Shown here: piece after piece, positions 1 to 61,555 of the stretch
Layout: each line of letters begins with the position of its first letter
How positions within the stretch are numbered: the stretch's first letter is position 1
Source: a virus
Taxonomy: Duplodnaviria; Caudoviricetes
DNA length: 61,555 bases
Virus record (IMG/VR): IMGVR_UViG_3300032246_000804
Location: 1 to 61,555 of that record
Direction: 5' to 3' (one strand)
Made by a program: the position numbers and the translations under genes
Notes under the pieces: model-generated
The model's database searches: none
Seen by the model: the letters and a program-made list of their open reading frames with translations, nothing else
What the model was told of the DNA's origin: nothing

Positions 1-2
1 GT

Positions 3-3000
3 ACGACATGGACAACACAGGGGACATTTGCTCATACAAACGGAACAATAACACCATCTGTTAGTTTTGTAATAACTTCTGGTGCATATACACAAACCGG
101 AACATCCGTATTGAGCGCTGTTCCAACATTTACTCAAACGGCTGGCAATGTTACTTTTAGAAGTACATATTCGTTAACCGCGACTGGAACTTATACATTA
201 ACCGCTGGTACATTAACACTCGGTGGCGATTTAACAACTGGTATATTCAGTTCAACAAATACAAATACCCGTTCAATTGCTTTCAGTACATTCAATATTG
301 TATTGGCACATACGACAGCAGCTCAAACTGTTTTAGGTATGGATAACCTTACAGGGTTTACCTATACTGGTACTGGTGGTTTTACTTCTGCAATGTCTGT
401 AACAAGAACATTCCAGTCTGGTCAAACAGCAGGTGCTACGTCAACAAACGTACCAAATCTTTCACTTATTTCAGGCGCATCGATTCCAACTTTATCGTCA
501 GGTAGTGCTTTTAATAATCTAAACTTTAGTGGAAGTACATGCGCGCCAGCATCGACAACTGTATCTGTTTATGGCGATTTAATATTAGCTAGTGGTGGCA
601 CATATACCACATTTACTGTTAATATGGTTGGTTCATCAGGAAACGTAAATGGTGCTGGATCAACATCGTTACTTGGGTTGGTTATTAACAATACAGGAAC
701 AACAACACTAACAGCAGCTTTGACATTAACTGCACTTGGTGTTACAACATTAACATCAGGAACTTTAAACTTAGGTGGATTTACTTTAACTACAGGTAGA
801 TTTAGTTCCAACGGTACAGGTTTTTCTAGGTCAATCACGTTTGGTACAGCCAACATTATTTTAGCTACTACTGCTGCAGGTGCTGTAAACTTAGATATGG
901 CAGATGCAACTAGTTTTACATATACAAGTAGTGGCACATATGGTTCAGGTACAGGTTGTTTTCAAGCTACAATGAGTGCTACAAGAACGTTCCAGTTTGG
1001 AACATCAGCAGGTGGATCAGCAACAAATGCACCAAGACTTTATTTGGCAAGTGGTGCATCGATTGCAACATTAACAGCAGGTGGTTGGTTTAGTGAGATT
1101 GATTTTGGAACCACTGCTTATACAACAGCTGCAACCAATCTTAACTTAACTTCTTTGAAATCTGATTTAAGTACTAGTGTTCTTACATTACTAACAGCAA
1201 CAATGGTTGCATCTGGTTCTATTCGCACAAGCGCTTCTGCACAAATAGGTCCACTAGTTATTAATACATCTGGTATAACAACAACTCTTGTTGGTACAAC
1301 ACTTTGTACAACTGCTACGTTAACTCTAGGTACACTAGATTTGGCATCTCAAACACTAACATGTTCAAGCACGTTTACATGGAATGGCGGTAGTTTACTT
1401 AATTTTGGTACACTAAATTGTACAACATTTACATTAAATGGACCAACACTTAACTTAACCGCGGGTACTCTTAATCCTTCAACGAGTTTTGTGCTGACAA
1501 CAGGTTCTTTTACTTATGGTGGATCAGCAACATTAGGCGCAACAACAACATTTACACATACTGCTGGCTCAGCAACATTTAATAAGTCTTATGCATTAAA
1601 CACAGTAAGTACATATACGTTAACTTCAGGTAGTTTAACATTAGCAAATGGTGTTACACTATCAACAGGTATATTCAGTTCTAGTAGTGCAGCAACTCGT
1701 TCAATTGCATTTGGTAATACAATAGCTGGAAACATAAATCTTACGCATACCACAGCTGCTACTGTTGTTTTGAGTATGGCAGACCTTACCAATTATTCCT
1801 ATACTGGTCCTGGTGGATTTACAGTTGCTGACATGGGTAATACAAGAACCTTTTCATATGGAAACAGTGTTGGTTCTGCAGCAACAGCAATTAATTTAAC
1901 ATTTACAACAGGTGCTTCTGCTATTACAATCTCCAATGGTAGTTGGTTCAACACGCTTAATTATGGTACAACAACATCTACCTCTACTGGGACGAGCATC
2001 AATATTGTTGGAAGTTTATTATTGAACGGTACATATACCGCAATGACGCTTAGTATGTTAGGTACTGGCAATCTTAGTGGCGGTGCATCTTCTAGCTTAC
2101 TTAATTTAAATATTAATACTACCGGAACCATTACAATGACCGGTAACCTAACGATGTTGGCTACAGGAACAGTAACACTAACACAGGGAAGTTTAGTACT
2201 TAACGGTTTTACACTAACTACAGGTATATTTAACTCTAATGGCACTGGTTTTACAAGATCAGTCAATTTTGGTTCGACAAACATTGTTGTTAGTCATACC
2301 ACGGCAGCAACAGTTGCACTAGCTATAGCTGATGCTACAGGATTTAGTTGGACAGGAACAACAGGTGGATTTGCTAGCAGTTTGGGTGTAACACGTACAT
2401 TTCAATTTGGTTCAACAGCAGGTGGTTCATCATCAAACGCTGTTAATTTATATCTCAATGGCGGTGCAGCAATACCAACTATTACAACAGGCGGTTGGTA
2501 CAATATTCTCGATTTTACAGGTAACGCATCCACACCAGCAATCACAACATTAAATATTGTAGGAAATTTAACATTAGCAACGGGCGGTATATACACTAAC
2601 CTTTCCTTGAATATGTTAGGCACAAGTACAATCACACCAGTCGGCAAAACAATAGCGGCTTTTGTTGTCAACACATCAGGTACTATAACACTTGCTGCAG
2701 CTTTTGGTTGTACTACGTATGCTCAAACATTAGGTACAATGAATTTTGCTACGTTTAACATGACCTGTTCATCAACAGTAATATATACAGGCGGAACATT
2801 ATCAAACATTGGTACACTTACTTGTACATCATTTACAATTAATGGGCCTTCATTTACTTTTTCTAGCGGTACAATAACACCCTCTGTTAGTTTTATTTTA
2901 ACTTCAGGAGCTTTCACATATAGTAGTCCAGCGGTATTGAGTGCAGTATCCACATTTACACAAACAGCAGGTAACGTAACACTAAATCAAGCATACTCCT

Positions 3001-6000
3001 TAACTGCTACAGGTACATATACACATGCATCTGGTGCTTTATCATTAGGTGGAAACTTAACTACAGGTATATTCAATACAAACAGTCAATTGTTTAGGTC
3101 AATTGCTTTTAGTACGTTCAATATTGTTCTTGCTCATACTACAGCAGCACAGACAGTTTTGAATATGCCAGATATAGTTAATTTCTCATATACTGGAACA
3201 GGTGGTTTTACTACTGCAATGAGTGTCACAAGAACATTTACATCTGGTACACAAATGGGTATACCCGGTAGTATAAACTACCTTGGAAACCAATCATCAC
3301 TTATAGCAACAAATCCAGTATTTGCTTTTGGTACAAATATAGATTTCACATGGGAAGCTTGGGTATATACGACTAGTGTTACTGGTGGTGCAATATTTAA
3401 TAATCAAAATTCTGCGGTTGACACCTCAGGTGCATCTGCATTTGTTTCTGGCGGCCAAGCATATTGGTATAATCTAGGACTTAACGCTGGTGCTGGTGGA
3501 ACTTTTGGAACTACAGCAGCTGGTTCTATACCAGACAATACTTGGACTCATGTTGTTTTTCAAAGAAGAGGTACAGATTTTGAAATATACATTAACGGAA
3601 CATTAGCTAGTACATATACACCTTCTAGCCCAATTAACATGGGTGCAAGTTCACAAAGATTTTATATTGGTAGAGATAATAACGTTTTTTACACAGGTAG
3701 AATTACAAATATTCGTGTGGTTAAAAGCGTTGCGGTTTATACAGGTAATTTTACTTCATCAGCAATTCCACTTGCCGCAGCACAATCTTCTGGTACAAAC
3801 ATTAGTGCTCTTACAGGATTCAATACTTCACTGATGTTAAATGCGGCTAGAGGTGCTGCGTTTACAGATTCAAGTATAAATGCATTTGGTTTTACTCAAG
3901 TTGGTTCACCCACTACAAATACTTCTTCACCATTTCCTGATGCTTATTACGGACAATATCCAAATCTTTCACTTACATCTGGAGCATCTGTTTCTACGTT
4001 TAGTACAAGTAGTTTATTTAATACATTGAATTTTACTGGTAGTACTAGTGCTCCAACAGGAAGTGTTTCTATTAATAATCTGACATTAGATACTGCGCCA
4101 TCATATACCAATTTAGGTGTGATATGTGTAGGTACTGGTTCAATTATACAAAATAATAAAACATTATCTTCATTTGAAGTTAAAAATGGTTACGTTGGTG
4201 GTACAGTTACAATAGTAACAAATCCTCTTGCAACAGGCAGTTATACACAAACATCAGGAACAATAGATTTTTCTTCATTGACGTTAACAGTTTCTGGTAC
4301 ATATACTTACGTTGCCGGCACTCAGCTTAACATGTCGATTATAAATTGTGCTACATTAGCAGTTAATGGTACATATAATTTCTCATCAGGAACTGTTAAT
4401 CCATCAACAAGCGTTGTTGTAACTACACCTGGTGCATTTACTTATGGTGGTACAGCAACATTAGGTGCAACACCCACATTTACACACACTTCAGGAACAG
4501 TAACACTAAACAAAGATTATTCTTTAACTGCTACTGGTACATACACACTAACAGCTGGTGCATTGACATTAGGTGGTAATTTAACAACAGGTATATTTGC
4601 TTCTAATAATACCAATGTACGTTCAATTGGATTTAGTACATTCAATATTGTTCTTGCACACACCACAGCAGCAACAGTTGTGTTGAGTATGGCTGATTTG
4701 ACAAACTTTTCTTATACTGGTACTGGTGCTTTTACTTCAACAATGTCTGTTACAAGAACCTTTACTGTTGGAAGTTCTGTGGGTAGTTCAACAACTGCTC
4801 CAAACATATCAATCATATCAGGTGCTTCAATACCAACTTTTGCAAGCGGTAGCTGGATTAATAAATTAGATTTTACTGGAAGCACATGTACACCGGCTGC
4901 CTCAACAGTAAACATTAATAGTTTAACTCTGGCAACAGGTGGAACATATACCAACTTGAGCATTAATACTGTCGGTACTGGCGCAATAATACCTAACGGA
5001 AAAACATTATCTGCATTGGTTGTTAATAACGGAGCAGGAACAACAACACTATCAGGCGCTCTTGGTGTATCAACATATACACAAACAGCTGGCACAATTA
5101 ATTTTGCCTCATTCACTTTAACTTGCAGTAGTACAGTTTTGTTTACGGCAGGAACATTAAGTAATATTGGAACAATCACTTGTACAACATTTAATGTTAA
5201 TGGAACATTTGCTCATTCAACAGGAACAATTACTCCGTCTGTCAGTTTTACCGTAGGTAATAGTGGTTCATACACACAAAGCGGAACATCAGTACTAAGT
5301 TCTGTTGCAACATTCTTACAAAATATAGGTGATGTCACATTCAGAAGTACATATTCACTAACAGCTACAGGAACATACACACTAACAGCTGGTACTTTGA
5401 CATTAGGTGGTAATTTAACAACAGGTATATTCAGCACTGTTGGCTATGTTGGTTATTATTCAATAGCTTTCGGCACATTTAATATTGTATTGGCGCATAC
5501 TACTGCTGGAACAACTGTTCTTAATATGCCAGATTCAAGTCTTCTCACACCAACAGGTAGTGGCGGATTTGTAGCAGATGCATCTATAACAAGAACATTT
5601 ACTTGTGGTACAACAAGTGGTTCTGCAACATCTTCACCTAATTTATCACTAACAGGTAGTGGAACAGCAATAGCAACTTTCACAACAGGTAGTTGGTTCA
5701 ACACTCTTAATTTTGGTACAACAGCTTTTGCAATAGCAACGACTGCTTTGAATTTAAATGGGTTAACATTATCCACTGGTGGAACATATACCAATTTAAC
5801 TCCTACCGCTAGAGGAACAGGAACATTTACTAGCAATGGTAAAAGTCTTTCTACTCTTATAATAAATGCGCCGGCCGCAACTGTTACAACTGCTGATGCA
5901 CTAACAATTACTGGTGCATTGACTTTAACAGCAGGAACATTATCTACCCCATATAATATAACTAGTGCATCATTTGCTAGTTCAGGACCATACGCGCGAT

Positions 6001-7196
6001 CAATTACAGGAACAAGCACTACTTATACAGTTAACGGCGCGGGCGCAACAGCATGGAGCCTTGGCTCAGCAACTGGTAGTTTATCACTAAATGGTTCTCA
6101 ATATGTAAACACACCTACAAGTGCAGCGTTCACACTTGGTACAGGTGATTTTACAATTGAGTATTGGATTTATATGACCAATGTAACAACTACCAAACGT
6201 ATCTGTGGAAATGTTACAGCAGCTGACAATTCGGGATTTGCCATGGATACCAACGGCACTGGTATTAGTATAGGCAGTTGGGCAACAGCTACATATTACA
6301 CAGTGACACCAAGTTTGAGTTCAGTTTTCCTTAATAAATGGGTACATGTTGCCTGGGTAAGAATCAGTGGTGTTGAATACTTGTATTTGAATGGTACACT
6401 ATTGGCTTCAGTCACAAGATCAATAAATTTTTCTGGAACAGGTGGTGTATATCTTGGTGTGGCAGGGGCATTTAATACTAATTTTCCAATGGTAGGAAAT
6501 ATTACTAATTTTCGTGTTGTAAAGGGTGTTGGAGTATATACCGGTAACTTCACATCGCCAACAACACCGTTGTTGATAACACAGAGTGCAGGCACAAACA
6601 TAAGCGCCATTGCCAGTTCACAAACTTCTTTGTTGTTATCAACTCCTTCTACTAATTTTTTAACAGATTACTCAATCAATAACTTTACCTTAACAAACAC
6701 TGGAACAGCAACAGCTAACACACTTTCACCGTTTACGGGATATTCACCGGCGATAACATTTACTGGATTTACAATCAGTATGACTAATGCTGCTGCAAAA
6801 ACATTTGCTGGCGGCGGCGCCACTTACCCAGTGTTAAATCAAGGCGGTTCTGGTCTATTAACTATATCTGATAATAATTCTTTTGCAAATATAACCGCAA
6901 CAACAAGACCTAGTACGATTACATTTACAGCTGGCTCAACACAAACATTTACAGCTTTCACATTATCAGGAACTGCTGGTAATTATGTTACCATTAATAG
7001 TAGTTCTCCGAGTACAAGATTTAATTTGAGTAGTTCGAGCACAGTAAATGTTGATTATTTAAGTATTCAAGATTCTAATGCTACCGGTGGCGGTTCTTGG
7101 TATGCAGGAGCAAATTCAATAAATGCAGGTAATAATCTTGGATGGATATTTACAGTTGCTGTTCAAAACCTTGGTAACTTTTTCCTATTCTTTTAA
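3..7196 (+). CDS. Giant repetitive tail fibre/adhesin-like virion protein with two LamG/ConA-like domains; 5'-truncated by the window edge
   Basis: The frame is open from base 3 (TTWTTQGTFAHTNG...), so TTG at 111 is not the real start. Thr/Gly/Ser-rich repeats (YSLTATGTYTLTAGTLTLGG). LamG-like blocks DFTWEAWVY...WTHVVFQR...GRITNIRVVK and DFTIEYWIY...WVHVAWVR...GNITNFRVVK. Confidence 0.75.
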   Translation, partial: TTWTTQGTFAHTNGTITPSVSFVITSGAYTQTGTSVLSAVPTFTQTAGNVTFRSTYSLTATGTYTLTAGTLTLGGDLTTGIFSSTNTNTRSIAFSTFNIVLAHTTAAQTVLGMDNLTGFTYTGTGGFTSAMSVTRTFQSGQTAGATSTNVPNLSLISGASIPTLSSGSAFNNLNFSGSTCAPASTTVSVYGDLILASGGTYTTFTVNMVGSSGNVNGAGSTSLLGLVINNTGTTTLTAALTLTALGVTTLTSGTLNLGGFTLTTGRFSSNGTGFSRSITFGTANIILATTAAGAVNLDMADATSFTYTSSGTYGSGTGCFQATMSATRTFQFGTSAGGSATNAPRLYLASGASIATLTAGGWFSEIDFGTTAYTTAATNLNLTSLKSDLSTSVLTLLTATMVASGSIRTSASAQIGPLVINTSGITTTLVGTTLCTTATLTLGTLDLASQTLTCSSTFTWNGGSLLNFGTLNCTTFTLNGPTLNLTAGTLNPSTSFVLTTGSFTYGGSATLGATTTFTHTAGSATFNKSYALNTVSTYTLTSGSLTLANGVTLSTGIFSSSSAATRSIAFGNTIAGNINLTHTTAATVVLSMADLTNYSYTGPGGFTVADMGNTRTFSYGNSVGSAATAINLTFTTGASAITISNGSWFNTLNYGTTTSTSTGTSINIVGSLLLNGTYTAMTLSMLGTGNLSGGASSSLLNLNINTTGTITMTGNLTMLATGTVTLTQGSLVLNGFTLTTGIFNSNGTGFTRSVNFGSTNIVVSHTTAATVALAIADATGFSWTGTTGGFASSLGVTRTFQFGSTAGGSSSNAVNLYLNGGAAIPTITTGGWYNILDFTGNASTPAITTLNIVGNLTLATGGIYTNLSLNMLGTSTITPVGKTIAAFVVNTSGTITLAAAFGCTTYAQTLGTMNFATFNMTCSSTVIYTGGTLSNIGTLTCTSFTINGPSFTFSSGTITPSVSFILTSGAFTYSSPAVLSAVSTFTQTAGNVTLNQAYSLTATGTYTHASGALSLGGNLTTGIFNTNSQLFRSIAFSTFNIVLAHTTAAQTVLNMPDIVNFSYTGTGGFTTAMSVTRTFTSGTQMGIPGSINYLGNQSSLIATNPVFAFGTNIDFTWEAWVYTTSVTGGAIFNNQNSAVDTSGASAFVSGGQAYWYNLGLNAGAGGTFGTTAAGSIPDNTWTHVVFQRRGTDFEIYINGTLASTYTPSSPINMGASSQRFYIGRDNNVFYTGRITNIRVVKSVAVYTGNFTSSAIPLAAAQSSGTNISALTGFNTSLMLNAARGAAFTDSSINAFGFTQVGSPTTNTSSPFPDAYYGQYPNLSLTSGASVSTFSTSSLFNTLNFTGSTSAPTGSVSINNLTLDTAPSYTNLGVICVGTGSIIQNNKTLSSFEVKNGYVGGTVTIVTNPLATGSYTQTSGTIDFSSLTLTVSGTYTYVAGTQLNMSIINCATLAVNGTYNFSSGTVNPSTSVVVTTPGAFTYGGTATLGATPTFTHTSGTVTLNKDYSLTATGTYTLTAGALTLGGNLTTGIFASNNTNVRSIGFSTFNIVLAHTTAATVVLSMADLTNFSYTGTGAFTSTMSVTRTFTVGSSVGSSTTAPNISIISGASIPTFASGSWINKLDFTGSTCTPAASTVNINSLTLATGGTYTNLSINTVGTGAIIPNGKTLSALVVNNGAGTTTLSGALGVSTYTQTAGTINFASFTLTCSSTVLFTAGTLSNIGTITCTTFNVNGTFAHSTGTITPSVSFTVGNSGSYTQSGTSVLSSVATFLQNIGDVTFRSTYSLTATGTYTLTAGTLTLGGNLTTGIFSTVGYVGYYSIAFGTFNIVLAHTTAGTTVLNMPDSSLLTPTGSGGFVADASITRTFTCGTTSGSATSSPNLSLTGSGTAIATFTTGSWFNTLNFGTTAFAIATTALNLNGLTLSTGGTYTNLTPTARGTGTFTSNGKSLSTLIINAPAATVTTADALTITGALTLTAGTLSTPYNITSASFASSGPYARSITGTSTTYTVNGAGATAWSLGSATGSLSLNGSQYVNTPTSAAFTLGTGDFTIEYWIYMTNVTTTKRICGNVTAADNSGFAMDTNGTGISIGSWATATYYTVTPSLSSVFLNKWVHVAWVRISGVEYLYLNGTLLASVTRSINFSGTGGVYLGVAGAFNTNFPMVGNITNFRVVKGVGVYTGNFTSPTTPLLITQSAGTNISAIASSQTSLLLSTPSTNFLTDYSINNFTLTNTGTATANTLSPFTGYSPAITFTGFTISMTNAAAKTFAGGGATYPVLNQGGSGLLTISDNNSFANITATTRPSTITFTAGSTQTFTAFTLSGTAGNYVTINSSSPSTRFNLSSSSTVNVDYLSIQDSNATGGGSWYAGANSINAGNNLGWIFTVAVQNLGNFFLFF

Positions 7197-7212
7197 TCAT
7201 ATTTTCTGTCGG

Positions 7213-7219
7213 ATAAATA
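7213..7219 (+). promoter_or_regulatory. T4-type late promoter-like motif (ATAAATA)
   Basis: Near match to TATAAATA about 20 nt upstream of gp13. Confidence 0.5.
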
Positions 7220-7240
7220 GAAGATACTAGGAGTTTCTCA

Positions 7241-8014
7241 ATGCCAACCATAAACAACAGACAAGAATTTATAGATTACTGCCTTCGTAGGTTAGGTGCA
7301 CCTGTTATTGATATTAATATGGATCCAGACCAGATTGAAGATAGAGTCGATGATGCAATTCAATATTGGCAAGATTATCATTTCGATGGAACTCAAAAGT
7401 TTTACTGGATTCATTCTGTAACACAAACAGATATTAACCATCAATATTTGGATGCATCAAATGTAAGAGATGAATCTAACAACCAAATAGAAATTGTTGG
7501 CATTTCTCGTATATTTCCAGTGTCTGACACTCAAGCAAATATCAACATGTTTGACTTGAGATACCAACTTCGTCTAAATGAGTTGTATGACTTTACTTCT
7601 GCATCCTATGTAAATTACACACTGACTCAACAACATTTGCGTTCTTTAGAATTGATGTTCACAGGATCGGTTCCTATTCGTTGGAATAGAATAACTAAAA
7701 GACTTCACATTGACTGGGCTTGGGGAGCACAAGAAGCACCAGCGGGAACAATAGTGGTTGCAGAAGCTTATGGTGGTATTAATCCATCAGTTTATCCTAC
7801 AATCTGGCAAGACCGTTGGTTGAAACTTTATGCGACTGCCCTAATCAAAAGAAATTGGGGAGAAAATATGAAGAAGTTTGGCGGAATCCAATTACCTGGT
7901 GGTATTACTCTGAATGGAAAAGAAGTGTTTGATGAAGCTGTTCAAGAAATAAACCAGTTACACCAAGAGATGGAAACAAATTACGGCGGCCCATTAGAAT
8001 TTATGATGAACTAA
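7241..8014 (+). CDS. gp13: Neck protein gp13
   Basis: YCLRRLGAPVIDIN, YATALIKRNWGENMKKFGGIQLPGGITLNG; T4-like gene order. Confidence 0.92.
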   Translation: MPTINNRQEFIDYCLRRLGAPVIDINMDPDQIEDRVDDAIQYWQDYHFDGTQKFYWIHSVTQTDINHQYLDASNVRDESNNQIEIVGISRIFPVSDTQANINMFDLRYQLRLNELYDFTSASYVNYTLTQQHLRSLELMFTGSVPIRWNRITKRLHIDWAWGAQEAPAGTIVVAEAYGGINPSVYPTIWQDRWLKLYATALIKRNWGENMKKFGGIQLPGGITLNGKEVFDEAVQEINQLHQEMETNYGGPLEFMMN

Positions 8015-8015
8015 T

Positions 8016-8900
8016 ATGGCAACCAGTAAATATTTTAATAATTATAACGCCAAATACAATGAGCAAAGACTCGTTGAGGACTTGATGTCCGAGTCTATTA
8101 AGATTCAGGGCTTTGATGCTTATTACATACCAAATGGAAATGCAGTTTCTAGAGACTTATTGTACGGTGAAGATCCGGTAAAGAAATTCAATTCTGCATC
8201 TCCTGTAGAAATGTATCTTTCTAGTGTTATGGGACATGAGGGCCAAAAAGATTTCTTTTCTAAATTTGGTTTAGAGATTCGTAATCAAGTTCATGTTCTT
8301 GTTTCTCGCAAAGCATTCTATCAAAGAGTTCCACAAACAACATATCTAAGACCTATAGAAGGTGATTTAGTTTATGTTCCATTCTTGAATGGTGGCGGTG
8401 AACTATATGAAATCAAATATGTTGACCAAAACAAAGATGGATTCACATTAGGAAGAAGAAATCCATATTACTATGAGTTGGAAATGGAGAAATTCAAATA
8501 CTCACAAGAAATTATTTCTACTGGTATGGCAAACATAGATGTTGCAGCTTCAGATTCTGCATACACATTACACTTAAATGTTGGCATAGGAACAGGAACT
8601 TACACACTTAAAGAATTAGTGTTCCAGTCGCCAGACAACACTTATGTTAATGCTACAGCAGTTGCAACAGTACAAACTTGGATACCATCTTCTAGTACAT
8701 TATCAGTAATAAATATTGCTGGTGAATTTGTGGATGGTCATGTTATTATTGGCAATTCAAGCAATGCAAGATATTCATTGAGTACATTTAATCCTTTAGA
8801 AAATCCTGCACACTTAGAACCTTATTCAAATAGTTTGTTACAAATTAGTGGAAATACGTATGTAAATATAACAGAAACTAATCCAATTGGTGGTCTATAA
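8016..8900 (+). CDS. gp14: Neck/head-closure protein gp14
   Basis: EQRLVEDLMSESIKIQG, FFSKFGLEIR, PIEGDLVY; follows gp13. Confidence 0.9.
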   Translation: MATSKYFNNYNAKYNEQRLVEDLMSESIKIQGFDAYYIPNGNAVSRDLLYGEDPVKKFNSASPVEMYLSSVMGHEGQKDFFSKFGLEIRNQVHVLVSRKAFYQRVPQTTYLRPIEGDLVYVPFLNGGGELYEIKYVDQNKDGFTLGRRNPYYYELEMEKFKYSQEIISTGMANIDVAASDSAYTLHLNVGIGTGTYTLKELVFQSPDNTYVNATAVATVQTWIPSSSTLSVINIAGEFVDGHVIIGNSSNARYSLSTFNPLENPAHLEPYSNSLLQISGNTYVNITETNPIGGL

Positions 8901-9976
8901 TGGCAAACGTTTTTTACAACAGAATGATAAGAAAATTAACAGTTGCCTTTGGTGACCTGTTTAATAATATTACATTGGTTCGTTATAATCCAGATAACTC
9001 TGAACAAGAACGTTTTATTGTTCCTATCGAATATGCAACAAAAGAACTGTATGTGATGCGTCTTCAAGGTGACCCAAATCTAGATAAAAAAGTTATGATG
9101 ACTTTGCCTAGAATGTCATATGAGATGAACGGTCTAACTTATGATTCATCTAGAAAACAAATAACAAATATAAAATATTTTTCACAAAATGGACTTACAA
9201 CAAATTCTCAATATGTTCCTGTTCCTTATGATTTTGACTTTTCTTTATATCTATATGTAAGAAACATTGAAGATGGTAATCAAATTATTGAACACATATT
9301 ACCTTTCTTTGCACCAGACTATACTATTAAAGTCAACATGATTCCTGAAATGGGCATTGTTAAAGAAGTTCCAATCATATTAAAAGACACGAAATATGAT
9401 GTTACATATGAAGGCGATTACACTTCAGACACCAGAATGGTTGTTTGGACACTAAACTTTACGGTCAAAGGTTTTGTTTTTGGAGCAACTTCAACTGCGA
9501 ATATTATCAAAACATCAATTACCAATATCTATAACAAAATAACAGATAATGATATTGTCACATTTACGTTAGATGCATTAGGAGAAGGTGATTTCAAAAT
9601 TGGTGAGATGGTATATCAAGGTTCTACAGCAGCCGGGTCAATTGCCAATGGAAAAGTTGTATCTTGGGATAGTTTGAACAGAAAATTAACTTTAAATAGT
9701 TTAAATGGAAATTTTATTTCTGGTCAAAAAATGGTTGGTTTGTCAACAAATGCATCTTGGTTATTCATATCTTATACAACTTCACAAATAGAATATGTAA
9801 ATATTACCACAACACCAAATTATGGATCAGCAACAGAAGATTTATATACTGGCGTTGGATCAGAAGATATTATGACAGAAAATAATGCAGAAGATTTATT
9901 GACAGAAACAAACGATAATGGACCTGTCGATCCTTATACTTACAACACTGTTATAACAGAGTATCCAAATACTTAA
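8900..9976 (+). CDS. gp15: Tail sheath stabilizer/tail terminator gp15, with C-terminal extension
   Basis: IRKLTVAFGDLFNNI, LPRMSYEM, QIIEHILPFFAP, WTLNFTVKG. Confidence 0.9.
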   Translation: MANVFYNRMIRKLTVAFGDLFNNITLVRYNPDNSEQERFIVPIEYATKELYVMRLQGDPNLDKKVMMTLPRMSYEMNGLTYDSSRKQITNIKYFSQNGLTTNSQYVPVPYDFDFSLYLYVRNIEDGNQIIEHILPFFAPDYTIKVNMIPEMGIVKEVPIILKDTKYDVTYEGDYTSDTRMVVWTLNFTVKGFVFGATSTANIIKTSITNIYNKITDNDIVTFTLDALGEGDFKIGEMVYQGSTAAGSIANGKVVSWDSLNRKLTLNSLNGNFISGQKMVGLSTNASWLFISYTTSQIEYVNITTTPNYGSATEDLYTGVGSEDIMTENNAEDLLTETNDNGPVDPYTYNTVITEYPNT

Positions 9977-9991
9977 TTCAAAGGTTTAAAA

Positions 9992-10774
9992 ATGGCAAAA
10001 ACATTACAGTTTAAAAGATATACAACAAGCGTTTTAGCAAATACAACAGGTTCTATTGGAGAATTAATTGTAGATACTAATACAAGTACAATCACAGTAC
10101 ATGATGGAATTACAGCTGGCGGAAGATATACAGCAAATGCAATTATGTTGCAAGTTGCATTTAATCAAGCAAACGCTGCATACGCTCTAGCAAATGCAGA
10201 TTTAGCTTATATTACATCAAACGTGGCTTTAATTTTAGGCATAGATAGTACTCAAAATAATACAATTAATTTAGCTTTCACACGAGCCAATGTATCTTTT
10301 ACACAAGCTAACTTGGCATACACACAAGCTAACTTGGCATACACACAAGCTAACTCAGCATCTATAACTTCAAGTAATGCAAATGCTAACGCTATAACAT
10401 CTGGTGTATATGCAAACTCAGCTTTTGCTGCAGCTAATGCAGCAGCAACTATAGTACCACAAAACCCACAAACAACAAACTATGTTTTGCAATTGTCTGA
10501 TGCGGGCAAACACATTTATTATACTCAAGCATCTAATACAACATTGTATATTCCAACATCTTCGAATGTTGCATTTTCAAACGGCACAACAATTATGATT
10601 GTTTCCAAAACAACATCTGGTGCAAATGTAACAGTATCACCAAACACCGGCGTATCATTGTTTCTTGCAGGTAACACAACAAGTGATTCACGAAATGTTA
10701 CTACATATGGTATGGCTACATTAATCCAAGTTGCAGCAAATACATGGTTCATTCAAGGAACTGGAATTTTATAA
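9992..10774 (+). CDS. Short fibre/decoration-like protein with Mtd_N-like N-terminus and heptad stalk
   Basis: LQFKR...GELIVDT...VHDGITAGG N-terminus; Ala/Asn-rich coiled coil; C-terminal YVLQLSDAGK...TWFIQG beta domain. Confidence 0.6.
   Translation: MAKTLQFKRYTTSVLANTTGSIGELIVDTNTSTITVHDGITAGGRYTANAIMLQVAFNQANAAYALANADLAYITSNVALILGIDSTQNNTINLAFTRANVSFTQANLAYTQANLAYTQANSASITSSNANANAITSGVYANSAFAAANAAATIVPQNPQTTNYVLQLSDAGKHIYYTQASNTTLYIPTSSNVAFSNGTTIMIVSKTTSGANVTVSPNTGVSLFLAGNTTSDSRNVTTYGMATLIQVAANTWFIQGTGIL
10301..10355 (+). repeat. 21-bp tandem repeat (about 2.6 copies) encoding TQANLAY heptads
   Basis: ACACAAGCTAACTTGGCATAC twice, plus ACACAAGCTAACT. Confidence 0.9.
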
Positions 10775-10791
10775 TTTTAATATTTTAAACT

Positions 10792-11211
10792 ATGAGTACA
10801 TTTGAAAAAAACATGGAAGAAATATTTGATATTTCTCCTAAGGCAGAACTGCCAATTGTTCCAAAAAAAGAAACACCAGTTTCAACATTAGATTCAAATT
10901 TGGAAGAAGATTTGACGGATGCCTATGAGCAGACTAAAACTAATCTACAAGATTTGATTGACCAAGGTAAAGATGCAATGGAAGAAATACTCCAGATTGC
11001 AAAAGCAGGCCAACATCCAAGGGCGTTTGAAGTTTATGGAACACTACTGAAAAATGTTGTAGATGCAAATAAAGAACTTCTTGCGGTACAGAAACAGATG
11101 CGAGAAATGAACAAACAAAGTCCCGCATCAGGTTCTACACACATAGATAAAGCCATATTTGTTGGTTCTACTTCAGAATTAAACAAGTTAATAAAAGGTA
11201 AGAATGATTAA
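10792..11211 (+). CDS. gp16: Terminase small subunit gp16
   Basis: QHPRAFEVYGTLLK, IFVGSTSELNKLIK; precedes gp17. Confidence 0.92.
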   Translation: MSTFEKNMEEIFDISPKAELPIVPKKETPVSTLDSNLEEDLTDAYEQTKTNLQDLIDQGKDAMEEILQIAKAGQHPRAFEVYGTLLKNVVDANKELLAVQKQMREMNKQSPASGSTHIDKAIFVGSTSELNKLIKGKND

Positions 11212-12877
11212 TAAAGATTCATATCGTGATAATCCACTGCTTAAAAAAGCAGGGGTACAAATTAAGTATTCTAAAGAACAAGTAGAAGAATACATGAAAT
11301 GTTCCAAAGATCCGGTATATTTTGCAGAAAAATACATCAAAATTGTTAACGTTGACCAAGGTCTTATGCCATTTAAGATGTGGCCATTTCAAAAAGACAT
11401 GATTCGATTATACCATGAAAATCGTTTTGCCATCACCAAATGTCCTCGTCAGGTTGGTAAGACAACAACCTCGGTCGCATATCTTCTTTGGCTGACACTG
11501 TTCACAGACTCACAGAACATTGCAGTCCTGGCGAACAAGGGATCACTTGCAAGAGACATTCTGGCCAAATATCAGTTAGCTTATGAGAATCTTCCGATAT
11601 GGTTGCAACAGGGTATCATCACATGGAATAAAGGTAATGTAGAACTTGAAAATGGTTCTAAGATTATTGCCGCTTCAACTTCATCATCCGCAGTTCGTGG
11701 AGGTTCTTTCAACGTAGTATTCTTGGATGAATTTGCTTTCGTTCCTGCAAATATTGCAAATGAGTTCTTTAACTCAGTTTATCCTGTTATTTCTTCTGGT
11801 AAATCAACCAAGATTATTATTGTATCTACGCCAAACGGCATGAATCTGTTCTATAAACTTTGGATGGATGCAATTGGTAAGAAAAACGGATATAAAACAT
11901 TCTCAATTCATTGGTCAATGGTACCAGGTCGTGATGAAAAGTGGAAAGAAGAAACAATTAAAAATACTTCTCTTGAACAGTTTAGACAAGAATTTGAATG
12001 TGAATTCTTAGGTTCAACAAACACTTTGATTTCTGGAGAAAAACTTCAACAGTTGGCATACATGGATGCAATCTATGAACACGATAAAGTTAAAATCTAT
12101 CAACAGCCAATAAAAGAAATCGACAACGGAAAAGACCATCTATATGCAATGACAGTTGACGTTTCAGAAGGTAAAAACATGGACTGCTCTGCATTCAGTG
12201 TTTTTGACATATCGAATATACCATACAAACAAGTTGCAACATACCACAGTTCGTCAATTTCACCTGTATTGTTTCCAACAATCATATACAATACTGCTAA
12301 ATTGTATAACGATGCATATGTTTTGGTAGAAATTAACAATACTCCACAAATAGCAGACACACTACACAACGATTTAGAATATGAAAACTTGTGGAAAGTA
12401 TTTACAGGCAATAAAAAACCACAGCAACTATCAGCTGGATTTGCAAGAGGCATTCAGTTAGGTCTGAAAATGTCACCTCAAGTAAAAAGAATTGGATGTT
12501 CTAATCTCAAAATGATGATTGAGGGTGACAAACTTTTGATTAATGATTTTGATACAATTTCAGAATTGACCACTTTTGTAGCAGAAAAGAATTCATTTGC
12601 GGCTGAAGAAGGTGCAAATGATGATTTGGTTATGAGTTTGGTTATTTTCTCATGGTTGACTACACAAACTTATTTCAAAGAGATTGTAAGTCATGATATT
12701 CGCAAACAGATTCAGTTAGAAACAATGAATCAAGTTGACGATGAAGGTTTGCCTGAAATGATTTTGGAAGATGGTTTACAAACGCAACTTGAATTATTGG
12801 ACGGTGATTTGTGGGATTCAAGTGTTGGAGGAGATACATATGGTTCCTTCATGCGAGATATGATGCGAAATCTATAA
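11204..12877 (+). CDS. gp17: Terminase large subunit gp17
   Basis: PRQVGKTT Walker A, VFLDEFAF Walker B, STPNG, nuclease-domain DDLVMSL. Confidence 0.97.
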   Translation: MINKDSYRDNPLLKKAGVQIKYSKEQVEEYMKCSKDPVYFAEKYIKIVNVDQGLMPFKMWPFQKDMIRLYHENRFAITKCPRQVGKTTTSVAYLLWLTLFTDSQNIAVLANKGSLARDILAKYQLAYENLPIWLQQGIITWNKGNVELENGSKIIAASTSSSAVRGGSFNVVFLDEFAFVPANIANEFFNSVYPVISSGKSTKIIIVSTPNGMNLFYKLWMDAIGKKNGYKTFSIHWSMVPGRDEKWKEETIKNTSLEQFRQEFECEFLGSTNTLISGEKLQQLAYMDAIYEHDKVKIYQQPIKEIDNGKDHLYAMTVDVSEGKNMDCSAFSVFDISNIPYKQVATYHSSSISPVLFPTIIYNTAKLYNDAYVLVEINNTPQIADTLHNDLEYENLWKVFTGNKKPQQLSAGFARGIQLGLKMSPQVKRIGCSNLKMMIEGDKLLINDFDTISELTTFVAEKNSFAAEEGANDDLVMSLVIFSWLTTQTYFKEIVSHDIRKQIQLETMNQVDDEGLPEMILEDGLQTQLELLDGDLWDSSVGGDTYGSFMRDMMRNL

Positions 12878-12888
12878 AAATAACGATT

Positions 12889-12896
12889 CATAAATA
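12889..12896 (+). promoter_or_regulatory. Late promoter-like motif (CATAAATA)
   Basis: Intergenic, upstream of gp18. Confidence 0.55.
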
Positions 12897-12949
12897 ATTC
12901 ATTGGTATAAACTGCCATATAACAGAATAAAATCAAGGAGAAGACACAA

Positions 12950-14719
12950 ATGGCGCAAATAGCTCAATTATCTCCAGGCGTAATTACAACAGAAACCAAC
13001 TTAACAACAGTTGTTCCTTCAGTTTTAACTACAGCCGGTGCGTATGCTGGAGCCTTTAACTGGGGTCCAGGAAAATCAATTACATCAGTTGACAGTGAAA
13101 GAACACTTATTAATGTTTTCAATCAACCAGATTCTAATACAGCTTCTTCTTTTTGGACAGCAGCTTCGTTCTTAGCTTATGGAAACAATCTTCAAGTTGT
13201 TCGTGCGGTTAATTCAGGCACATTGAATGCTGTTGCTGCAGGTGCAGGTTACCAAGTTCTTAACAAAGATGCATTCCAATATACATTGTTAAACTCTGGT
13301 GCAAGTAATTCTTATGGTGCTTTTATAGCACGTTATCCTGGTGCTTTAGGAAATTCATTAACTGTTTCCGTTATTGATGCTGGTGCTAGTGCTAATCAAT
13401 ATTCTTCTTGGAACATTGCATTGTATAATGTCACAGGTTCAAATTTTGCGAATGTTGCATTGGCGGGATTCTTCAATTCTATACCAAGCACAAGTTACAG
13501 TACTACTCAAGTTGGTGGTGCAAATGACCAAATCCATATTGCGGTTGTTGATACTGGCGGATTACTTTCAGGAACAAAAGGAACAGTTTTAGAAACATTT
13601 AGTTATCTTTCTAAAGCAGTTGATTCAGTAGATTCAACAGGTCAATCTAATTACTATAAAAATGCTATTTTTAATAATTCAAAATACATTTATGCAGTTG
13701 ATCCTGTAAATTTCATCTCAACAAATGGTACATGGGGCCAAAGAGCAGCGAATACAAACTTTGCAGTTTTATCTGGACCTGTCACTTTACCACTTTCTAA
13801 CGGTATAGATACAGCCGTAACAGATGGTGATATTATTTCTGCCATGGCGTATTTTACAGATACAGCACAAACATCAATTTCATTGATAATGACTGGTCCT
13901 TATACAAACACAACAGTACAAACAAGCGCTATTAATATGGCAGCAACTCGTAAAGATGCTGTTGCATTTGTTTCGCCGCCACAAAGTGCAGTTGTTAATA
14001 ATCCAGGAAACGAACAAGCTTCAGTTCTTTCTTGGATGTCAAGCCTTTCTTCATTATCTGGTGGCCCAACAGGTTCATATGGTTTCGCAGATTCAGGATG
14101 GAAATATCTATTTGATCGTTACAATAACAAATATGTTTGGGTTCCGTTGAATGGTGATATTGCAGGACTATGTGTTTATACAGATAATACAACCAATTCT
14201 TGGTATTCACCTGCCGGTTATAGCCGTGGCGTAATTAAGAATGTTATTAAACTTGCATGGAATCCAACGCAATCAAACCGCGATTCTTTGTATCAAGTTG
14301 CTGTTAATCCAATTTCTTCATTCCCAGGAGCAGGAACAGTTTTGTTTGGTGACAAAACAATGCAAACTCAACCTTCTGCATTTGATAGAATCAATGTTCG
14401 TAGATTGTTTATCACTATCGAACAAGCGATTGCAAAAGCTGCTAAGTTTTCATTGTTTGAATTTAATGATGCTTTTACACAAGCACAATTTGTTGCATTA
14501 ATAACTCCTTACTTACGTTCAGTACAAGCACAAAGAGGTATTACCGCATTCCAAGTTGTTTGTGATTCAACAAATAACACACCGTCAGTTGTTAATAATA
14601 ATCAGTTTGTTGGAGACATTTACATTCAACCTTCTCGTTCTATTAACTTTATACAGTTGAATTTTGTTGCAGTTGGTACTGGAGTTAGTTTTACAACAAT
14701 TACTAACACCACAGCGTAA
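12950..14719 (+). CDS. gp18: Tail sheath protein gp18
   Basis: LSPGV...E, WYSPAGYSRG, LFGDKT, FDRINVRRLF, SINFIQLNF. Confidence 0.97.
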   Translation: MAQIAQLSPGVITTETNLTTVVPSVLTTAGAYAGAFNWGPGKSITSVDSERTLINVFNQPDSNTASSFWTAASFLAYGNNLQVVRAVNSGTLNAVAAGAGYQVLNKDAFQYTLLNSGASNSYGAFIARYPGALGNSLTVSVIDAGASANQYSSWNIALYNVTGSNFANVALAGFFNSIPSTSYSTTQVGGANDQIHIAVVDTGGLLSGTKGTVLETFSYLSKAVDSVDSTGQSNYYKNAIFNNSKYIYAVDPVNFISTNGTWGQRAANTNFAVLSGPVTLPLSNGIDTAVTDGDIISAMAYFTDTAQTSISLIMTGPYTNTTVQTSAINMAATRKDAVAFVSPPQSAVVNNPGNEQASVLSWMSSLSSLSGGPTGSYGFADSGWKYLFDRYNNKYVWVPLNGDIAGLCVYTDNTTNSWYSPAGYSRGVIKNVIKLAWNPTQSNRDSLYQVAVNPISSFPGAGTVLFGDKTMQTQPSAFDRINVRRLFITIEQAIAKAAKFSLFEFNDAFTQAQFVALITPYLRSVQAQRGITAFQVVCDSTNNTPSVVNNNQFVGDIYIQPSRSINFIQLNFVAVGTGVSFTTITNTTA

Positions 14720-14747
14720 TAAATATAACAACGAATAGGAGAAAAAA

Positions 14748-15332
14748 ATGGCTTTTCAAATTAGCGATTTTACGCAAAGACTAACAGGAGATGGTGCTCG
14801 TCCAAATCTATTTCAAGTTGTTATGTCTAATATACCAGGTATATCAGGAAACAAATTATCTTTCATGGCAAAATCTGCACAACTTCCAGGATCAACTCTT
14901 GGCACAGTTCCAATGTATTATTTTGGTAGAGAAATGAAATTTGCTGGAAATAGAACTTTTGCCGATTGGTCAATCACTATCATTAATGACGAAGATTTTA
15001 TGATTCGTAATGCAATGGAAGCATGGATGAATGCTATCAATAGTAATGAATCAAATCTAAGAGGAAATCCAGGTGTTTCAATATCTGCAACCGGTCAAAA
15101 TTATACCTCAGATGCACAAGTTTTTCAATATGGTAAAGTTGGTCCAGGTACAGCAAACGGTCCAAATGGTGCTATAAAAGGTTACAATTTTGTTGGTATG
15201 TTTCCTGTTGATTTGTCGCCAATTGATTTAGATTGGGGTACAAATGACCAAATTGAAGAATTTTCGGTAACATTTGCATATCAATACTGGACTACTGGAG
15301 TTAATGGACAAACAACAGGTTTAACTACCTAA
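14748..15332 (+). CDS. gp19: Tail tube protein gp19
   Basis: GARPNLF, YFGREMKFAGNRTFADWSITIINDEDF, IEEFSVTFAYQYW. Confidence 0.96.
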   Translation: MAFQISDFTQRLTGDGARPNLFQVVMSNIPGISGNKLSFMAKSAQLPGSTLGTVPMYYFGREMKFAGNRTFADWSITIINDEDFMIRNAMEAWMNAINSNESNLRGNPGVSISATGQNYTSDAQVFQYGKVGPGTANGPNGAIKGYNFVGMFPVDLSPIDLDWGTNDQIEEFSVTFAYQYWTTGVNGQTTGLTT

Positions 15333-15347
15333 TTTGGTCTACTATAT

Positions 15348-15372
15348 AAAGAGGGCTTCGGTCCTCTTTCTT
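15348..15372 (+). terminator. Probable intrinsic terminator with UUCG loop
   Basis: AAAGAGGGC-TTCG-GTCCTCTTT followed by a U-rich tract. Confidence 0.7.
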
Positions 15373-15400
15373 ATGATTTTTTTGAACGGACTTAAAATAA

Positions 15401-17074
15401 ATGGCAAATAAATTTTCACTTTTTGGTTTTACAATCTCTCGACAAGATAATGAAACTAAACAAGATACACAACAATCATTCTCACCGCCGAGTAATGATG
15501 ATGGTGCATTAACGATTACATCTGCTGCTTATTATGGAACTTATGTTGACTTAGATGGTACTGCAAAGAATGAAGTTGAGTTAATTTCTCGTTATCGTGA
15601 AATGGCAATGCAACCAGAAATCGAATCTGCAATTGATGACATTGTTAATGAAGCGATTTGCCAAGATGATGACGGTAAGATTATTCAAATTATTTTAGAT
15701 GACTTAGATCAACCTGATAAGATCAAGAAAGCCATCAAAGAAGAATTCGGTACTATTTTGCGTATGTTGAACTATACCAAAATGGCACAAGATATATTCC
15801 GTAGATATTACATTGACGGAAAATTATTTTATCATATTATTGTTGACAGAGATGAACCTACAAAAGGTATAAGAGAATTAAGATATATCGACCCACGAAA
15901 AATGCGTAAGATTCGTGAGGTCAAGAAACAAAAAGATGAACGCACTGGCGTAGAAGTTATGAATGTTGTGAATGAATATTACATTTATAATGATAAAGTA
16001 ACTACAGGGAGTTCAACAAGTTATGGCCCAGTTGGTACTAGAATTACTACTGATTCCGTGGTTTCTGTCGTTTCTGGTCTTATGGATTCTCGTAGGGCTG
16101 TTGTGTTATCTTATTTACATAAGGCAATCAAACCCTTAAATCAATTACGTATGATTGAAGATGCGACAGTTATCTATCGTATTTCAAGAGCACCAGAACG
16201 TAGAATTTTTTACATTGACGTTGGTAACTTACCAAAATTGAAAGCAGAACAATATCTACGCGACATTATGGTTAAGTACAAGAACAAGTTAGTGTATGAC
16301 GCTAACACAGGTGAAGTTCGTGATGACCGTAAGTTCTTGTCTATGATGGAAGACTTTTGGTTGCCACGTAGAGAAGGCGGCAAGGGCACAGAGATTACTA
16401 CACTACCAGGTGGACAGAACCTAGGTGAGTTGGAAGACGTTAAGTACTTTGAAAAGAAACTATATAAGTCATTGAATGTTCCAGTGTCCAGACTTGATCC
16501 TAATCAATCAGGGTTTTCTTTGGGACGTGTTGGTGAGATTACTCGTGATGAATTGAAGTTTGCTAAGTTTGTTGGCCGTCAACGTGCCAAGTTTTCTGAT
16601 TTGTTTGACCAATGTCTAAGAGTACAATGTGTACTTAAAGGTATTTGTACAGATGACGAATGGAAATCATTTAGAGAACACATTCATTATAACTTTATCA
16701 AAGACAATAATTTCACTGAGCTTAAAGAAGCTGAGTTGATGAAAGAAAGATTGTCTTTGTTGGGTGAGGTTGATCCATATACTGGTCGTTATTTCTCGCA
16801 AGCATGGATTCAACGTAATGTATTGCGTTTAAATGATGATGAAATTGGTGTTATGCAGAAAGAAATGGAAGAAGAAAAAGATGCTGGATTTGGTTTACCA
16901 GTAGCAGTAACAACAGATGTTGCATCACAACAAATGTTAGGACAACTAGATATGGAGAAGAATGCTCACCAAGCAGATTTGGATAAAAAAGTTAATCAGG
17001 CAAAGGAAAAAAATCCTCAAAAAGAAGATTTTAAACCTACATTAGAAATAGTAAAAAAAGTTTTAGGAGAATAA
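15401..17074 (+). CDS. gp20: Portal vertex protein gp20
   Basis: IYRISRAPERRIFYIDVGNLPK, EDFWLPRREGGKGTEITTLPGG, EITRDELKF. Confidence 0.98.
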   Translation: MANKFSLFGFTISRQDNETKQDTQQSFSPPSNDDGALTITSAAYYGTYVDLDGTAKNEVELISRYREMAMQPEIESAIDDIVNEAICQDDDGKIIQIILDDLDQPDKIKKAIKEEFGTILRMLNYTKMAQDIFRRYYIDGKLFYHIIVDRDEPTKGIRELRYIDPRKMRKIREVKKQKDERTGVEVMNVVNEYYIYNDKVTTGSSTSYGPVGTRITTDSVVSVVSGLMDSRRAVVLSYLHKAIKPLNQLRMIEDATVIYRISRAPERRIFYIDVGNLPKLKAEQYLRDIMVKYKNKLVYDANTGEVRDDRKFLSMMEDFWLPRREGGKGTEITTLPGGQNLGELEDVKYFEKKLYKSLNVPVSRLDPNQSGFSLGRVGEITRDELKFAKFVGRQRAKFSDLFDQCLRVQCVLKGICTDDEWKSFREHIHYNFIKDNNFTELKEAELMKERLSLLGEVDPYTGRYFSQAWIQRNVLRLNDDEIGVMQKEMEEEKDAGFGLPVAVTTDVASQQMLGQLDMEKNAHQADLDKKVNQAKEKNPQKEDFKPTLEIVKKVLGE

Positions 17075-17075
17075 A

Positions 17076-17468
17076 ATGGACGCAACAAGAAATCTAATCG
17101 ACTACGCAATGGATGATAATGGCGTAGAATTCCGTAGCCAACTTTACGCTACTATCCATGATAAGGTAACTGCTGCTATTGAAGCAAAGAAACAAGAAAT
17201 TGCTGGTAGTTTGATTCGCCAAGAAGAAAAAGAACATTCTGATGCAGCTGAAGATAAGAAAATGATTGATAAAGAAATCAAAAAGAAAATGAAAACAGAA
17301 GAATCTGATGAAGAAAAAGGTGAGAAAGCTGAAAAGAAAGAAGAAAGACCAAATCAATCTAAAGGTCCTTCTGCTTTAGGTTCTCATTTTGGAAGAAAAT
17401 CCAGTTCAGGTGGAAAAACAACAGAAACAAAAACTGGCCGCGTACATACAAGCGGTGACAGATACTAA
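17076..17468 (+). CDS. Prohead core protein (gp67-like)
   Basis: Small, highly charged protein directly after the portal gene; assignment is positional. Confidence 0.55.
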   Translation: MDATRNLIDYAMDDNGVEFRSQLYATIHDKVTAAIEAKKQEIAGSLIRQEEKEHSDAAEDKKMIDKEIKKKMKTEESDEEKGEKAEKKEERPNQSKGPSALGSHFGRKSSSGGKTTETKTGRVHTSGDRY

Positions 17469-17482
17469 AATTGGAATAAAAT

Positions 17483-18034
17483 ATGGCAAATGCATACTCA
17501 TATCAAGTTTTAAAAGATGATACACAACATGTGGTCATTAAAATAACAGGCAAGTTTGATGGTACAGGCCAAGAAGCTAATGCTGTAAGAATACAAGCAA
17601 ATTCTTTTTCCGGAGCATTAGCAACTAATGGTTATCCAGTAGCAAATACTCAACCAAGTGGAGTAGCTAATACTGCTTTGCCCTATTATGGTTTATCTGT
17701 TCATCGTATGTGGTTTGATTGTACAAATTCAAATTCAGCTGACGTTGAATTGTATTGGAACGCAGCAACTCCACAAACACTTATGATGTTAAGTGGTGTT
17801 GCTGAATATGATGGAAATGGTAATTGGATAACAATTCCAAATCCAACTATTGGAACTTCTGGCGCAAAAGGTGATATTGGAATTGCAACTAGAGGAATGG
17901 TAGCAAACAATTCCTACACAATCATTATGGAATTACGCAAACACAATGAATATTATTCTCGTGGACAATTTGCTGATCCTGCAGCATTCAACTATAAACC
18001 ATACGGTTTAACACCAGGTCCTAACGGAGCATAA
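17483..18034 (+). CDS. Hypothetical head-module protein
   Basis: 183-aa ORF between gp20 and gp21 with typical codon usage; no recognised motif. Confidence 0.6.
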   Translation: MANAYSYQVLKDDTQHVVIKITGKFDGTGQEANAVRIQANSFSGALATNGYPVANTQPSGVANTALPYYGLSVHRMWFDCTNSNSADVELYWNAATPQTLMMLSGVAEYDGNGNWITIPNPTIGTSGAKGDIGIATRGMVANNSYTIIMELRKHNEYYSRGQFADPAAFNYKPYGLTPGPNGA

Positions 18035-18035
18035 A

Positions 18036-18680
18036 ATGAAGTTAATTAAAGAAATTCAAGAAACTGTCAATTATATTACTGAAGGTGCCGACGGTAAAAA
18101 AGAACTATACATTGAAGGACCATTTCTTGTTTCTGAAAAGAAAAACAAGAATGGCCGCTTGTATGAATACAATACGATGAAAAAAGAAGTTCATCGTTAT
18201 ACTACAGAATATATTAACAAGAATCGTGCTTTTGGTGAACTTGGACATCCAGATTCACCAACAATCAATTTAGACCGTGTATCTCACATGATTGTGGGTT
18301 TACGTGAAGACGGCACTCAATGGATTGGTAAAGCAAAGATTTTAGAAACTCCTATGGGTAACATCGCTCGTCAACTTATTGAAGGCGGTGCATCATTAGG
18401 TGTTTCATCAAGAGGCATGGGTTCATTGAAGAATGTTAACGGTGTTAATGTTGTTCAGAACGATTTTTATCTGGCCACAGCGGCGGATATTGTAGCAGAC
18501 CCTTCTGCGCCTGGAGCTTTTGTTCAAGGCATAATGGAAGGAAAAGAATGGATGTTGGTAAATGGTGTATGGACTGAAGTAGATCACGCCGAAGCAATTA
18601 GAGAAATCACAAAAGCTTCACAAGCGGATATCGAAGCAGTAAGTCTTCGCATATTTGAAAACTTCATGAAAAAACTTTAA
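18036..18680 (+). CDS. gp21: Prohead protease gp21
   Basis: AFGELGHP, LGVSSRGMGS, ADIVADPSAPGAFV. Confidence 0.97.
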   Translation: MKLIKEIQETVNYITEGADGKKELYIEGPFLVSEKKNKNGRLYEYNTMKKEVHRYTTEYINKNRAFGELGHPDSPTINLDRVSHMIVGLREDGTQWIGKAKILETPMGNIARQLIEGGASLGVSSRGMGSLKNVNGVNVVQNDFYLATAADIVADPSAPGAFVQGIMEGKEWMLVNGVWTEVDHAEAIREITKASQADIEAVSLRIFENFMKKL

Positions 18681-18682
18681 AC

Positions 18683-18690
18683 TATAAATA
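18683..18690 (+). promoter_or_regulatory. T4-type late promoter TATAAATA
   Basis: Exact consensus upstream of gp22. Confidence 0.8.
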
Positions 18691-18717
18691 AATAATCTAA
18701 ATCAAGGAGATTTTTAA

Positions 18718-19920
18718 ATGACAACCAGATTTAAACTGTCAGAAGCCGCTACTGCTATTCTAGAAGGTGCTAAAGAAACTTTCGATTCAAATATTGCAGC
18801 AAAACGTGGCGCACAAGGACAAGACGCTCATAAAAACGGCGCAGTTGGTACTAATAGACTTTCAGCATCTACAGCATATGGCTCACATGATGCAGGTATT
18901 GTTGGACATTCACCAGAAGAAATGAATGATGATTTACCAGATTACTTAAAAGGTACACCATCAGCTACACCTCCAGGTGCAACACCTCCAGTTGGTGCTC
19001 AAAAAGATGGTGTTGGTGCTGCTAAACCAAAAAATCAACCGCAAGAAACAATGGGTCGTAAAGATGTTATGGCACCAGCACAATCTACTGCTGACCAATA
19101 CGATTCAATCCGTGACCGTGTTGCATCACCAAAAGCAAAACAAACTATGCAAGCAAATCCAGGCGCAACATTCCAATCTTATTCAGAAGATTTGGATATG
19201 TCTGATGACGTTAATGCATTGCTAGAAGGCGAAAATCTTTCAGAAGAATTCAAACAAAAAGCAACCACAATCTTTGAAGCAGCAGTTATGTCTCGCATTG
19301 AAGTTATTGCTGAACAAGTTGAACAACAACTAGTTGAACAATTCGAATCTGCTGTTGAAGAAATCAAAGAAGACCTAGCAGGTAAAGTTGATGAATATCT
19401 AAACTATATGGTTAATGAGTGGATGGAACAAAACGAATTGGCTGTTGATACAGGTCTACGTGCAGAAATTGCAGAAGACTTCATTGGTGGTCTAAAGAAT
19501 CTATTCATCGAACACTATATTGATATTCCAGAAGATAAAGTTGATGTTGTTTCAGAAATGGCACAAAAAGTTTCAGAACTTGAAGATGCTCTTAATGAAC
19601 AAATCACAAAAGGTATCGAGTTAACTAAACAGTTAAACGAACAAAAGAAAGTCGAAGCCGTTTATGAAGCGTGCGATGGCTTAACACAAACCCAAGTAGA
19701 AAAATTAAAATCACTCGCAGAGGGTGTGGAATTTACTACGGAAGATGAATTTGCAATTAAATTGGAAACTTTGAAATCTTCATATTTCAAAGAGTCAGTT
19801 GTTGTTGCTGAAGATTCAGCTTTAGATGAAGTGTTGATTGAAGAAGAAAAGAAGACACCGCGCTCTTCTGATCCAATGATTGACCAATATGTCCAAGGCA
19901 TTTCAAAATCACTAAAGTAA
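18718..19920 (+). CDS. gp22: Prohead core scaffold gp22
   Basis: LSEEFKQKATTIFEAAV, VDEYLNYMVNEWM, FIGGLKNLFIEH; acidic coiled coil. Confidence 0.93.
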   Translation: MTTRFKLSEAATAILEGAKETFDSNIAAKRGAQGQDAHKNGAVGTNRLSASTAYGSHDAGIVGHSPEEMNDDLPDYLKGTPSATPPGATPPVGAQKDGVGAAKPKNQPQETMGRKDVMAPAQSTADQYDSIRDRVASPKAKQTMQANPGATFQSYSEDLDMSDDVNALLEGENLSEEFKQKATTIFEAAVMSRIEVIAEQVEQQLVEQFESAVEEIKEDLAGKVDEYLNYMVNEWMEQNELAVDTGLRAEIAEDFIGGLKNLFIEHYIDIPEDKVDVVSEMAQKVSELEDALNEQITKGIELTKQLNEQKKVEAVYEACDGLTQTQVEKLKSLAEGVEFTTEDEFAIKLETLKSSYFKESVVVAEDSALDEVLIEEEKKTPRSSDPMIDQYVQGISKSLK

Positions 19921-19959
19921 TAAATAAAAAATCAATTTCACACTAAGGAGAAAACCCTC

Positions 19960-21297
19960 ATGTATATGACAGAAGAACTACAAAAGAAATGGGCTCCAGT
20001 TCTAGAACATTCAGAACTAACGTCCATTACCGACCCATACAAGAAAGCAGTTACTGCTCTTGTTTTGGAAAACCAACACCAAGCAATGCGTCAAGACCGT
20101 CAGGCTTTGAACGAAACTTTGTCTGACTCTGGTCCTACAAACGTTGCTGGTGGTATCTCTAACTTTGACCCAATCTTAATCAGCTTGGTTCGTCGTTCAT
20201 TGCCTAATCTAATTGCTTATGACGTTGCTGGTGTTCAACCAATGACTGGTCCTACAGGTTTGATTTTCGCAATGCGCGCTCGTTACAATGCTCAAGGTTC
20301 AGGCAATGCAGAAGCATTCTACAACGAAGCTAACACTGTATTCTCTGGCAGCAGCTCTGCACAAAACCCATACGGTTTCACAGGCAACACAACCACAGAT
20401 ACTGCAACTACTTTCCAAAACAACGTTCTTGCTGGTTCTAATACTACTACAGGTATTGCAATCCCAACAGCGAACGCTGAATTGTTAGGTTCAGAAGCAG
20501 GTGCAGCATTCCAACAAATGGCATTCTCTATTGAGAAAGTTACTGTTACTGCTCAAAGCCGTGCGTTGAAAGCTGAATACTCACTAGAACTTGCACAAGA
20601 CTTGAAAGCTATCCACGGTTTGGATGCTGAAACAGAATTGAGCAACATTCTTTCTACTGAGATTCTTGCTGAAATCAACCGTGAAGTTATCCGTACAATC
20701 TACAACGTAGCAAAAATTGGTGCTCAGTACGGTACAACAACCGCAGGTTACTTTGACTTAGATACAGACTCTAACGGCCGTTGGTCTGTAGAACGTTTCA
20801 AAGGTTTGATTTTCCAAGTTGAGCGTGATGCAAACGTAATTGCAAAACAAACTCGTCGCGGTAAAGGTAACGTAATGATCGTTTCTTCAGATGTTGCTTC
20901 TGCAATGGCAATGGCTGGCGTTCTTTCTTACACACCTGCTCTACAGGCTGATTTGCAAGTTGATGACACTGGTAATACCTTCGCAGGTTTGTTACACGGT
21001 CGTATCAAAGTGTACATCGATCCATACTATGGTGGTTACACATCTAACCAAGAGTTGGTGACAATCGGTTATAAGGGTTCTTCTCCTTATGACGCTGGTC
21101 TATTCTACTGCCCATACGTTCCTCTACAAATGGTTCGTGCAGTTGACCAGTTCACATTCCAACCAAAGATTGGTTTCAAGACTCGTTACGGCATGGTTGC
21201 AAACCCATTTGCTGAAGGTCTAACTGCTGGTAACGGCCGTTTGAACTCTCAGTCAAACGTGTACTACCGTTTGTTCGCAGTTAAGAACCTAATGTAA
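19960..21297 (+). CDS. gp23: Major capsid protein gp23
   Basis: GVQPMTGPTGLIFAMR, SRALKAEYSLELAQDLKAIHGLDAE, FQPKIGFKTRYG. Confidence 0.99.
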   Translation: MYMTEELQKKWAPVLEHSELTSITDPYKKAVTALVLENQHQAMRQDRQALNETLSDSGPTNVAGGISNFDPILISLVRRSLPNLIAYDVAGVQPMTGPTGLIFAMRARYNAQGSGNAEAFYNEANTVFSGSSSAQNPYGFTGNTTTDTATTFQNNVLAGSNTTTGIAIPTANAELLGSEAGAAFQQMAFSIEKVTVTAQSRALKAEYSLELAQDLKAIHGLDAETELSNILSTEILAEINREVIRTIYNVAKIGAQYGTTTAGYFDLDTDSNGRWSVERFKGLIFQVERDANVIAKQTRRGKGNVMIVSSDVASAMAMAGVLSYTPALQADLQVDDTGNTFAGLLHGRIKVYIDPYYGGYTSNQELVTIGYKGSSPYDAGLFYCPYVPLQMVRAVDQFTFQPKIGFKTRYGMVANPFAEGLTAGNGRLNSQSNVYYRLFAVKNLM

Positions 21298-21331
21298 TTA
21301 GGACTTAAAGCCTCCATTAAGAGAGGCACTT

Positions 21332-21360
21332 AAAAAGGGACTTTCGAGTCCCTTTTTTTT
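21332..21360 (+). terminator. Intrinsic terminator after gp23
   Basis: AAAAAGGGAC-TTTCGA-GTCCC-TTTTTTTT. Confidence 0.9.
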
Positions 21361-21400
21361 GGCGCCTAAATAGTTGTATGTTATTTTTTAAGGATGTCGA

Positions 21401-21607
21401 ATGTTTAAGTTTATCAAATCTTTTTTTACAAAAAAAACTCCAGAGGTTGCACCTATTGTAGAAGAACCAAAAGTTTTACCTGAAGTTTCAAATCCTATTA
21501 TTCATACTATGGTAATTACAGCAGAAGATTCTAAGCATATTGTTGCTGAACCTGCAAGGCCTGAAAAGAAAAAACGCAAATCAACTAAACCAAAACAAGA
21601 AAAATAA
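21401..21607 (+). CDS. Small hypothetical protein with basic C-terminus
   Basis: AAGGA SD; late-like CCTAAATA at 21365-21372; stop overlaps next ATG. Confidence 0.6.
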   Translation: MFKFIKSFFTKKTPEVAPIVEEPKVLPEVSNPIIHTMVITAEDSKHIVAEPARPEKKKRKSTKPKQEK

Positions 21608-22134
21608 TGACTGCATTATTAAGAACTCCTAGTAATACAAACTTACTGCAACCTTCCAAGTTTATCTTGGCATTCAATCGTTTGCCAACGGTTCAGTTTT
21701 TTTGTCAAGAAGCTAATTTACCAGGAGTAACACTTGGTGCAACAGAGTTTGCAACGCCCTTACGTGATGTACCTATTGCAGGGAATAAATTGTCTTACAA
21801 TGAATTTGATATAACTTTTATGGTAGATGAAGAATTAAAATCTTGGAATGAACTGTATAAATGGTTGTTGGCAATTGGTTCTCCAAAAAGTATGAATGAG
21901 AGACAATCACTAAACAGTAAACAAAATGCAAATTCAACAGAATATAGTTATTATTCCGATTCGTCTTTAACGATTATGTCTGCCCTAAATAATCCGTTAT
22001 TGAGAGTAAACTTTCAAAGAATGTTTCCTATTTCTATTTCAGACATCAAATTTGATACACAATTAAGTGCTGATACGATTGTAACTGCAACTGCAACATT
22101 TCAATATGAGTTTTTTGAAATAACACCTGCTTAA
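21607..22134 (+). CDS. gp3: Tail completion/tube terminator gp3-like protein
   Basis: FFCQEANLPG, FMVDEELKSWNELYKW, FPISISDIKF. Confidence 0.82.
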   Translation: MTALLRTPSNTNLLQPSKFILAFNRLPTVQFFCQEANLPGVTLGATEFATPLRDVPIAGNKLSYNEFDITFMVDEELKSWNELYKWLLAIGSPKSMNERQSLNSKQNANSTEYSYYSDSSLTIMSALNNPLLRVNFQRMFPISISDIKFDTQLSADTIVTATATFQYEFFEITPA

Positions 22135-22151
22135 CTTTAACTTTTTATATT

Positions 22152-22586
22152 ATGGAAAACCTTGAACAAATTTTAGAATACTGGACAGCCGATTCTGACA
22201 TAGACCAAACAGAACCAGGCAAAGAACTTTTAAAGATTCCAAAACTACACAACAAGTATTTGTCTTTACTTACTAAGCACAAAATTGCCTCAAAGAGGGT
22301 TCATTTTGATTACATGCGTATGCGTAAGATTAAATACGAATACTATTCTGGTAAAATGGACAAAGATGAATTGGAAAAGTACGGATGGCAACAGTTTGGT
22401 TATACACTCAAATCTGATATGCCGACTTATCTAGAATCTGACAATGACCTAATCAAGTTATTGGAAAAGAAAATTTACCATGAAGAAGTGGTATCTGTTG
22501 TTGAATCTATTATGGGTGAACTCAAACAAAGAACTTGGCAACTAAGAGAGTATATTGCATGGGAGAGATTCATTGGAGGACAATAA
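22152..22586 (+). CDS. uvsY: Recombination mediator UvsY
   Basis: IPKLHNKYL, KYEYYSGK, RTWQLREYIAWERF. Confidence 0.9.
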   Translation: MENLEQILEYWTADSDIDQTEPGKELLKIPKLHNKYLSLLTKHKIASKRVHFDYMRMRKIKYEYYSGKMDKDELEKYGWQQFGYTLKSDMPTYLESDNDLIKLLEKKIYHEEVVSVVESIMGELKQRTWQLREYIAWERFIGGQ

Positions 22587-24090
22587 CCATGTATTTTTAT
22601 CCAAAGTAAATGAAGTTTACATGAGGATAAAATGTGAGAAGCACATTGCACAAGAGATTTCTGAATTTTTTACATTCTTTGTTCCAGGACACCAGTTCGT
22701 TCCTGCGTTTCGTAACAGAATATGGGATGGAAAGATTAGACTTTTTGATTTAAGAAATGGCCAGTTGTACATTGGCTTATTAAATTACTTAGAAGAATTT
22801 TGTGAGTCTAGAGATTACACAATTGGCTATCATGAGAATGCGGCATACTTGGGTATTGAAAATGAATTTTCTGTATATCATGCCAAAAAATTTGCATCTA
22901 ATTTAAACCTGCATTCTCGTGGTAAAAAGATTGAAATACGGGATCATCAGGTGGATGCATTATGCCATGCAATGCAGAAGCGTAGGACATTATTATTATC
23001 TCCAACAGCATCAGGTAAATCATTGATTATATACTTGTTAGTTAGACAGTTACTGGATTATAAAAACTTCAAAGGGTTGATTATTGTTCCAACAACATCT
23101 TTAGTTGAACAGTTATATTCAGACTTTGCAGATTATTCCAGTGAAAATGATTTTGATGTTACTCAAACAGTACATAGAATATATCAGGGCAAAGATAAAA
23201 ACTCAGAATCCGCAAAACTGTATATCTCTACATGGCAATCATTATATCAAATGCCTGCAAGTTATTTTGAACAATTTGATTATGTTATTGGTGATGAAGC
23301 GCATTTATTCAAAGCTCAATCACTTACATCGATACTAACATCATGTATTAACGCCCAATATCGTGTAGGACTAACTGGAACACTTGACGGCACCAAAACA
23401 CACAAGTTAGTACTAGAAGGACTTTTCGGTTCAACCAAGCGTGTTATAACGACAAAAGAATTAATAGACAAGAATGAATTATCTAAATTTGAAATAAAAT
23501 GTTTAATTTTGAAACATCCAGATGAGATTTGCCTAGAAATGAAGGACAAAGACTACCAGGCTGAAATACAATATCTAATTGCAAACGAACAGCGGAATAA
23601 ATTCATTAAGAATCTTGCGGTTAGTTTAGGTAATAATACACTTATATTATATCAAATGGTTGCCAAACATGGACAAATCCTCTATGATATGATTAAGAAC
23701 ACCGAGAAAATTGGTGATCGAAAAGTCTTTTTCATTTCAGGTAAAACGGAAACGGAAGACAGAGAAAGTATTCGTAAAATTATGGAGACAGAAAATGATG
23801 CTATCGTTGTTGCTTCTTTTGGCACTTTTAGTACCGGAATTAACATTAGGAATTTACATAACATTATATTTGCATCTCCTTCAAAGTCAAGGATTCGCAA
23901 TTTGCAATCAATTGGAAGAGGGCTTCGGCAATCTGAAGGTAAAGAAGTAGCCACACTATATGATATTGCAGATGATTTACGTTATAAGAAACATATGAAT
24001 TTTACATTAAAACACTTTGTTGAAAGAGTGAAAATATATACAGATGAAAAGTTTCCTTTTAAGACCTATAAAATAGGATTGAAAAAATGA
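22573..24090 (+). CDS. uvsW: SF2 helicase UvsW (start uncertain; TTG at 22573 preferred)
   Basis: WDGKIRLF, SPTASGKS, DEAH, GLTGT, QSIGRGLR. Confidence 0.95.
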   Translation: MEDNNHVFLSKVNEVYMRIKCEKHIAQEISEFFTFFVPGHQFVPAFRNRIWDGKIRLFDLRNGQLYIGLLNYLEEFCESRDYTIGYHENAAYLGIENEFSVYHAKKFASNLNLHSRGKKIEIRDHQVDALCHAMQKRRTLLLSPTASGKSLIIYLLVRQLLDYKNFKGLIIVPTTSLVEQLYSDFADYSSENDFDVTQTVHRIYQGKDKNSESAKLYISTWQSLYQMPASYFEQFDYVIGDEAHLFKAQSLTSILTSCINAQYRVGLTGTLDGTKTHKLVLEGLFGSTKRVITTKELIDKNELSKFEIKCLILKHPDEICLEMKDKDYQAEIQYLIANEQRNKFIKNLAVSLGNNTLILYQMVAKHGQILYDMIKNTEKIGDRKVFFISGKTETEDRESIRKIMETENDAIVVASFGTFSTGINIRNLHNIIFASPSKSRIRNLQSIGRGLRQSEGKEVATLYDIADDLRYKKHMNFTLKHFVERVKIYTDEKFPFKTYKIGLKK

Positions 24091-24452
24091 TTAGAATAGC
24101 CAGACTAGTTGAAGGCAGCGATGTTGTGTCAGAAATAGAAGAAATCATGGAAGGCGAATTTCTATTTACTAATCCTATGGCATTCTCTATTCAAAATAGA
24201 GGAATTGCATCACATATAACTTTGGCTTTTTTCTTGCCTCAAGCATTTATAGAAAAAAATGAAATGATTTTGTCAAAAAAAGACATATTGTTTTTTCTTA
24301 GTCCAAAAGAAGAATTCTGCGAATATTATGAAAACTCTGTGAACCAATACTATGAAATGGAAAAAGAAGAAAGACCTATGTCTGAAAATTTAAAAGACAT
24401 AATGTTAAAAGCCTTTATTGATTTGGATCCAGAAGAAAAGGTAATTCATTAA
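24087..24452 (+). CDS. Hypothetical protein between uvsW and gp55
   Basis: 121-aa ORF with ATGA overlap to uvsW. Confidence 0.65.
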   Translation: MIRIARLVEGSDVVSEIEEIMEGEFLFTNPMAFSIQNRGIASHITLAFFLPQAFIEKNEMILSKKDILFFLSPKEEFCEYYENSVNQYYEMEKEERPMSENLKDIMLKAFIDLDPEEKVIH

Positions 24453-24523
24453 TTTCAATGGTCAACACCGGGAGACTAACATTAGTCAAGCCCTTTTGTC
24501 AACACTTATTTTGGTATACTTAC

Positions 24524-25111
24524 ATGAGCTCTAAACATTACATTAACAACGCAACCTTTCTCCAAGAATTATTGGCATATAAAGAGAGAAAGAAAACTAA
24601 TCCAAAAGAACCAATACCAAACTATATTGGTGAATGCTGGATGAAAATTGCCGAAGGATTGTCACACAAGCCTAACTTCATCAGTTATTCCTACAGAGAT
24701 GAAATGATTTCCGATGGTATTGAAAACTGCCTCATGTACTTTGAGAATTTTGATCCATCTAAATCTTCGAATCCATTTGCATACTTCACGCAGATAATTT
24801 ACTTTGCGTTTCTAAGACGTATCCAAAAAGAGAAGAAACAACTGTATATCAAGTATAAATCTACTGCACAGATGGGCATTCTAGATGACCACGAAATGGT
24901 TGATGGTGACACAGGATCATCAAAACAGTTTGAACTTTATGATAACATTGCCGAATTTATTGAGACATATGAGATAAGTCAATCCAAAAAGAAAGCAGAC
25001 AAGAAACTTGCCAAGAAGCCAAAGGGAATCGAAGCTTTCTTAGAAGGACCAGGCGAATTGGAAATAAACTTATTGGAAAATGAATTTGTTAATTTTGAAG
25101 AAGAACTATAG
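24524..25111 (+). CDS. gp55: Late transcription sigma factor gp55
   Basis: HYINNATF, IAEGLSHKPNF, EMISDGIENC, NPFAYFTQIIYFAFLRRIQKEKKQ; ATG at 24524 preferred. Confidence 0.95.
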   Translation: MSSKHYINNATFLQELLAYKERKKTNPKEPIPNYIGECWMKIAEGLSHKPNFISYSYRDEMISDGIENCLMYFENFDPSKSSNPFAYFTQIIYFAFLRRIQKEKKQLYIKYKSTAQMGILDDHEMVDGDTGSSKQFELYDNIAEFIETYEISQSKKKADKKLAKKPKGIEAFLEGPGELEINLLENEFVNFEEEL

Positions 25112-25137
25112 AAATTTGGTATAATTGAAAAAAAGAA

Positions 25138-25166
25138 TTGACAAAATGAATCTTTTAGATTACAAT
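25138..25166 (+). promoter_or_regulatory. Sigma70-like promoter
   Basis: TTGACA-N17-TACAAT, overlapping the 5' end of the downstream ORF. Confidence 0.5.
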
Positions 25167-25574
25167 GAGCATAACCTTGCCATAATTTCTGGATTAATAC
25201 TTAAAAACCTAACCTATGACCTGTTACCTAGGAAATGGTGGGGTAAGAATTCAACCAATCCATTATTTGGACATTGCCATAATGCTACTGGTTGTTTATA
25301 TAAAGTTTTTGGTCATAAAGCAATGCACGCTTATAGGGCTTTAGACCAAGAAGGTATATGGCACTGGTGGGCAATAGATAAAGAGAACAAGATTATTGAT
25401 TTGACGGCTGCACAATATACAAGTAGAGGAAAGAATCCTCCTTATGCAGAGGGCAACAAAGCTAGTTTACTTGGTTTTGAATACCGTAAAAGAGTTGTAA
25501 GACTTACAGATAGGGTGATGTGTGAATATGAAGGCAGCGATAATAACGGATCAGCACTATGGAGCAAGGAATGA
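25146..25574 (+). CDS. Hypothetical protein, possible Cys-His-Asp (papain/transglutaminase-like) fold
   Basis: GHCHNAT...HWW...IIDLTAAQY pattern. Confidence 0.5.
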   Translation: MNLLDYNEHNLAIISGLILKNLTYDLLPRKWWGKNSTNPLFGHCHNATGCLYKVFGHKAMHAYRALDQEGIWHWWAIDKENKIIDLTAAQYTSRGKNPPYAEGNKASLLGFEYRKRVVRLTDRVMCEYEGSDNNGSALWSKE

Positions 25575-26598
25575 CTCCATTCATTTTTTGGACTACTATG
25601 AAAAATTTTATAAAGATACTTTCTTTCCTACTATTGATGTTTGTGGCATACGAACTGTACTCATTCTTGGAGATACTTTTGACCGCAGAAAGTATATCAA
25701 CTTTTACTCCCTAAAAAGAACAAAAGAAATGTTCTTTGATCCTCTTGTAGAAAGAGGTATTGAAGTACACATGTTAGCAGGCAATCATGACACATACTTT
25801 AAAAATACCAATGATGTTAACTCTGTAGATTTGTTATTGAAAGAATATGGCAACATCAATGTGATTGATTCACCTTCTGAAATTTATGTTGGTCCACATA
25901 AGATTTGTATGATGCCTTGGATTTGTCCAGAGAATTATGGTGATTCTATGGATATGTTAAAAGAAACTGATGCAAGTATATGCATGGGTCATTTTGAAAT
26001 TGCAGGATTTGCCATGCATCGTGGCATGCCATCTGAAGAAGGATTAAATCGTGAATTATTCCGAAAGTTTACACATACTTTTAGTGGTCATTATCACCAT
26101 AAATCTAATGCTAACGACATATATTATCTTGGAAATCCGTACGAACTTACTTGGCAAGATTATAATGATGAAAGAGGTTTTCACATCTTTGATTTTGAAA
26201 GTAAAGAACTTGATTTCTATAAAAATCCTAACATAATGTTCCACAAAATTGTCTATGATGATAAAACACAATCAATCCAAGACATTATGACAAAAGACGT
26301 AAGTAAGTATACCAGCACATATGTGAAAGTTGTTGCTGTTAACAAAACGAATCCGTACTTGTTTGACCAACTTATGAACAAGTTGTATATGGTAAATCCA
26401 CTCGATATTACCATTGTAGAAGATGCATTAGACTTGACAGAAGGCGTGGAAAATGATAACATCGATGAAGCGGAAGACACAGTGACCATCATTAATAAGT
26501 ATGTTGATGCACTGGAGAATTCTGGTATTGATAACAATAAATTAAAAAATATGTTAAAAGAACTTTATGTTGAGGCATTGAATCTAGAGCAAACATGA
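25528..26598 (+). CDS. gp47: Recombination endonuclease subunit gp47 (Mre11/SbcD-like)
   Basis: ITDQHYG, LGDTFDRRK, GNHD, GHFE, SGHYH. Confidence 0.95.
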   Translation: MKAAIITDQHYGARNDSIHFLDYYEKFYKDTFFPTIDVCGIRTVLILGDTFDRRKYINFYSLKRTKEMFFDPLVERGIEVHMLAGNHDTYFKNTNDVNSVDLLLKEYGNINVIDSPSEIYVGPHKICMMPWICPENYGDSMDMLKETDASICMGHFEIAGFAMHRGMPSEEGLNRELFRKFTHTFSGHYHHKSNANDIYYLGNPYELTWQDYNDERGFHIFDFESKELDFYKNPNIMFHKIVYDDKTQSIQDIMTKDVSKYTSTYVKVVAVNKTNPYLFDQLMNKLYMVNPLDITIVEDALDLTEGVENDNIDEAEDTVTIINKYVDALENSGIDNNKLKNMLKELYVEALNLEQT

Positions 26599-28310
26599 TT
26601 ACTTTTCAGACCATCAGATGGAAGAACTTATTGTCCACAGGCAATAGCTTTACCGAAATCAAACTTGATAAATCTCCAAATACTTTAATCATCGGCAATA
26701 ATGGTGCAGGTAAAAGTACTATTTTGGATGCCTTATGTTTTGGTTTGTTCGGTAAGCCTTTTCGTAAAATTAACAAACCAAATCTTGTAAACTCAATTAA
26801 CAATACGGATGCTGTAGTAGAAGTTGAATTTACTATTGGTAAAAAATCATACAAGATTGTTCGTGGTATTAAACCAAATACATTCGAAATATATTGTAAT
26901 TCAGTTTTATTGAATCAAGATGCCAAGTCAAGAGACTATCAAGAATTTTTAGAAAAATCAATTCTAAAGTTTAACTATAAATCTTTTACTCAAATTGTTA
27001 TTCTTGGGTCTGCATCATTTGTTCCTTTCATGCAATTGTCTCCAGCTGACCGCAGGACAATCATAGAAGAGCTGCTTGATATACAAATTTTTACATCAAT
27101 GAATGGTATTATCAAGGACCGAATGGCCGGTATAAAAGAATCCACAACAAAAACAAAGTATGCAATTGAGTTGACTACAGAAAAGATAAAGTTACAAGAA
27201 CAAAACATTGAAGAACATAAGAAAAACAACGAAGAAGAAGTTGCAAAAAAACAACAAGAAATTGTTGAAAATGAACAAACAATGTTTAAATTGAACAAAG
27301 ACATTGAACTTATTTCTAGACATATTAGTAAACTATCTGATAAAATTATTGATAAATCAGATGTAGAAAAAAGAAACAAGAAGTTTGTACAGCTTGAAGC
27401 TAAAATGGCATCTACTTATTTAAAAGTGGAAAAAGACATTCAATTTTATGAACACAATGATGATTGTCCTACTTGTAAACAGGTTATTACGGCCGATTGG
27501 AAGACTTCACAAGTAGAAGAAAAACAAAAAAAGAAAACAGAAATAGAAGATGCTCTGAAAACTATTACAGATGAAATGTTCAAACTCACAACAAGGACTA
27601 ATCAGATTGCAAGTATTAACAAACATATTAATGAACATCAAAATGAAATTGTTAAACACAATTCCACAATTATAGCAATTAATCGTTATATCGTTAAGTT
27701 GAATAAAGAAATTTTGGAGTTGAGTAAACGAAAAGACAATCTAACAAATGAAGATGAAAAATTAAAGCAACTAGGATTAGAGTTGGCAAAATTAAACAAA
27801 GAACAAGAAGATTTGTCGATTGATAAACATTACCATGAGTACGCCGCTTCTTTGTTGAAAGACAATGGTATCAAAACCAAAATCATTAAACAATATTTGC
27901 CAATTATAAACAAGTTTGTGAACAAGTATTTGAAAGCTATGGACTTCTTTGTTAACTTTAATCTAAATGAAAATTTTGAAGAAACAATCAAGTCTAGGCA
28001 TCGTGATGAATTTAGTTACTCAAACTTTTCTGAAGGTGAAAAGATGCGTATAGATTTGGCTTTGTTATTCACTTGGCGACAAATAGCAAAGTTAAAGAAT
28101 TCAACCAATACAAATCTTTTAATACTAGATGAAGTGTTTGATTCTAGCCTAGATACTGTAGGTACAGATGAGTTTTTAAAATTGATACAAGAAATGGGAC
28201 AAGATACAAACATATTTGTTATCAGTCACAAAGGCGACCAACTCTTTGATAAGTTTAGGTCTATCGTTAAATTCGAGAAAAAGAATAACTTCTCACAGGT
28301 GGTAAAATGA
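26595..28310 (+). CDS. gp46: Recombination ATPase subunit gp46 (Rad50/SbcC-like)
   Basis: GNNGAGKS, CPTC zinc hook, FSEGEKMRIDLAL, LDEVFDSSLD. Confidence 0.97.
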   Translation: MITFQTIRWKNLLSTGNSFTEIKLDKSPNTLIIGNNGAGKSTILDALCFGLFGKPFRKINKPNLVNSINNTDAVVEVEFTIGKKSYKIVRGIKPNTFEIYCNSVLLNQDAKSRDYQEFLEKSILKFNYKSFTQIVILGSASFVPFMQLSPADRRTIIEELLDIQIFTSMNGIIKDRMAGIKESTTKTKYAIELTTEKIKLQEQNIEEHKKNNEEEVAKKQQEIVENEQTMFKLNKDIELISRHISKLSDKIIDKSDVEKRNKKFVQLEAKMASTYLKVEKDIQFYEHNDDCPTCKQVITADWKTSQVEEKQKKKTEIEDALKTITDEMFKLTTRTNQIASINKHINEHQNEIVKHNSTIIAINRYIVKLNKEILELSKRKDNLTNEDEKLKQLGLELAKLNKEQEDLSIDKHYHEYAASLLKDNGIKTKIIKQYLPIINKFVNKYLKAMDFFVNFNLNENFEETIKSRHRDEFSYSNFSEGEKMRIDLALLFTWRQIAKLKNSTNTNLLILDEVFDSSLDTVGTDEFLKLIQEMGQDTNIFVISHKGDQLFDKFRSIVKFEKKNNFSQVVK

Positions 28311-28921
28311 GTGAAATATTTAATTATAATACAGAAGAATTAATAAAACCAAAAGTAATACAACAAGAACCTTCCGTTTTTGATTTAGTTCCTGAAAATT
28401 CTCCAATACTTAAACAAGTGATGCCAGAATTTGATTTTACAAAACCTCCAGTTAACCCTAATGAATTTGCTTCTAAATTGGTAGAAACTTGTAAACATCA
28501 CAATGGTTACGGCCTATCTGCAAATCAATGTGGTTATCCATATCGTGTTTTTGTTATGGGCACAGGTGATGATTATGTGGCATTTTTTAATCCAAAGGTT
28601 GTAGAATCCATTGGAGAATCTCATATTGTAGAAGCTTGTTTATCCTTTCCACTGTTAGGTCTTAGAATTACCAGATCAAAAGAAATTGTGGTAGAATACC
28701 AAGATTTTGTTGGTGCCAAACATACCACAAGATTCGATGGCATATCTGCAAGATGTTTTCTCCATGAGCTTGACCACATGAATGGAATAGTGTATACTGA
28801 ACGTGTAAAACCGTTGGCACTAAAGTTTGGATTAGACAAACGCCAGAAAACAATGAAAACTTTTGTTAAGAATCACACCAAATATATGAACGCAATGAAA
28901 AATGGCAAAACCGCAAATTGA
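28307..28921 (+). CDS. def: Peptide deformylase
   Basis: GYGLSANQCG, EACLS, HELDH motifs. Confidence 0.92.
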   Translation: MSEIFNYNTEELIKPKVIQQEPSVFDLVPENSPILKQVMPEFDFTKPPVNPNEFASKLVETCKHHNGYGLSANQCGYPYRVFVMGTGDDYVAFFNPKVVESIGESHIVEACLSFPLLGLRITRSKEIVVEYQDFVGAKHTTRFDGISARCFLHELDHMNGIVYTERVKPLALKFGLDKRQKTMKTFVKNHTKYMNAMKNGKTAN

Positions 28922-30173
28922 TCCTGTAGAAAAACAATGGGCAGATTGGTTAGAAAAAAACCCAACACATGAACACATCGACGTTGATAATCTAAAAAAG
29001 ATTTTGATTGAAGACTTGTCCTATGCATCGAAAATGGATGTAAAAGAATATACTTTGTATCAGAAATGGTGTGAAGTTAAAGAACGTTATCCTGTACATG
29101 AGTCTAATGGCCTGTCTATGATGTTGGGTGAAACTCCCGAAATGGTCAATGACGAACAAAGAATTCTTATCCATAATGTTAAGAAAAACTTTTGGATGCC
29201 AACTGGTCCTGATGACTATGAAAAACTACAACCAGTATTAGAACTATCCAATGGAGACTTAGCAGAAACTTGGAATGCCGTTCGTACTTTTTCGTCCACA
29301 ATGAAGAACAATTCAAACATTGGACGTAACCTATTTTATACAGTCAAAGATGGTGTGACAGGAAAGTATCTTGGTGTTATCTGCATCTCGTCTGACTTTC
29401 TTGACCTTACACCAAGAGATACTGCAATTGGATGGTCTAGGGATGTTAAGACACAACAAAGTATGATTAACCATACTGCAATTGGTTCTACCATTGTTCC
29501 TTTGCAACCTCTTGGTTATAGTTACATGGGTGGTAAATTGCTGGCACTTCTTTGTTTGGCAGATACAGTACAGAAAGATTGGAAAGAAAGATATGGAGAC
29601 ACTCTTGTTGGGGTTACTACAACGTCATTGTATGGAAAAACCAAGCTCAACGGACTTTCTCAGTATGATGGTTTGGAACATTGGCAAAAAATGGGATTTT
29701 CTTCTGGATCAGTTGCGTTTGAACCTTCTCGTTCTACTCGCAATATGGTATTTAAGTGGATCAAAGAAAACGAACCAAGAAAATACTTTGAATGGTGGGA
29801 AGCAAAAAATCCACAAGGACTTCCACTAAAACGTGACCATAAAAATAGGTCACTAAATTACGCATATTCTAAGCTTGGTATTCCAAAAGAATTGATTCGT
29901 ACCGAACATCAACGTGGAATTTATTTTTCTCCGTTGTACAATAACACAAATGAATTTTTGCGTAAAGAAATTGGTGACCCTGAGTTGATAAAGTCTTTTG
30001 ACACAAGTGAAGAAACTTTGTCTAACATATGGAAAACAAAGTATGCCAAAGGCAGAATTAGGCAATTACAGAAACAAAATAAAGTGTCGTATGAAAATCT
30101 TTTTTATGACGATTTGATATATTTGTCTTGGGAAGAAACCAAGGCCAAATATTTGCCACAAGTTGGCAGATGA
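28902..30173 (+). CDS. DUF4338/DruA-like protein (paralog 1)
   Basis: GRNLFYTV...GKYLG...RDTAIGW...PLGYSYMGGKLLALL...TTTSLYG...SQYDGL. Confidence 0.65.
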   Translation: MAKPQIDPVEKQWADWLEKNPTHEHIDVDNLKKILIEDLSYASKMDVKEYTLYQKWCEVKERYPVHESNGLSMMLGETPEMVNDEQRILIHNVKKNFWMPTGPDDYEKLQPVLELSNGDLAETWNAVRTFSSTMKNNSNIGRNLFYTVKDGVTGKYLGVICISSDFLDLTPRDTAIGWSRDVKTQQSMINHTAIGSTIVPLQPLGYSYMGGKLLALLCLADTVQKDWKERYGDTLVGVTTTSLYGKTKLNGLSQYDGLEHWQKMGFSSGSVAFEPSRSTRNMVFKWIKENEPRKYFEWWEAKNPQGLPLKRDHKNRSLNYAYSKLGIPKELIRTEHQRGIYFSPLYNNTNEFLRKEIGDPELIKSFDTSEETLSNIWKTKYAKGRIRQLQKQNKVSYENLFYDDLIYLSWEETKAKYLPQVGR

Positions 30174-30195
30174 GTTAAGTATACCACAAATGTGC

Positions 30196-30224
30196 TTGAC
30201 AAACATCATATATAATAGTATGAT
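30196..30224 (+). promoter_or_regulatory. Sigma70-like early promoter
   Basis: TTGACA-N17-TATGAT. Confidence 0.7.
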
Positions 30225-30273
30225 GTTGATTCTCACGCAATGTGAGGTTTTTTAAATTATTAGGAGTTATATT

Positions 30274-30543
30274 ATGCAAAAGCTATCCGCAAAACAACGT
30301 ATGTTGAACACTTTGAAAAAATCTAGTGGCTACAACACATTCACAACCAAGCAAGCGCAAGCACGTTTTGGTATCAGCAATGTTGCTGCACGTATTGACG
30401 AATTGCGTCAAGAAGGTAATGTTATTTACACCAACACCAAGTATTTGGAAGATGGTCGTAAAATTTCTTTCTACCGTCTTGGTACACCAACCAAAGCTTT
30501 GGTTCAAGCCGCATTGAGCGCTGGTTACTCACTAACTGCTTAA
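30274..30543 (+). CDS. Small winged-HTH DNA-binding protein
   Basis: FTTKQAQARFGISNVAARIDELRQEG...YRLG; strong AGGAG SD. Confidence 0.7.
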   Translation: MQKLSAKQRMLNTLKKSSGYNTFTTKQAQARFGISNVAARIDELRQEGNVIYTNTKYLEDGRKISFYRLGTPTKALVQAALSAGYSLTA

Positions 30544-30556
30544 TCAAGCAATCCCT

Positions 30557-30580
30557 AAGCCACTCTTAGGGGTGGCTTTC
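30557..30580 (+). terminator. Stem-loop, possible terminator
   Basis: AAGCCACTC-TTAG-GGGTGGCTT. Confidence 0.5.
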
Positions 30581-30599
30581 CCTATTTTATGGAGTTTAC

Positions 30600-31397
30600 A
30601 TGGAAATAAGTATTAAAAAAGAAGAGCTTCAGAAGTACAGCATATTTGTTGCAACACCAATGTATGGTGGCATGAATCATGGATTGTACATGAAAGCATG
30701 TTTGGACTTACAAGGCCTTTGTATGCAATACGGAATCCAAGTAAAGTTTTCTTTCTTGTTCAATGAATCGTTAATCACACGAGCAAGAAATTATTTGGTC
30801 GATGAATTTTTGTATCGTTCCGAATGTACACATCTTTTGTTTATTGATTCGGATATTAACTTTAATCCGCAAGATGTTGTTGCCATGTTGGCACTTGACA
30901 AAGAAGTTATTGGCGGTCCTTATCCGAAAAAAGCAATCAAGTGGAAAGCTGTCAAGAAAGCTCTTGAAAAGAATCCCTCTATTGAAGCTAACATCTTAGA
31001 AAAAGTTGCAGGTGACTTTGTGTTTAATCCTGTTAAAGGAACTGCACAATTTTCTGTAACACAACCACTAGAAGTTTTGGAAATTGGAACTGGTTTCATG
31101 ATGGTCAAACGTGAAGTTTTTCCTAAGTTTGCTGCACAGTATCCTGAACTTAAATATAAACCTGACCATGTAGGTCAAGCAAACTTTGACGGCACTCGTT
31201 ACATCCATGCTTACTTTGATACTGTAATTGATAAAGAGTCTGAGCGTTATCTATCAGAAGATTACATGTTCTGTCAATGGTGGAGAAACATGGGTGGTTC
31301 AATTTGGTTATGTCCTTGGATGCGTACAGCACACATTGGAACTTATCACTTCCATGGAGATATGCCTGCTGTTGCAAATTATGTTGGAGAAATGTAA
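30600..31397 (+). CDS. GT-A fold glycosyltransferase-like protein
   Basis: IFVATPMYGG, ESLITRARN, FIDSD (DxD), GTGFMMV, LSEDYMFC. Confidence 0.7.
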   Translation: MEISIKKEELQKYSIFVATPMYGGMNHGLYMKACLDLQGLCMQYGIQVKFSFLFNESLITRARNYLVDEFLYRSECTHLLFIDSDINFNPQDVVAMLALDKEVIGGPYPKKAIKWKAVKKALEKNPSIEANILEKVAGDFVFNPVKGTAQFSVTQPLEVLEIGTGFMMVKREVFPKFAAQYPELKYKPDHVGQANFDGTRYIHAYFDTVIDKESERYLSEDYMFCQWWRNMGGSIWLCPWMRTAHIGTYHFHGDMPAVANYVGEM

Positions 31398-31735
31398 TGC
31401 CTGAAATGATAGAAGCTGGTCGTAAATATGATTCTAATAAATTAGAGTACGGTTTACTTCCGCCTCTAGCACTAGAAGAAACTGTTAGAGTTTTAACTTT
31501 TGGTGCTCAGAAATATGAACGTGATAACTGGAAAAAAGTACCTGATTCTAAACGCAGGTACTTTGATGCATTAGAAAGACATGTTTGGGCATGGAAAAAA
31601 GGTGAAGTTATGGATACCGAATCTGGTATTCATCACTTGGCTCATGCTATGTGCTGCTTGATGTTCCTTTACGAACATGATATAATGTATTCTAATGAAA
31701 ATTTTGTAATGGAGAAAAATGATGAAACTATCTAA
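31397..31735 (+). CDS. dATP/dGTP diphosphohydrolase N-terminal-domain protein (DUF5664-like)
   Basis: GRKYDSNK, FGAQKYERDNW, ALERH, DTESGIHHLAHA; ATG at 31397 overlaps the upstream stop. Confidence 0.8.
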   Translation: MPEMIEAGRKYDSNKLEYGLLPPLALEETVRVLTFGAQKYERDNWKKVPDSKRRYFDALERHVWAWKKGEVMDTESGIHHLAHAMCCLMFLYEHDIMYSNENFVMEKNDETI

Positions 31736-32390
31736 TGAAACCCTAAATGTGTTGAAAAACTTTTCAGCAATCAATCAGGGTATTGAATTTAAACAAGGTA
31801 ATAAACTTACCACAATCTCAGCAGGTAAATCTGTACTTGCTCAAGCAACACTTAAAGATGATTTCCCTGAAAGTTTTTGTGTATATGATTTGAATCAGTT
31901 TTTGTCTGTGTATTCCTTATTCAAGGGTGCAACAGAGTTGGAATTTGATTCTGCAAATGTTATTTTTAGTTCTGGTCGCAGTAAGACTAAATTTCGCAAA
32001 GCTGCTAAAGAAATGATTATCACACCACCAAATAAAGAAATCAAATTGGATGATGTTGATTGTTCATTTACTTTAACCACTGAAGATTATGCTGACATTA
32101 TGAAGGCATCTTCTGTGTTATCTTCTCCAAACATTGCAGTACAATCTGATGGTAATTCTATCGAATTGGTATCTTATGATGCTAAAGATGATGCACAACA
32201 CACCAATTCAATTAATGTTGGTGAAGGTAATGGCAAATCATATAAGATTGTTTTCAAAACAGAAAACATTAAGATGGTTCCTGGTGAATATGCCGTGCAA
32301 ATTTCTTTCAAAGGTTTTGCACATTTTAAAAACACAAAAGATGATATTCAATATTGGGTAGCATTCGAAAAAAATGAAAGTATAATGTGA
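31719..32390 (+). CDS. gp45: Sliding clamp gp45
   Basis: MKLSNETLNVLKNFSAINQ, YDLNQFLS, YWVAFE. Confidence 0.95.
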   Translation: MMKLSNETLNVLKNFSAINQGIEFKQGNKLTTISAGKSVLAQATLKDDFPESFCVYDLNQFLSVYSLFKGATELEFDSANVIFSSGRSKTKFRKAAKEMIITPPNKEIKLDDVDCSFTLTTEDYADIMKASSVLSSPNIAVQSDGNSIELVSYDAKDDAQHTNSINVGEGNGKSYKIVFKTENIKMVPGEYAVQISFKGFAHFKNTKDDIQYWVAFEKNESIM

Positions 32391-32578
32391 TGTTGATTCC
32401 ATTTTTAGACGCTGAAACAGACGGCACAATCTTTGTAAATCCAAAACAAGTATCTGTTGTATTTGAAGGTAAAAATCCTGAAGGAATCCAACTAACAATG
32501 ATTAATTTGTTGAATGGTAATGTAGCAACACAAGAACCTCTATTAGAAGTTGTTGGTAAATTGCAGGCGGAAATGTAA
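32387..32578 (+). CDS. Small hypothetical protein
   Basis: 63-aa ORF (IFVNPKQVSVV), coupled to gp45. Confidence 0.55.
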   Translation: MMLIPFLDAETDGTIFVNPKQVSVVFEGKNPEGIQLTMINLLNGNVATQEPLLEVVGKLQAEM

Positions 32579-32579
32579 A

Positions 32580-32858
32580 ATGACTAATGCAGTACATACA
32601 CTTTTTGGCACATTTGACGAAAAACAACTAAAAGCCCTTAGGGGTTATGTTGATGAAATCGTTCTTTGCATGAATCGTACAAAATCAAACAATGAATCAA
32701 TTGCAGATATTTTAGAAATGGCAAACGATGAATTAAAACTTCCTAAGAAGATTGTTCGTAAAATTGCCAACTACGAATTCAAACAATCTCTTTCTTCTGA
32801 CTTTGCCGAATTCAAAGAAGTTGAAGCCTTGATTGAAGGCATCAAAGACGCAAAATGA
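32580..32858 (+). CDS. dsDNA-binding protein resembling T4 DsbA
   Basis: Helical pattern ESIADILEMANDELKLPKKIVRKIANYEFKQ resembles T4 DsbA; recognised from memory only. Confidence 0.55.
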   Translation: MTNAVHTLFGTFDEKQLKALRGYVDEIVLCMNRTKSNNESIADILEMANDELKLPKKIVRKIANYEFKQSLSSDFAEFKEVEALIEGIKDAK

Positions 32859-33040
32859 AAAATTCATCACCATACTTGGTAGATTCTAATTTATACACAG
32901 TTATTAGCAGTCCGCCTTGTGTGGGTTATTACCAAATTGGTGGTCAATACGGTCTTCGTATCGCATTCAGTAAAAAACCAATATGGTTACATCGTAAGAT
33001 GATGTTTCTATGTCTTGGTTGGATGTGGATTGACGCTTGA
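32855..33040 (+). CDS. Small hypothetical protein
   Basis: 61-aa ORF with ATGA overlap. Confidence 0.5.
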   Translation: MKNSSPYLVDSNLYTVISSPPCVGYYQIGGQYGLRIAFSKKPIWLHRKMMFLCLGWMWIDA

Positions 33041-33049
33041 TTTTTTTAG

Positions 33050-33078
33050 TTGACACGAACAAAGTTTTGTGTTATACT
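33050..33078 (+). promoter_or_regulatory. Sigma70-like promoter upstream of gp44
   Basis: TTGACA-N17-TATACT with TG extension. Confidence 0.8.
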
Positions 33079-33106
33079 ATATTTTTTTATATTATGGAGT
33101 TTGTGA

Positions 33107-34039
33107 ATGTCCGATCACATGTTGTGGGTTGAGAAGTATCGCCCAAAAACTATTGAAGATTGTATTCTTCCGGATTCACTGAAGGCAACATTTCAGGAAT
33201 TCGTCAACCATAAAGAGATTCCCAATCTCTTGTTGTCTGGCACCGCAGGTGTCGGTAAAACTACTGTTGCAAGAGCATTATGTTTGGAAGTTGGTTGTGA
33301 TTATATCGTAATCAATGGTTCTGATGAAAATGGTGTTGACACTATCCGCGTTAAGATTAAGAATTATGCTTCGTCTGTTTCACTCATGGGTGGCCGTAAA
33401 GTAATCATTCTTGATGAGGCAGATTATCTAACACCAAACGCACAAGCGATTCTACGTGCATCCATTGAAGAATTTGCATCTAACTGTTCGTTCATCTTTA
33501 CTTGTAACTTCAAGAACAGGATCATCGATCCAATTCATTCTCGTTGTACTTGTATCGACTTTAAACTGAATGGTTCTAAAGCTACTATGGCATCTAAGTT
33601 TTTCAAACGTGTGGAGAACATCCTTACATTAGAAAACATTAAGTATGACAAAGAAGTTGTCGCTGCATTAATCACCAAACACTTTCCTGATAATCGTAGG
33701 ATTCTAAATGAACTTCAACGTTTTTCTGTTTCAGGTGTTATTGATAAGGGAATTCTTGGTTCTGTTGCTGATGTTCAGATTACTGGACTAATTAAAGCAT
33801 TGAAAGAAAAAGACTTTGCAGCTGCACGTAAGTGGGTTACACAGAATATTGATAATGATGCGACTAAAATTTATCGTAAGATTTATGATAGTCTCTATGA
33901 ATTGTTGCAACCAAATTCTGTTCCACAGTTGGTTCTACATCTTGCAAAATATCAATATCAGTCTGCCTTTGTTGCTGACCACGAAATCAATATGATTGCT
34001 TGTCTGACAGAAATTATGGTGGACTGTTCTTTTAAATAA
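33107..34039 (+). CDS. gp44: Clamp loader large subunit gp44
   Basis: LWVEKYRP, GTAGVGKTT, ILDEAD, IHSRC. Confidence 0.97.
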   Translation: MSDHMLWVEKYRPKTIEDCILPDSLKATFQEFVNHKEIPNLLLSGTAGVGKTTVARALCLEVGCDYIVINGSDENGVDTIRVKIKNYASSVSLMGGRKVIILDEADYLTPNAQAILRASIEEFASNCSFIFTCNFKNRIIDPIHSRCTCIDFKLNGSKATMASKFFKRVENILTLENIKYDKEVVAALITKHFPDNRRILNELQRFSVSGVIDKGILGSVADVQITGLIKALKEKDFAAARKWVTQNIDNDATKIYRKIYDSLYELLQPNSVPQLVLHLAKYQYQSAFVADHEINMIACLTEIMVDCSFK

Positions 34040-34054
34040 TGATGGAGAATTGGT

Positions 34055-34522
34055 ATGAAGTGGATGACACAAGAAGAAAAGATGAATGAACTCGGACTTG
34101 CTGGTGAAAAGATTGTTACCAACATGTTGAATTCTCTTGGTTCAAATCTGAATATTGAACATTCTGTAGACAAGTATGACCGTGAAAAAGATATGCTTGT
34201 CAATGGATATAAAGTTGAAGTTAAGACACAAGTTCCTTTTGTTATGAAGAATGCTTTCACATTTTTACCCAAACAACTTAATAAGTGTCGGGGTGTGGAC
34301 GTTCTTTATTTTGTTTCTGTTCCTCCACCAAGGAATGAAGATAAGTGGGCAGGATGGATCTTTAGAGCAGATCCAAAAAACTTTAAAACAACATCTTATA
34401 CCACTAAAGATGGTCGTAATATGATTTTAGTTCCCCGTGGACAAGAAGCTTTGATTCCAATCCAAAAGATGTCAGATGAAGAAATAAAAGTCTTGATGCA
34501 ATATACAGTTTCGAATTTTTAA
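34055..34522 (+). CDS. Hypothetical protein with PD-(D/E)XK nuclease-like motif
   Basis: GLAGEKIV...KDMLVNGYKVEVKT. Confidence 0.5.
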   Translation: MKWMTQEEKMNELGLAGEKIVTNMLNSLGSNLNIEHSVDKYDREKDMLVNGYKVEVKTQVPFVMKNAFTFLPKQLNKCRGVDVLYFVSVPPPRNEDKWAGWIFRADPKNFKTTSYTTKDGRNMILVPRGQEALIPIQKMSDEEIKVLMQYTVSNF

Positions 34523-34523
34523 T

Positions 34524-34931
34524 ATGCCAGATTTATTCAAAGAGATTATTCCTTCCATTCTCCAGACTAAGAAGAATGTGTTTGAAGGTCAGTACTATGA
34601 CGATTATAAACCCTTCTTGATTAATCGTTCTTTATCTTATCACATGGATTGTGTACTGTATGCCAGTGAAATGAATAATTATCCAGAACTTGATAAAGAT
34701 ATGCAATATCACTATTTTCTAAATACTATTAGACCAATGAAACGGAAATTTCAACCGTGGCAAAAATCAGAGGTCCTAAAAGATTTAGAATGCGTGAAGA
34801 TACATTTTGGTTATTCAAATGAAAAAGCCAAAGAAGCCCTCCGTATCCTTAATGAAGAACAACTCGCTGAAATAAGAGCAAAAACAAATAAAGGCGGAAT
34901 TAATAATGATAGGAATACAGGACTTAGTTGA
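34524..34931 (+). CDS. gp62: Clamp loader small subunit gp62
   Basis: YKPFLINRSLS, MQYHYFLN, FGYSNEKAKEAL. Confidence 0.93.
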   Translation: MPDLFKEIIPSILQTKKNVFEGQYYDDYKPFLINRSLSYHMDCVLYASEMNNYPELDKDMQYHYFLNTIRPMKRKFQPWQKSEVLKDLECVKIHFGYSNEKAKEALRILNEEQLAEIRAKTNKGGINNDRNTGLS

Positions 34932-35310
34932 AGTAACTTTAACACAACCAGACGATTTTCTAAAAGTACGTGAGACATTAACTAGAATAGGTGTCGCTTC
35001 TAAGAAGGACCAAACATTATTCCAATCTTGCCACATATTGCACAAACAAGGCAAATATTACATTGTACATTTTAAAGAATTATTTGCATTAGACGGTAAA
35101 CCAACAGACTTATCAGAAAACGATTTAGCTCGTAGAAATGCAATTGCAATACTTTTGGAAGATTGGGGATTAATTAAGATTGTAAATGAATCTCAAGTCC
35201 AACAACCTGAACCAATTTACATTTCACAAATTAAAATTTTATCACATAAAGATAAAAATGATTGGCAATTAATACCAAAATATAACATTGGTTCTAAGAA
35301 AAAGATATAA
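34906..35310 (+). CDS. regA: Translational repressor RegA
   Basis: DDFLKVRETLTRIGVAS, QSCHILHKQGKYYIVHFKELF. Confidence 0.97.
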   Translation: MIGIQDLVEVTLTQPDDFLKVRETLTRIGVASKKDQTLFQSCHILHKQGKYYIVHFKELFALDGKPTDLSENDLARRNAIAILLEDWGLIKIVNESQVQQPEPIYISQIKILSHKDKNDWQLIPKYNIGSKKKI

Positions 35311-35313
35311 ATA
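35306..35313 (+). promoter_or_regulatory. T4-type late promoter TATAAATA
   Basis: Exact consensus overlapping the regA stop codon. Confidence 0.7.
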
Positions 35314-35321
35314 CTAATAAC

Positions 35322-35468
35322 ACGGCGGGTGCCCATGCGGACCCGTTCTTCAAACCCACCTTAGGGCCGTTTGATGCTACGGTAAAAGGCGTCCGGGCAA
35401 TTGCACTGCCACCCGTTAGTTGGCCCTGTATTAAGTAAGCAGGATTATCGTTGCGCCTTCGGGGTAAC
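35322..35468 (+). ncRNA. GC-rich structured RNA / hsp20 5' leader, family unknown
   Basis: Hairpins CGGGT/ACCCG, CCGT/ACGG, CGGG/CCCG, CCTG/CAGG and a UUCG hairpin, in an AT-rich genome. Confidence 0.55.
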
Positions 35469-35478
35469 AAATTATTAA

Positions 35479-35492
35479 CTCGCTTTTAGGAG
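35479..35492 (+). promoter_or_regulatory. ROSE-like RNA thermometer hairpin masking the hsp20 SD
   Basis: CUCGCU-UUU-AGGAG: U(U/C)GCU motif pairs with the SD and leaves a bulged G. Confidence 0.55.
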
Positions 35493-35498
35493 AAAAAT

Positions 35499-35939
35499 AT
35501 GACATACATTAAAGATGTATTTGGTAATGACCTTTTTGGTAAACTTCAACCTTTCACGGTTGGATTTGACGAAACAATGGAACTGTTACGCAAAACAGCT
35601 GAACAAACACAGAAATCCGTTGGATATCCTCCATATAATATCAAGCAAGTAAAAGAAAACAAGTACGTCATTGAAATGGCTGTTGCTGGTTTTGCTAAGA
35701 CTGACCTTGAAATTACCATGGACGGAAATAAACTTCTTGTCAAAGGTGCAACAAAAGATGATGATGGTGAAGAATTCCTGTACAAAGGTATTGCTAACCG
35801 TGCATTTGAACGTGCATTTACTTTGAACGACAAAGTTGAAATCAAAGACGCTGAATTGGTAAATGGTATGTTGAAAATTTGGTTGGAAAACATTGTGAAA
35901 ACTCAAGACGCCATTAAGAAAATTGGCATCAAGGAGTAA
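35499..35939 (+). CDS. hsp20: Small heat-shock protein Hsp20 (IbpA-like)
   Basis: YPPYNI, IEMAVAGF, FLYKGIANRAFERAFTL, AELVNGML. Confidence 0.95.
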   Translation: MTYIKDVFGNDLFGKLQPFTVGFDETMELLRKTAEQTQKSVGYPPYNIKQVKENKYVIEMAVAGFAKTDLEITMDGNKLLVKGATKDDDGEEFLYKGIANRAFERAFTLNDKVEIKDAELVNGMLKIWLENIVKTQDAIKKIGIKE

Positions 35940-35944
35940 TCAAA

Positions 35945-36115
35945 ATGAAATCAATTTTATCTTATTTCCAAAAAATATTTGGAGATTTCAATAAGCCACA
36001 AACTTATGGATCCGCGTTAGAAGAATATATTATGAGACATTCACCACAAACTTCATGTGATGTGGATCGTTTGACTCGTCAATTTGAAATTCGACATTCC
36101 GGAAGAGGCTGGTAA
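35945..36115 (+). CDS. Small hypothetical protein (56 aa; not in the ORF track)
   Basis: AAGGAG SD; MKSILSYFQKIF...ALEEYIMRHSPQTSCDVDRLTRQFE...RGW. Confidence 0.65.
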   Translation: MKSILSYFQKIFGDFNKPQTYGSALEEYIMRHSPQTSCDVDRLTRQFEIRHSGRGW

Positions 36116-36130
36116 CTTGACGGGAGGGGC

Positions 36131-36159
36131 TTGACAAAGCTCCTCCTTTGTGTTATAGT
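36131..36159 (+). promoter_or_regulatory. Sigma70-like promoter embedded in a terminator-like hairpin
   Basis: TTGACA-N17-TATAGT; hairpin GGAGGGGCTT-GACA-AAGCTCCTCC-TTT. Confidence 0.75.
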
Positions 36160-36168
36160 GTGTACATC

Positions 36169-36372
36169 ATGAAAAAACTTGAACAAAAACCAATCAAACT
36201 ACGTAACAAATTGAACCCGTTAGAGTTCTACTGGACCTTTTCGTCTTGGGGTATGGAACAAATTGACGGTGTTGATTTCTTACCTGTAACTAAATTCGAC
36301 CCGTCGGATAATAAAACCCATCAATTATATCGGATTCGTAAAGACTCCTTGGAGAAAGTGAAAAATGGCTGA
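36169..36372 (+). CDS. Hypothetical protein
   Basis: ATG just downstream of the promoter; overlaps the next gene. Confidence 0.6.
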   Translation: MKKLEQKPIKLRNKLNPLEFYWTFSSWGMEQIDGVDFLPVTKFDPSDNKTHQLYRIRKDSLEKVKNG

Positions 36373-36655
36373 TAAAAAATTATACATTGTTGAAACTATT
36401 TCTATGTTTCGTATGCGTTATGTTGTAGAAGCTTTAGAAGAAGAACATGCACAAGATGAAGTTGTTTGCGGAGTTGGAAATACTGATTTTCAGGAATTTT
36501 CACAACATCATGTTGATGAAGTGATTACAAGTAGCCGTGAAATTTCAAAAGAAGAATATATAAAAATGTTTGATAAAGACAATGATTATATGCAATCATG
36601 GTCAGAAGAACAAAAAATGTCTCTTATCAATAAAATTGATTACGACAAGGGATAA
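36365..36655 (+). CDS. Hypothetical acidic protein
   Basis: YIVETISMFRMRYVVEA...EFSQHHVDE. Confidence 0.65.
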   Translation: MADKKLYIVETISMFRMRYVVEALEEEHAQDEVVCGVGNTDFQEFSQHHVDEVITSSREISKEEYIKMFDKDNDYMQSWSEEQKMSLINKIDYDKG

Positions 36656-36664
36656 ATAATTCTC

Positions 36665-36739
36665 CTGGCGTTCGTTCAACGGATAGGACATGATTCTTCT
36701 AAAGTCATTATAGAGGTTCGATTCCTCTACGCCGGACCA
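36665..36739 (+). tRNA. tRNA-Arg(TCT)
   Basis: Cloverleaf; anticodon loop CTTCTAA; GTTCGATT; encoded CCA. Confidence 0.92.
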
Positions 36740-36744
36740 GATAA

Positions 36745-36819
36745 GCGACTGTAGCATAGCGGTAGTGCCGGGAACTCATAATTCCTACGGGGGAGGTTCG
36801 AATCCTCTCGGTCGCACCA
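36745..36819 (+). tRNA. tRNA(CAT), probably Ile2 (lysidine type), otherwise Met
   Basis: Cloverleaf; anticodon loop CTCATAA; paired 1:72; CCA. Confidence 0.85.
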
Positions 36820-36833
36820 TTAATATTAAAAAT

Positions 36834-37247
36834 ATGAGACAAAAATTTATTGATGCGTACATGGATGTTGCAAAAAGATTTGCCGCATTATCGTCCGCAA
36901 AGCGCCTACAAGTAGGTGCTATTATTGTGAAAGATGATAGAATCATTTCTATTGGTTATAATGGAATGCCTGCTGGATGGACAAATGAATGTGAAGATGA
37001 AGAAGGTGTGACTAAGCTTGAAGTGATTCATGCAGAAGCAAATGCTATTGCAAAATTGGCTAAGTCTTCCGAGTCTGGTGATGGTGCCACGATGTTCTTA
37101 ACGCACGCTCCTTGCATTCATTGTGCTAAACAGATATACACAGCAGGCATCAAACAAGTTTACTTTGGAATACCTTATCGTGATGAATCTGGAATTGCTT
37201 TTTTATTAAAATGTGGAGTAAATGTTTGGTCAGACCATAAGACTTAA
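36834..37247 (+). CDS. cd: dCMP deaminase
   Basis: QVGAIIV, IGYNG, HAEANAI, PCIHC; ATG at 36834 lies after the tRNA. Confidence 0.93.
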   Translation: MRQKFIDAYMDVAKRFAALSSAKRLQVGAIIVKDDRIISIGYNGMPAGWTNECEDEEGVTKLEVIHAEANAIAKLAKSSESGDGATMFLTHAPCIHCAKQIYTAGIKQVYFGIPYRDESGIAFLLKCGVNVWSDHKT

Positions 37248-37272
37248 ATAAATACAAATAAAAGGGCCCGTT

Positions 37273-37779
37273 ATGTTTTTAAAAATTATTGGTTGTCCTG
37301 ATCCAGAATTTAAGCCGTTTTTGACTCGGTCTGCACACTATTTTGCTGAAAAATTATTCAGTAAACAATTATCACCACACATATTTGTCGTTGTTAAGTT
37401 TGATAAAAAGATGATAGACCATGGTAGTTGTGAAGTTACTGGCGATAATATAAAAAATAAACCTAGAGAGTTTTTAATTCACATAAAAGAAGGCCTTGGT
37501 GCTCCTTCAACATTTAGAACCATGGCTCATGAATTGGTTCATGTGAAACAATTTGCTTATGGTCATACTAATGATACTTTGACTGTCTGGCATAAGAAAG
37601 AAATAGATTCAGAAAATTTAGATTATTGGTTTCATCCTTGGGAAATTGAAGCTTATGGGTTAGAAACCTGTTTGGTTTCAAAGTTTGCAATTAAAGAAAA
37701 GTTGTGGGAAGTTTTTGAAGAATTTAAAAATCCAGATGATCCTGAAAAATATCAAGAAATAAAATGGAAAATTTCATAA
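37273..37779 (+). CDS. Zincin-like metallopeptidase
   Basis: AHELVHVKQ (HExxH), PWEIEAY. Confidence 0.75.
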   Translation: MFLKIIGCPDPEFKPFLTRSAHYFAEKLFSKQLSPHIFVVVKFDKKMIDHGSCEVTGDNIKNKPREFLIHIKEGLGAPSTFRTMAHELVHVKQFAYGHTNDTLTVWHKKEIDSENLDYWFHPWEIEAYGLETCLVSKFAIKEKLWEVFEEFKNPDDPEKYQEIKWKIS

Positions 37780-37782
37780 TCC

Positions 37783-37790
37783 ACTAAATA
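37783..37790 (+). promoter_or_regulatory. Late promoter-like motif (ACTAAATA) upstream of the leader ORF
   Basis: Same CTAAATA variant occurs at 21366 and 44522. Confidence 0.45.
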
Positions 37791-37832
37791 AGTTGTATAT
37801 ATAATTTTATAGATTAAATTTTCGGAGTTATA

Positions 37833-37940
37833 GTGTCCCAGTTCCTCAAATCCTTATCGTCAACATGTGAGTATCGCACACCCTTTATTGGTAGCGATAA
37901 TCAACCATGGGCGCATGTAGGAGGTTGTGGAGTACGGTAA
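37833..37940 (+). CDS. Putative attenuator leader peptide (35 aa) MSQFLKSLSSTCEYRTPFIGSDNQPWAHVGGCGVR
   Basis: GGAG SD at 37824-37827, GTG start, TAA at 37938; its 3' end is complementary to the 5' arm of the downstream terminator. Confidence 0.65.
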   Translation: MSQFLKSLSSTCEYRTPFIGSDNQPWAHVGGCGVR

Positions 37941-37968
37941 CAGACTAGAAAACTAAACCAGATTCCAC

Positions 37969-38000
37969 AAACCTCACAACGAAAGTTCTGAGGTTTTTTT
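37969..38000 (+). terminator. Intrinsic terminator with an overlapping antiterminator option
   Basis: AAACCTCACAAC-GAAA-GTTCTGAGG-TTTTTTT. Confidence 0.85.
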
Positions 38001-38023
38001 GTTGTTCCTATACAACAAATGTA

Positions 38024-38052
38024 TTGACAGAGGCATCGACTTCTGTTATACT
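38024..38052 (+). promoter_or_regulatory. Sigma70-like promoter, tRNA unit 1
   Basis: TTGACA-N17-TATACT with TG extension. Confidence 0.85.
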
Positions 38053-38060
38053 CGGTTTTC

Positions 38061-38106
38061 GGTTGAGAAATCAACCAAATGTTCTTTAACAAGTTAAGTG
38101 TAATTT
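38061..38106 (+). promoter_or_regulatory. boxB-like hairpin plus boxA antitermination element, copy 1
   Basis: GGTTGA-GAAA-TCAACC, then TGTTCTTTAACAA (E. coli rrn boxA is TGCTCTTTAACA). Confidence 0.75.
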
Positions 38107-38180
38107 ACGGGTGTTGTGTAATGGTAGCACATCAGACTTTGACTCTGAGAGCAGAGGTTCGATACCTTTCACCCGTTCCA
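38107..38180 (+). tRNA. tRNA-Gln(TTG)
   Basis: Cloverleaf; loop CTTTGAC; CCA. Confidence 0.9.
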
Positions 38181-38258
38181 TATAAAAACACATTGTCCTA
38201 GGCTGTGACCTAGTCCATCAGAAGTCCTTAGAGACAGAAACAATGTGTTTCTATATGG
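38178..38258 (+). ncRNA. Long-stem-closed structured element 1
   Basis: CCATATAAAAACACATTGT ... ACAATGTGTTTCTATATGG terminal inverted repeat with internal hairpins. Confidence 0.5.
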
Positions 38259-38265
38259 TATTTTT

Positions 38266-38353
38266 GGAAGAGTGGGTGAGTGGTTTAAACCAGCAGTCTT
38301 GAAAACTGCCGACTGTAAAAGGTCCCTGAGTTCGAATCTCAGTTCTTCCACCA
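38266..38353 (+). tRNA. tRNA-Ser(TGA)
   Basis: Long variable arm; loop CTTGAAA; CCA. Confidence 0.93.
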
Positions 38354-38359
38354 AACATT

Positions 38360-38446
38360 GGAGAGTGGGCTGGATGGTAAGGCACCGGATTGCTAATCCG
38401 ACGCTGCGAAAGTGGCGAGTGGGTTCGACTCCCACACTCTCCGCCA
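38360..38446 (+). tRNA. tRNA-Ser(GCT)
   Basis: Long variable arm; loop TTGCTAA; G73; CCA. Confidence 0.93.
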
Positions 38447-38451
38447 AATAT

Positions 38452-38527
38452 GTACGTGTGACCCGAACGGTGAGGGAGGTGATTGCAAACCACCAGTATG
38501 CAGGTTCGAGCCCTGTCACGTACTCCA
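38452..38527 (+). tRNA. tRNA-Cys(GCA)
   Basis: Loop TTGCAAA; U73; CCA. Confidence 0.9.
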
Positions 38528-38581
38528 TTCTCTATTTGCGAATGGCGAATGTTGTTTTTTGCAACACTATGAAAATAGTTG

Positions 38582-38609
38582 TTGACAAATTGTATGGTTG
38601 TGATATACT
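38582..38609 (+). promoter_or_regulatory. Sigma70-like promoter, tRNA unit 2
   Basis: TTGACA-N16-TATACT with TG extension. Confidence 0.8.
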
Positions 38610-38619
38610 CCATGCATAC

Positions 38620-38661
38620 GTTGAGAAATCAACATGTTCTTTAACAAGTTAAGTGTAATTT
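38620..38661 (+). promoter_or_regulatory. boxB-like hairpin plus boxA antitermination element, copy 2
   Basis: GTTGA-GAAA-TCAAC, then TGTTCTTTAACAAGTTAAGTGTAATTT identical to copy 1. Confidence 0.75.
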
Positions 38662-38664
38662 TGT

Positions 38665-38739
38665 GCTCCTGTCGTCTACTGGCTAGGACGCTGCCCTTTC
38701 AAGGCGGAAAAGACGGATCGAAACCGTTCAGGAGTACCA
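38665..38739 (+). tRNA. tRNA-Glu(TTC)
   Basis: Loop CTTTCAA; CCA. Confidence 0.92.
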
Positions 38740-38849
38740 TATTAAAGCATACTACAGGTTGGGTTAGATTCGCGGTCTAACTATTTGGGTGTCATAGACT
38801 AGGTAATTACTAGTACCGGCACTAAGATACGCAGTGTGTTTTAATATGG
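38737..38849 (+). ncRNA. Long-stem-closed structured element 2
   Basis: CCATATTAAAGCATACT ... AGTGTGTTTTAATATGG stem with G-U pairs; inner hairpins GTTAGA/TCTAAC and ACTAG/CTAGT. Confidence 0.5.
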
Positions 38850-38855
38850 TAATAT

Positions 38856-38929
38856 GGGGGTATAACTTAGTGGTAAAGTAGTAGGCTTTTAACCTATTAA
38901 CCAGAGTTCAATTCTCTGTGCCCCTACCA
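38856..38929 (+). tRNA. tRNA-Lys(TTT)
   Basis: Loop CTTTTAA; CCA. Confidence 0.92.
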
Positions 38930-38938
38930 AAGATTTTT

Positions 38939-39015
38939 GCCTTGGTGACGGAATTGGTATACGTACTGGTCTTAGAAACCAGGTTTTGCGAGTTCGAGTC
39001 TCGCCTAAGGCACCA
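38939..39015 (+). tRNA. tRNA-Leu(TAG) with short variable loop
   Basis: Loop CTTAGAA; A73; 5-nt variable region; CCA. Confidence 0.88.
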
Positions 39016-39018
39016 AAT

Positions 39019-39207
39019 TCTCGTTACTACTTTCGTTAAAGTAGCGTTTGATTAGCGAGAGAGATCCGGTGGCAGAAAACCGTTAGCGAGTGTAACCCAC
39101 TCAGACTCTGATAGGCAGTTATCTTTCTGCACACAGGTACCAGATAAAAAAGATGGACAGAGTAACCGCTCAATTAAGGGCTGGCGTGGAAAACCAGTAG
39201 CTTATCC
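39019..39207 (+). ncRNA. About 190-nt multi-hairpin RNA with a possible pseudoknot, family unidentified
   Basis: TCTCGTTA/TAGCGAGA, CTACTTT/AAAGTAG, CGGT/ACCG, GAGTG/CACTC, TTATCT/AGATAA, CTGG/CCAG; loop GCAGAAA complementary to loop TTTCTGC. Confidence 0.6.
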
Positions 39208-39213
39208 TAATTT

Positions 39214-39289
39214 GGTCTTAAAGTGTTCATGGACGCACGACGGCTTGTCACGCCGTAAGAGTGGGGATCGTTACCCCCTAAGACCGCCA
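39214..39289 (+). tRNA. tRNA-Asp(GTC)
   Basis: Loop TTGTCAC; G73; CCA; atypical T-loop ATCGTTA. Confidence 0.9.
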
Positions 39290-39295
39290 ATTTAT

Positions 39296-39330
39296 GGAGA
39301 AGCGGATGCTACGGCATCTGTTATCCACCA
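39296..39330 (+). ncRNA. CCA-ended minihelix-like RNA
   Basis: GGAGAAGCGGATGC-TACG-GCATCTGTTATCC-ACCA, followed by the AGTTTT spacer typical of this array. Confidence 0.5.
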
Positions 39331-39336
39331 AGTTTT

Positions 39337-39411
39337 GCTGATGTAGCTCAGAGGAAGAGCATTCGCTTGATAAGCGAAAGGCCGACATTTCGAAATTGTC
39401 CATCAGTACCA
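39337..39411 (+). tRNA. tRNA-Ile(GAT)
   Basis: Loop TTGATAA; CCA. Confidence 0.9.
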
Positions 39412-39418
39412 AGTTTTA

Positions 39419-39502
39419 GGAGTGGATGCTCTAATGGTAGGGCAGCAGGCTGTAACCCTGTGGCCGCAAGGCAAGTAGGTTCGATCCCTACCCACTCCAC
39501 CA
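39419..39502 (+). tRNA. tRNA-Tyr(GTA)
   Basis: Loop CTGTAAC; variable arm GCC-GCAA-GGC; CCA. Confidence 0.92.
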
Positions 39503-39509
39503 AGTTTTA

Positions 39510-39583
39510 GCCCTATTAGTATAATGGTATTACACCTGTTTTGTAATCAGGTTACGGCAGTTCGATTCTGTCATGGGGCACCA
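39510..39583 (+). tRNA. tRNA-Thr(TGT)
   Basis: Loop TTTGTAA; CCA. Confidence 0.9.
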
Positions 39584-39592
39584 AGTTTTTAT

Positions 39593-39659
39593 GCGGTAAG
39601 GTATTAACTGTCTGAGGGTCCACCTTAGAAGTGTTGTGAAAATCAATATTACCGCTCCA
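39593..39659 (+). ncRNA. D-armless tRNA-Gly(TCC)-like RNA
   Basis: Acceptor GCGGTAA/TTACCGC-T-CCA; arm CTGAG-GGTCCAC-CTTAG; T-like arm with loop TGAAAAT; no D-arm. Confidence 0.55.
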
Positions 39660-39666
39660 GTTTTAT

Positions 39667-39744
39667 CCGTGTGTAGCGCAGTCTGGTTAGCGCATCTGCT
39701 TTGGGAGCAGAGGGTCGGGAGTTCGAATCTCTCCACACGGACCA
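39667..39744 (+). tRNA. tRNA-Pro(TGG)
   Basis: Loop TTTGGGA; CCA. Confidence 0.95.
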
Positions 39745-39759
39745 AGTTTTTTTGAATAT

Positions 39760-39835
39760 TCCGGTGAAGCAAACTAGGTGTGGGCAGAGGACTGTTAATC
39801 CTTGAAGCCAGGTTCGAATCCTGGGACCGGAGCCA
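39760..39835 (+). tRNA. tRNA-Asn(GTT)
   Basis: Loop CTGTTAA; G73; CCA; atypical D-arm. Confidence 0.85.
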
Positions 39836-39840
39836 ATTAT

Positions 39841-39915
39841 GGGCTGTTAGTGATAGTGGTAGCACAGGGGCTTTGCAAGCCTTAGGCGGGAGTTCGATTC
39901 TCCCACGGTCCACCA
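39841..39915 (+). tRNA. tRNA-Ala(TGC)
   Basis: Loop TTTGCAA; G3:U70; CCA. Confidence 0.93.
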
Positions 39916-39922
39916 TTTTTTA

Positions 39923-39997
39923 GGTGATATGACGTAGATGGATGCGTAGCGGTTTCATAAGCCGATGAGGAAGGCTCGGTACCTTCTATCACCACCA
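39923..39997 (+). tRNA. tRNA-Met(CAT), probably elongator
   Basis: Loop TTCATAA; paired 1:72; CCA. Confidence 0.82.
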
Positions 39998-39999
39998 GT

Positions 40000-40159
40000 T
40001 TTGTAGTAGGAGCAGTGCCTAGTGGGAAGGGCAATCAGAGGCCTTTAAAAACAAAGTAGTAAAAGTCTTTATATCAAAAAGATGAGTATCGAAAAGCCTT
40101 TATGATACACGGAGTAGCGGGAGGGGGTGATGCCCTGATGTGTCTACACCGGCTACAAA
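40000..40159 (+). ncRNA. About 160-nt stem-closed RNA, family unidentified
   Basis: TTTGTAGT/GCTACAAA ends; AGGGCAATCA/TGATGCCCT inner helix; GTATC/GATAC hairpin. Confidence 0.45.
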
Positions 40160-40166
40160 TTTATTT

Positions 40167-40244
40167 GCGCCTTTAGTTCAACTGGATAGAACACCGGGCT
40201 ACGAACCCGTGAGGTTGGGAGTTCAAATCTCTCAGGGCGCACCA
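40167..40244 (+). tRNA. tRNA-Arg(ACG)
   Basis: Loop CTACGAA; CCA. Confidence 0.92.
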
Positions 40245-40260
40245 TTTTTAGGAGTTAAAT

Positions 40261-40434
40261 ATGAATGAAGCAGGTAAAGGATCTTCACCTAGACCAAAAA
40301 ATGTTTCTGATGAAGAATATGCAAATCGTTGGGATGCAATCTTTCAAAGAGACAAACGTGTAGAAGAAGACCAACAAAATGAAGATGAAGAATTTGATCG
40401 TATTAGTTTAAATTCAAAAAAATTAAGTCAGTAA
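40261..40434 (+). CDS. Small hypothetical protein (57 aa; not in the ORF track)
   Basis: AGGAG SD; MNEAGKGSSPRPKNVSDEEYANRWDAIF... Confidence 0.7.
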   Translation: MNEAGKGSSPRPKNVSDEEYANRWDAIFQRDKRVEEDQQNEDEEFDRISLNSKKLSQ

Positions 40435-40435
40435 T

Positions 40436-40509
40436 GTCTCTCTGGTGTAATGGCAGCACTACGGTCTCCAAAATCGTAAGTGAGGGTTCGAGTCCTTCGG
40501 GGGATGCCA
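40436..40509 (+). tRNA. tRNA-Trp(CCA)
   Basis: Loop CTCCAAA; G73; CCA; G-U-rich acceptor stem. Confidence 0.88.
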
Positions 40510-40525
40510 ATAAAAGAAAGTTAAT

Positions 40526-41017
40526 ATGAAAAAATTTAATTTGGATGAAGTAAAATCATTTATTACGAAACAAGGACCTGATACTAAAGTTTATCTTGGT
40601 GCAGACTCCGAACGTATGCGTATTGATGGTGTATGGTATGCAGATTACGCTTTAGCAGTTGTTGTTCATATTGATGGCCGTCATGGTTGTAAGATTTTTG
40701 GTTTTGTTGACCGTGAATTGGATTATGACCACAAGAAAAGCAAACCTGCAATGCGTCTGATGACAGAAGTTTATAAAGTTTCTGCTTTGTTCCAAGAAAT
40801 GCAAGATGTATTAGAAGACCGTCATGTTGAAGTTCATTTGGACCTAAACAAATCTGACGAACACGGTTCTTCTTGTGTCGTTCAACAAGCAATTGGTTAT
40901 ATCAAAGGTACATGTAACATGACACCAATGGTTAAACCAGATGCTCCTGCTGCTTCTTTCTGTGCAGACCGTTTAAAACGGATTCTAGCAGAACAAGAAT
41001 TAGCAGAAGCTCAGTAA
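40526..41017 (+). CDS. RNase H-like YkuK (DUF458) family protein
   Basis: VYLGADS, AVVVH, RLMTEV, EVHLDLN, KPDAPAASFCADR. Confidence 0.8.
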   Translation: MKKFNLDEVKSFITKQGPDTKVYLGADSERMRIDGVWYADYALAVVVHIDGRHGCKIFGFVDRELDYDHKKSKPAMRLMTEVYKVSALFQEMQDVLEDRHVEVHLDLNKSDEHGSSCVVQQAIGYIKGTCNMTPMVKPDAPAASFCADRLKRILAEQELAEAQ

Positions 41018-41023
41018 GTATAA

Positions 41024-41097
41024 GCGGGTATGATGTAAAGGTAGCCTGTGACCTTGCCAAGGTTAGTGTGAGAGTTCGATTCTCTCTACCCGCTCCA
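41024..41097 (+). tRNA. tRNA-Gly(GCC)
   Basis: Loop TTGCCAA; U73; CCA. Confidence 0.9.
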
Positions 41098-41105
41098 GTT
41101 TTTAT

Positions 41106-41180
41106 GTGGTTGTTAGTTTAGTGGCAAAACCGCGGGTTGTGATTCCGCTATCACGGGTTCGATTCCCGTACATCCACCCA
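41106..41180 (+). tRNA. tRNA-His(GTG)
   Basis: Loop TTGTGAT; G-1:C73; CCA. Confidence 0.9.
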
Positions 41181-41182
41181 AT

Positions 41183-41257
41183 GCCTTGTTAGCTCAGCGG
41201 TAGAGCGCCCTCCTTACAAGTGGGATGTCGGCGGTTCGATCCCGTCACAAGGTACCA
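41183..41257 (+). tRNA. tRNA-Val(TAC)
   Basis: Loop CTTACAA; CCA. Confidence 0.93.
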
Positions 41258-41306
41258 ATAATCGCCTTTGTTGACGGCGTACAATGAGATAAATTGTCAA
41301 CAACTT

Positions 41307-41380
41307 GCTCTTATAGTATAATGGCATTACACGTCCTTGGTAAGGATGAAACACAAGTTCAATTCTTGTTAAGAGCACCA
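41307..41380 (+). tRNA. tRNA-Thr(GGT)
   Basis: Loop TTGGTAA; CCA. Confidence 0.9.
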
Positions 41381-41385
41381 ATTTA

Positions 41386-41461
41386 GCAACTTTAGCTGAT
41401 GTGGTCATAGCGGCGGTCTGAAGAACCGTTGAAAGAGGTTCGATTCCTCTAGGTTGCACCA
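41386..41461 (+). tRNA. tRNA-Phe(GAA)
   Basis: Loop CTGAAGA; CCA. Confidence 0.9.
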
Positions 41462-41462
41462 A

Positions 41463-41537
41463 GTCTTTGTAGTTCAACGGATAGAACGCATTCCTCCTAA
41501 GAATGAGATACAGGCTCGATTCCTGTCGGAGACACCA
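41463..41537 (+). tRNA. tRNA-Arg(CCT)
   Basis: Loop CTCCTAA; CCA. Confidence 0.9.
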
Positions 41538-41559
41538 ATGGTATTAATATAAAATATAC

Positions 41560-41588
41560 TTGACAAATTACACTTAACTTGATATAAT
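41560..41588 (+). promoter_or_regulatory. Consensus sigma70 promoter for the last three tRNAs
   Basis: TTGACA-N17-TATAAT with TG extension. Confidence 0.88.
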
Positions 41589-41597
41589 GTACGAAAT

Positions 41598-41684
41598 GCG
41601 ACTGTGGCGTAATTGGTAGCCGCAACAGACTTAAAATCTGTCGCTCGAGAGGGCGTACCGGTTCGAGTCCGGTCAGTCGCACCA
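41598..41684 (+). tRNA. tRNA-Leu(TAA)
   Basis: Loop CTTAAAA; long variable arm; CCA. Confidence 0.95.
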
Positions 41685-41702
41685 AAGTCACATATATAAT
41701 AT

Positions 41703-41779
41703 AGCAGAGTATGGAAGAGGTCTATCCGCTTGGTCTCATAAGCCAAGAATCGCAGGTTCAAATCCTGCCTCTGCAACCA
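41703..41779 (+). tRNA. tRNA-Met(CAT), initiator-like
   Basis: A1:A72 mismatch; loop CTCATAA; TTCAAAT T-loop; CCA. Confidence 0.85.
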
Positions 41780-41783
41780 ACAT

Positions 41784-41857
41784 GCGGGATTAGTTTAATG
41801 GTAAAATTAGAGATTTCCAATCTCCAGTCATCAGTTCGATTCTGATATCCCGCTCCA
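41784..41857 (+). tRNA. tRNA-Gly(TCC)
   Basis: Loop TTTCCAA; U73; CCA. Confidence 0.92.
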
Positions 41858-41885
41858 TTAAAGTGTTTAACCATATAAATAATGG

Positions 41886-42005
41886 ATGCACTTTAACATA
41901 ATCATCACGTTTAACGATTTATTATTCCTACTTGGGTGTGTACCCTTAGTAATGATATTTTGGGTATTGTTCAAAGATTGGTCAAACGATAGAAACCGAC
42001 ATTAA
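41886..42005 (+). CDS. Possible small membrane peptide (39 aa) MHFNIIITFNDLLFLLGCVPLVMIFWVLFKDWSNDRNRH
   Basis: TATAAATA at 41874-41881 just upstream; one hydrophobic helix; stop overlaps the stop of the convergent gene; no SD. Confidence 0.4.
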   Translation: MHFNIIITFNDLLFLLGCVPLVMIFWVLFKDWSNDRNRH

Positions 42006-42619
42006 GCTCCATTTTTTGCAGCCGCATCTAATTGTTTCTTTTGTTCTTGTTCTCTAGCCCATTGTTGTTCTCTAATGATTTTTGCACGCTTTATCTGTGC
42101 AGCTTCAAACGCTTTTTGTTCTTCAGCCATGCTGTAAAACTGGACGCCTAACATAACAAATGCAGAAATAACAAGTCCAAATGCTATAGTGTACAAGCTT
42201 ATCATCATATACTTAGCCATCTTTTCTTTATGTGCTTGTTTGGCTTTTGCAACCGCTTCTTCACCTTCACGTTTTTCTTTCATTAATCTGGTACGTTCTT
42301 TAATCATGTCTTCCCAGATTTGTGGCTTACCTAATTGCCAATAAATCATATCTTTCAATGCTCTTTCATCTTCACGTAATTTATTGCTATGCATAGCAAA
42401 CTCAAGTGCTTGGCGACTAAGTTGAGCATCTGTTTTTCCAATGGAATTATGTTTAGCTTTAATGCTAGCTACGTGGACCGCATCAGCTGATTCAAAGAAG
42501 TGACCAACTTGGCCAATAATACTATTAATGTCTTTGCCCATGGCTATGGCTTGTTTAATGCCACTAATTGCTGATTGTGCCGCAGAGAAAGCAAGACTTA
42601 TGCTAATTGGATCAATCAT
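42002..42619 (-). CDS. Hypothetical membrane-anchored coiled-coil protein
   Basis: MIDPISISLAF N-terminus; TM segment YMMISLYTIAFGLVISAFVMLGVQFY. Confidence 0.75.
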   Translation of the reverse strand: MIDPISISLAFSAAQSAISGIKQAIAMGKDINSIIGQVGHFFESADAVHVASIKAKHNSIGKTDAQLSRQALEFAMHSNKLREDERALKDMIYWQLGKPQIWEDMIKERTRLMKEKREGEEAVAKAKQAHKEKMAKYMMISLYTIAFGLVISAFVMLGVQFYSMAEEQKAFEAAQIKRAKIIREQQWAREQEQKKQLDAAAKNGA

Positions 42620-42622
42620 ACT

Positions 42623-42844
42623 TTATCCGCCAAGTTTACAAATTTCAGGATATAGTCTATTAGAACAATCTTTCTTAGACCATTCAATACAGTTTACTTT
42701 ATTTTCTTGAGGCGTATTTGACCACTTCCATCTTACACAAATTAATACCTCATCCTTTTTTGGAGGTAAAATATTTTGGTCGGCTTCTATTGAACTAACT
42801 AGAAGTGTTGATGATAATGCGGCAACGAAAATAATTCTAAACAT
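42623..42844 (-). CDS. Small secreted Cys-containing protein
   Basis: Signal-like MFRIIFVAALSSTLLVSS; four Cys (CVRWKW...CIEWSKKDC...C). Confidence 0.6.
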   Translation of the reverse strand: MFRIIFVAALSSTLLVSSIEADQNILPPKKDEVLICVRWKWSNTPQENKVNCIEWSKKDCSNRLYPEICKLGG

Positions 42845-42868
42845 TGTAATAAGTATACCAATAAATTG

Positions 42869-42897
42869 TTGACAACATAACAAAAGAATGATATACT
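42869..42897 (+). promoter_or_regulatory. Sigma70-like promoter of the DNA polymerase operon
   Basis: TTGACA-N17-TATACT with TG extension. Confidence 0.8.
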
Positions 42898-42916
42898 AAC
42901 GCATCAAATCAACCAT

Positions 42917-42924
42917 TATTTATA
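42917..42924 (-). promoter_or_regulatory. Late promoter TATAAATA on the minus strand
   Basis: Plus strand reads TATTTATA; lies upstream of the two minus-strand genes. Confidence 0.6.
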
Positions 42925-42934
42925 AGGAAGTATC

Positions 42935-43243
42935 ATGGTAATTATTGTTTTAAAATTAATCACAGGAGAAGAAGTTCTCGGAGAAGTACAATCTCAAACT
43001 GAAACTGAATGGATTTTAGAAAACCCAGTAGGTATTGCAGTTGTTCGTGGCCAAAACGGTCAGCCTAATGTAGGATTTGCACCTTTCCCAATCCATGCAC
43101 CACAGAAACCAGGAAGTATTGTTGTTTTAGCAAAGAAACATGTTGTATACTCTTATGTTCCTGCCGAGGACTTTATCACTAATTATAATCAAATCTTTGG
43201 TTCAGGCATTGTTCTTCCACCAACAAAACAACTTATCGTTTAA
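42935..43243 (+). CDS. Hypothetical protein (possible Sm-like fold) upstream of gp43
   Basis: LKLITGEEVLGEV...YNQIFGSGIVLP; AAGGA SD. Confidence 0.7.
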   Translation: MVIIVLKLITGEEVLGEVQSQTETEWILENPVGIAVVRGQNGQPNVGFAPFPIHAPQKPGSIVVLAKKHVVYSYVPAEDFITNYNQIFGSGIVLPPTKQLIV

Positions 43244-44529
43244 TGCAATTTTATACTAACGTACAATGTTTCGGTAATAGTATTCTTTACCGAGGTGTGA
43301 TGGATGGCAAAAGAGTCAAACAACGAATTGACTACTCGCCATCACTTTACATCAGAAGCAAAACTGGTCAATACAAAACGCTTGATGGTAAAACACTAGA
43401 CCGCAAGCGTTTTGATGACATTAATGGTGCCCGTGAATACATCAAAGATTTTAAAGATGTGTCCGGCGCACCTAAAATCTATGGAAACAATCGTTATGAG
43501 TATGCCTTTATCGGTGAACAACACAAACAAATGGTTGAATGGGATCAAGATAAAGTCGTTATTGCAGTTGTTGATATTGAAGTTGGTTCAGAGAATGGTT
43601 TCCCTGATCCATATCTCGCTAACGAACCTATTACTGCCATCTGTTTGAAATATATCAATGGTTTGACAGTCGTATTTGGCTGTGGTGATTATGTTGTCCA
43701 AGGTAATGAAGTTTATATTAAATGCAAAGATGAATGGACACTCTGCAAAAGATTCATCAAACAATGGACTAATAATTGTCCTGATGTGTTGACTGGATGG
43801 AACACCAAGTTCTTTGATATTCCATATTTGATTAATCGTTTTCGTAAAATCGTAGGCGAAGAAGAAACTAAACTCTTATCGCCATGGAAATATATTACTG
43901 AACGTAAGACTGTTATTAACGGCCGACCAATGACTGCATATGATATTGTCGGCGTTGCATCACTTGATTATATCGAACTGTATCGTTGGTATGCTCCTGA
44001 TGGTAAATCACAAGAATCATATCGTTTAGATGCAATTGCAACAGCTGAGATTGGTGAGACCAAACTGTCGTATGATGAATTTGATAACTTACATGAATTG
44101 TATCGTTTGAATTATCAAAAGTTTATTGAGTACAACATCAAAGACGTTGAACTGATTATTAAACTGGAAGAAAAACTAAAATTGTTGGAGTTGGGATTGA
44201 CTCTTGCATATGATACTAAGTGTAACTATGAAGATATATTTGCACAGACACGCATGTGGGATGCACTCACATATAATCGGTTGATGCAGGATAATATTGT
44301 TGTTCCTCCAAAAGAAACACAAGAAAAAGATGGTATGTTTGCCGGTGCATATGTTAAAGACCCACAAGTTGGACTACACGAATGGCTTGCATCATTTGAC
44401 TTGAATAGTTTGTATCCTCATTTGATGATGCAATATTCCATAAGTCCTGAAAATCTTGTGGAAAGAAGTTATATTGAAGATAGAAGACAAAAACTGATTG
44501 GGGAGTTAAAGTTGAGAAATACTAAATAA
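43243..44529 (+). CDS. gp43: Family B DNA polymerase gp43, N-terminal part (exonuclease plus motif A)
   Basis: DIEV, GWNTKFFDIPY, YNIKDV, GAYVKDP, SFDLNSLYPH. Confidence 0.95.
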   Translation: MQFYTNVQCFGNSILYRGVMDGKRVKQRIDYSPSLYIRSKTGQYKTLDGKTLDRKRFDDINGAREYIKDFKDVSGAPKIYGNNRYEYAFIGEQHKQMVEWDQDKVVIAVVDIEVGSENGFPDPYLANEPITAICLKYINGLTVVFGCGDYVVQGNEVYIKCKDEWTLCKRFIKQWTNNCPDVLTGWNTKFFDIPYLINRFRKIVGEEETKLLSPWKYITERKTVINGRPMTAYDIVGVASLDYIELYRWYAPDGKSQESYRLDAIATAEIGETKLSYDEFDNLHELYRLNYQKFIEYNIKDVELIIKLEEKLKLLELGLTLAYDTKCNYEDIFAQTRMWDALTYNRLMQDNIVVPPKETQEKDGMFAGAYVKDPQVGLHEWLASFDLNSLYPHLMMQYSISPENLVERSYIEDRRQKLIGELKLRNTK

Positions 44530-44558
44530 GTGGATGTGGTTACTTATTAGGAAAATCA

Positions 44559-45092
44559 ATGAAATACAATATTACCAAAGATAAACTCTATGAATTGTTT
44601 ATTACCGAGAATATGAGAAGAAGCGAGGTTGCCGAATATTTTGGTTGTTCGGATGCCAACATTAAAAAATACCTACAAAAATTTGACATTAAGAAGCCTT
44701 TTGAGTTAGAATGTAAAAATAAAGAACGAAGGGCCTTGTTGAAGTGTTTACATTGTAATAATGAATATGAAACACAGAAGTTTCGGACTGAAAGTGTGAA
44801 ATATGATTCAAAATATTGTAGTTATTCTTGTGCTCAAAAAAGTAGGTATTTGGGTGAAGACCACAAACGTAGAATCAGAAATGAAATTGCCGCAAGGCGT
44901 AGAGCAAGAATACGGAATCAAACTCCAAAATTGAGTAAAGAAGAAAAGAGAAAGTTGCAAGAATATTATTTGATTTGTCCTAAAGGACATGAAGTAGACC
45001 ACATTCAAGCAATTGCAAAAGGTGGTTTACATCATCCAGACAACTTACAGATATTGACTGTGAATGAGAATAGAAAGAAGTGGTGTAAATAA
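44559..45092 (+). mobile_element. HNH homing endonuclease inserted within gp43
   Basis: N-terminal HTH, CLHC...YCSYSC zinc motif, EVDHIQAIAKGGLHHPDNLQILTVNEN. Confidence 0.9.
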
Positions 45093-46459
45093 TGTTTCGT
45101 AATGTAAAAGAATTAACAACCGAAGAACTTGAAAAAGAACTTCAGGCCATAGAATTATTTGAAAAAGAAATTGGTAAAGTCAATGTTGAAAATATGTTGA
45201 ATAAATCAATTGACACATCCTTTCTTGGTCCATTGGAATGCACACTTACTCCCAACGGACAGCTGTTTAGGACCGACCGACAAGGTTTCTTACCAAAGAT
45301 GATGGATGAAATGTATCAAGACCGTAAGAAATTCAAAAAGATGATGTTGAATGCGAAACAGGACTATGAAAATGAGAAAGATGATTCTAAAAAGTATGAG
45401 ATTGAAAAACGAATTGCTAGACTCAATAATCTTCAGCTTGCAAAAAAGGTTTCTCTTAATTCTGCTTATGGTGCTTTAGGTTCTCAATATTTCAGATTCT
45501 ATGACTTGCGTATGGCCTTGGGTGTTACCACTGCCGGTCAATTGTCAATCAAATGGATTGAAAATAAGATTAACGGTTACATGAACAAGTTACTATCATC
45601 AGAAGAAAAAGATTATGTGATTGCATCCGATACAGATTCAATTTATTTGAAACTTGGTCCTTTGGTTAACAAAGTTTATGGTGATGCTGTAAAATCTATG
45701 CCAAAGACAAAGGTGATTGATTTCATGGACCGTGTTTGTAAGGACAAGATTGAGCCATACATCAACGAATCATACAATGAATTGGCTGAGTATGTACATG
45801 CATATGCACAGAAGATGCAAATGAAACGTGAAGCATTGGCTGACAAAGGCATCTGGACTGCCAAGAAGCGTTACATTATGAACGTGTATGACAATGAAGG
45901 TGTTCGTTACAATGAACCTGACTTGAAAGTTATGGGTCTTGAAATGATTAAGTCATCTACTCCTGCGGCAGTTCGTAGCAAGATGAAAGAATCTATTCAG
46001 ATTATGATTTCTGGAACAGAATTGGATATGCATAAGTTTATTGCCGATTTCAGAAAATACTTTACTGGTTTACCGCCTGAAGATATTTCTTTTCCTCGTG
46101 GAATTAATGGCCTAAGTAAGTATTCCGATAGCAATAGTTTATACAAATCTGGAACACCAATTCATGTCAAAGGTGCAATTCTTTACAACCATTACCTCAA
46201 AGAAATGAAGTTGACAAAGAAATATCCTTTGATTCAAGAAGGTGAGAAGATTAAGTTTTCATATTTGATTATGCCGAACCCCTTCAAAGATACCGTTATC
46301 TCTTATCCAACACGGTTGCCAAAAGAATTTGACATTTCAAAATATATCGACTATAATACACAATTCGAAAAGACTTTTCTGGAACCCATTAAAGTTATTT
46401 TAGATTGCATGGGCTGGTCGACCGAGAAACAGACTACACTAGATGACTTTTTTAATTGA
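45092..46459 (+). CDS. gp43: Family B DNA polymerase gp43, C-terminal part (motifs B and C, thumb)
   Basis: QLAKKVSLNSAYGALG, ASDTDSIY, KKRY, GLEMIKSSTP; C-terminal clamp-binding TLDDFF. Confidence 0.95.
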   Translation: MFRNVKELTTEELEKELQAIELFEKEIGKVNVENMLNKSIDTSFLGPLECTLTPNGQLFRTDRQGFLPKMMDEMYQDRKKFKKMMLNAKQDYENEKDDSKKYEIEKRIARLNNLQLAKKVSLNSAYGALGSQYFRFYDLRMALGVTTAGQLSIKWIENKINGYMNKLLSSEEKDYVIASDTDSIYLKLGPLVNKVYGDAVKSMPKTKVIDFMDRVCKDKIEPYINESYNELAEYVHAYAQKMQMKREALADKGIWTAKKRYIMNVYDNEGVRYNEPDLKVMGLEMIKSSTPAAVRSKMKESIQIMISGTELDMHKFIADFRKYFTGLPPEDISFPRGINGLSKYSDSNSLYKSGTPIHVKGAILYNHYLKEMKLTKKYPLIQEGEKIKFSYLIMPNPFKDTVISYPTRLPKEFDISKYIDYNTQFEKTFLEPIKVILDCMGWSTEKQTTLDDFFN

Positions 46460-46467
46460 GGAACATT

Positions 46468-47502
46468 ATGAGTATATTAGACAAAATCAAAAAGAACAGC
46501 AGCATTAAAGATTCTGCAATTCTATCCAAATCAAAATTCTTCACACAGAAGGATATGATTCCAACAGCTGTGCCGATTATCAATGTTGCATTGTCAGGCA
46601 AACTTGATGGAGGCTTAACACCTGGTCTCACAATGTGGGCAGGTCCGTCAAAACACTTCAAGACTGCATTCTCACTGCTAATGGCCAAATCTTACATGGA
46701 CAAATATGAAGATGCAGCACTTCTGTTTTATGATTCTGAGTTTGGTACTCCACAATCTTATTTTGATTCATTTGGAATCGATACAGAACGTGTACTTCAC
46801 ACACCACTTATGGATATTGAACAGTTGAAGTTTGATATTATGAAACAGTTAACCGAATTGGAACGTGGTGAACACCTCATCATTGTTATTGATTCTATTG
46901 GTAATCTTGCTTCAAAGAAAGAAGTAGAAGATGCTTTGAGTGAAAAATCTGTTGCTGATATGTCTAGAGCAAAACAAGTTAAATCTTTGTTTAGAATGGT
47001 TACTCCACATCTATCACTTAAAGATATTCCAATGATTGTAGTGAATCACACTTACAAAGAAATTGGTATGTTTCCTAAAGATATTGTTGGCGGTGGTACA
47101 GGTTCTTATTATTCAGCTGATAACATTTTTATCCTTGGCCGCCAACAAGAAAAAGAAGGCACCGAGATTGTCGGTTACAATTTTATTATCAATGTAGAAA
47201 AATCTCGTTATGTTAAAGAAAAATCTAAAATTCCTGTCACTGTATCTTTTGACGGTGGTATTAGCAAGTGGTCTGGCTTACTTGACATTGCCGTTGAATC
47301 TAAACACGTAGTAAAACCTAGCAATGGTTGGTATTCAAAAGTCAATCCTGAAACTGGTGAAGTTGAAGATAAAAAATATCGTATTAAAGATACAGATACG
47401 AAAGATTTTTGGACTTCTATTTTGGCTGATCCAACTTTCTTAAAATATGTTGAAGAAAAATATAGTGTTACCTCTGGCAACATTATGCAAGAGTCAGAAT
47501 GA
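46468..47502 (+). CDS. uvsX: RecA-like recombinase UvsX
   Basis: AGPSKHFKT, YDSEFG, DSIGNLASKKE, VGGGTG. Confidence 0.96.
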   Translation: MSILDKIKKNSSIKDSAILSKSKFFTQKDMIPTAVPIINVALSGKLDGGLTPGLTMWAGPSKHFKTAFSLLMAKSYMDKYEDAALLFYDSEFGTPQSYFDSFGIDTERVLHTPLMDIEQLKFDIMKQLTELERGEHLIIVIDSIGNLASKKEVEDALSEKSVADMSRAKQVKSLFRMVTPHLSLKDIPMIVVNHTYKEIGMFPKDIVGGGTGSYYSADNIFILGRQQEKEGTEIVGYNFIINVEKSRYVKEKSKIPVTVSFDGGISKWSGLLDIAVESKHVVKPSNGWYSKVNPETGEVEDKKYRIKDTDTKDFWTSILADPTFLKYVEEKYSVTSGNIMQESE

Positions 47503-47834
47503 TTGAAGGTATAGACTACTGTTTCATTTATCCTAAAGACGATAAAGAAACCGCACATATCAAAATTTTGGTGGGAAAGTACAAAGATACCTTATACAAA
47601 TATGGTAGGGTATCTTTTAAAGAGTATGCCGATGGGCCCCATTTACTTTTTGCTTATTATGTGTTAGAATGTCCTGTAATGAAGCCGAAGCTTTTAGAAA
47701 AAGATTCGGATTTTAAACAATATGCAGGCGATTTGTTGGTAGAACTAATGTCTGCCAATATAGATGAGGAAATAATTGATGAAACTGGAACAGACGATAC
47801 TGAAGCACCTGATTTACTCGGACGAATTTCTTAG
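47499..47834 (+). CDS. Hypothetical protein at the position of T4 gp40
   Basis: Between uvsX and gp41; GKYKDTLYKYGRV. Confidence 0.6.
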   Translation: MIEGIDYCFIYPKDDKETAHIKILVGKYKDTLYKYGRVSFKEYADGPHLLFAYYVLECPVMKPKLLEKDSDFKQYAGDLLVELMSANIDEEIIDETGTDDTEAPDLLGRIS

Positions 47835-49170
47835 AAAAGTTCTTCCGTTTCTAAAAGAAGAATACTTTTCAGATAGAACAGAGAAAGCAATTTTTAATGA
47901 AATTACATCATTCACTAATACTTACAATACAACACCTTCACTTGAAGCAATTGTATTGGCCGTCAAAGAAAGGCGTGATATTACGGATGTTGAAGTTGAG
48001 AAATCAGAAACTTATCTTAAAGAGGTTGAACAATCTAAGTCAGAAATATCCCAGATTCAATGGCTTGTTGACAAGACCGAAAAATTCTGCCAAGAGAAAG
48101 CAATATACAATGCAGTATTGGGGTCTATTTCTATACTCGATGGGAAAGATAAGACCAACGATAAAGGTCAAATTCCCAAGATACTATCGGACGCCTTGGG
48201 AGTAAGTTTTGATACATCTGTTGGACACGATTATTTGGAGAATGCCGATGAGCGATATGAATTCTATCACAGAAAAGAAGAACGAATCCCATTTGACCTT
48301 GACTACTTCAACAAAATCACCAAGGGCGGCCTTCCTGCCAAAACACTTAATATCGCCTTGGCTGGTACTGGTGTTGGTAAGTCCCTTTTTATGTGTCATG
48401 TTGCTGCTGGTGCTATGTCTCAGGGTCGTAATGTATTGTATATTACAATGGAAATGGCTGAAGAAAAAATAGCAGAACGTATTGATGCAAATTTGTTGAA
48501 TGTTTCGTTAGATGATTTGACAGATTTGTCCAAAGAAATGTATGATAAGAAAGTTGCTAAAGTTAAATCTAAAACAACCGGTAAACTTATCATCAAAGAG
48601 TATCCAACTGCATCAGCCTCTGCAACACATTTTAGAACACTATTGAATGAACTCTATCTTAAAAAGTCTTTTAGGCCTGACATTATTTTTATTGATTATC
48701 TTAATATTTGTTGTTCCGCTAGAATCAAACCAGGAGCAAATATTAATTCCTATACCTATGTCAAGTCAATCGCTGAAGAACTGCGAGGTCTTGCAGTTGA
48801 ATTCGGAGTACCAGTTGTATCTGCGACACAAACAACAAGAAGTGGATTTACTTCTTCCGACCCAGGACTCGAAGATACAAGTGAATCTTTTGGTTTGCCA
48901 GCGACAGCTGATTTGATGTTTGCTTTGATTACATCCGAAGAATTGGAAGAACTAGGCCAAATTATGGTCAAGCAATTGAAGAACAGATATAACGATCCTA
49001 CATATTACAAACGATTCACTGTCGGTGTTGATAGGAGTAAGATGAGATTATATGATGTTGAACAATCTGGACAAGATGGACTGGCAGATTCTGGCCACGA
49101 TAAACCATTGAATACTTTTGGTGACAGAGAACAGAAATCTAAAAAATCATTTGATGGTTTTAAAATATGA
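47779..49170 (+). CDS. gp41: Replicative helicase gp41 (DnaB-like)
   Basis: LAGTGVGKS, IIKEYPT, IDYLNIC, SATQTTR, SESFGLPATAD, KQLKNRY. Confidence 0.97.
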   Translation: MKLEQTILKHLIYSDEFLRKVLPFLKEEYFSDRTEKAIFNEITSFTNTYNTTPSLEAIVLAVKERRDITDVEVEKSETYLKEVEQSKSEISQIQWLVDKTEKFCQEKAIYNAVLGSISILDGKDKTNDKGQIPKILSDALGVSFDTSVGHDYLENADERYEFYHRKEERIPFDLDYFNKITKGGLPAKTLNIALAGTGVGKSLFMCHVAAGAMSQGRNVLYITMEMAEEKIAERIDANLLNVSLDDLTDLSKEMYDKKVAKVKSKTTGKLIIKEYPTASASATHFRTLLNELYLKKSFRPDIIFIDYLNICCSARIKPGANINSYTYVKSIAEELRGLAVEFGVPVVSATQTTRSGFTSSDPGLEDTSESFGLPATADLMFALITSEELEELGQIMVKQLKNRYNDPTYYKRFTVGVDRSKMRLYDVEQSGQDGLADSGHDKPLNTFGDREQKSKKSFDGFKI

Positions 49171-50273
49171 TGTTGACTAAAGAAGATGCACTTCATTGTG
49201 CCAAAGTTTTTGAAGATTACTTTGGTAACTTTGAACGCATCGATGATTACATGCGTGACCAGAAGTTGGCTTCGTTGTCTGAAATGACAACAAATCCATT
49301 ATTTCCTGTTGAAGAAGATTTGTTCTCTGACTTTTCTATGCATCCACAAGACATGGAAATTGATGTTATTGAATGTAACACCAATACGTGGGAAACTCTA
49401 CTGAACATAACATCTTCACACATCAATATTTCACCTGTTGGTCGCCAAATTCGTTTAGGTGTCAAAGAAAAAAAGACAAATAAGTTTCTAGGTTTTATTC
49501 GTATTGGTTCTCCTGTTATCAACTGTAAACCACGTAATGAAATGCTTGGTCAAGTCTTTACACAGAAACCAGAAACGGCCAAAGCATTTAACAAAACAAC
49601 AATGATGGGTTTTGTTATTGTGCCAGCGCAACCTTTTGGTTTCAATTACTTGGGTGGAAAGTTACTTGCAGGTATCTGTTGTTCACACCAAGTCAGGAAA
49701 ATGATTAACAAGAAATATGATATGAACTTGTGCATGTTTGAAACCACAAGTCTCTACGGTTCATCCAAGTCATCCTCTCAGTATGATGGAATGAAGCCAT
49801 ACATAAGACACAAAGGTGAAACTGAAAGTGATTTTCTTCCAATGATGCACGGCAAACCTTATGAAGATTTACGTAATTTTGTTGAGTCTAGGGTTGGTAA
49901 AATTGTCGAAGATGATATATCAAGCAAGAAGTTAAAAACAAGTATGAGAATTATAGCTTTAACAAAAGCAGGATTAAAAGGCACAGAAGAAATTAAAAGA
50001 TTTAATGAAGTAATTGAGAATGCAAAAAATTTAACTGAACAAAAGAGATACTACATATCTAACTACGGTTTCAAAAACTTTATTGATGTTGTAAATGGAA
50101 AAACTGATGTATTGATTAAAGATGAGAACTATGATAAGTTTGAACTTAAAAACATTATTTCATGGTGGAAAAACAAAGCAACAAATCGTTATGAAACACT
50201 CTGCAAAGAAAATAGATTACGAACAGAACTTGAAGTATGGACTTCAGGAAAAGATATTGATATTATGAGGTGA
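49167..50273 (+). CDS. DUF4338/DruA-like protein (paralog 2)
   Basis: GRQIRLGV...KFLGFI...VPAQPFGFNYLGGKLLA...ETTSLYG...SQYDGM; shares motifs with 28902-30173. Confidence 0.65.
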   Translation: MMLTKEDALHCAKVFEDYFGNFERIDDYMRDQKLASLSEMTTNPLFPVEEDLFSDFSMHPQDMEIDVIECNTNTWETLLNITSSHINISPVGRQIRLGVKEKKTNKFLGFIRIGSPVINCKPRNEMLGQVFTQKPETAKAFNKTTMMGFVIVPAQPFGFNYLGGKLLAGICCSHQVRKMINKKYDMNLCMFETTSLYGSSKSSSQYDGMKPYIRHKGETESDFLPMMHGKPYEDLRNFVESRVGKIVEDDISSKKLKTSMRIIALTKAGLKGTEEIKRFNEVIENAKNLTEQKRYYISNYGFKNFIDVVNGKTDVLIKDENYDKFELKNIISWWKNKATNRYETLCKENRLRTELEVWTSGKDIDIMR

Positions 50274-50276
50274 TGT

Positions 50277-50984
50277 ATGACAGCAACAGTGATTATACCA
50301 ACAACAGGCGCACCTGAACTCCGCAAAGCTCTTGAAAGTGTTTTAACTCAAAAATACAACACACAATGTTATGTTGTCTGTGATGGTGAACAATATGAGG
50401 GCAAAGTTAAAGTTATTACTGATGAATTTCGTGGTAATCAAAATTTAAAAATAACAACATTACCAATCAATGTTGGTGCCAATGGTTTTTACGGTCACCG
50501 AATCTATGCAGCTTTCACACACTTAATCAACACAGACTATGTACTTTATCTCGACCAGGATTGTTGGTTTGAACCTAATCATGTACTGTCTTGTATAGAA
50601 AAGATTGAAAAAGATAAACTTGACTGGTCTTATTCTTTAAGACTAATCACAGACAAAAATGGTAACTACATATGTGAAGATAATTGTGAATCTTTAGGTA
50701 AATGGCAAACTTATCATGGAATCAATCATATAGATACTAATAACTATTGCATTCCTACTAAAACTGCGATAAGATTATCTTCTGTTTGGCATGGCGGATG
50801 GGGACAAGATAGAGTATGGTTTCAAACATTGGCAACATACTTTAAAAACTTTGATTGCACTGGTGAATATACAGTCAATTATCGCGTAGATGGTAATGCT
50901 GGTTCCGTAAATGCCGATTTCTTTAAGAATGGTAATAAGATAATGTATGAGAAATACAAAGGTGTTTTTCCTTGGAAAAAATGA
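50277..50984 (+). CDS. GT2-family glycosyltransferase
   Basis: VIIPTTG, ALESVLTQ, VVCDG, YLDQD. Confidence 0.85.
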   Translation: MTATVIIPTTGAPELRKALESVLTQKYNTQCYVVCDGEQYEGKVKVITDEFRGNQNLKITTLPINVGANGFYGHRIYAAFTHLINTDYVLYLDQDCWFEPNHVLSCIEKIEKDKLDWSYSLRLITDKNGNYICEDNCESLGKWQTYHGINHIDTNNYCIPTKTAIRLSSVWHGGWGQDRVWFQTLATYFKNFDCTGEYTVNYRVDGNAGSVNADFFKNGNKIMYEKYKGVFPWKK

Positions 50985-50994
50985 TAGGAGTATT

Positions 50995-51843
50995 ATGAAA
51001 AATTTGATTATAGGTGGATGCACAAACTATGGAATTGACCAACTAAAACCTTGGGTGCTTTCAGTTAATGAAACAATGCCTGATGCAGATAAAGTAATGT
51101 GTGTTGGTAATGCATCCGATGAAACTAGGAAATGGCTTGTTGATAATAATTTTAAATTGATTAACATACCACAAATGAATGTTCCTGTTCATGTATTAAG
51201 ATTCTTATCGATTTATGAATATCTAAGAGAACATTGGCAAGAGTATGTATATGTTGTTACAACTGATGTGAAAGATGTTTATTTCCAAAAAAATCCATTT
51301 GCAATGTTGGAAAGAAAGATACATTATAAATTAATTGCTGGATCGGAAGGTATGTTATACAAAGACGAACCTTGGGGTAATGATAACCTAATGCAAGCTT
51401 ATGGACCTTATGTACATGATTTGAATAAAAACAACAAAATCTATAATGTTGGAACGATAGGTGGTTCTTCAGAATATGTTAAGGACTTAGTATTCAATAT
51501 ATTTACAAATGCAATACACAGACCTATTGCTATTTGTGACCAAGCAGTATATAATGTTCTGATACAAACTCAACCATATAAAGATTGTACATTTTTTGCT
51601 GACCAAAGTGATGCATGGGCATGCCAAGCTGGAACAACAGTTGATCCATCAAAAATTGCCAGTTTTAGACCTTTTCTTACCGAGAAAGAACCAATATTTG
51701 AAAATGGTTTAGTTAAGACATGTGATGGTGTTACTTTTAGTATTGTACACCAATATGATAGAGTTCCTCAATGGAAGAAGTTTGTACAAGGAAAGTATGG
51801 ACAAAATGATGAAACAGAATTTTTTACTTATAGGACAACATAA
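50995..51843 (+). CDS. Glycosyltransferase-like protein
   Basis: TTDVKDVYFQKNPF, NVGTIGG, DQAVYN, IVHQYDR. Confidence 0.6.
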   Translation: MKNLIIGGCTNYGIDQLKPWVLSVNETMPDADKVMCVGNASDETRKWLVDNNFKLINIPQMNVPVHVLRFLSIYEYLREHWQEYVYVVTTDVKDVYFQKNPFAMLERKIHYKLIAGSEGMLYKDEPWGNDNLMQAYGPYVHDLNKNNKIYNVGTIGGSSEYVKDLVFNIFTNAIHRPIAICDQAVYNVLIQTQPYKDCTFFADQSDAWACQAGTTVDPSKIASFRPFLTEKEPIFENGLVKTCDGVTFSIVHQYDRVPQWKKFVQGKYGQNDETEFFTYRTT

Positions 51844-52412
51844 TGAGCGATACAATTACTTTTAATACTGAAACACAAGCTTTTGGAATGCAACAACCAG
51901 TATTCAAATGTTCTGGTTTTGGATTAGGAAATCTAATCAAAGATATGGTAGATGCAAAAGGTCTTGAGATTGGTTGCGATATTGGCGATACTTCTAATTT
52001 TTTACTAGATGTTAATCCAACATTACATTTAACCTCTATTGATCCATATGTTAACTATGTTGATTGGAATGGTAATCCATTAAATGAACGTGAAGAAATT
52101 TTCAATAGGGCAATGAATAGATTGGCAGGTTACAGTAATCGTTTCGACCTTGTTCGTCAATATTCTGATGAATCTGTTACTCTATTTGATGATGAACAAT
52201 TTGATTTCATCTTTATTGATGGCCTACATACTTACGACCAGTTAAGCAAAGATTGTGATAACTATTATTCCAAATTAAAAACTGGCGGTATCTTTGCAGG
52301 ACATGATTATACTGCAATCGAAGGTGTGAATCGTGCCTGTAAAGAGTTTGCTGAAAAAATGGGCAAACAAATTTTAACAACAGAATGTGATGTATGGTAT
52401 TGGTATAAATGA
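51843..52412 (+). CDS. Class I SAM-dependent methyltransferase (Methyltransf_24-like)
   Basis: GLEIGCDIG, IDPY, FDFIFIDGLHTY, GGIFAGHDY. Confidence 0.88.
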   Translation: MSDTITFNTETQAFGMQQPVFKCSGFGLGNLIKDMVDAKGLEIGCDIGDTSNFLLDVNPTLHLTSIDPYVNYVDWNGNPLNEREEIFNRAMNRLAGYSNRFDLVRQYSDESVTLFDDEQFDFIFIDGLHTYDQLSKDCDNYYSKLKTGGIFAGHDYTAIEGVNRACKEFAEKMGKQILTTECDVWYWYK

Positions 52413-53098
52413 AAAATTGTATAGTATTGTCTGGTCAATATAGGACCTTTGCGAAAACGAAAACTAACATCAAAAATTTTATTGATGTTAACGAAATGGA
52501 TGTATTCTGCCACCTATGGTCAACCGACCCGGCAGAGTATGTTGACATTGTTGATACTTTAAAACCAAAATCAATCATCGTAGAGGACTGGACAAAATAT
52601 GAAGATGAATTTCTTCTTATAGAAGAAAGAGCAAAAGTTGCTAATCCAAAACCAATGACAATCGATAGCATTTCCAAAAATGCATCAATGAACTATAGCC
52701 GTAAGATTGCTTTTGAATCTGTTATTGGTGAATATGATACTTTAACTTATTGTCGGTATGATATTGGTTTTAGTTACATTTTTAAATTTGATAAAGTTGA
52801 TAGAGTGTTAACACCTGAAGCCGAATCGTACAATTTGATTTCTGACATCTTTGCAATAATGCCTTTTGGAGATGCTAAAGGTTATTTCTTATATGATAAT
52901 TATGAAAAGATACATTCAACACAGTTTGATTCAGATTTTGAGAATTGGTTAAAAATGGTTAAAGAATATCCAGAAAAAGATATTATAACACATAAAGAAC
53001 AAAGATATTGTCCACACATGACACTATTGAGAAACTTACACAATAATGGTGTTAAGTATAATACAATGGCAAACTTACCAGTGTTTTTACAAAGATGA
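52409..53098 (+). CDS. Putative glycosyltransferase-like protein
   Basis: IVLSGQYR, DVFCHLW, CRYD; paralogous to the next gene. Confidence 0.55.
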   Translation: MKNCIVLSGQYRTFAKTKTNIKNFIDVNEMDVFCHLWSTDPAEYVDIVDTLKPKSIIVEDWTKYEDEFLLIEERAKVANPKPMTIDSISKNASMNYSRKIAFESVIGEYDTLTYCRYDIGFSYIFKFDKVDRVLTPEAESYNLISDIFAIMPFGDAKGYFLYDNYEKIHSTQFDSDFENWLKMVKEYPEKDIITHKEQRYCPHMTLLRNLHNNGVKYNTMANLPVFLQR

Positions 53099-53784
53099 AA
53101 ATAGCATTATGTTTTTCTGGCCAAGCACGTTCAGTGAAATCTGGTTATGAGTATTATAAAAAGAATCTACTAAACAGATGTGATGTTGATGTTTATTTCC
53201 ATACTTGGGACTGTGATGACGTAAAAGATTTGCGGAATTTGTATCAACCTGTACACTATCTTTATGAAAAATCATTTGATAATGGTGCAGATGCAAAATA
53301 TACAAAAACACCTAATGCTCAAAAATATCCTCCAAGATTCACATACAATATGTTTTATTCTATGTCGAAAGTTAATCAGTTATTGAAAAACACTGATAGA
53401 CATTATGATTGGGTAATTCGTAGTAGAACAGACTATGCATTGAATGTGCAAATACCTTTTGAAGAATTAGACAATACTAAATTATACATTCCAAATTGCA
53501 GAATGGTTCCTGAAAGAGATTTTGGAAATGACCAGTTTGCATTTGGTTCACTCAACACAATGTTGAAATATATGTCAACCTTTGATAATATAGATAAGTA
53601 TTATGATGCAGGTGCTCAATTTATTGGTGAAGATTTGATGCAAGCTAACTTACATGAATATGACTTGCGTGGAGAAAATCTTGTCTATGTTAATATGAAT
53701 AATCCTTTTCCACCAGGACTACACAATGGAACTTGGCATTCTCTAATTCGTGATGATTATGACAAGTGGACCAAAACTAATTAA
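53095..53784 (+). CDS. Putative glycosyltransferase-like protein
   Basis: KIALCFSGQAR, DVYFHTW, YDWVIRSRTD, NDQFAFG. Confidence 0.6.
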   Translation: MKIALCFSGQARSVKSGYEYYKKNLLNRCDVDVYFHTWDCDDVKDLRNLYQPVHYLYEKSFDNGADAKYTKTPNAQKYPPRFTYNMFYSMSKVNQLLKNTDRHYDWVIRSRTDYALNVQIPFEELDNTKLYIPNCRMVPERDFGNDQFAFGSLNTMLKYMSTFDNIDKYYDAGAQFIGEDLMQANLHEYDLRGENLVYVNMNNPFPPGLHNGTWHSLIRDDYDKWTKTN

Positions 53785-54511
53785 AGAACTTTCAGGACAT
53801 TCAGGCAGTAAAATATATCTCATGGAAGATGATACTGGCCTATTTGTTCGTAAAGTTGGAAACACAAACAGAAATTTTGAAAGATTGAAAACTCTTGATG
53901 AGTTTCTGCGTGTTCCTAAGATTTACAATTATCATTCAGATATACTCGACATGGAGTATATACATGGATTAGACATAAAAACATATTTGTTATCCAACAA
54001 CACAAAATCATTAGAGAAGTTTTTACTCAAGACAATAAACACACTGAAAGCTTTCAGTTATGGTTCTTTTGATTTTACTGAAGTGTACAATAAAAAACTT
54101 TCTTGGATAGATTCTGCAACAGATTTACCTTTCACGAAAGAAGAATTGATTGACAGACTTCCTAAGATTCTTCCTAAAACTTTATATCACGGCGATTTAA
54201 CATTAGAGAACATCATATATTCAGAAGATGGTTTTTATACAATAGACCCTGTAACAATTGAATATGAATCTTATGTGTTCGATATTGCCAAATTGAGACA
54301 GGATTTAGAGTGCCGTTGGTTTCTGAGGAAAGAAAAGATTAGACTAGGTGCAAAGTTAAAAGATTTACAAAACAAAATCCTTGAACTTTATCCTGAATCC
54401 AATGATGACAACCTACTGATATTGATGTTGTTGAGGGTGTACCTACATACAGAAAAGAATGATTTAAATTATGAATTCATTATGAAAGAGATTAATAGAT
54501 TATGGAAATAA
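53750..54511 (+). CDS. APH/choline-kinase-like phosphotransferase
   Basis: GHSGS, MEYIHG, HGDLTLENII, IDP, DIAKLRQD. Confidence 0.8.
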   Translation: MMIMTSGPKLIKELSGHSGSKIYLMEDDTGLFVRKVGNTNRNFERLKTLDEFLRVPKIYNYHSDILDMEYIHGLDIKTYLLSNNTKSLEKFLLKTINTLKAFSYGSFDFTEVYNKKLSWIDSATDLPFTKEELIDRLPKILPKTLYHGDLTLENIIYSEDGFYTIDPVTIEYESYVFDIAKLRQDLECRWFLRKEKIRLGAKLKDLQNKILELYPESNDDNLLILMLLRVYLHTEKNDLNYEFIMKEINRLWK

Positions 54512-55527
54512 TTGTACCTGCTGCTGGTCTTTCTAGTAGATTTCCTGGAATGAAACCAAAATATCTTCTATATGATTATAATCATAGGTTGATGTTACAA
54601 TCGGCATTAGAACCTTATTCAGAATACAATATCACAATTGGTATTTTAAAGGATCATGATATTGCACACCATGCTTCAGACTTCATTAAACATGAATTTG
54701 GTGACCGCATAAAAATTGTAGTCTTAGATGAAGTTACTAATGGACCTGCTGATACTGTTTATCAAATTTTGAAACGTGCAAACATTCCAGACACCGAAGA
54801 ATTCTTAATTAAAGACTGTGATAGTTTCTTTGAACATGAGATAACCAAAGGTAATTATGTTTGCGTTTCTGATATTTCAGAACATGAAGTTTTGAATAAA
54901 CTTGGTTCTAAGAGTTTTATCACTTCTAATGAACAAGGCATTATTACCAATATTATTGAAAAGAAAGTTGTTTCTAATAAGTTTTGTGTTGGTGGTTATA
55001 AGTTTGATTCTGTCGGCCACTACAAAACAACATTTGAATCCATTTCATCAGAAAAAGAAATATTTGTTTCCGATGTCATCTCCATGATGTTGCAAAGCAA
55101 TATAGTATTTACTGAAAAACTAGTAACTGATTATGTTGATGTTGGGACTGCACAAGAATGGTTCAAGTATAATGATAAACCAGTAATCTTCTGTGATATT
55201 GATGGAACTATCGTCAAAGCACAATCTAGAGTTGGTGTTAACACATATGCTGATGAACCTATTCCATTGGAAAAGAATGTCAAAAGATTATTACAACTCC
55301 AAGAAGATGGTGCTCAATTTGTTTTTACGACAGCAAGAAAGTATGAATATGTGAGACAAACAAGACATATGTTACATAAGTTGGGATTTTTAGAATACAT
55401 TCTAATCATGGAACTACAGAACTCTAAACGTATATTGATAAATGACTTTAATAGATCAAATCCTTTTCCAAGGGCTGAAGCAATCAATCTCGAACGGAAT
55501 AGTGACACACTAGATTTTTACATATGA
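54502..55527 (+). CDS. Sugar-nucleotidyltransferase fused to a HAD-family phosphatase
   Basis: IIVPAAGLSSRF...PK, DCD, DVGT; then FCDIDGT, FTTAR, LIND. Confidence 0.8.
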   Translation: MEIIVPAAGLSSRFPGMKPKYLLYDYNHRLMLQSALEPYSEYNITIGILKDHDIAHHASDFIKHEFGDRIKIVVLDEVTNGPADTVYQILKRANIPDTEEFLIKDCDSFFEHEITKGNYVCVSDISEHEVLNKLGSKSFITSNEQGIITNIIEKKVVSNKFCVGGYKFDSVGHYKTTFESISSEKEIFVSDVISMMLQSNIVFTEKLVTDYVDVGTAQEWFKYNDKPVIFCDIDGTIVKAQSRVGVNTYADEPIPLEKNVKRLLQLQEDGAQFVFTTARKYEYVRQTRHMLHKLGFLEYILIMELQNSKRILINDFNRSNPFPRAEAINLERNSDTLDFYI

Positions 55528-56216
55528 ATATTATACCAGATAAGAACCTATTCTTAGTCACATCTGCAATTAAACCTTTAGATAGTGTATTCTTTACGGA
55601 TGAACAAAGATTTCAACAAACAATTGATACATTGATTTCAATTAGAAAAAAGATACCAGAATCTATAATCGTTTTAGCTGAAGCTTCATTTAATCCACTA
55701 TCGGATGATGAGAAAATTAAATTACAACAATTCTGCAACGGATACATAGATTTATCTACACAACCGGATGTTAAAGGATTTTCTGGTTTAAAATTAAAAT
55801 CACAAGCTGAAACTGCTTTACTCTTTCACAGCCTTCTGACACTGAAACAACAACCATTCATGCGAGAAGTTAAAAGAATTTTCAAATTTTCAGGCAGAAC
55901 AATTTTAGATGATAGTTTTAATTTAAGTGACTATGATAGTTTGTTTGGTAAATATGTGTTCAAAAAACGCATTCCAACTTGGATGCCTAAAGTAATTTAT
56001 AGTGCCAGTGACCTACTAATCACTAGAATGTATTCGTTCTGTCCTTCTCTAATTGATAATTATCTAGAAGTTTTAAGTAAAAATTTTGATATGTTGAACC
56101 ATATGGACACAGAACATGCTCATTTTGTCAATATTCCAAAAAAATACTTAGTGGAGTTTGATAGAATACATTGTACAGGATGGTTATCAGGCAACGGCCA
56201 AACCGAAAGTTATTGA
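55524..56216 (+). CDS. Hypothetical protein of the glycan cluster
   Basis: LVTSAI, RFQQTIDTLISIR, IFKFSGR. Confidence 0.6.
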   Translation: MNIIPDKNLFLVTSAIKPLDSVFFTDEQRFQQTIDTLISIRKKIPESIIVLAEASFNPLSDDEKIKLQQFCNGYIDLSTQPDVKGFSGLKLKSQAETALLFHSLLTLKQQPFMREVKRIFKFSGRTILDDSFNLSDYDSLFGKYVFKKRIPTWMPKVIYSASDLLITRMYSFCPSLIDNYLEVLSKNFDMLNHMDTEHAHFVNIPKKYLVEFDRIHCTGWLSGNGQTESY

Positions 56217-56268
56217 CTATGTATTCTCCTCAATCTTTGTAAATTCAAAACTGTGAACTAAAAAGTTG

Positions 56269-56276
56269 TATAAATA
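56269..56276 (+). promoter_or_regulatory. T4-type late promoter TATAAATA
   Basis: Exact consensus, intergenic. Confidence 0.8.
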
Positions 56277-56318
56277 ACGTATGGTAACCAAAGTGTGTTA
56301 CAATTCTAAGGGTATTCA

Positions 56319-56765
56319 ATGAAAAGTTTTATCTCATTTTTAAAAGAAGAAGCGGAATCAGAAGGTTCGGCTTTAAAGCATATCCATCATGCAGAAGACC
56401 GTCCATTAATGCACGGCGCCGAAGGATTCGAACACGCACATGGCGCACTCATGCAAGCTCACGAACACATGAAAGCTAAGGCGCAAAATAGTAATTTGAC
56501 TATGAAATATGATGGTTCACCTGCAATTGTCTTTGGTCATCATCCAAAAACAGGTAAATTCTTTGTTGCTAGTAAGTCTGCATTCAACAAGACACCAAAA
56601 ATCAATCACACAGAAAAAGATATTGACAGAAACCATGGCCATGCGCCTGGACTTGCAGCAAAACTTAAAGCTGCTTTGAAACATTTACCTAAAGTAACAC
56701 CTAAGACTGGTGTATACCAAGGCGATATGATGCATTCTTCAGAGGATTTACACCACCATGACTAA
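56319..56765 (+). CDS. His-rich DUF6267-like protein, N-terminal part (KxDG ligase-like motif)
   Basis: HIHHAED, TMKYDGSPAIVFG, FFVASKSAFNKTPKIN, VYQGDMM. Confidence 0.65.
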   Translation: MKSFISFLKEEAESEGSALKHIHHAEDRPLMHGAEGFEHAHGALMQAHEHMKAKAQNSNLTMKYDGSPAIVFGHHPKTGKFFVASKSAFNKTPKINHTEKDIDRNHGHAPGLAAKLKAALKHLPKVTPKTGVYQGDMMHSSEDLHHHD

Positions 56766-57513
56766 AAAAGTATCGTTTACTCCAAACACAATCACCTACA
56801 CTGCCAAAGGCGATGAGGCTAAAAAGATTGGTGCATCTAAAGTTGGTGTAGTAGTTCACACAAAATATCATGGTTCCGACATTGGTAATATGTCTGCACA
56901 CCATGATGTTGACCTTCATAACTTTAAACAACAAAAAGATGTTCATCACCACGGTGCAGAACACGATACTGCAAAAGTTGATTATCCATCACATGCACAA
57001 GATGAATTCCATAAGCACATGGCTGCAGCAAAAGCAATCCATGATACACATGGTGAGAAAATGTATCCTGCGACTGATAGGCACAGAGGCGAAAACACAC
57101 ATCTAACGACATACATCAACAAGACGGTTGACACTGGAGAAGTTCCTAGTGTGTCTGGATTAAAGAATCACATCACGACACAACATGCAAAGATGGCAGA
57201 TAAGGTTAAGACTGATAAATCCAAACAGGCAAAAATTGATGCAGGCAAAGAACACAATTCTCATATTGAGAAAAATAAAGAACATTATCAGAATCTTTTA
57301 ACTATGCATCACCACTTGGCGCAAGCTAAGAATACACTAGTTAAGCATTTAGAAGGCCATGAAGGCCACTATGAACATCACATTGGTGGTGTGAAATCTA
57401 AACCAGAAGGATTTGTGATTCACCATACACCAGAAGGTGGAAAAACTGAACCAACAAAGCTAGTAAATAGAGCAGAATTTGCAAAACAAAACAGACTAAA
57501 GGTGAGAAAATGA
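56758..57513 (+). CDS. His-rich DUF6267-like protein, C-terminal part
   Basis: FTPNTITY, GVVVHTKY, PEGFV, KLVNRAEFAKQN; overlaps the previous ORF by 8 nt in the +1 frame. Confidence 0.65.
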   Translation: MTKKVSFTPNTITYTAKGDEAKKIGASKVGVVVHTKYHGSDIGNMSAHHDVDLHNFKQQKDVHHHGAEHDTAKVDYPSHAQDEFHKHMAAAKAIHDTHGEKMYPATDRHRGENTHLTTYINKTVDTGEVPSVSGLKNHITTQHAKMADKVKTDKSKQAKIDAGKEHNSHIEKNKEHYQNLLTMHHHLAQAKNTLVKHLEGHEGHYEHHIGGVKSKPEGFVIHHTPEGGKTEPTKLVNRAEFAKQNRLKVRK

Positions 57514-58511
57514 TTTCACTACAGAGGAAAATTTGGTTAGATAGAGCTGGAATAGTAGAGCAAATCAATCAAATAAATGAAGCAAAAAGTGGTGTAAGTT
57601 ATAATGATGAACATGCTCATGCCAATATTTGGAACCATATGGTGGGTAAAGGAATTGCTCACGATAAACCTGCTATGATGAGAGAATTGGAAAAATCAAA
57701 AACAGATAAAACTCATCCTTTACATTTCAACAATGCTGAGGATAAAGGTTTCACTGGCGGTAAAAAAACAAAAGAAGCGGAACATAGTTATCATTCAGAA
57801 CATGAAACAGCTGTTCATACGATTCACGCTTTAGCTAGTCATCCAGATTTCAAAAAAGCTATAAAAGAAAAACATAAAGCAAAAGTTATGGGTGGAGAAA
57901 GAGGAACTGTATCAGATACATGGAAAAAACATGGAGCAACTAAAGGTGCAACATCTAAAGCCGATGTTTCAATCCATAATCCAAATGATAATAATCATGC
58001 AGGCCTTAAACTATCAATGAAAAAGGGCGGTGGTTCGCAATTAATGTCAGGTGGACCAGAAGAAAATAATGCAGTACATGACCATGCGGCTAGGGAAATG
58101 TTAAACAACCATCCAAAATATAAAAATTTACCGCAAAAAAAGAAAGATGAAATTCATTCGGGTATTATGAAAGATATGCATACAGTATCTAAACATTTGA
58201 ATGCTATGAAAACTTCTTCTAGGTCTGAAATGGAACACCATCGTGATATGGCTCAAAAAGCTATGAATTCAGCTCATGATAGACATCCTGAATTGAATCA
58301 TTTTGTTAGAAAAGAAGCTACTACAGGTGAAGGTAAATTTGGAAAAGGTTCAGCTCAAGCAGCTTCTCATTTAGTAAAATCATCAACTGCGGGTAAAGAA
58401 GCAAAAGTTTCACATGTGGATCAACAAAACTATGAGGGACCTCGTCCTAGAATTGCACTACCTAAGGGTGAAGGAAGATCCGGAAATGTAAAATCGGACG
58501 AAAGGGCATAA
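57510..58511 (+). CDS. His-rich protein with PD-(D/E)XK-like motif
   Basis: TSKADVSI...LSMKKGGGSQLMSG, EATTGEGKF. Confidence 0.5.
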   Translation: MISLQRKIWLDRAGIVEQINQINEAKSGVSYNDEHAHANIWNHMVGKGIAHDKPAMMRELEKSKTDKTHPLHFNNAEDKGFTGGKKTKEAEHSYHSEHETAVHTIHALASHPDFKKAIKEKHKAKVMGGERGTVSDTWKKHGATKGATSKADVSIHNPNDNNHAGLKLSMKKGGGSQLMSGGPEENNAVHDHAAREMLNNHPKYKNLPQKKKDEIHSGIMKDMHTVSKHLNAMKTSSRSEMEHHRDMAQKAMNSAHDRHPELNHFVRKEATTGEGKFGKGSAQAASHLVKSSTAGKEAKVSHVDQQNYEGPRPRIALPKGEGRSGNVKSDERA

Positions 58512-58513
58512 AA

Positions 58514-59551
58514 ATGATAGACATTCAAAAGAAACTTTATTGGGAAAGAGCCGGCATATCTTTAGGTGAAGATGGTTTGCCAATCTTATCTGAAGGCCGC
58601 GGTAAAATTTCTGCTTCAGGTGCAGATGCTGAATCTCATATTAAAAAATACATAATGCCGCATGTTGGTTCAAAAACTCCCACTCACACATTAGCTTCTG
58701 AACATGATGATTTACCTAAAGGCTCACATGTAAAGATTCACGGTGTTGAAAAACATTATAATCTTGTCACAGGTAAACATCAAACTCATGTTCATGTTGA
58801 AGATGAAGTTGGTAATCATCACACAATGCTTGCTTCAAAATTGCATAAACCAGGTGAAGCTCCAGAAAATAAGGGACATGATTATGAGAACAAATTTGTT
58901 GCAAGACTAAAACATCATGGTATTATGCCACACCACATGTCTGGTGCAGGATCCACCGGCGGTACAGATTTTGCTGTGCATAATAAGAAAAAAGGTAAAT
59001 TTCATGCAGGTTCAGTTACCGGTGGATTACTTAATGGTGAAACCAAAAACGGTGTTACAGCTGCAATGGGCCAACTAACAATTCATCACACAAAAGAAAA
59101 AGGTTGGCATGTTGGTGATGCAGCTAGAAAGAAAAGACCTGAATATGCAAAACATATTGAAAAATCAGGTGTTCTTGCTCACATGAACAAACATGAACCA
59201 GAACCTGAAAAATCTGCATCAACAGAATCTGGCCGAGCAAAAACAACTGTAATCAAACATCCAAATTTGCACCCAGCTGAAGCTTATTTGAAAGACCATC
59301 ATGTACATGTGTTGCAAGTTGGCGGCCATGGTACTTACCGAGTTGGCGAAAAAGATGAAACCGGCCATGGTTTACCTAAGATTTCAGGTAAAGGTGAATG
59401 GAGAATCAGAGAAAAACAAAAAGGTAACAAGTCTGCTCGTACGGTAGCTTTCCATCCTGAAGGTAAAAAAGGTTTAAATAAGAGTCATGTTGATTTAGAT
59501 AATGACCAACATATGGAAAAATTCAAGAAAACTTTGGGCCACACAAACTAA
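58514..59551 (+). CDS. His-rich protein with PD-(D/E)XK-like motif
   Basis: NKGHDYE...GGTDFAV...NGETK...AMGQ. Confidence 0.5.
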   Translation: MIDIQKKLYWERAGISLGEDGLPILSEGRGKISASGADAESHIKKYIMPHVGSKTPTHTLASEHDDLPKGSHVKIHGVEKHYNLVTGKHQTHVHVEDEVGNHHTMLASKLHKPGEAPENKGHDYENKFVARLKHHGIMPHHMSGAGSTGGTDFAVHNKKKGKFHAGSVTGGLLNGETKNGVTAAMGQLTIHHTKEKGWHVGDAARKKRPEYAKHIEKSGVLAHMNKHEPEPEKSASTESGRAKTTVIKHPNLHPAEAYLKDHHVHVLQVGGHGTYRVGEKDETGHGLPKISGKGEWRIREKQKGNKSARTVAFHPEGKKGLNKSHVDLDNDQHMEKFKKTLGHTN

Positions 59552-61309
59552 ATGAAATCATTTTTAGAAGTTATATTAGAAAAAAAAACTGGTGATGTTC
59601 ACCATGTAATGTCTTTTGGTCGGATGAATCCTCCGACCACTGGTCATTTGAAACTTATCGACAAAGTAAAAGACGTTGCAAAGAAACAAGGTGCAGACCA
59701 TTCTGTTGTCGTTTCACATTCACAAGACAAAAAGAAGAATCCTCTTTCTGATGTACAGAAATTGAAACATTTGAAACGTTATTCTCCAGATACAAATTTT
59801 GAAGCATCTTCTAAAGAGAAACCAACATTCTTACAACATGCAGCACACTTACACAAACAAGGTGTAACACACTTACATATGGTTGTGGGTTCCGATCGTG
59901 TTAAAGAAATGCATAACAAGTTACACCAGTACAATGGAACACATCCTGGTGCTCTATATAATTTCAAGAAAATAACTGTTCATTCTGCTGGTCAGAGAGA
60001 CCCGGACGCCGAAGGAACAGAAGGAATGTCAGGCACCAAGATGCGTGAACATGCCAAGAATAATGATTTAAAATCATTTAGAAAAGGTGTTCCAGCGCAT
60101 GTACCTGAACATCACGCAAAAGAATTAATGCATGATGTTCGTAAGGGCATGGGATTACATGAAGATTATAGTTATGGTCGACATAAAGCAATTTTCGTGA
60201 CCGGTGGTCCAGGTTCAGGCAAAGACATTATTGTCCGTGAATGTATTGCTTCACAAAAGATTGTTGAACACAATTTCTCACAAGTTTTGGATATTTTAAA
60301 TGATAAACACAAGCTTGCAATGAGGTCTATGAATCCAAAATATGAATCAGTAAGAACTCGTGGTCCATTGATTGTTAATGGACCAGCAGACGATTTGGAA
60401 AAAATTGGCCGCATCAAAGAAGAACTAGAAGAACTTGGATATAAAACAATGATGGTGTTTGTTGATACAACCGACACAGTAAGTAAAGAAAGAAACACAT
60501 TCTTATCTAAGATGATGATGGAGTCTATTCGCCAAGACAAATGGCAAAAAGCACAACAGAATGCAAAACAACTTTCAGAAATGTTTACTGATTTCGTAAA
60601 GTTTGATAACTCTGGTGACTTGGAATCAAAAGAAGAAGATATTACAGAAACTTACAAACTGACAAAAGAGTTTTTATCTTCCAGTTCCATTATACAATCT
60701 TTGCAAAACGGCAATCGTTTCAAAGGTTTATATGAAAGTTCTAAGACTAAATTTAAAGTATTGAAAGACAATAACAGTCCATTCATGCAGTTTCAAAAGA
60801 AATTAGGTAAACAAGATGATGTGCGTGATGGTGATGAAAAATCAAATAGCACATATGCGTTTAGAACATACGCAGAAGCTAATTTCAATAAAGACAAAGA
60901 AACTGATAAGAAAAAAACTGCACTATCTGCTGGTCGCGTTGGTGATCCTGGAGGAATAGGACCAACAATGAATACAAGAAGTGGTGGCGGTTCTAGTTCC
61001 GCTTCAATTGGTGGTGCTGGATTAGGAAATCAAACATATAATGAAGCAGAAGAATTTGATAATAAGAATGTTGCTGCACCAGGTTTAGATTCAAAACCAA
61101 AAAATGTTAATCCAAATCCATTAGGCGAAAAGAAAAGAATTAAAGGTTTTAAAGAATCTGTATATTCAGGTGAAACTGGAAATGAAATGGGAGTTGTAGG
61201 TGTTATGAGTGGTGCGATGAACAAAGAACCTCTAGTTAAACCTACAGATAAATATATACAATCGGGTATTACGATTAAAAAATCAAAAGAAAAATCAGGA
61301 GCAAAATAA
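59552..61309 (+). CDS. Cytidylyltransferase-like (HIGH superfamily) domain fused to a P-loop kinase-like domain
   Basis: FGRMNPPTTGH, VVGSDR, MSGTKMR; then VTGGPGSGKD and MVFVDT. Confidence 0.8.
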   Translation: MKSFLEVILEKKTGDVHHVMSFGRMNPPTTGHLKLIDKVKDVAKKQGADHSVVVSHSQDKKKNPLSDVQKLKHLKRYSPDTNFEASSKEKPTFLQHAAHLHKQGVTHLHMVVGSDRVKEMHNKLHQYNGTHPGALYNFKKITVHSAGQRDPDAEGTEGMSGTKMREHAKNNDLKSFRKGVPAHVPEHHAKELMHDVRKGMGLHEDYSYGRHKAIFVTGGPGSGKDIIVRECIASQKIVEHNFSQVLDILNDKHKLAMRSMNPKYESVRTRGPLIVNGPADDLEKIGRIKEELEELGYKTMMVFVDTTDTVSKERNTFLSKMMMESIRQDKWQKAQQNAKQLSEMFTDFVKFDNSGDLESKEEDITETYKLTKEFLSSSSIIQSLQNGNRFKGLYESSKTKFKVLKDNNSPFMQFQKKLGKQDDVRDGDEKSNSTYAFRTYAEANFNKDKETDKKKTALSAGRVGDPGGIGPTMNTRSGGGSSSASIGGAGLGNQTYNEAEEFDNKNVAAPGLDSKPKNVNPNPLGEKKRIKGFKESVYSGETGNEMGVVGVMSGAMNKEPLVKPTDKYIQSGITIKKSKEKSGAK

Positions 61310-61555
61310 TGTTTTCAAAAAATAACGTAACACAATCAATGATAGATGCAGTACAGTCTGTTTTAGTCGAAGACAAGAAATTGCTTCTTGAACCTGAAAA
61401 GAAAAAAGAAGAAAAAGAAGATTTAAAAGGCAACCAAGGAAAATTGGACAAGAATCACAATGGTAAAATAGATCCAGAAGACTTCAAACTTCTAAGAATG
61501 AAAAAAGAAGAAAAAGATGATGATAGTATGTACACAACTAAAGCACAAGCAAAGA
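61309..61555 (+). CDS. 3'-truncated charged protein with EF-hand-like motif
   Basis: AGGAG SD; DKNHNGKIDPEDF; open to the window end. Confidence 0.6.
   Translation, partial: MFSKNNVTQSMIDAVQSVLVEDKKLLLEPEKKKEEKEDLKGNQGKLDKNHNGKIDPEDFKLLRMKKEEKDDDSMYTTKAQAK

Follow-up and report, generated by a model that had tools for sequence, protein, structure and literature searches.

Phage tRNA genes are now viewed as a counter to host defences that cleave tRNAs and to the loss of tRNAs during infection; to our knowledge, however, little is known about how phages regulate these genes. The window, that is, the whole stretch of 61,555 nucleotides of DNA of an uncultured lake phage analysed here, carries a short open reading frame (ORF) and an intrinsic terminator directly ahead of an array of 26 tRNA genes, which raises the question of whether translation of the ORF controls transcription into the array. 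A first-pass annotation of this DNA had proposed that the ORF is the leader of an attenuator that senses the whole tRNA pool. We consider it reasonably probable that the element is a ribosome-gated intrinsic terminator (a leader-peptide attenuator) which heads the tRNA array and gauges the speed of decoding over a broad sample of codons.

In enterobacteria, leader-peptide (ribosome-mediated) attenuators control amino-acid operons, and include trpL, hisL, pheL, leuL and the multivalent thrL and ilvL. In the trp and his leaders a short ORF is followed by a terminator approximately 55-65 nt past the stop codon, and an alternative helix makes use of the end of the ORF and the 5' arm of the terminator. 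A ribosome at the stop codon promotes termination, and a ribosome held further upstream promotes read-through. The corresponding features of the window, all on the plus strand, are as follows.

37784-37790, plus strand: CTAAATA ahead of the leader, a motif resembling late promoters (putative promoter)
37792-37813, plus strand: conserved AT-rich promoter-like box (GTTGTATATATAAT ... TATAGA), aligned with CCTATATAAT / TA(C/T)AAT of relatives
37824-37827, plus strand: GGAG Shine-Dalgarno (SD) sequence, with the GTG 5 nt further on; GGAG also precedes the start in all relatives of the SD class
37833-37940, plus strand: leader ORF of 35 codons and TAA, GTG start, translated as MSQFLKSLSSTCEYRTPFIGSDNQPWAHVGGCGVR
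37869-37910, plus strand: conserved core, codons 13-26 (EYRTPFIGSDNQPW), with 13 columns at 90% or more, all of different residues
37872-37877 and 37894-37899, plus strand: mid-ORF hairpin TATCGC / GCGATA inside the core; the stem is TATCAC/GTGATA in relative L031
37921-37938, plus strand: antiterminator 5' strand, the last codons of the ORF, with a G-run at 37920-37924 (from duplex prediction and family comparison)
37938-37956, plus strand: apical loop of the antiterminator hairpin, containing the TAA stop codon, which is in the loop in relatives too
37957-37975, plus strand: antiterminator 3' strand, of which 37969-37975 is common to the terminator 5' arm
37969-38000, plus strand: intrinsic terminator, hairpin 37969-37996 and 7-T run 37994-38000, -11.6 kcal/mol
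38001-38016, plus strand: inverted repeat GTTGT..ACAAC between terminator and tRNA promoter, found in nearly all relatives (TTGC..GCAA in three)
38024-38052, plus strand: sigma70-type promoter of the tRNA array, TTGACA-17-TATACT, conserved in relatives
38061-38092, plus strand: boxB-like hairpin (38061-38076) and boxA-like TGTTCTTTAACAA (38080-38092), both kept in relatives
38107-41857, plus strand: array of 26 tRNA genes, the first being tRNA-Gln(TTG), covering all 20 amino acids

The coordinates given in the first-pass annotation hold for the GTG ORF, for the complementary segments and the terminator, and for the 26 tRNA genes. A count agreed with its claim that the leader peptide contains all 20 kinds of amino acid, with Met only as initiator, and that 29 different codons are used; no codon occurs in a run, and nearly every amino acid occurs once or twice. 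The codon use, which had been called atypical, is indeed so, with a mean ln RSCU of -0.17 as opposed to 0.23 +/- 0.12 in 34-codon windows of the 46 long ORFs of the window. Values as low as that of the leader occurred in 0.27% of 2,976 such windows, and recoding of the same peptide by gene usage gave p = 1e-4 for the low RSCU. The GC content of the leader is 49%, against 36%. The probability that 35 residues contain all 20 amino acids is approximately 1e-3, and 2 of the 287 ORFs of 30-45 codons in the window do so. Taken singly, the 20 kinds in the window ORF are not above chance, and the weight of the argument rests on the comparison with relatives.

The element was found as 47 distinct complete peptides in IMG/VR and in JGI lake contigs of uncultured phages. 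A tRNA-Gln(TTG) and an array of 25-29 tRNAs lie downstream in loci L001-L010 and in 27 of 29 further loci, the remaining two of which are truncated by contig ends; the element always stands at the head of a tRNA array wherever the contig reaches far enough. Loci L074, L115 and L118 were left out as cut by contig ends, and L014, cut at its 5' side, was left out of some alignments. Locus L091 lies outside the peptide extraction set, yet the RNA element is present in it, and the start of L119 was set to the Met homologous to that of L034 and L043. At the DNA level the 838-nt region had no match among 50,697 deposited phage genomes, and tblastn of the peptide against the same genomes gave a best E of 0.8, within unrelated genes; the family is therefore known from uncultured contigs only. 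A profile search of 1.84 billion representatives returned 9 matches, five of which are family members (P0001-P0005). The other four are repeat proteins, whose E-values are inflated by the repeats; among them P0006 is Kazal-like, and P0007 and P0009 resemble translated repeats. Three family peptides matched no family in Pfam (E up to 1) or in PHROGs. When positions 36000-42500 were searched against Rfam by cmscan (E up to 1), only tRNA-related matches were obtained, none of them in 37783-38000, and a T-box riboswitch was rejected because no Rfam T-box match fell in that interval. Contigs of four lake RNA-library runs contain pieces of relatives, including a 136-nt insert over 37827-37962 and a 430-nt contig that spans the terminator (37756-38165); contigs show neither strand nor RNA ends, and DNA carry-over may be present.

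The first-pass annotation had suggested that related regions be compared for the ORF and the complementarity, for more amino-acid diversity than composition predicts, and for covariation and energies of the two helices. The leader frame is open in all 36 unique sequences, in which the other two frames are open in 2 and 0 cases. Across the family the ORF has 33-44 codons, alignment gaps within it are multiples of three, and synonymous changes occur at CCN, GGY, AGY, CAR and CAY codons. Three classes of start signal were found: GTG or TTG preceded by GGAG, ATG situated where the transcript is predicted to begin, and ATG preceded by a weak SD. Eleven of the 13 sequences of the second class have the ATG exactly 6 nt past a TTGCC(A/G)-17-TATA(A/C)T promoter, which suggests a leaderless mRNA. 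At the level of sequence, the view that the leader ORF is kept as a translatable frame is supported. Its core consists of 13 columns conserved at 90% or more in both order and identity (35 variants), and the probability of 13 different residues at 13 positions by chance is 0.0022. Many third codon positions of the core are conserved as well. This conservation of sequence points to a constraint on the peptide or the RNA beyond stalling.

In the window, 37921-37938 pairs with 37957-37975 in the 13 bp with one bulge that had been described, plus a 3-bp extension, and the duplex energy of -23.1 kcal/mol was matched by none of 200 shuffles of the 5' strand. This antiterminator is absent from the unconstrained minimum free energy (MFE) fold of the window leader, and the terminator at 37969-38000 is not among the entries of a simple terminator scan of the window. 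Complementarity was found in all 31 unique pairs of strands in the family, at -15.1 to -23.7 kcal/mol and a mean z of -4.2 relative to shuffles. Pairing with the own partner (mean -19.8) was stronger than with the partners of other members (-15.6), with 0 of 10,000 permutations as good, and the own partner was the best of all in 16 of 31. All 38 family sequences have a terminator, that is, a hairpin with a T-run, and in every one of these the T-run lies 53-61 nt past the stop codon. The stop codon lies in the apical loop of the hairpin in relatives, and the distance is held even where the ORF is 6-9 codons longer.

Covariation was measured on a covariance-model alignment of 43 distinct rows, which is biased towards the supplied structure. 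This alignment was used instead of MAFFT with RNAalifold on the 3' part, which recovered 6 terminator pairs only because the variable strands were misaligned. In the covariance-model alignment, 75.2% of cells were paired, versus 68.3 +/- 0.8 in shuffles, and 12 of 17 pairs changed on both sides, versus 7.3 +/- 1.2. The covariance values were reached by 0 of 500 shuffles, and the true register exceeded all slid registers. The covarying helices that the annotation had thought worth seeking are thus present, and the pairing of G-run with C-run co-varies with the terminator 5' arm. A conserved antiterminator that overlaps both the end of the ORF and the terminator 5' arm, as expected of an attenuator, was therefore found.

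The two helices had been described as mutually exclusive, which holds in part. They share 6-7 nucleotides of the terminator 5' arm in the window, and in 31 of 31 sequences 4-9 nt of this arm are paired upstream before the 3' arm exists; the upper hairpin, however, is compatible with the terminator. Sequestering of the 5' arm averages 5.8 nt as opposed to 3.4 nt in composition-matched shuffles, and is individually significant in 6 of 31. The computed energies of the two states are near-equal (median difference -1.2 kcal/mol), the terminator state being slightly more stable in 26 of 31. Exclusivity of antiterminator and terminator is thus predicted to be partial. A region 1:2 helix, the anti-antiterminator or pause hairpin by which such leaders terminate when untranslated, was suggested by the MFE fold of the window itself but rejected across the family (mean z = -0.44; 5 of 35 below z -2; swap test p = 0.24). 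Since no such helix is conserved, the trp/his geometry to which the locus had been likened is incomplete; the terminator and the antiterminator overlapping the ORF are the parts of that likeness that stand.

Folding under an equilibrium ribosome mask gave the window a terminator probability of 0.81 with no ribosome and 0.95 with a ribosome at codons 1-3. For codons 4-29 the value was at most 0.13 (0.39 at codon 19), and it returned to 0.95-0.96 at codons 30-36. Among 37 variants the probability fell below 0.3 at four or more codons in 22, at 1-3 codons in 3 and at none in 12. The window shows a clear modelled switch and the family an uneven one, and because only 22 of 37 variants switch we do not take the mask model as family-wide support. 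In a strict ribosome-footprint test, all 19 non-Met amino acids had codons at which a stalled ribosome leaves the antiterminator strand free in 1 of 33 variants, and the codons for H, V, W and A were usually too near that strand. The annotation had cautioned that stalls at W, A, H and V might partly cover the antiterminator, and this test bears it out.

How far the breadth of the peptide is itself selected is a separate matter. All 20 amino acids occur in 34 of the 47 peptides and 19 in a further 11, and 13 variants are without 1-3 amino acids. Given the core, 24 of 35 peptides contain all 20, versus 0.76 expected from proteome composition and 6.1 from the composition of their own variable parts, so that the diversity does exceed the composition-based expectation. 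The variable parts are enriched in residues absent from the core (Cys 5.5% versus 0.9%, His 4.1% versus 2.1%) and depleted of others that are present there (D, E, N, Q and Y). Exactly one His is present in 40 of 47 peptides; among all 47, His lies after the Trp in 32, before it in the N-terminal part in 9, in both places in 1 and in neither in 5 (Fisher p = 1.3e-5, uncorrected for kinship, with perhaps 4-5 independent events). His, Cys and Glu relocate rather than vanish, Glu moving in L122-L127; in L031 it is Arg, Phe and Ile that have changed place.

One may tentatively read the leader as a selected pan-amino-acid gauge, an ORF close to the minimum length in which evolution would retain one or more codons for almost every amino acid. 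If nearly any of the charged tRNAs ran short, whether through starvation, host tRNA-cleaving defences or phage-induced host shut-off, the terminator would then open and the complete phage tRNA set would be boosted, a homeostatic feedback from decoding capacity to tRNA supply. The earlier claim that the leader samples the whole tRNA pool is consistent with the 34 peptides that have all 20 kinds and with the relocations; the 13 that lack 1-3 kinds and the failure of 32 of 33 variants in the footprint test count against it. So does the conservation of G, S, T and F in the core though they are redundant, and a pure codon sampler does not require the order and identity of the core to be conserved. 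No correspondence was seen by eye between the amino acids absent from a leader and the isotypes absent from its array: the leaders of L006-L009 are without Val, yet tRNA-Val is present in L007, and the leader of L036 has Tyr with no tRNA-Tyr in its array (ARAGORN).

The conserved core is also what makes other readings worth weighing. In our judgement the element is unlikely to be an independent gene, with promoter and terminator of its own, that encodes a small functional peptide of 33-44 aa. In that case the core EYRTPFIGSDNQxW would be a motif for binding or folding, the hairpin surrounding the stop codon would form a 3' structure of the mRNA or shield the tRNA promoter as an insulator, and the amino-acid breadth would be a by-product of a non-repetitive motif and common residues. 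Such a gene would fit a core whose order and identity are conserved in at least 90% of 35 variants, the linkage of the element to an upstream WLM-like gene as tight as that to the array (L001-L010), the independent promoter 3' of the terminator and the compatibility of the upper hairpin with the terminator. It would fit, too, a weak resemblance to a Kazal loop: a 21-letter core segment aligned with KSLLLTCEYRTPFIGSDNQSWAH of the ovomucoid third domain, in the reactive-loop/CGSD motif, at E = 0.014, and the four-repeat protein P0006 contains ...DYTPFCGSDNQ.Y.... Kazal domains, however, have six Cys in three disulfides, whereas the leader peptides, of 33-44 aa, have 0-2 Cys; with this count and no Pfam match for three peptides at E up to 1, a Kazal-type inhibitor domain was rejected. 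No signal peptide was seen by eye in the leader peptides, and the resemblance is most likely chance or convergence. The peptide gene is further disfavoured by the lack of a Pfam or PHROG family for the three peptides, by the rare codons that are kept, and by His, Cys and Glu shifting position, which a fixed fold would not easily tolerate. Nor does it lead one to expect that the G-run/C-run pairing changes together with the terminator 5' arm, or that the apical loop always contains the stop codon, whose spacing from the T-run stays fixed even in ORFs 6-9 codons longer.

The same core could act as an arrest peptide, the nascent chain stalling the ribosome on one specific signal rather than on each aminoacyl-tRNA, the signal being a small molecule, an antibiotic or a tunnel-binding factor as for TnaC, SpeFL, ErmCL and the MsrD/VmlR leaders. 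This we regard as improbable. The core is sequence-specific over 13 residues and ends 3-6 codons ahead of the antiterminator strand, and the length of the peptide and its place relative to the stop codon seem like those of known arrest peptides. Drug-sensing leader-peptide attenuators have been published (PMC9226507; 10.1101/2021.11.29.470318). No ribosome-nascent-chain entry, however, was matched by the family profile among PDB sequences, the UAUCGC/GCGAUA hairpin may account for much of the nucleotide conservation of the core, and the enrichment and relocation of Cys and His in the variable parts would be left unexplained. It is very improbable that the element is a non-coding structured small RNA that ends at its own terminator, with an incidental open frame. 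The high GC content of the leader, a fold more stable than in shuffles (z = -2.34), codon use unlike that of phage genes and the conservation of many third positions of the core are all as such an RNA might have it. Against this, the frame is open in 36 of 36 sequences with the other frames closed, indels come in threes, three differing and individually plausible start signals are kept, the CCN, GGY, AGY, CAR and CAY codons change synonymously, and the leader has no Rfam family.

The leader and the array would be transcribed from different promoters. CTAAATA occurs five times in the window, all on the plus strand, versus 13.5 +/- 3.3 expected; it is kept in the clade of the window and absent in L010, L026 and L063. 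Most relatives have an upstream promoter of TTGCCA or TTGACA, 17 nt and a -10 box, and the clade of the window is without a good -35. Every relative has a consensus sigma70 promoter with boxB/boxA 3' of the terminator, the boxB/boxA-like pair being presumably of the rrn type, judged by the boxA of E. coli. Because this promoter follows the terminator, the array is independent of read-through, and only additional transcription would be gated by the terminator, as the annotation had foreseen.

Under the attenuator that we favour, a promoter just upstream would give a short mRNA whose 33-44-codon ORF is translated. The last 5-7 codons would form the 5' strand of a hairpin with the stop codon in its apical loop, the lower stem pairing the G-run of the ORF with a C-run that doubles as the bottom of the terminator 5' arm. 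A ribosome that is on pace at the stop codon would occupy the 5' strand, the C-run would pair with the terminator 3' arm, and the transcript would end approximately 55 nt past the stop codon. If the ribosome is absent or delayed (at about codons 2-26), the hairpin would form first and withhold the bottom of the terminator stem, and RNA polymerase would pass the array promoter, boxB and boxA and supply the tRNA genes with additional transcription. Conserved in the family are the ORF and its start signals, the hairpin, in which compensatory changes occur, the nucleotides common to both helices, the terminator and the location ahead of the array. We infer from them translation, kinetic competition of the helices and the direction of regulation, such that extra transcription probably enters the tRNA genes when ribosomes decode slowly. 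Additional phage tRNAs would presumably be of benefit in such conditions, for example following tRNA cleavage or starvation.

The element is like the trpL/hisL type in its leader ORF, predicted to be translated, in the spacing of the terminator and in a helix that shares the terminator 5' arm, and also, in the model, in that termination is favoured once the ribosome has reached the stop codon and read-through when it is held earlier. It differs in that a run of regulatory codons is found there and none here, where 34 of 47 peptides have all 20 amino acids, and in that the region 1:2 helix is not conserved. The genes regulated are tRNAs rather than biosynthetic enzymes and have their own promoter after the terminator, and the element is phage-borne and has a conserved peptide core. 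Leaders of B. subtilis vmlR, streptococcal msrD/mefE, erm and cat reportedly sense general inhibition of translation by antibiotics (PMC9226507, PMC4335068 and 10.1101/2021.11.29.470318). They resemble the phage element in having an upstream ORF and a terminator/antiterminator opened by stalling in the leader, with an output that aids recovery of translation; they differ in drug-dependent arrest at peptide motifs and in producing resistance proteins, whereas no drug is implied here and the output is a full tRNA set.

A full-text search of the literature (main texts) found no description of a leader-peptide attenuator before a tRNA array. The nearest published case is the promoter-level induction of a tRNA array in Anabaena sp. 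PCC 7120, where a silent operon of 26 tRNA genes (L-array) is induced under translational stress (PMC8421152, PMC10272220). Like the phage array, it is a supplementary and nearly complete set of tRNA genes, and its expression goes up on impairment of translation, as predicted for the phage. Control is at the promoter, by the repressor TrcR on 9-nt direct repeats, arranged in tandem, that span the -10 box and transcription start site, and PMC8421152 makes no mention of attenuation, a leader or a terminator; the L-array is cellular, on a megaplasmid, whereas the leader and array here are in a phage. A compact synthetic sensor of translation capacity is a possible use of the phage element. If the proposed mechanism is true, this would be the first leader-peptide attenuator that controls tRNA genes, and the first leader that samples general decoding instead of one amino acid.

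The first-pass annotation had reported a GGAG, a GTG-initiated ORF, an intrinsic terminator and 26 tRNAs; all were located in the window and the coordinates were correct. The window has 28 tRNA genes, and the features around the leader are as follows.

36665-36819: two tRNAs, upstream of the dCMP deaminase gene
36765-37247: dCMP deaminase gene (PHROG 174)
37273-37779: gene for a 168-aa protein of unknown function (phrog_10499), directly before the leader region
37824-37827: GGAG preceding the leader ORF
37833-37940: leader GTG ORF, 35 aa
37969-37996: terminator hairpin, with its T-run at 37994-38000
38024-38052: sigma70-type promoter 3' of the terminator; a hairpin and then a boxA-like TGTTCTTTAACAA come after it
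38107-41857: 26 tRNAs 3' of the leader region, all 20 amino acids represented

The best phage relatives of the 168-aa protein include a 'WLM protease domain protein'. The stretch separating the T-run from the -35 box of the tRNA promoter contains an inverted repeat, GTTGT..ACAAC (38001-38016), retained in nearly all relatives and replaced in three by TTGC..GCAA. A GGTTGA-GAAA-TCAACC hairpin followed by TGTTCTTTAACAA occurs at 38061-38092 and again near 38620-38660; the pair stands 3' of each sigma70 promoter in the array, is kept in relatives, and is presumably similar to the boxB-boxA of rrn operons. CTAAATA has five sites in the window (21366, 21985, 34719, 37784 and 44522), on the + strand only, against 13.5 +/- 3.3 expected, a rarity typical of a promoter-like word. 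TATAAATA also occurs five times, on the + strand in four.

A flanking-protein search returned 13 IMG/VR loci, 10 of them with the element; 18 loci came from a peptide alignment and 51 stretches from a degenerate DNA pattern. These collapsed to 39 unique elements, and one metagenome scan added a further 45 loci, for a total of 47 distinct complete leader peptides. A tRNA-Gln(TTG) and an array of 25-29 tRNAs lie downstream of the element in all ten of L001-L010 and in 27 of another 29 loci scanned; the remaining two stop at the contig edge. The relatives' contigs extend to 160-171 kb, one basis for the putative label 'T4-like' of the first-pass annotation, and members of the family come from lake metagenomes. 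The element was absent from deposited phage genomes in DNA and tblastn peptide searches, and only five family clusters emerged when 1.84 billion representative proteins were searched with a profile, so that the leader family is narrow. In three distant flanking-protein relatives (L011:4582-4969, L012:3135-3499 and L013:4845-5191) there is neither leader nor array at that place; these loci have a permuted tmRNA gene that adjoins tRNA-Arg(TCT) and a long tRNA typed as Ile(TAT).

The complementarity claimed for the end of the ORF is above chance, at -23.1 kcal/mol in the window, a value equalled in 0 of 200 shuffles. In all 31 unique pairs the final ORF codons pair with the stretch before and into the 5' arm of the terminator (-15.1 to -23.7 kcal/mol; mean z = -4.2), and the two strands change in concert.

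Antiterminator strand pairs (last ORF codons / segment reaching the terminator's 5' arm) in the window and four element variants
Window: GGAGGUUGUGGAGU / AUUCCACAAACCUC
L044: GGGGUUUUUGAAGA / UUUUCAAAAACCUC
L034: GGGUCUUGU / ACAAGACCC
L057: CUGGGUUUUGUG / CACAAAACCCAG
L073: GGGUUAGGUGA / UCACCAAACCC

When partners were swapped, strands paired better with their own partner (-19.8) than with those of other members (-15.6), and 0 of 10,000 permutations did as well. A covariance-model alignment, which is biased towards the structure used to fit it, gave two-sided changes at 12 of 17 pairs compared with 7.3 +/- 1.2 after shuffling (0/500 shuffles as high), and slid registers all scored below the true one. 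In 31/31 pairs, 4-9 nt of the lower stem, formed by a G-run in the ORF and a C-run, also make up the base of the terminator stem. Both the covariation and the overlap with the terminator arm support the proposed antiterminator. In their upper stems and loops the terminators fall into about five distinct types shuffled among clades, with the bottom C-run/G-run pairs retained (alignment A5).

Three rival readings of the element are a non-coding RNA, a stand-alone peptide gene and an arrest peptide, the first of which would leave the ORF untranslated. The frame of the conserved mid-ORF core is open in 36/36 unique nucleotide versions, compared with 2 and 0 in the alternative frames, a count that is partly circular because the ORFs had been delimited in that very frame. 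Independent signs of coding are that indels within the ORF (33-44 codons, mostly 34-38) are 3-nt gaps, that several codons vary synonymously, and that relatives have three start arrangements, all plausible: GGAG with GTG or TTG; an ATG exactly 6 nt 3' of a TTGCC(A/G)-17-TATA(A/C)T promoter (11 of 13 sequences of the class), its A therefore being the predicted first base of the transcript; and an ATG behind a weak SD. Codon use in the window leader is unusual (mean ln RSCU -0.17 vs 0.23 +/- 0.12 in gene windows), with a score as low in 0.27% of 2,976 gene windows. In the core, G, S, T and F are conserved though present elsewhere in the peptide; this speaks against a complete sensor and implies a constraint beyond codon sampling that could lie in a mid-ORF hairpin or in the peptide itself. 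At the end of the ORF, the stop codon is in every case found within the apical loop of the antiterminator hairpin, and the T-run follows it by 53-61 nt (38/38 sequences, among them L057 and L073 with their long ORFs). The core (37869-37910) resembles a Kazal reactive loop/CGSD motif (ovomucoid third domain, PDB 2gkt_I, E = 0.014), and a 264-aa protein from the profile search, P0006, has four repeats of ...DYTPFCGSDNQ.Y...; with 0-2 Cys per leader peptide and no match of these peptides in Pfam, a Kazal relationship was set aside as chance or convergence.

The presence of all 20 amino acids in the single sequence does not exceed chance. With the window proteome composition its probability in 35 residues is ~1e-3, and of the window's 287 ORFs with 30-45 codons, 2 have it. 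The sole other such ORF (38 aa, minus strand, rc position 19682) is taken as chance background. Among the 47 peptides, 34 have 20 kinds of amino acid, 11 have 19, and one each has 18 and 17, those absent from some being V, H, C, A and E. Thirteen columns are at least 90% conserved (EYRTPFIGSDNQ.W), each with a different residue (P = 0.0022). Given the core, all 20 are reached in 24 of 35 peptides, a count inflated by shared ancestry, compared with 0.76 expected from proteome composition and 6.1 from the family's own variable parts, which are enriched in C, H, L and K, missing from the core, and depleted in D, E, N, Q and Y. Residues shift position instead of being lost. His lies past the Trp in 32 peptides, in the N-terminal part in 9, in both in 1 and in neither in 5 (Fisher p = 1.3e-5 before any correction for relatedness, perhaps reflecting 4-5 independent events). 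In L122-L127 Glu is relocated; in L031 Arg, Phe and Ile are, and there the core hairpin is also compensatorily changed. These relocations and the 34/47 count are in line with the suggestion that the leader samples the whole tRNA pool. Against a complete sensor, were the ribosome required to stop 4 codons or more short of the antiterminator strand, just one of 33 variants would have each of the 19 non-Met amino acids in that stretch; H, V, W and A usually fall too near.

How far the element behaves as a switch was judged from predicted folds. In the unconstrained MFE fold of the window leader, the 5' and 3' parts of the ORF pair with each other and the terminator stays intact, and the upper antiterminator helix is compatible with a simultaneous terminator. 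Sequestering of the 5' arm is modestly above composition-matched shuffles (5.8 vs 3.4 nt; individually significant in 6/31), and the median energy gap between the two states is just 1.2 kcal/mol. A partition function with the ribosome masking each codon gives the window a textbook attenuator profile; among 37 variants, 12 keep a terminator probability of at least 0.3 throughout and 3 drop at 1-3 codons only, so that a working switch would have to be kinetically decided. The trp/his-like geometry first proposed is supported as regards competition between antiterminator and terminator, but no region 1:2 helix is conserved across the family, and the element is therefore read as a two-state device, not as a complete three-helix attenuator of the trp type.

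The leader has no match in Rfam, and full-text literature searches turned up no case of tRNA genes under leader-peptide control. The element's mechanistic relatives are leader-peptide attenuators and drug-sensing leader attenuators. A functional relative is the Anabaena tRNA array, which is induced under translational stress via the repressor TrcR but is controlled at the promoter (PMC8421152; PMC10272220). The element is real and conserved, and we consider, with moderate confidence, that it is most likely a ribosome-gated terminator heading the tRNA array; a leader shaped so as to sample almost every amino acid is plausible though unproven, and is put forward more tentatively.

Follow-up and report, generated by a model that had tools for sequence, protein, structure and literature searches.

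Introduction

In Escherichia coli, the rRNA operons (rrn) are transcribed from P1/P2 promoters through a leader that carries boxB, boxA and boxC and that functions with an antitermination complex (rrnTAC) of NusA, NusB, NusE, NusG, SuhB and S4, while the 16S and 23S leader and trailer sequences pair into helices that are cut by RNase III. How this complex links the 5' end of pre-rRNA to its 3' end is, according to PMC10250234 and a 2026 bioRxiv preprint, still being worked out, and in the model described there NusB on boxA anchors the leader strand until the trailer emerges. The enterobacterial 16S leader-trailer helices are given as 25–40 bp, with >17 bp needed (PMC10250234), and residues G2, C5 and U6 of boxA are reported to be critical in E. 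coli and lambda (PMC3177189). A 2017 survey of boxA outside rRNA (PMC5725501) describes the consensus GYTCTTTAANA, which is the functional gamma-proteobacterial form; the scope it sets out is gamma-proteobacterial protein-coding genes, with non-coding RNAs not considered, and its account lacks both the phage tRNA array and the helix of the locus described here.

In phages T4 and T5 the tRNA genes are clustered, and co-transcribed small stable RNAs lie among them, annotated as rnaC and rnaD in T4 and as RNAI, RNAIII and RNA1 in T5. These clusters lie in an early-type promoter context. We have analysed a 61,555-base stretch of DNA (hereafter the window) from an uncultured, freshwater, T4-like myovirus of virulent type, whose tRNA array resembles those of T4 and T5 in this arrangement. 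However, no sense-strand match to GYTCTTTAANA was found at the head of the T4 or T5 tRNA cluster and neither cluster carries an annotated leader-trailer helix.

Results

Two promoter and boxA-like cassettes in the phage tRNA array

The first-pass annotation of the window had described two sigma70 promoters, each followed by a GAAA hairpin and an identical 27-nt block in front of a tRNA gene, and all of these elements are present (Table 1). Allowing up to three mismatches, the window has exactly two copies of the block, with no match in any of 100 dinucleotide shuffles, and its first 13 nt form a boxA-like motif. Both copies fit GYTCTTTAANA and are the sole two matches to it in the 61,555 bases. 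For comparison, the leader boxA of E. coli rrnH reads TGCTCTTTAACAA and its 16S-23S spacer boxA TGCTCTTTAAAAA; from these, the two phage forms, TGTTCTTTAACAA and TGTTCTTTAAAAA, each show a single difference, at position 3. The corresponding candidate NusB-NusE target RNAs are 5'-GUUCUUUAAAAA and 5'-GUUCUUUAACAA. Furthermore, boxA is unpaired in both the MFE and centroid folds predicted for the leader. We also considered the block as the start of a small ORF (ATG at 38079 and 38634), but the base preceding TG varies in relatives and there is therefore no conserved start codon, so this reading was rejected.

Table 1. Features of the tRNA array and its flanks, with positions in the window.
Feature	Position	Strand	Details
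Terminator-like hairpin (AACCTCA...TGAGGTT), then T-run	37970..38000	+	read from sequence
Promoter P1, TTGACA-17-TATACT, extended -10 TG	38024..38052	+	11/12, sigma70 consensus scan
boxB-like hairpin 1, GGTTGAGAAATCAACC	38061..38076	+	6-bp stem, GAAA loop; sequence and fold
27-nt block, cassette 1	38080..38106	+	tRNA-Gln(ttg) starts at 38107
boxA-like motif 1, TGTTCTTTAACAA	38080..38092	+	13 nt; fits GYTCTTTAANA; predicted unpaired
Leader arm 1, 5' strand	38087..38106	+	20 nt, 95% complementary to 41565-41584; -20.9 kcal/mol
Cargo inside helix	38107..41537	+	tRNAs, two small ORFs, structured spacers; 23 tRNA genes from arm 1, 19 from arm 2
Promoter P2, TTGACA-16-TATACT, with TG	38582..38609	+	11/12, sigma70 consensus scan
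boxB-like hairpin 2, GTTGAGAAATCAAC	38620..38633	+	GTTGA-GAAA-TCAAC; sequence and fold
27-nt block, cassette 2	38635..38661	+	tRNA-Glu(ttc) starts at 38665
boxA-like motif 2, TGTTCTTTAACAA	38635..38647	+	fits GYTCTTTAANA
Leader arm 2, same sequence as arm 1	38642..38661	+	-21.5 kcal/mol; 5' of tRNA-Glu
Anchor ORF in array	40526..41017	+	Pfam RNaseH_like, PF04308, DUF458 type; 51.1 bits, cut-off 25; phrog_11311
Promoter P3, TTGACA-17-TATAAT	41560..41588	+	12/12; spacer = trailer arm
Trailer arm, 3' strand, AAATTACACTTAACTTGATA	41565..41584	+	17 nt exact as minus-strand match

A predicted terminator-like hairpin separates the array from the protein genes that lie 5' of it; this was unlisted by the consensus scan because it has fewer than three G-C pairs, and most relatives likewise have a GGG/CCC stem with a T-run 5' of cassette 1. 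Between 36000 and 43000 there is no general enrichment of promoter-like sites (21, against 17.9 ± 4.1 in shuffles); what sets P1 and P2 apart is how highly they score and that their position is conserved, not how many such sites there are. A third promoter, P3, is predicted to serve the last three tRNAs (Leu-taa, Met and Gly-tcc), which lack a boxA. Contigs from RNA libraries span boxA 2, arm 2 and tRNA-Glu (38634-42), and likewise the terminator, P1, leader and tRNA-Gln (37756-38165); such contigs are unable to show starts, ends or levels, and are weak evidence because DNA carry-over is possible. A search of 35500-43500 against Rfam at a permissive threshold returned tRNAs and sub-threshold chance matches and nothing further.

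The boxA core is conserved at array heads across a phage clade

The first-pass annotation had also called for a survey of related phage tRNA arrays, and we fetched related loci from IMG/VR using the anchor ORF inside the array. When the core GTTCTTTAAAAA was counted with up to one mismatch within 70 nt 5' of a tRNA in these loci, it recurred at the array heads, preceding tRNA-Gln(ttg) in 49/51 and tRNA-Glu(ttc) in 43/53 cases. It was otherwise seen 5' of tRNA-Leu(taa) (4/66), tRNA-Leu(tag) (1/69) and tRNA-Asp (1/60), with none 5' of any other kind of tRNA in the related loci, and its orientation was always sense to the tRNAs. The module of promoter, optional hairpin, GTTCTTTAAMAA and arm is found in at least 117 IMG/VR contigs. 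In five relatives of 166–177 kb (CheckV completeness 98–100%), GTTCTTTAAMAA is present once or twice per genome compared with 0–1 for a reversed control; it coincides with the array-head cassettes in four of the five, and the fifth, G005, has it close to the array, within a cassette of promoter, hairpin and boxA.

Over 67 unique contexts the core is constant and its flanks are variable, with G2, C5 and U6 kept in the window copies and in most contexts. Exceptions are a U6A variant (GTTCATT), which L019, L035 and L060 carry in the Gln cassette and the first two of these in the Glu cassette as well, and a C5A variant (GTTATTT) in cassette 2 of L042, L046, L061-63 and L065. Position 1 differs among the boxA sequences of E. 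coli, Aquifex and lambda, and it alone varies in the phage clade.

A promoter scoring at least 9/12 lies directly 5' of 60 of the 65 unique cassette contexts in relatives; the remaining five comprise four cassettes without a promoter and a likely false match within a tRNA. The spacing from the -10 hexamer to the motif ranges from 5 to 39 nt. The boxB-like hairpin shows covariation where it occurs (alignment A1: 95.8% of cells paired, with changes on both sides in three of six pairs), but it is missing from 33/65 contexts, in which boxA starts 5–8 nt past the -10 hexamer, and some other cassettes have unrelated hairpins in its place. From the promoter consensus, boxA in the window is predicted to span about +21 to +33, compared with a position of about +1 in these 33 contexts. 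That the stem-loop is optional in the phage clade agrees with the little effect of rrn boxB deletion described in PMC10250234.

When 50,697 phage records were searched at both close and distant DNA levels, they matched the cassette region at the tRNA level only. Likewise, the cassette is absent from seven cultured tRNA-bearing phages that we checked, the relatives BUCT-ZZ01 and DLP_6, which both carry the anchor ORF, and five others, and it is therefore not a general solution. Our literature search found no published description of such a phage tRNA-array layout.

The 27-nt block contains one strand of a long-range helix

The earlier reading of the block missed that its 3' 17–20 nt have a reverse complement ~3.5 kb downstream, within the spacer of P3, and the 27-nt block is therefore boxA joined to one strand of a long-range helix. 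Leader arm 1 shares the last 6 nt of boxA and directly adjoins tRNA-Gln. The helix is 17–20 bp in the window and 14–22 bp over the clade. The arm in the window scored 16 against its own complement, where shuffled arms averaged 8.7 and reached 13 at most, and at least eight classes of arm sequence exist in the clade, each with its own complement 2.5–8 kb downstream. Arms scored 13–18 within their own class and 7–10.5 against foreign classes, with cross-scores of up to 13 among the near-alike classes L032, L037, L042, L052 and L055; shuffled arms over all classes gave means of 8.7–9.2 and maxima of 11–13. In a second set of loci selected without use of the anchor ORF as a replicate, a complement was detected in all 15 that were long enough (scores 10.5–19). 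In the first set, one long-enough locus, L035, has only a weak complement, of 13 bp including three G.U pairs.

Among 31 distinct arm pairs we counted 526 Watson-Crick pairs, 14 G.U, no A.C and nine other mismatches. This excess of G.U over A.C indicates that pairing is selected in the sense RNA. An overlap between a P3-like promoter and the 3' arm is seen in several lineages with differing arm sequences, but not in all, and four lineages have their 3' arm flanked by tRNAs and no promoter at that place. No conserved boxC was found 3' of boxA; the sequence that follows boxA varies between lineages in these same classes, and pairing alone is kept. We attribute a second inverted repeat, I2 (38577-38601 with 41281-41305), to the -35 region, which is itself partly palindromic. 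We also sought a phage RNase III in five relatives and found none (0/5), therefore any cleavage of the helix would rely on a host enzyme.

The boxA variant as a guide to the host

It had been suggested that the boxA variant could help to identify the host, but this did not work; the variant is generic. A composite of hairpin and boxA searched in the genomes of 185,579 species gave three matches, all in coding regions and attributable to chance, with no tRNA or rRNA context and no rrn leader. One of these led us to the Priestia megaterium rrn leader, where a hairpin is followed by a divergent boxA-like stretch, which is uninformative.

Discussion

We consider it fairly probable that the phage tRNA array is a mimic of an rrn operon, which combines Nus loading at boxA with a processing helix closed during transcription, and for which we infer steps of Nus binding, antitermination, tethering and cleavage. 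Host sigma70 RNA polymerase would initiate at P1 or P2, and near its 5' end the RNA would present the optional GAAA hairpin and then single-stranded boxA (N-GUUCUUUAA-A/C-AA). boxA would draw host NusB-NusE to build an rrn-type antitermination complex, which may allow faster, Rho-resistant elongation across 3.5 kb of mostly untranslated RNA. Tethered through boxA and the Nus factors, the 5' helix strand that follows boxA could then stay close to the RNA exit channel and pair with the trailer strand upon its transcription 3–8 kb later, so that the whole array would become a closed loop with a stem that host RNase III or a comparable enzyme may cut, with RNase P and 3' processing enzymes completing the tRNAs.

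The phage array is like E. coli rrn in having tandem strong sigma70 promoters, a hairpin followed by a boxA predicted to be single-stranded, and a co-varying long-range helix around a stable-RNA cargo, with the 5' helix strand beginning directly after boxA as in rrnH. Likewise, the second hairpin-boxA set within the operon recalls the rrn 16S-23S spacer. Unlike rrn, however, it is encoded by a phage, and its cargo is 19–26 tRNAs with small ORFs and non-coding RNA and no rRNA; it has no conserved boxC, has two identical 5' strands for one 3' strand, and its 3' strand is often also a promoter spacer. The claim that the phage exploits the Nus antitermination of its host through a boxB-boxA leader of rrn type stands in part. 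It agrees with every test made here and is favoured by the consensus match, the likeness to rrnH, the conserved position and the predicted unpaired boxA, but boxA accounts for no more than 13 of the 27 nt and the hairpin is lacking in about half of the contexts; as the remaining nucleotides form the 5' helix strand, the mimicry would span processing as well as antitermination. Further points count against the rrn mimic: boxA is predicted at the extreme RNA 5' end in 33/65 contexts, a placement for which the sources cited here on rrn and nut sites give no precedent; C5A and U6A transversions in some lineages affect positions critical in E. coli and lambda; the helix is shorter than those of enterobacterial 16S; and the lack of a conserved boxC, the weak complement in L035, the absence of a phage RNase III from five relatives and that of the cassette from the seven cultured phages weigh on the same side.

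A phage factor such as an N-like antiterminator or another RNA-binding protein, and not host NusB-NusE alone, could instead read the conserved 12-mer, either by itself or together with the GAAA hairpin, with the helix being real in either case. A GAAA-loop hairpin on a 5–6 bp stem recalls lambda boxB, and this GNRA-type loop is kept across many cassettes. The restriction of the cassette to one phage clade also fits a dedicated factor, and the paired U6A changes that L019 and L035 show in their Gln and Glu cassettes alike resemble co-adaptation to a particular reader. The locus is further like lambdoid nut sites in having a boxA RNA with a GNRA-like hairpin adjoining. However, nut sites consist of boxA then boxB and work with the N protein, whereas here the hairpin precedes boxA as in rrn, boxA is of the rrn type (UUUAA) and not the lambda type, and the target in this T4-like myovirus is a stable-RNA operon and not a delayed-early mRNA. 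The hairpin is absent from, or replaced in, many cassettes, the core fits the host-factor consensus perfectly, and no N-like protein is known in this phage. We therefore regard a phage-encoded reader as unlikely, and by analogy with lambdoid nut sites the phage boxA probably uses host NusB and NusE.

A role confined to RNA processing or stability would dispense with Nus factors, with the helix setting the ends of the precursor and the A/U-rich 12-mer acting as an endonuclease site (e.g. for RNase E or G) or as a protective 5' end. The helix is the best-supported part of the element and overlaps boxA by 5–6 nt, a highly structured tRNA-rich RNA may need no protection from Rho, and boxA variants with C5A or U6A persist. 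Yet G2, U3-U4, C5 and U6-U8 are near-invariant over the 67 contexts while the adjoining arms vary freely, the motif is missing 5' of all internal tRNAs, and a base-for-base fit to the Nus consensus would be unexplained, which makes this account quite improbable. An element acting in DNA, as a repressor or activator operator or a promoter-proximal element with the inverted repeats as protein-binding or recombination sites, could draw on the position of the 3' arm inside a promoter spacer in several lineages and on the motif adjoining the -10 region in half of contexts. However, we consider it very improbable, as the distance to the -10 hexamer is so variable, four cassettes have no promoter, the motif has a single orientation relative to the tRNAs, the lineages with a 3' arm between tRNAs have no promoter there, and 14 G.U against no A.C is not expected from DNA symmetry.

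Returning to the rrn mimic, we propose more tentatively, and at a little under even confidence, that this large clade of freshwater T4-like phages carried the whole rrn looping module (Nus loading, strand tethering and closure of a 3–8 kb loop) to a non-ribosomal cargo, with the loading signal in half of the cassettes pared down to boxA alone at the very start of the transcript. This would be a case of boxA use by a virulent-type, non-lambdoid phage, and it offers a mechanism for expressing large tRNA arrays as a single long untranslated transcript. In annotation, the module could be used to mark the transcription unit boundaries of tRNA arrays. Having the same signals around tRNAs instead of rRNA separates the bridging role from ribosome assembly, and the many co-varying helix variants are built-in controls. 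If true, what the rRNA antitermination complex does as a chaperone and in looping would be cargo-independent and portable, and the phage leaders would be natural minimal Nus-loading modules, with at least eight orthogonal leader-trailer pairs ready-made.

Two promoter cassettes head the tRNA array

The 61,555-base window is the entire virus record and, since near-complete relatives measure 166–177 kb, it is therefore a fragment. Its structural and replication genes are of T4 type, with products that include a large terminase, tail sheath, portal, gp23-like major head protein and SbcC-like nuclease, as well as a DNA polymerase in split form and a DnaB-like helicase; the major head protein is ~64% identical to counterparts in Methylophilales phage Melnitz, pelagimyophages and Synechococcus phage S-SKS1. 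The stretch is present in lake and freshwater metagenomes, at shares of 0.21–0.79 in 14 DNA runs from eight studies. ARAGORN detected 28 tRNA genes, all on the plus strand, with 26 of these inside 38107–41857.

The first-pass annotation had described two promoters, each followed by a hairpin and an identical 27-nt block, and all of these elements were found in place (Table). The block abuts tRNA-Gln(ttg) directly (0 nt) and ends 3 nt before tRNA-Glu(ttc); it occurs exactly twice in the window, even when up to three mismatches are allowed, and not at all in 100 shuffles. Two elements make up the block: the first 13 nt are boxA-like and the last 17–20 nt are one strand of a long-range helix, with the two parts overlapping by 6 nt. 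In both leaders the hairpin is predicted to form and to leave the boxA-like motif unpaired. RNA-library contigs join boxA, arm and tRNA at 38634–38742 and 37756–38165 (library X15) and at 38080–38172 (library X18), although RNA ends are not readable from these contigs, which may originate in DNA or in relatives. We also observed an inverted repeat directly 5′ of the first −35 hexamer and likewise at many array promoters, and in relatives it lies upstream of most cassette and 3′-arm promoters; this repeat represents either the end of the terminator-like element before it or a site bound by a protein.

Table. Positions of features in and around the tRNA array
Feature	Position	Strand	Details
Terminator-like hairpin and T-run	37970–38000	+	5′ of P1
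Inverted repeat TGTTGT-N6-ACAACA	38000–38017		
Promoter P1 (cassette 1)	38024–38052	+	TTGACA-17-TATACT, 11/12, extended −10 TG
Promoter P2 (cassette 2)	38582–38609	+	TTGACA-16-TATACT, 11/12, extended −10 TG
GAAA-loop hairpins	38061–38076; 38620–38633	+	one after each promoter
Identical block TGTTCTTTAACAAGTTAAGTGTAATTT	38080–38106; 38635–38661	+	both cassettes
5′ arms 1 and 2	38087–38106; 38642–38661		
Structured spacer	38181–38265	+	85 nt, z = −1.96
Structured spacer	38740–38855	+	116 nt, 14-bp closing stem, MFE −34.1, z = −3.27, 0/200 shuffles as stable
Conserved structured RNA	39016–39213	+	~190 nt, non-tRNA, between tRNA-Leu(tag) and ARAGORN tRNA-Asp
tRNA-Asp(gtc), ARAGORN call	39214–39289	+	
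tRNA 3′ trailers	39289–41100		CCA-AGTTTT or CCA-GTTTT (repeat families D1, D2, D10)
RNaseH_like ORF	40526–41017	+	PF04308, DUF458; 51 bits
Promoter P3	41560–41588		12/12
3′ arm	41565–41584		in P3 spacer, between tRNA-Arg(cct) and tRNA-Leu(taa)

The boxA-like core is conserved in related arrays

Related arrays were identified using the RNaseH_like ORF as an anchor; 192 IMG/VR stretches encode a relative, of which the best 80 (86–98% identity) were taken, and because some loci overlap on one contig, unique sequences were counted where relevant. We searched for the core GTTCTTTAAAAA, allowing up to one mismatch, within 70 nt 5′ of a tRNA, excluding tRNAs lying less than 100 nt from the locus start. 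A survey of this kind had been suggested at first pass, and among the loci taken the core heads tRNA-Gln(ttg) in 49/51 and tRNA-Glu(ttc) in 43/53 cases, with 4/66 for tRNA-Leu(taa), 1/69 for tRNA-Leu(tag), 1/60 for tRNA-Asp (within the adjacent tRNA and probably a false match) and none for every remaining tRNA kind. The 12-nt core is almost unchanged over 67 unique contexts, while position 1, promoter spacers, hairpins and downstream arms vary. In five relatives of 98–100% estimated completeness, GTTCTTTAAMAA occurs in one to two copies per 166–177 kb (reversed-pattern control, 0–1); these sites are the array-head cassettes in four of the five, and in the near-complete relative G005 the site is within a promoter-hairpin-boxA cassette close to the array. 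Furthermore, a pattern search of IMG/VR found the core joined to the start of tRNA-Gln in at least 117 contigs.

Upstream sequence of 90 nt was available for 65 unique contexts, and 60 of these carry a sigma70-type promoter with a score of ≥9/12. In 33 of these 60, boxA starts 5–8 nt past the −10 hexamer, where transcription is predicted to begin, and there is no hairpin, while in the other 27 a hairpin occupies a gap of 25–39 nt. The five promoterless contexts comprise one likely false match within a tRNA, spacer-type copies 3′ of a tRNA with unrelated hairpins (loci L034 and L067), and cassettes that follow a terminator-like hairpin with no recognisable promoter (L042 and L061). The commonest hairpin, RTTGA-GAAA-TCAAY, exchanges G-C for A-U with G·U intermediates; its alignment (A1) has pairing in 95.8% of cells and changes on both sides in three of six pairs, and the covariation score is matched by 0/500 shuffles, although few events underlie these results. 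A more distant relative, L070 (177-kb contig), carries two full promoter-hairpin-boxA cassettes in tandem at 2830–3020, 110 nt apart and the first with no following tRNA, which resemble the rrn P1/P2 arrangement; their hairpins are GTTAA-GAAA-TTAAC and a different second one.

Comparison with rrn leaders

The first-pass annotation had also pointed to rrn leader and spacer boxA sequences of candidate hosts, and we compared those of E. coli MG1655 rrnH. Its leader consists of P2, a hairpin, TGCTCTTTAACAA and then immediately TTTATCAGACAATCTGTGTGGGCAC, the complement of which, GTGCTCACACAGATTGTCTGATGAAA, follows the 16S 3′ end, and the 16S-23S spacer contains TGCTCTTTAAAAA. The window form TGTTCTTTAACAA and the form of most relatives, TGTTCTTTAAAAA, each correspond to one rrnH boxA, with position 3 the sole difference. 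Both fit the functional gamma-proteobacterial consensus GYTCTTTAANA given in the sections consulted of Baniulyte et al. (PMC5725501), which is matched in the window by the two cassette copies and nowhere else. According to the portions consulted of Stagno et al. (PMC3177189), NusB-NusE recognises 8 nt of boxA, transversions are not tolerated at positions 2, 5 and 6, and position 1 varies among E. coli, Aquifex and lambda. The clade pattern, judged by sequence, matches this description of recognition, with position 1 free and G2 onward fixed; U6A or C5A changes in the boxA-like motif of some lineages count against the rrn-type reading. In the excerpted text of Warner et al. (PMC10250234), the rrn leader-trailer helix is 25–40 bp and covariation-supported, and its 5′ strand is modelled as anchored by boxA-NusB until the trailer emerges. 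Further points against that reading are that the phage helix is short compared with rrn, that the cassettes have no conserved boxC, and that boxA at the predicted +1, as in phage relatives, is without precedent in the parts of published descriptions examined.

A long-range helix encloses most of the array

The 3′ end of the block is reverse-complementary to the 3′ arm over 17 nt exactly, or over 20 nt at 95%, with RNA duplex energies of −20.9 (arm 1) and −21.5 kcal/mol (arm 2), enclosing 23 and 19 tRNAs, respectively. The sequence after boxA is identical in both cassettes of a genome and different between lineages (forms include GTTAAGTGTAATTT, TTTGCATTGCTT, TTTGTAGAGTCAA, TTTATAGAGTTATT, TTTGTTGTAGTT, TTTGTAGAGTTAAT, TTAGATTGTAT and TTTGCGTACCAA), and each lineage has a 14–22 nt reverse complement 2.5–8 kb downstream, with 19–26 tRNAs between. 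When arms from 14 representative loci were cross-tested, own-class scores were 13–18 and those of unrelated classes 7–10.5, with cross-scores of up to 13 among the closely similar classes L032, L037, L042, L052 and L055; shuffled arms gave means of 8.7–9.2 and maxima of 11–13. Using a scoring that is neutral between G·U and A·C, 31 distinct arm pairs at score ≥12 contained 526 Watson-Crick pairs, 14 G·U, no A·C and nine other mismatches, events that are partly dependent, since a given 3′ arm enters the count once for each 5′ arm and again in related genomes. This G·U excess shows selection for pairing at the level of the tRNA-sense RNA and not of DNA. The full list holds ~50 distinct pairs, with those below threshold mainly from loci that end short of the expected 3′ arm; L035, which is long enough, has a weak 13-bp match only, with three G·U pairs.

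We considered whether promoter sequence could be the source of this complementarity. The 3′ arm does lie inside a promoter (spacer, −35 or −10) in the window and in L006, L010, L032, L041, L050, L037 and L067, with differing arm sequences, but in L011, L023, L051 and L052 the arm has a tRNA on either side and no promoter, and complementarity is therefore not a promoter by-product. In an independent set found by the boxA-tRNA-Gln pattern, 15 of 78 loci had ≥6.5 kb downstream and all 15 contained a complement (scores 10.5–19); the lowest scores (10.5–11.5) overlap the shuffled maxima and were accepted as real because the distance from the cassette is consistent and a new arm class is shared.

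Other RNAs and the ORF within the array

The conserved structured RNA has homologues (≥70% coverage, 72–94% identity) in 34/162 related loci and no Rfam family match. An alignment of 17 sequences gave 45 predicted pairs, of which ten show compensatory change, and its loops are long and invariant; the single-sequence fold energy is unremarkable (z = −0.24). Short lake metatranscriptome contigs limited to this RNA have a word depth of 338–365 versus ~2–130 elsewhere, and two studies have runs in which sequencing adapters adjoin 39027 and 39030, no more than a hint. By analogy, it may correspond to the small stable RNAs annotated in T4 and T5 tRNA clusters. The adjoining tRNA-Asp(gtc) is the sole one of the 28 calls that neither the tRNA nor the tRNA-Sec family of Rfam matches at E ≤ 1, and may be aberrant or belong to this stable RNA. 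Homologues of the 116-nt spacer were detected in 5/162 loci and of the 85-nt spacer in none of the 162 searched. Many tRNAs have an encoded CCA followed by a common trailer that may be a 3′ processing signal. The RNaseH_like ORF, 86–98% identical across the clade, also occurs in KVP40-like, Stenotrophomonas, Rhizobium and roseophage genomes, is labelled ribonuclease in some records, and its product could have a role in array RNA processing.

Scope and a proposed mechanism

No sense consensus boxA heads a tRNA cluster in seven cultured tRNA-bearing phages (BUCT-ZZ01, DLP_6, KVP40, RHph_I1_18, Melnitz, T4 and T5), where match counts equal those of reversed controls and none is 5′ of a tRNA in sense. 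T5 (NC_005859.1) has GCTCTTTAAAA, the E. coli spacer boxA core, at 4978–4988 and 116509–116519 (−), near opposite record ends and presumably in the terminal repeats; these occurrences may be chance. In the full-text literature searched, beyond which other papers may exist, no phage tRNA array was described as having a boxA or a leader-trailer helix, and one apparent match concerned the BOXA1R primer.

We propose that host sigma70 polymerase would initiate at P1 or P2, and that boxA, within the first 1–35 nt, would load NusB-NusE and the remaining rrn-type complex, making elongation over the untranslated array fast and Rho-resistant. The 5′ arm next to boxA would be kept tethered and pair with the 3′ arm once transcribed, and the closed stem would be cleaved by a double-strand-specific host nuclease; none of the five near-complete relatives of the clade has an RNase III gene. 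Transcripts from P3 are short, with three tRNAs (Leu-taa, Met and Gly-tcc) and no boxA, which fits boxA being needed on the long unit alone. In arrays whose 3′ arm and next-unit promoter overlap, we infer that stem cleavage would also detach read-through RNA from that next unit. Judged from its sequence, this arrangement would be an rrn-type boxA and leader-trailer architecture put to use on a tRNA array by a non-lambdoid phage.
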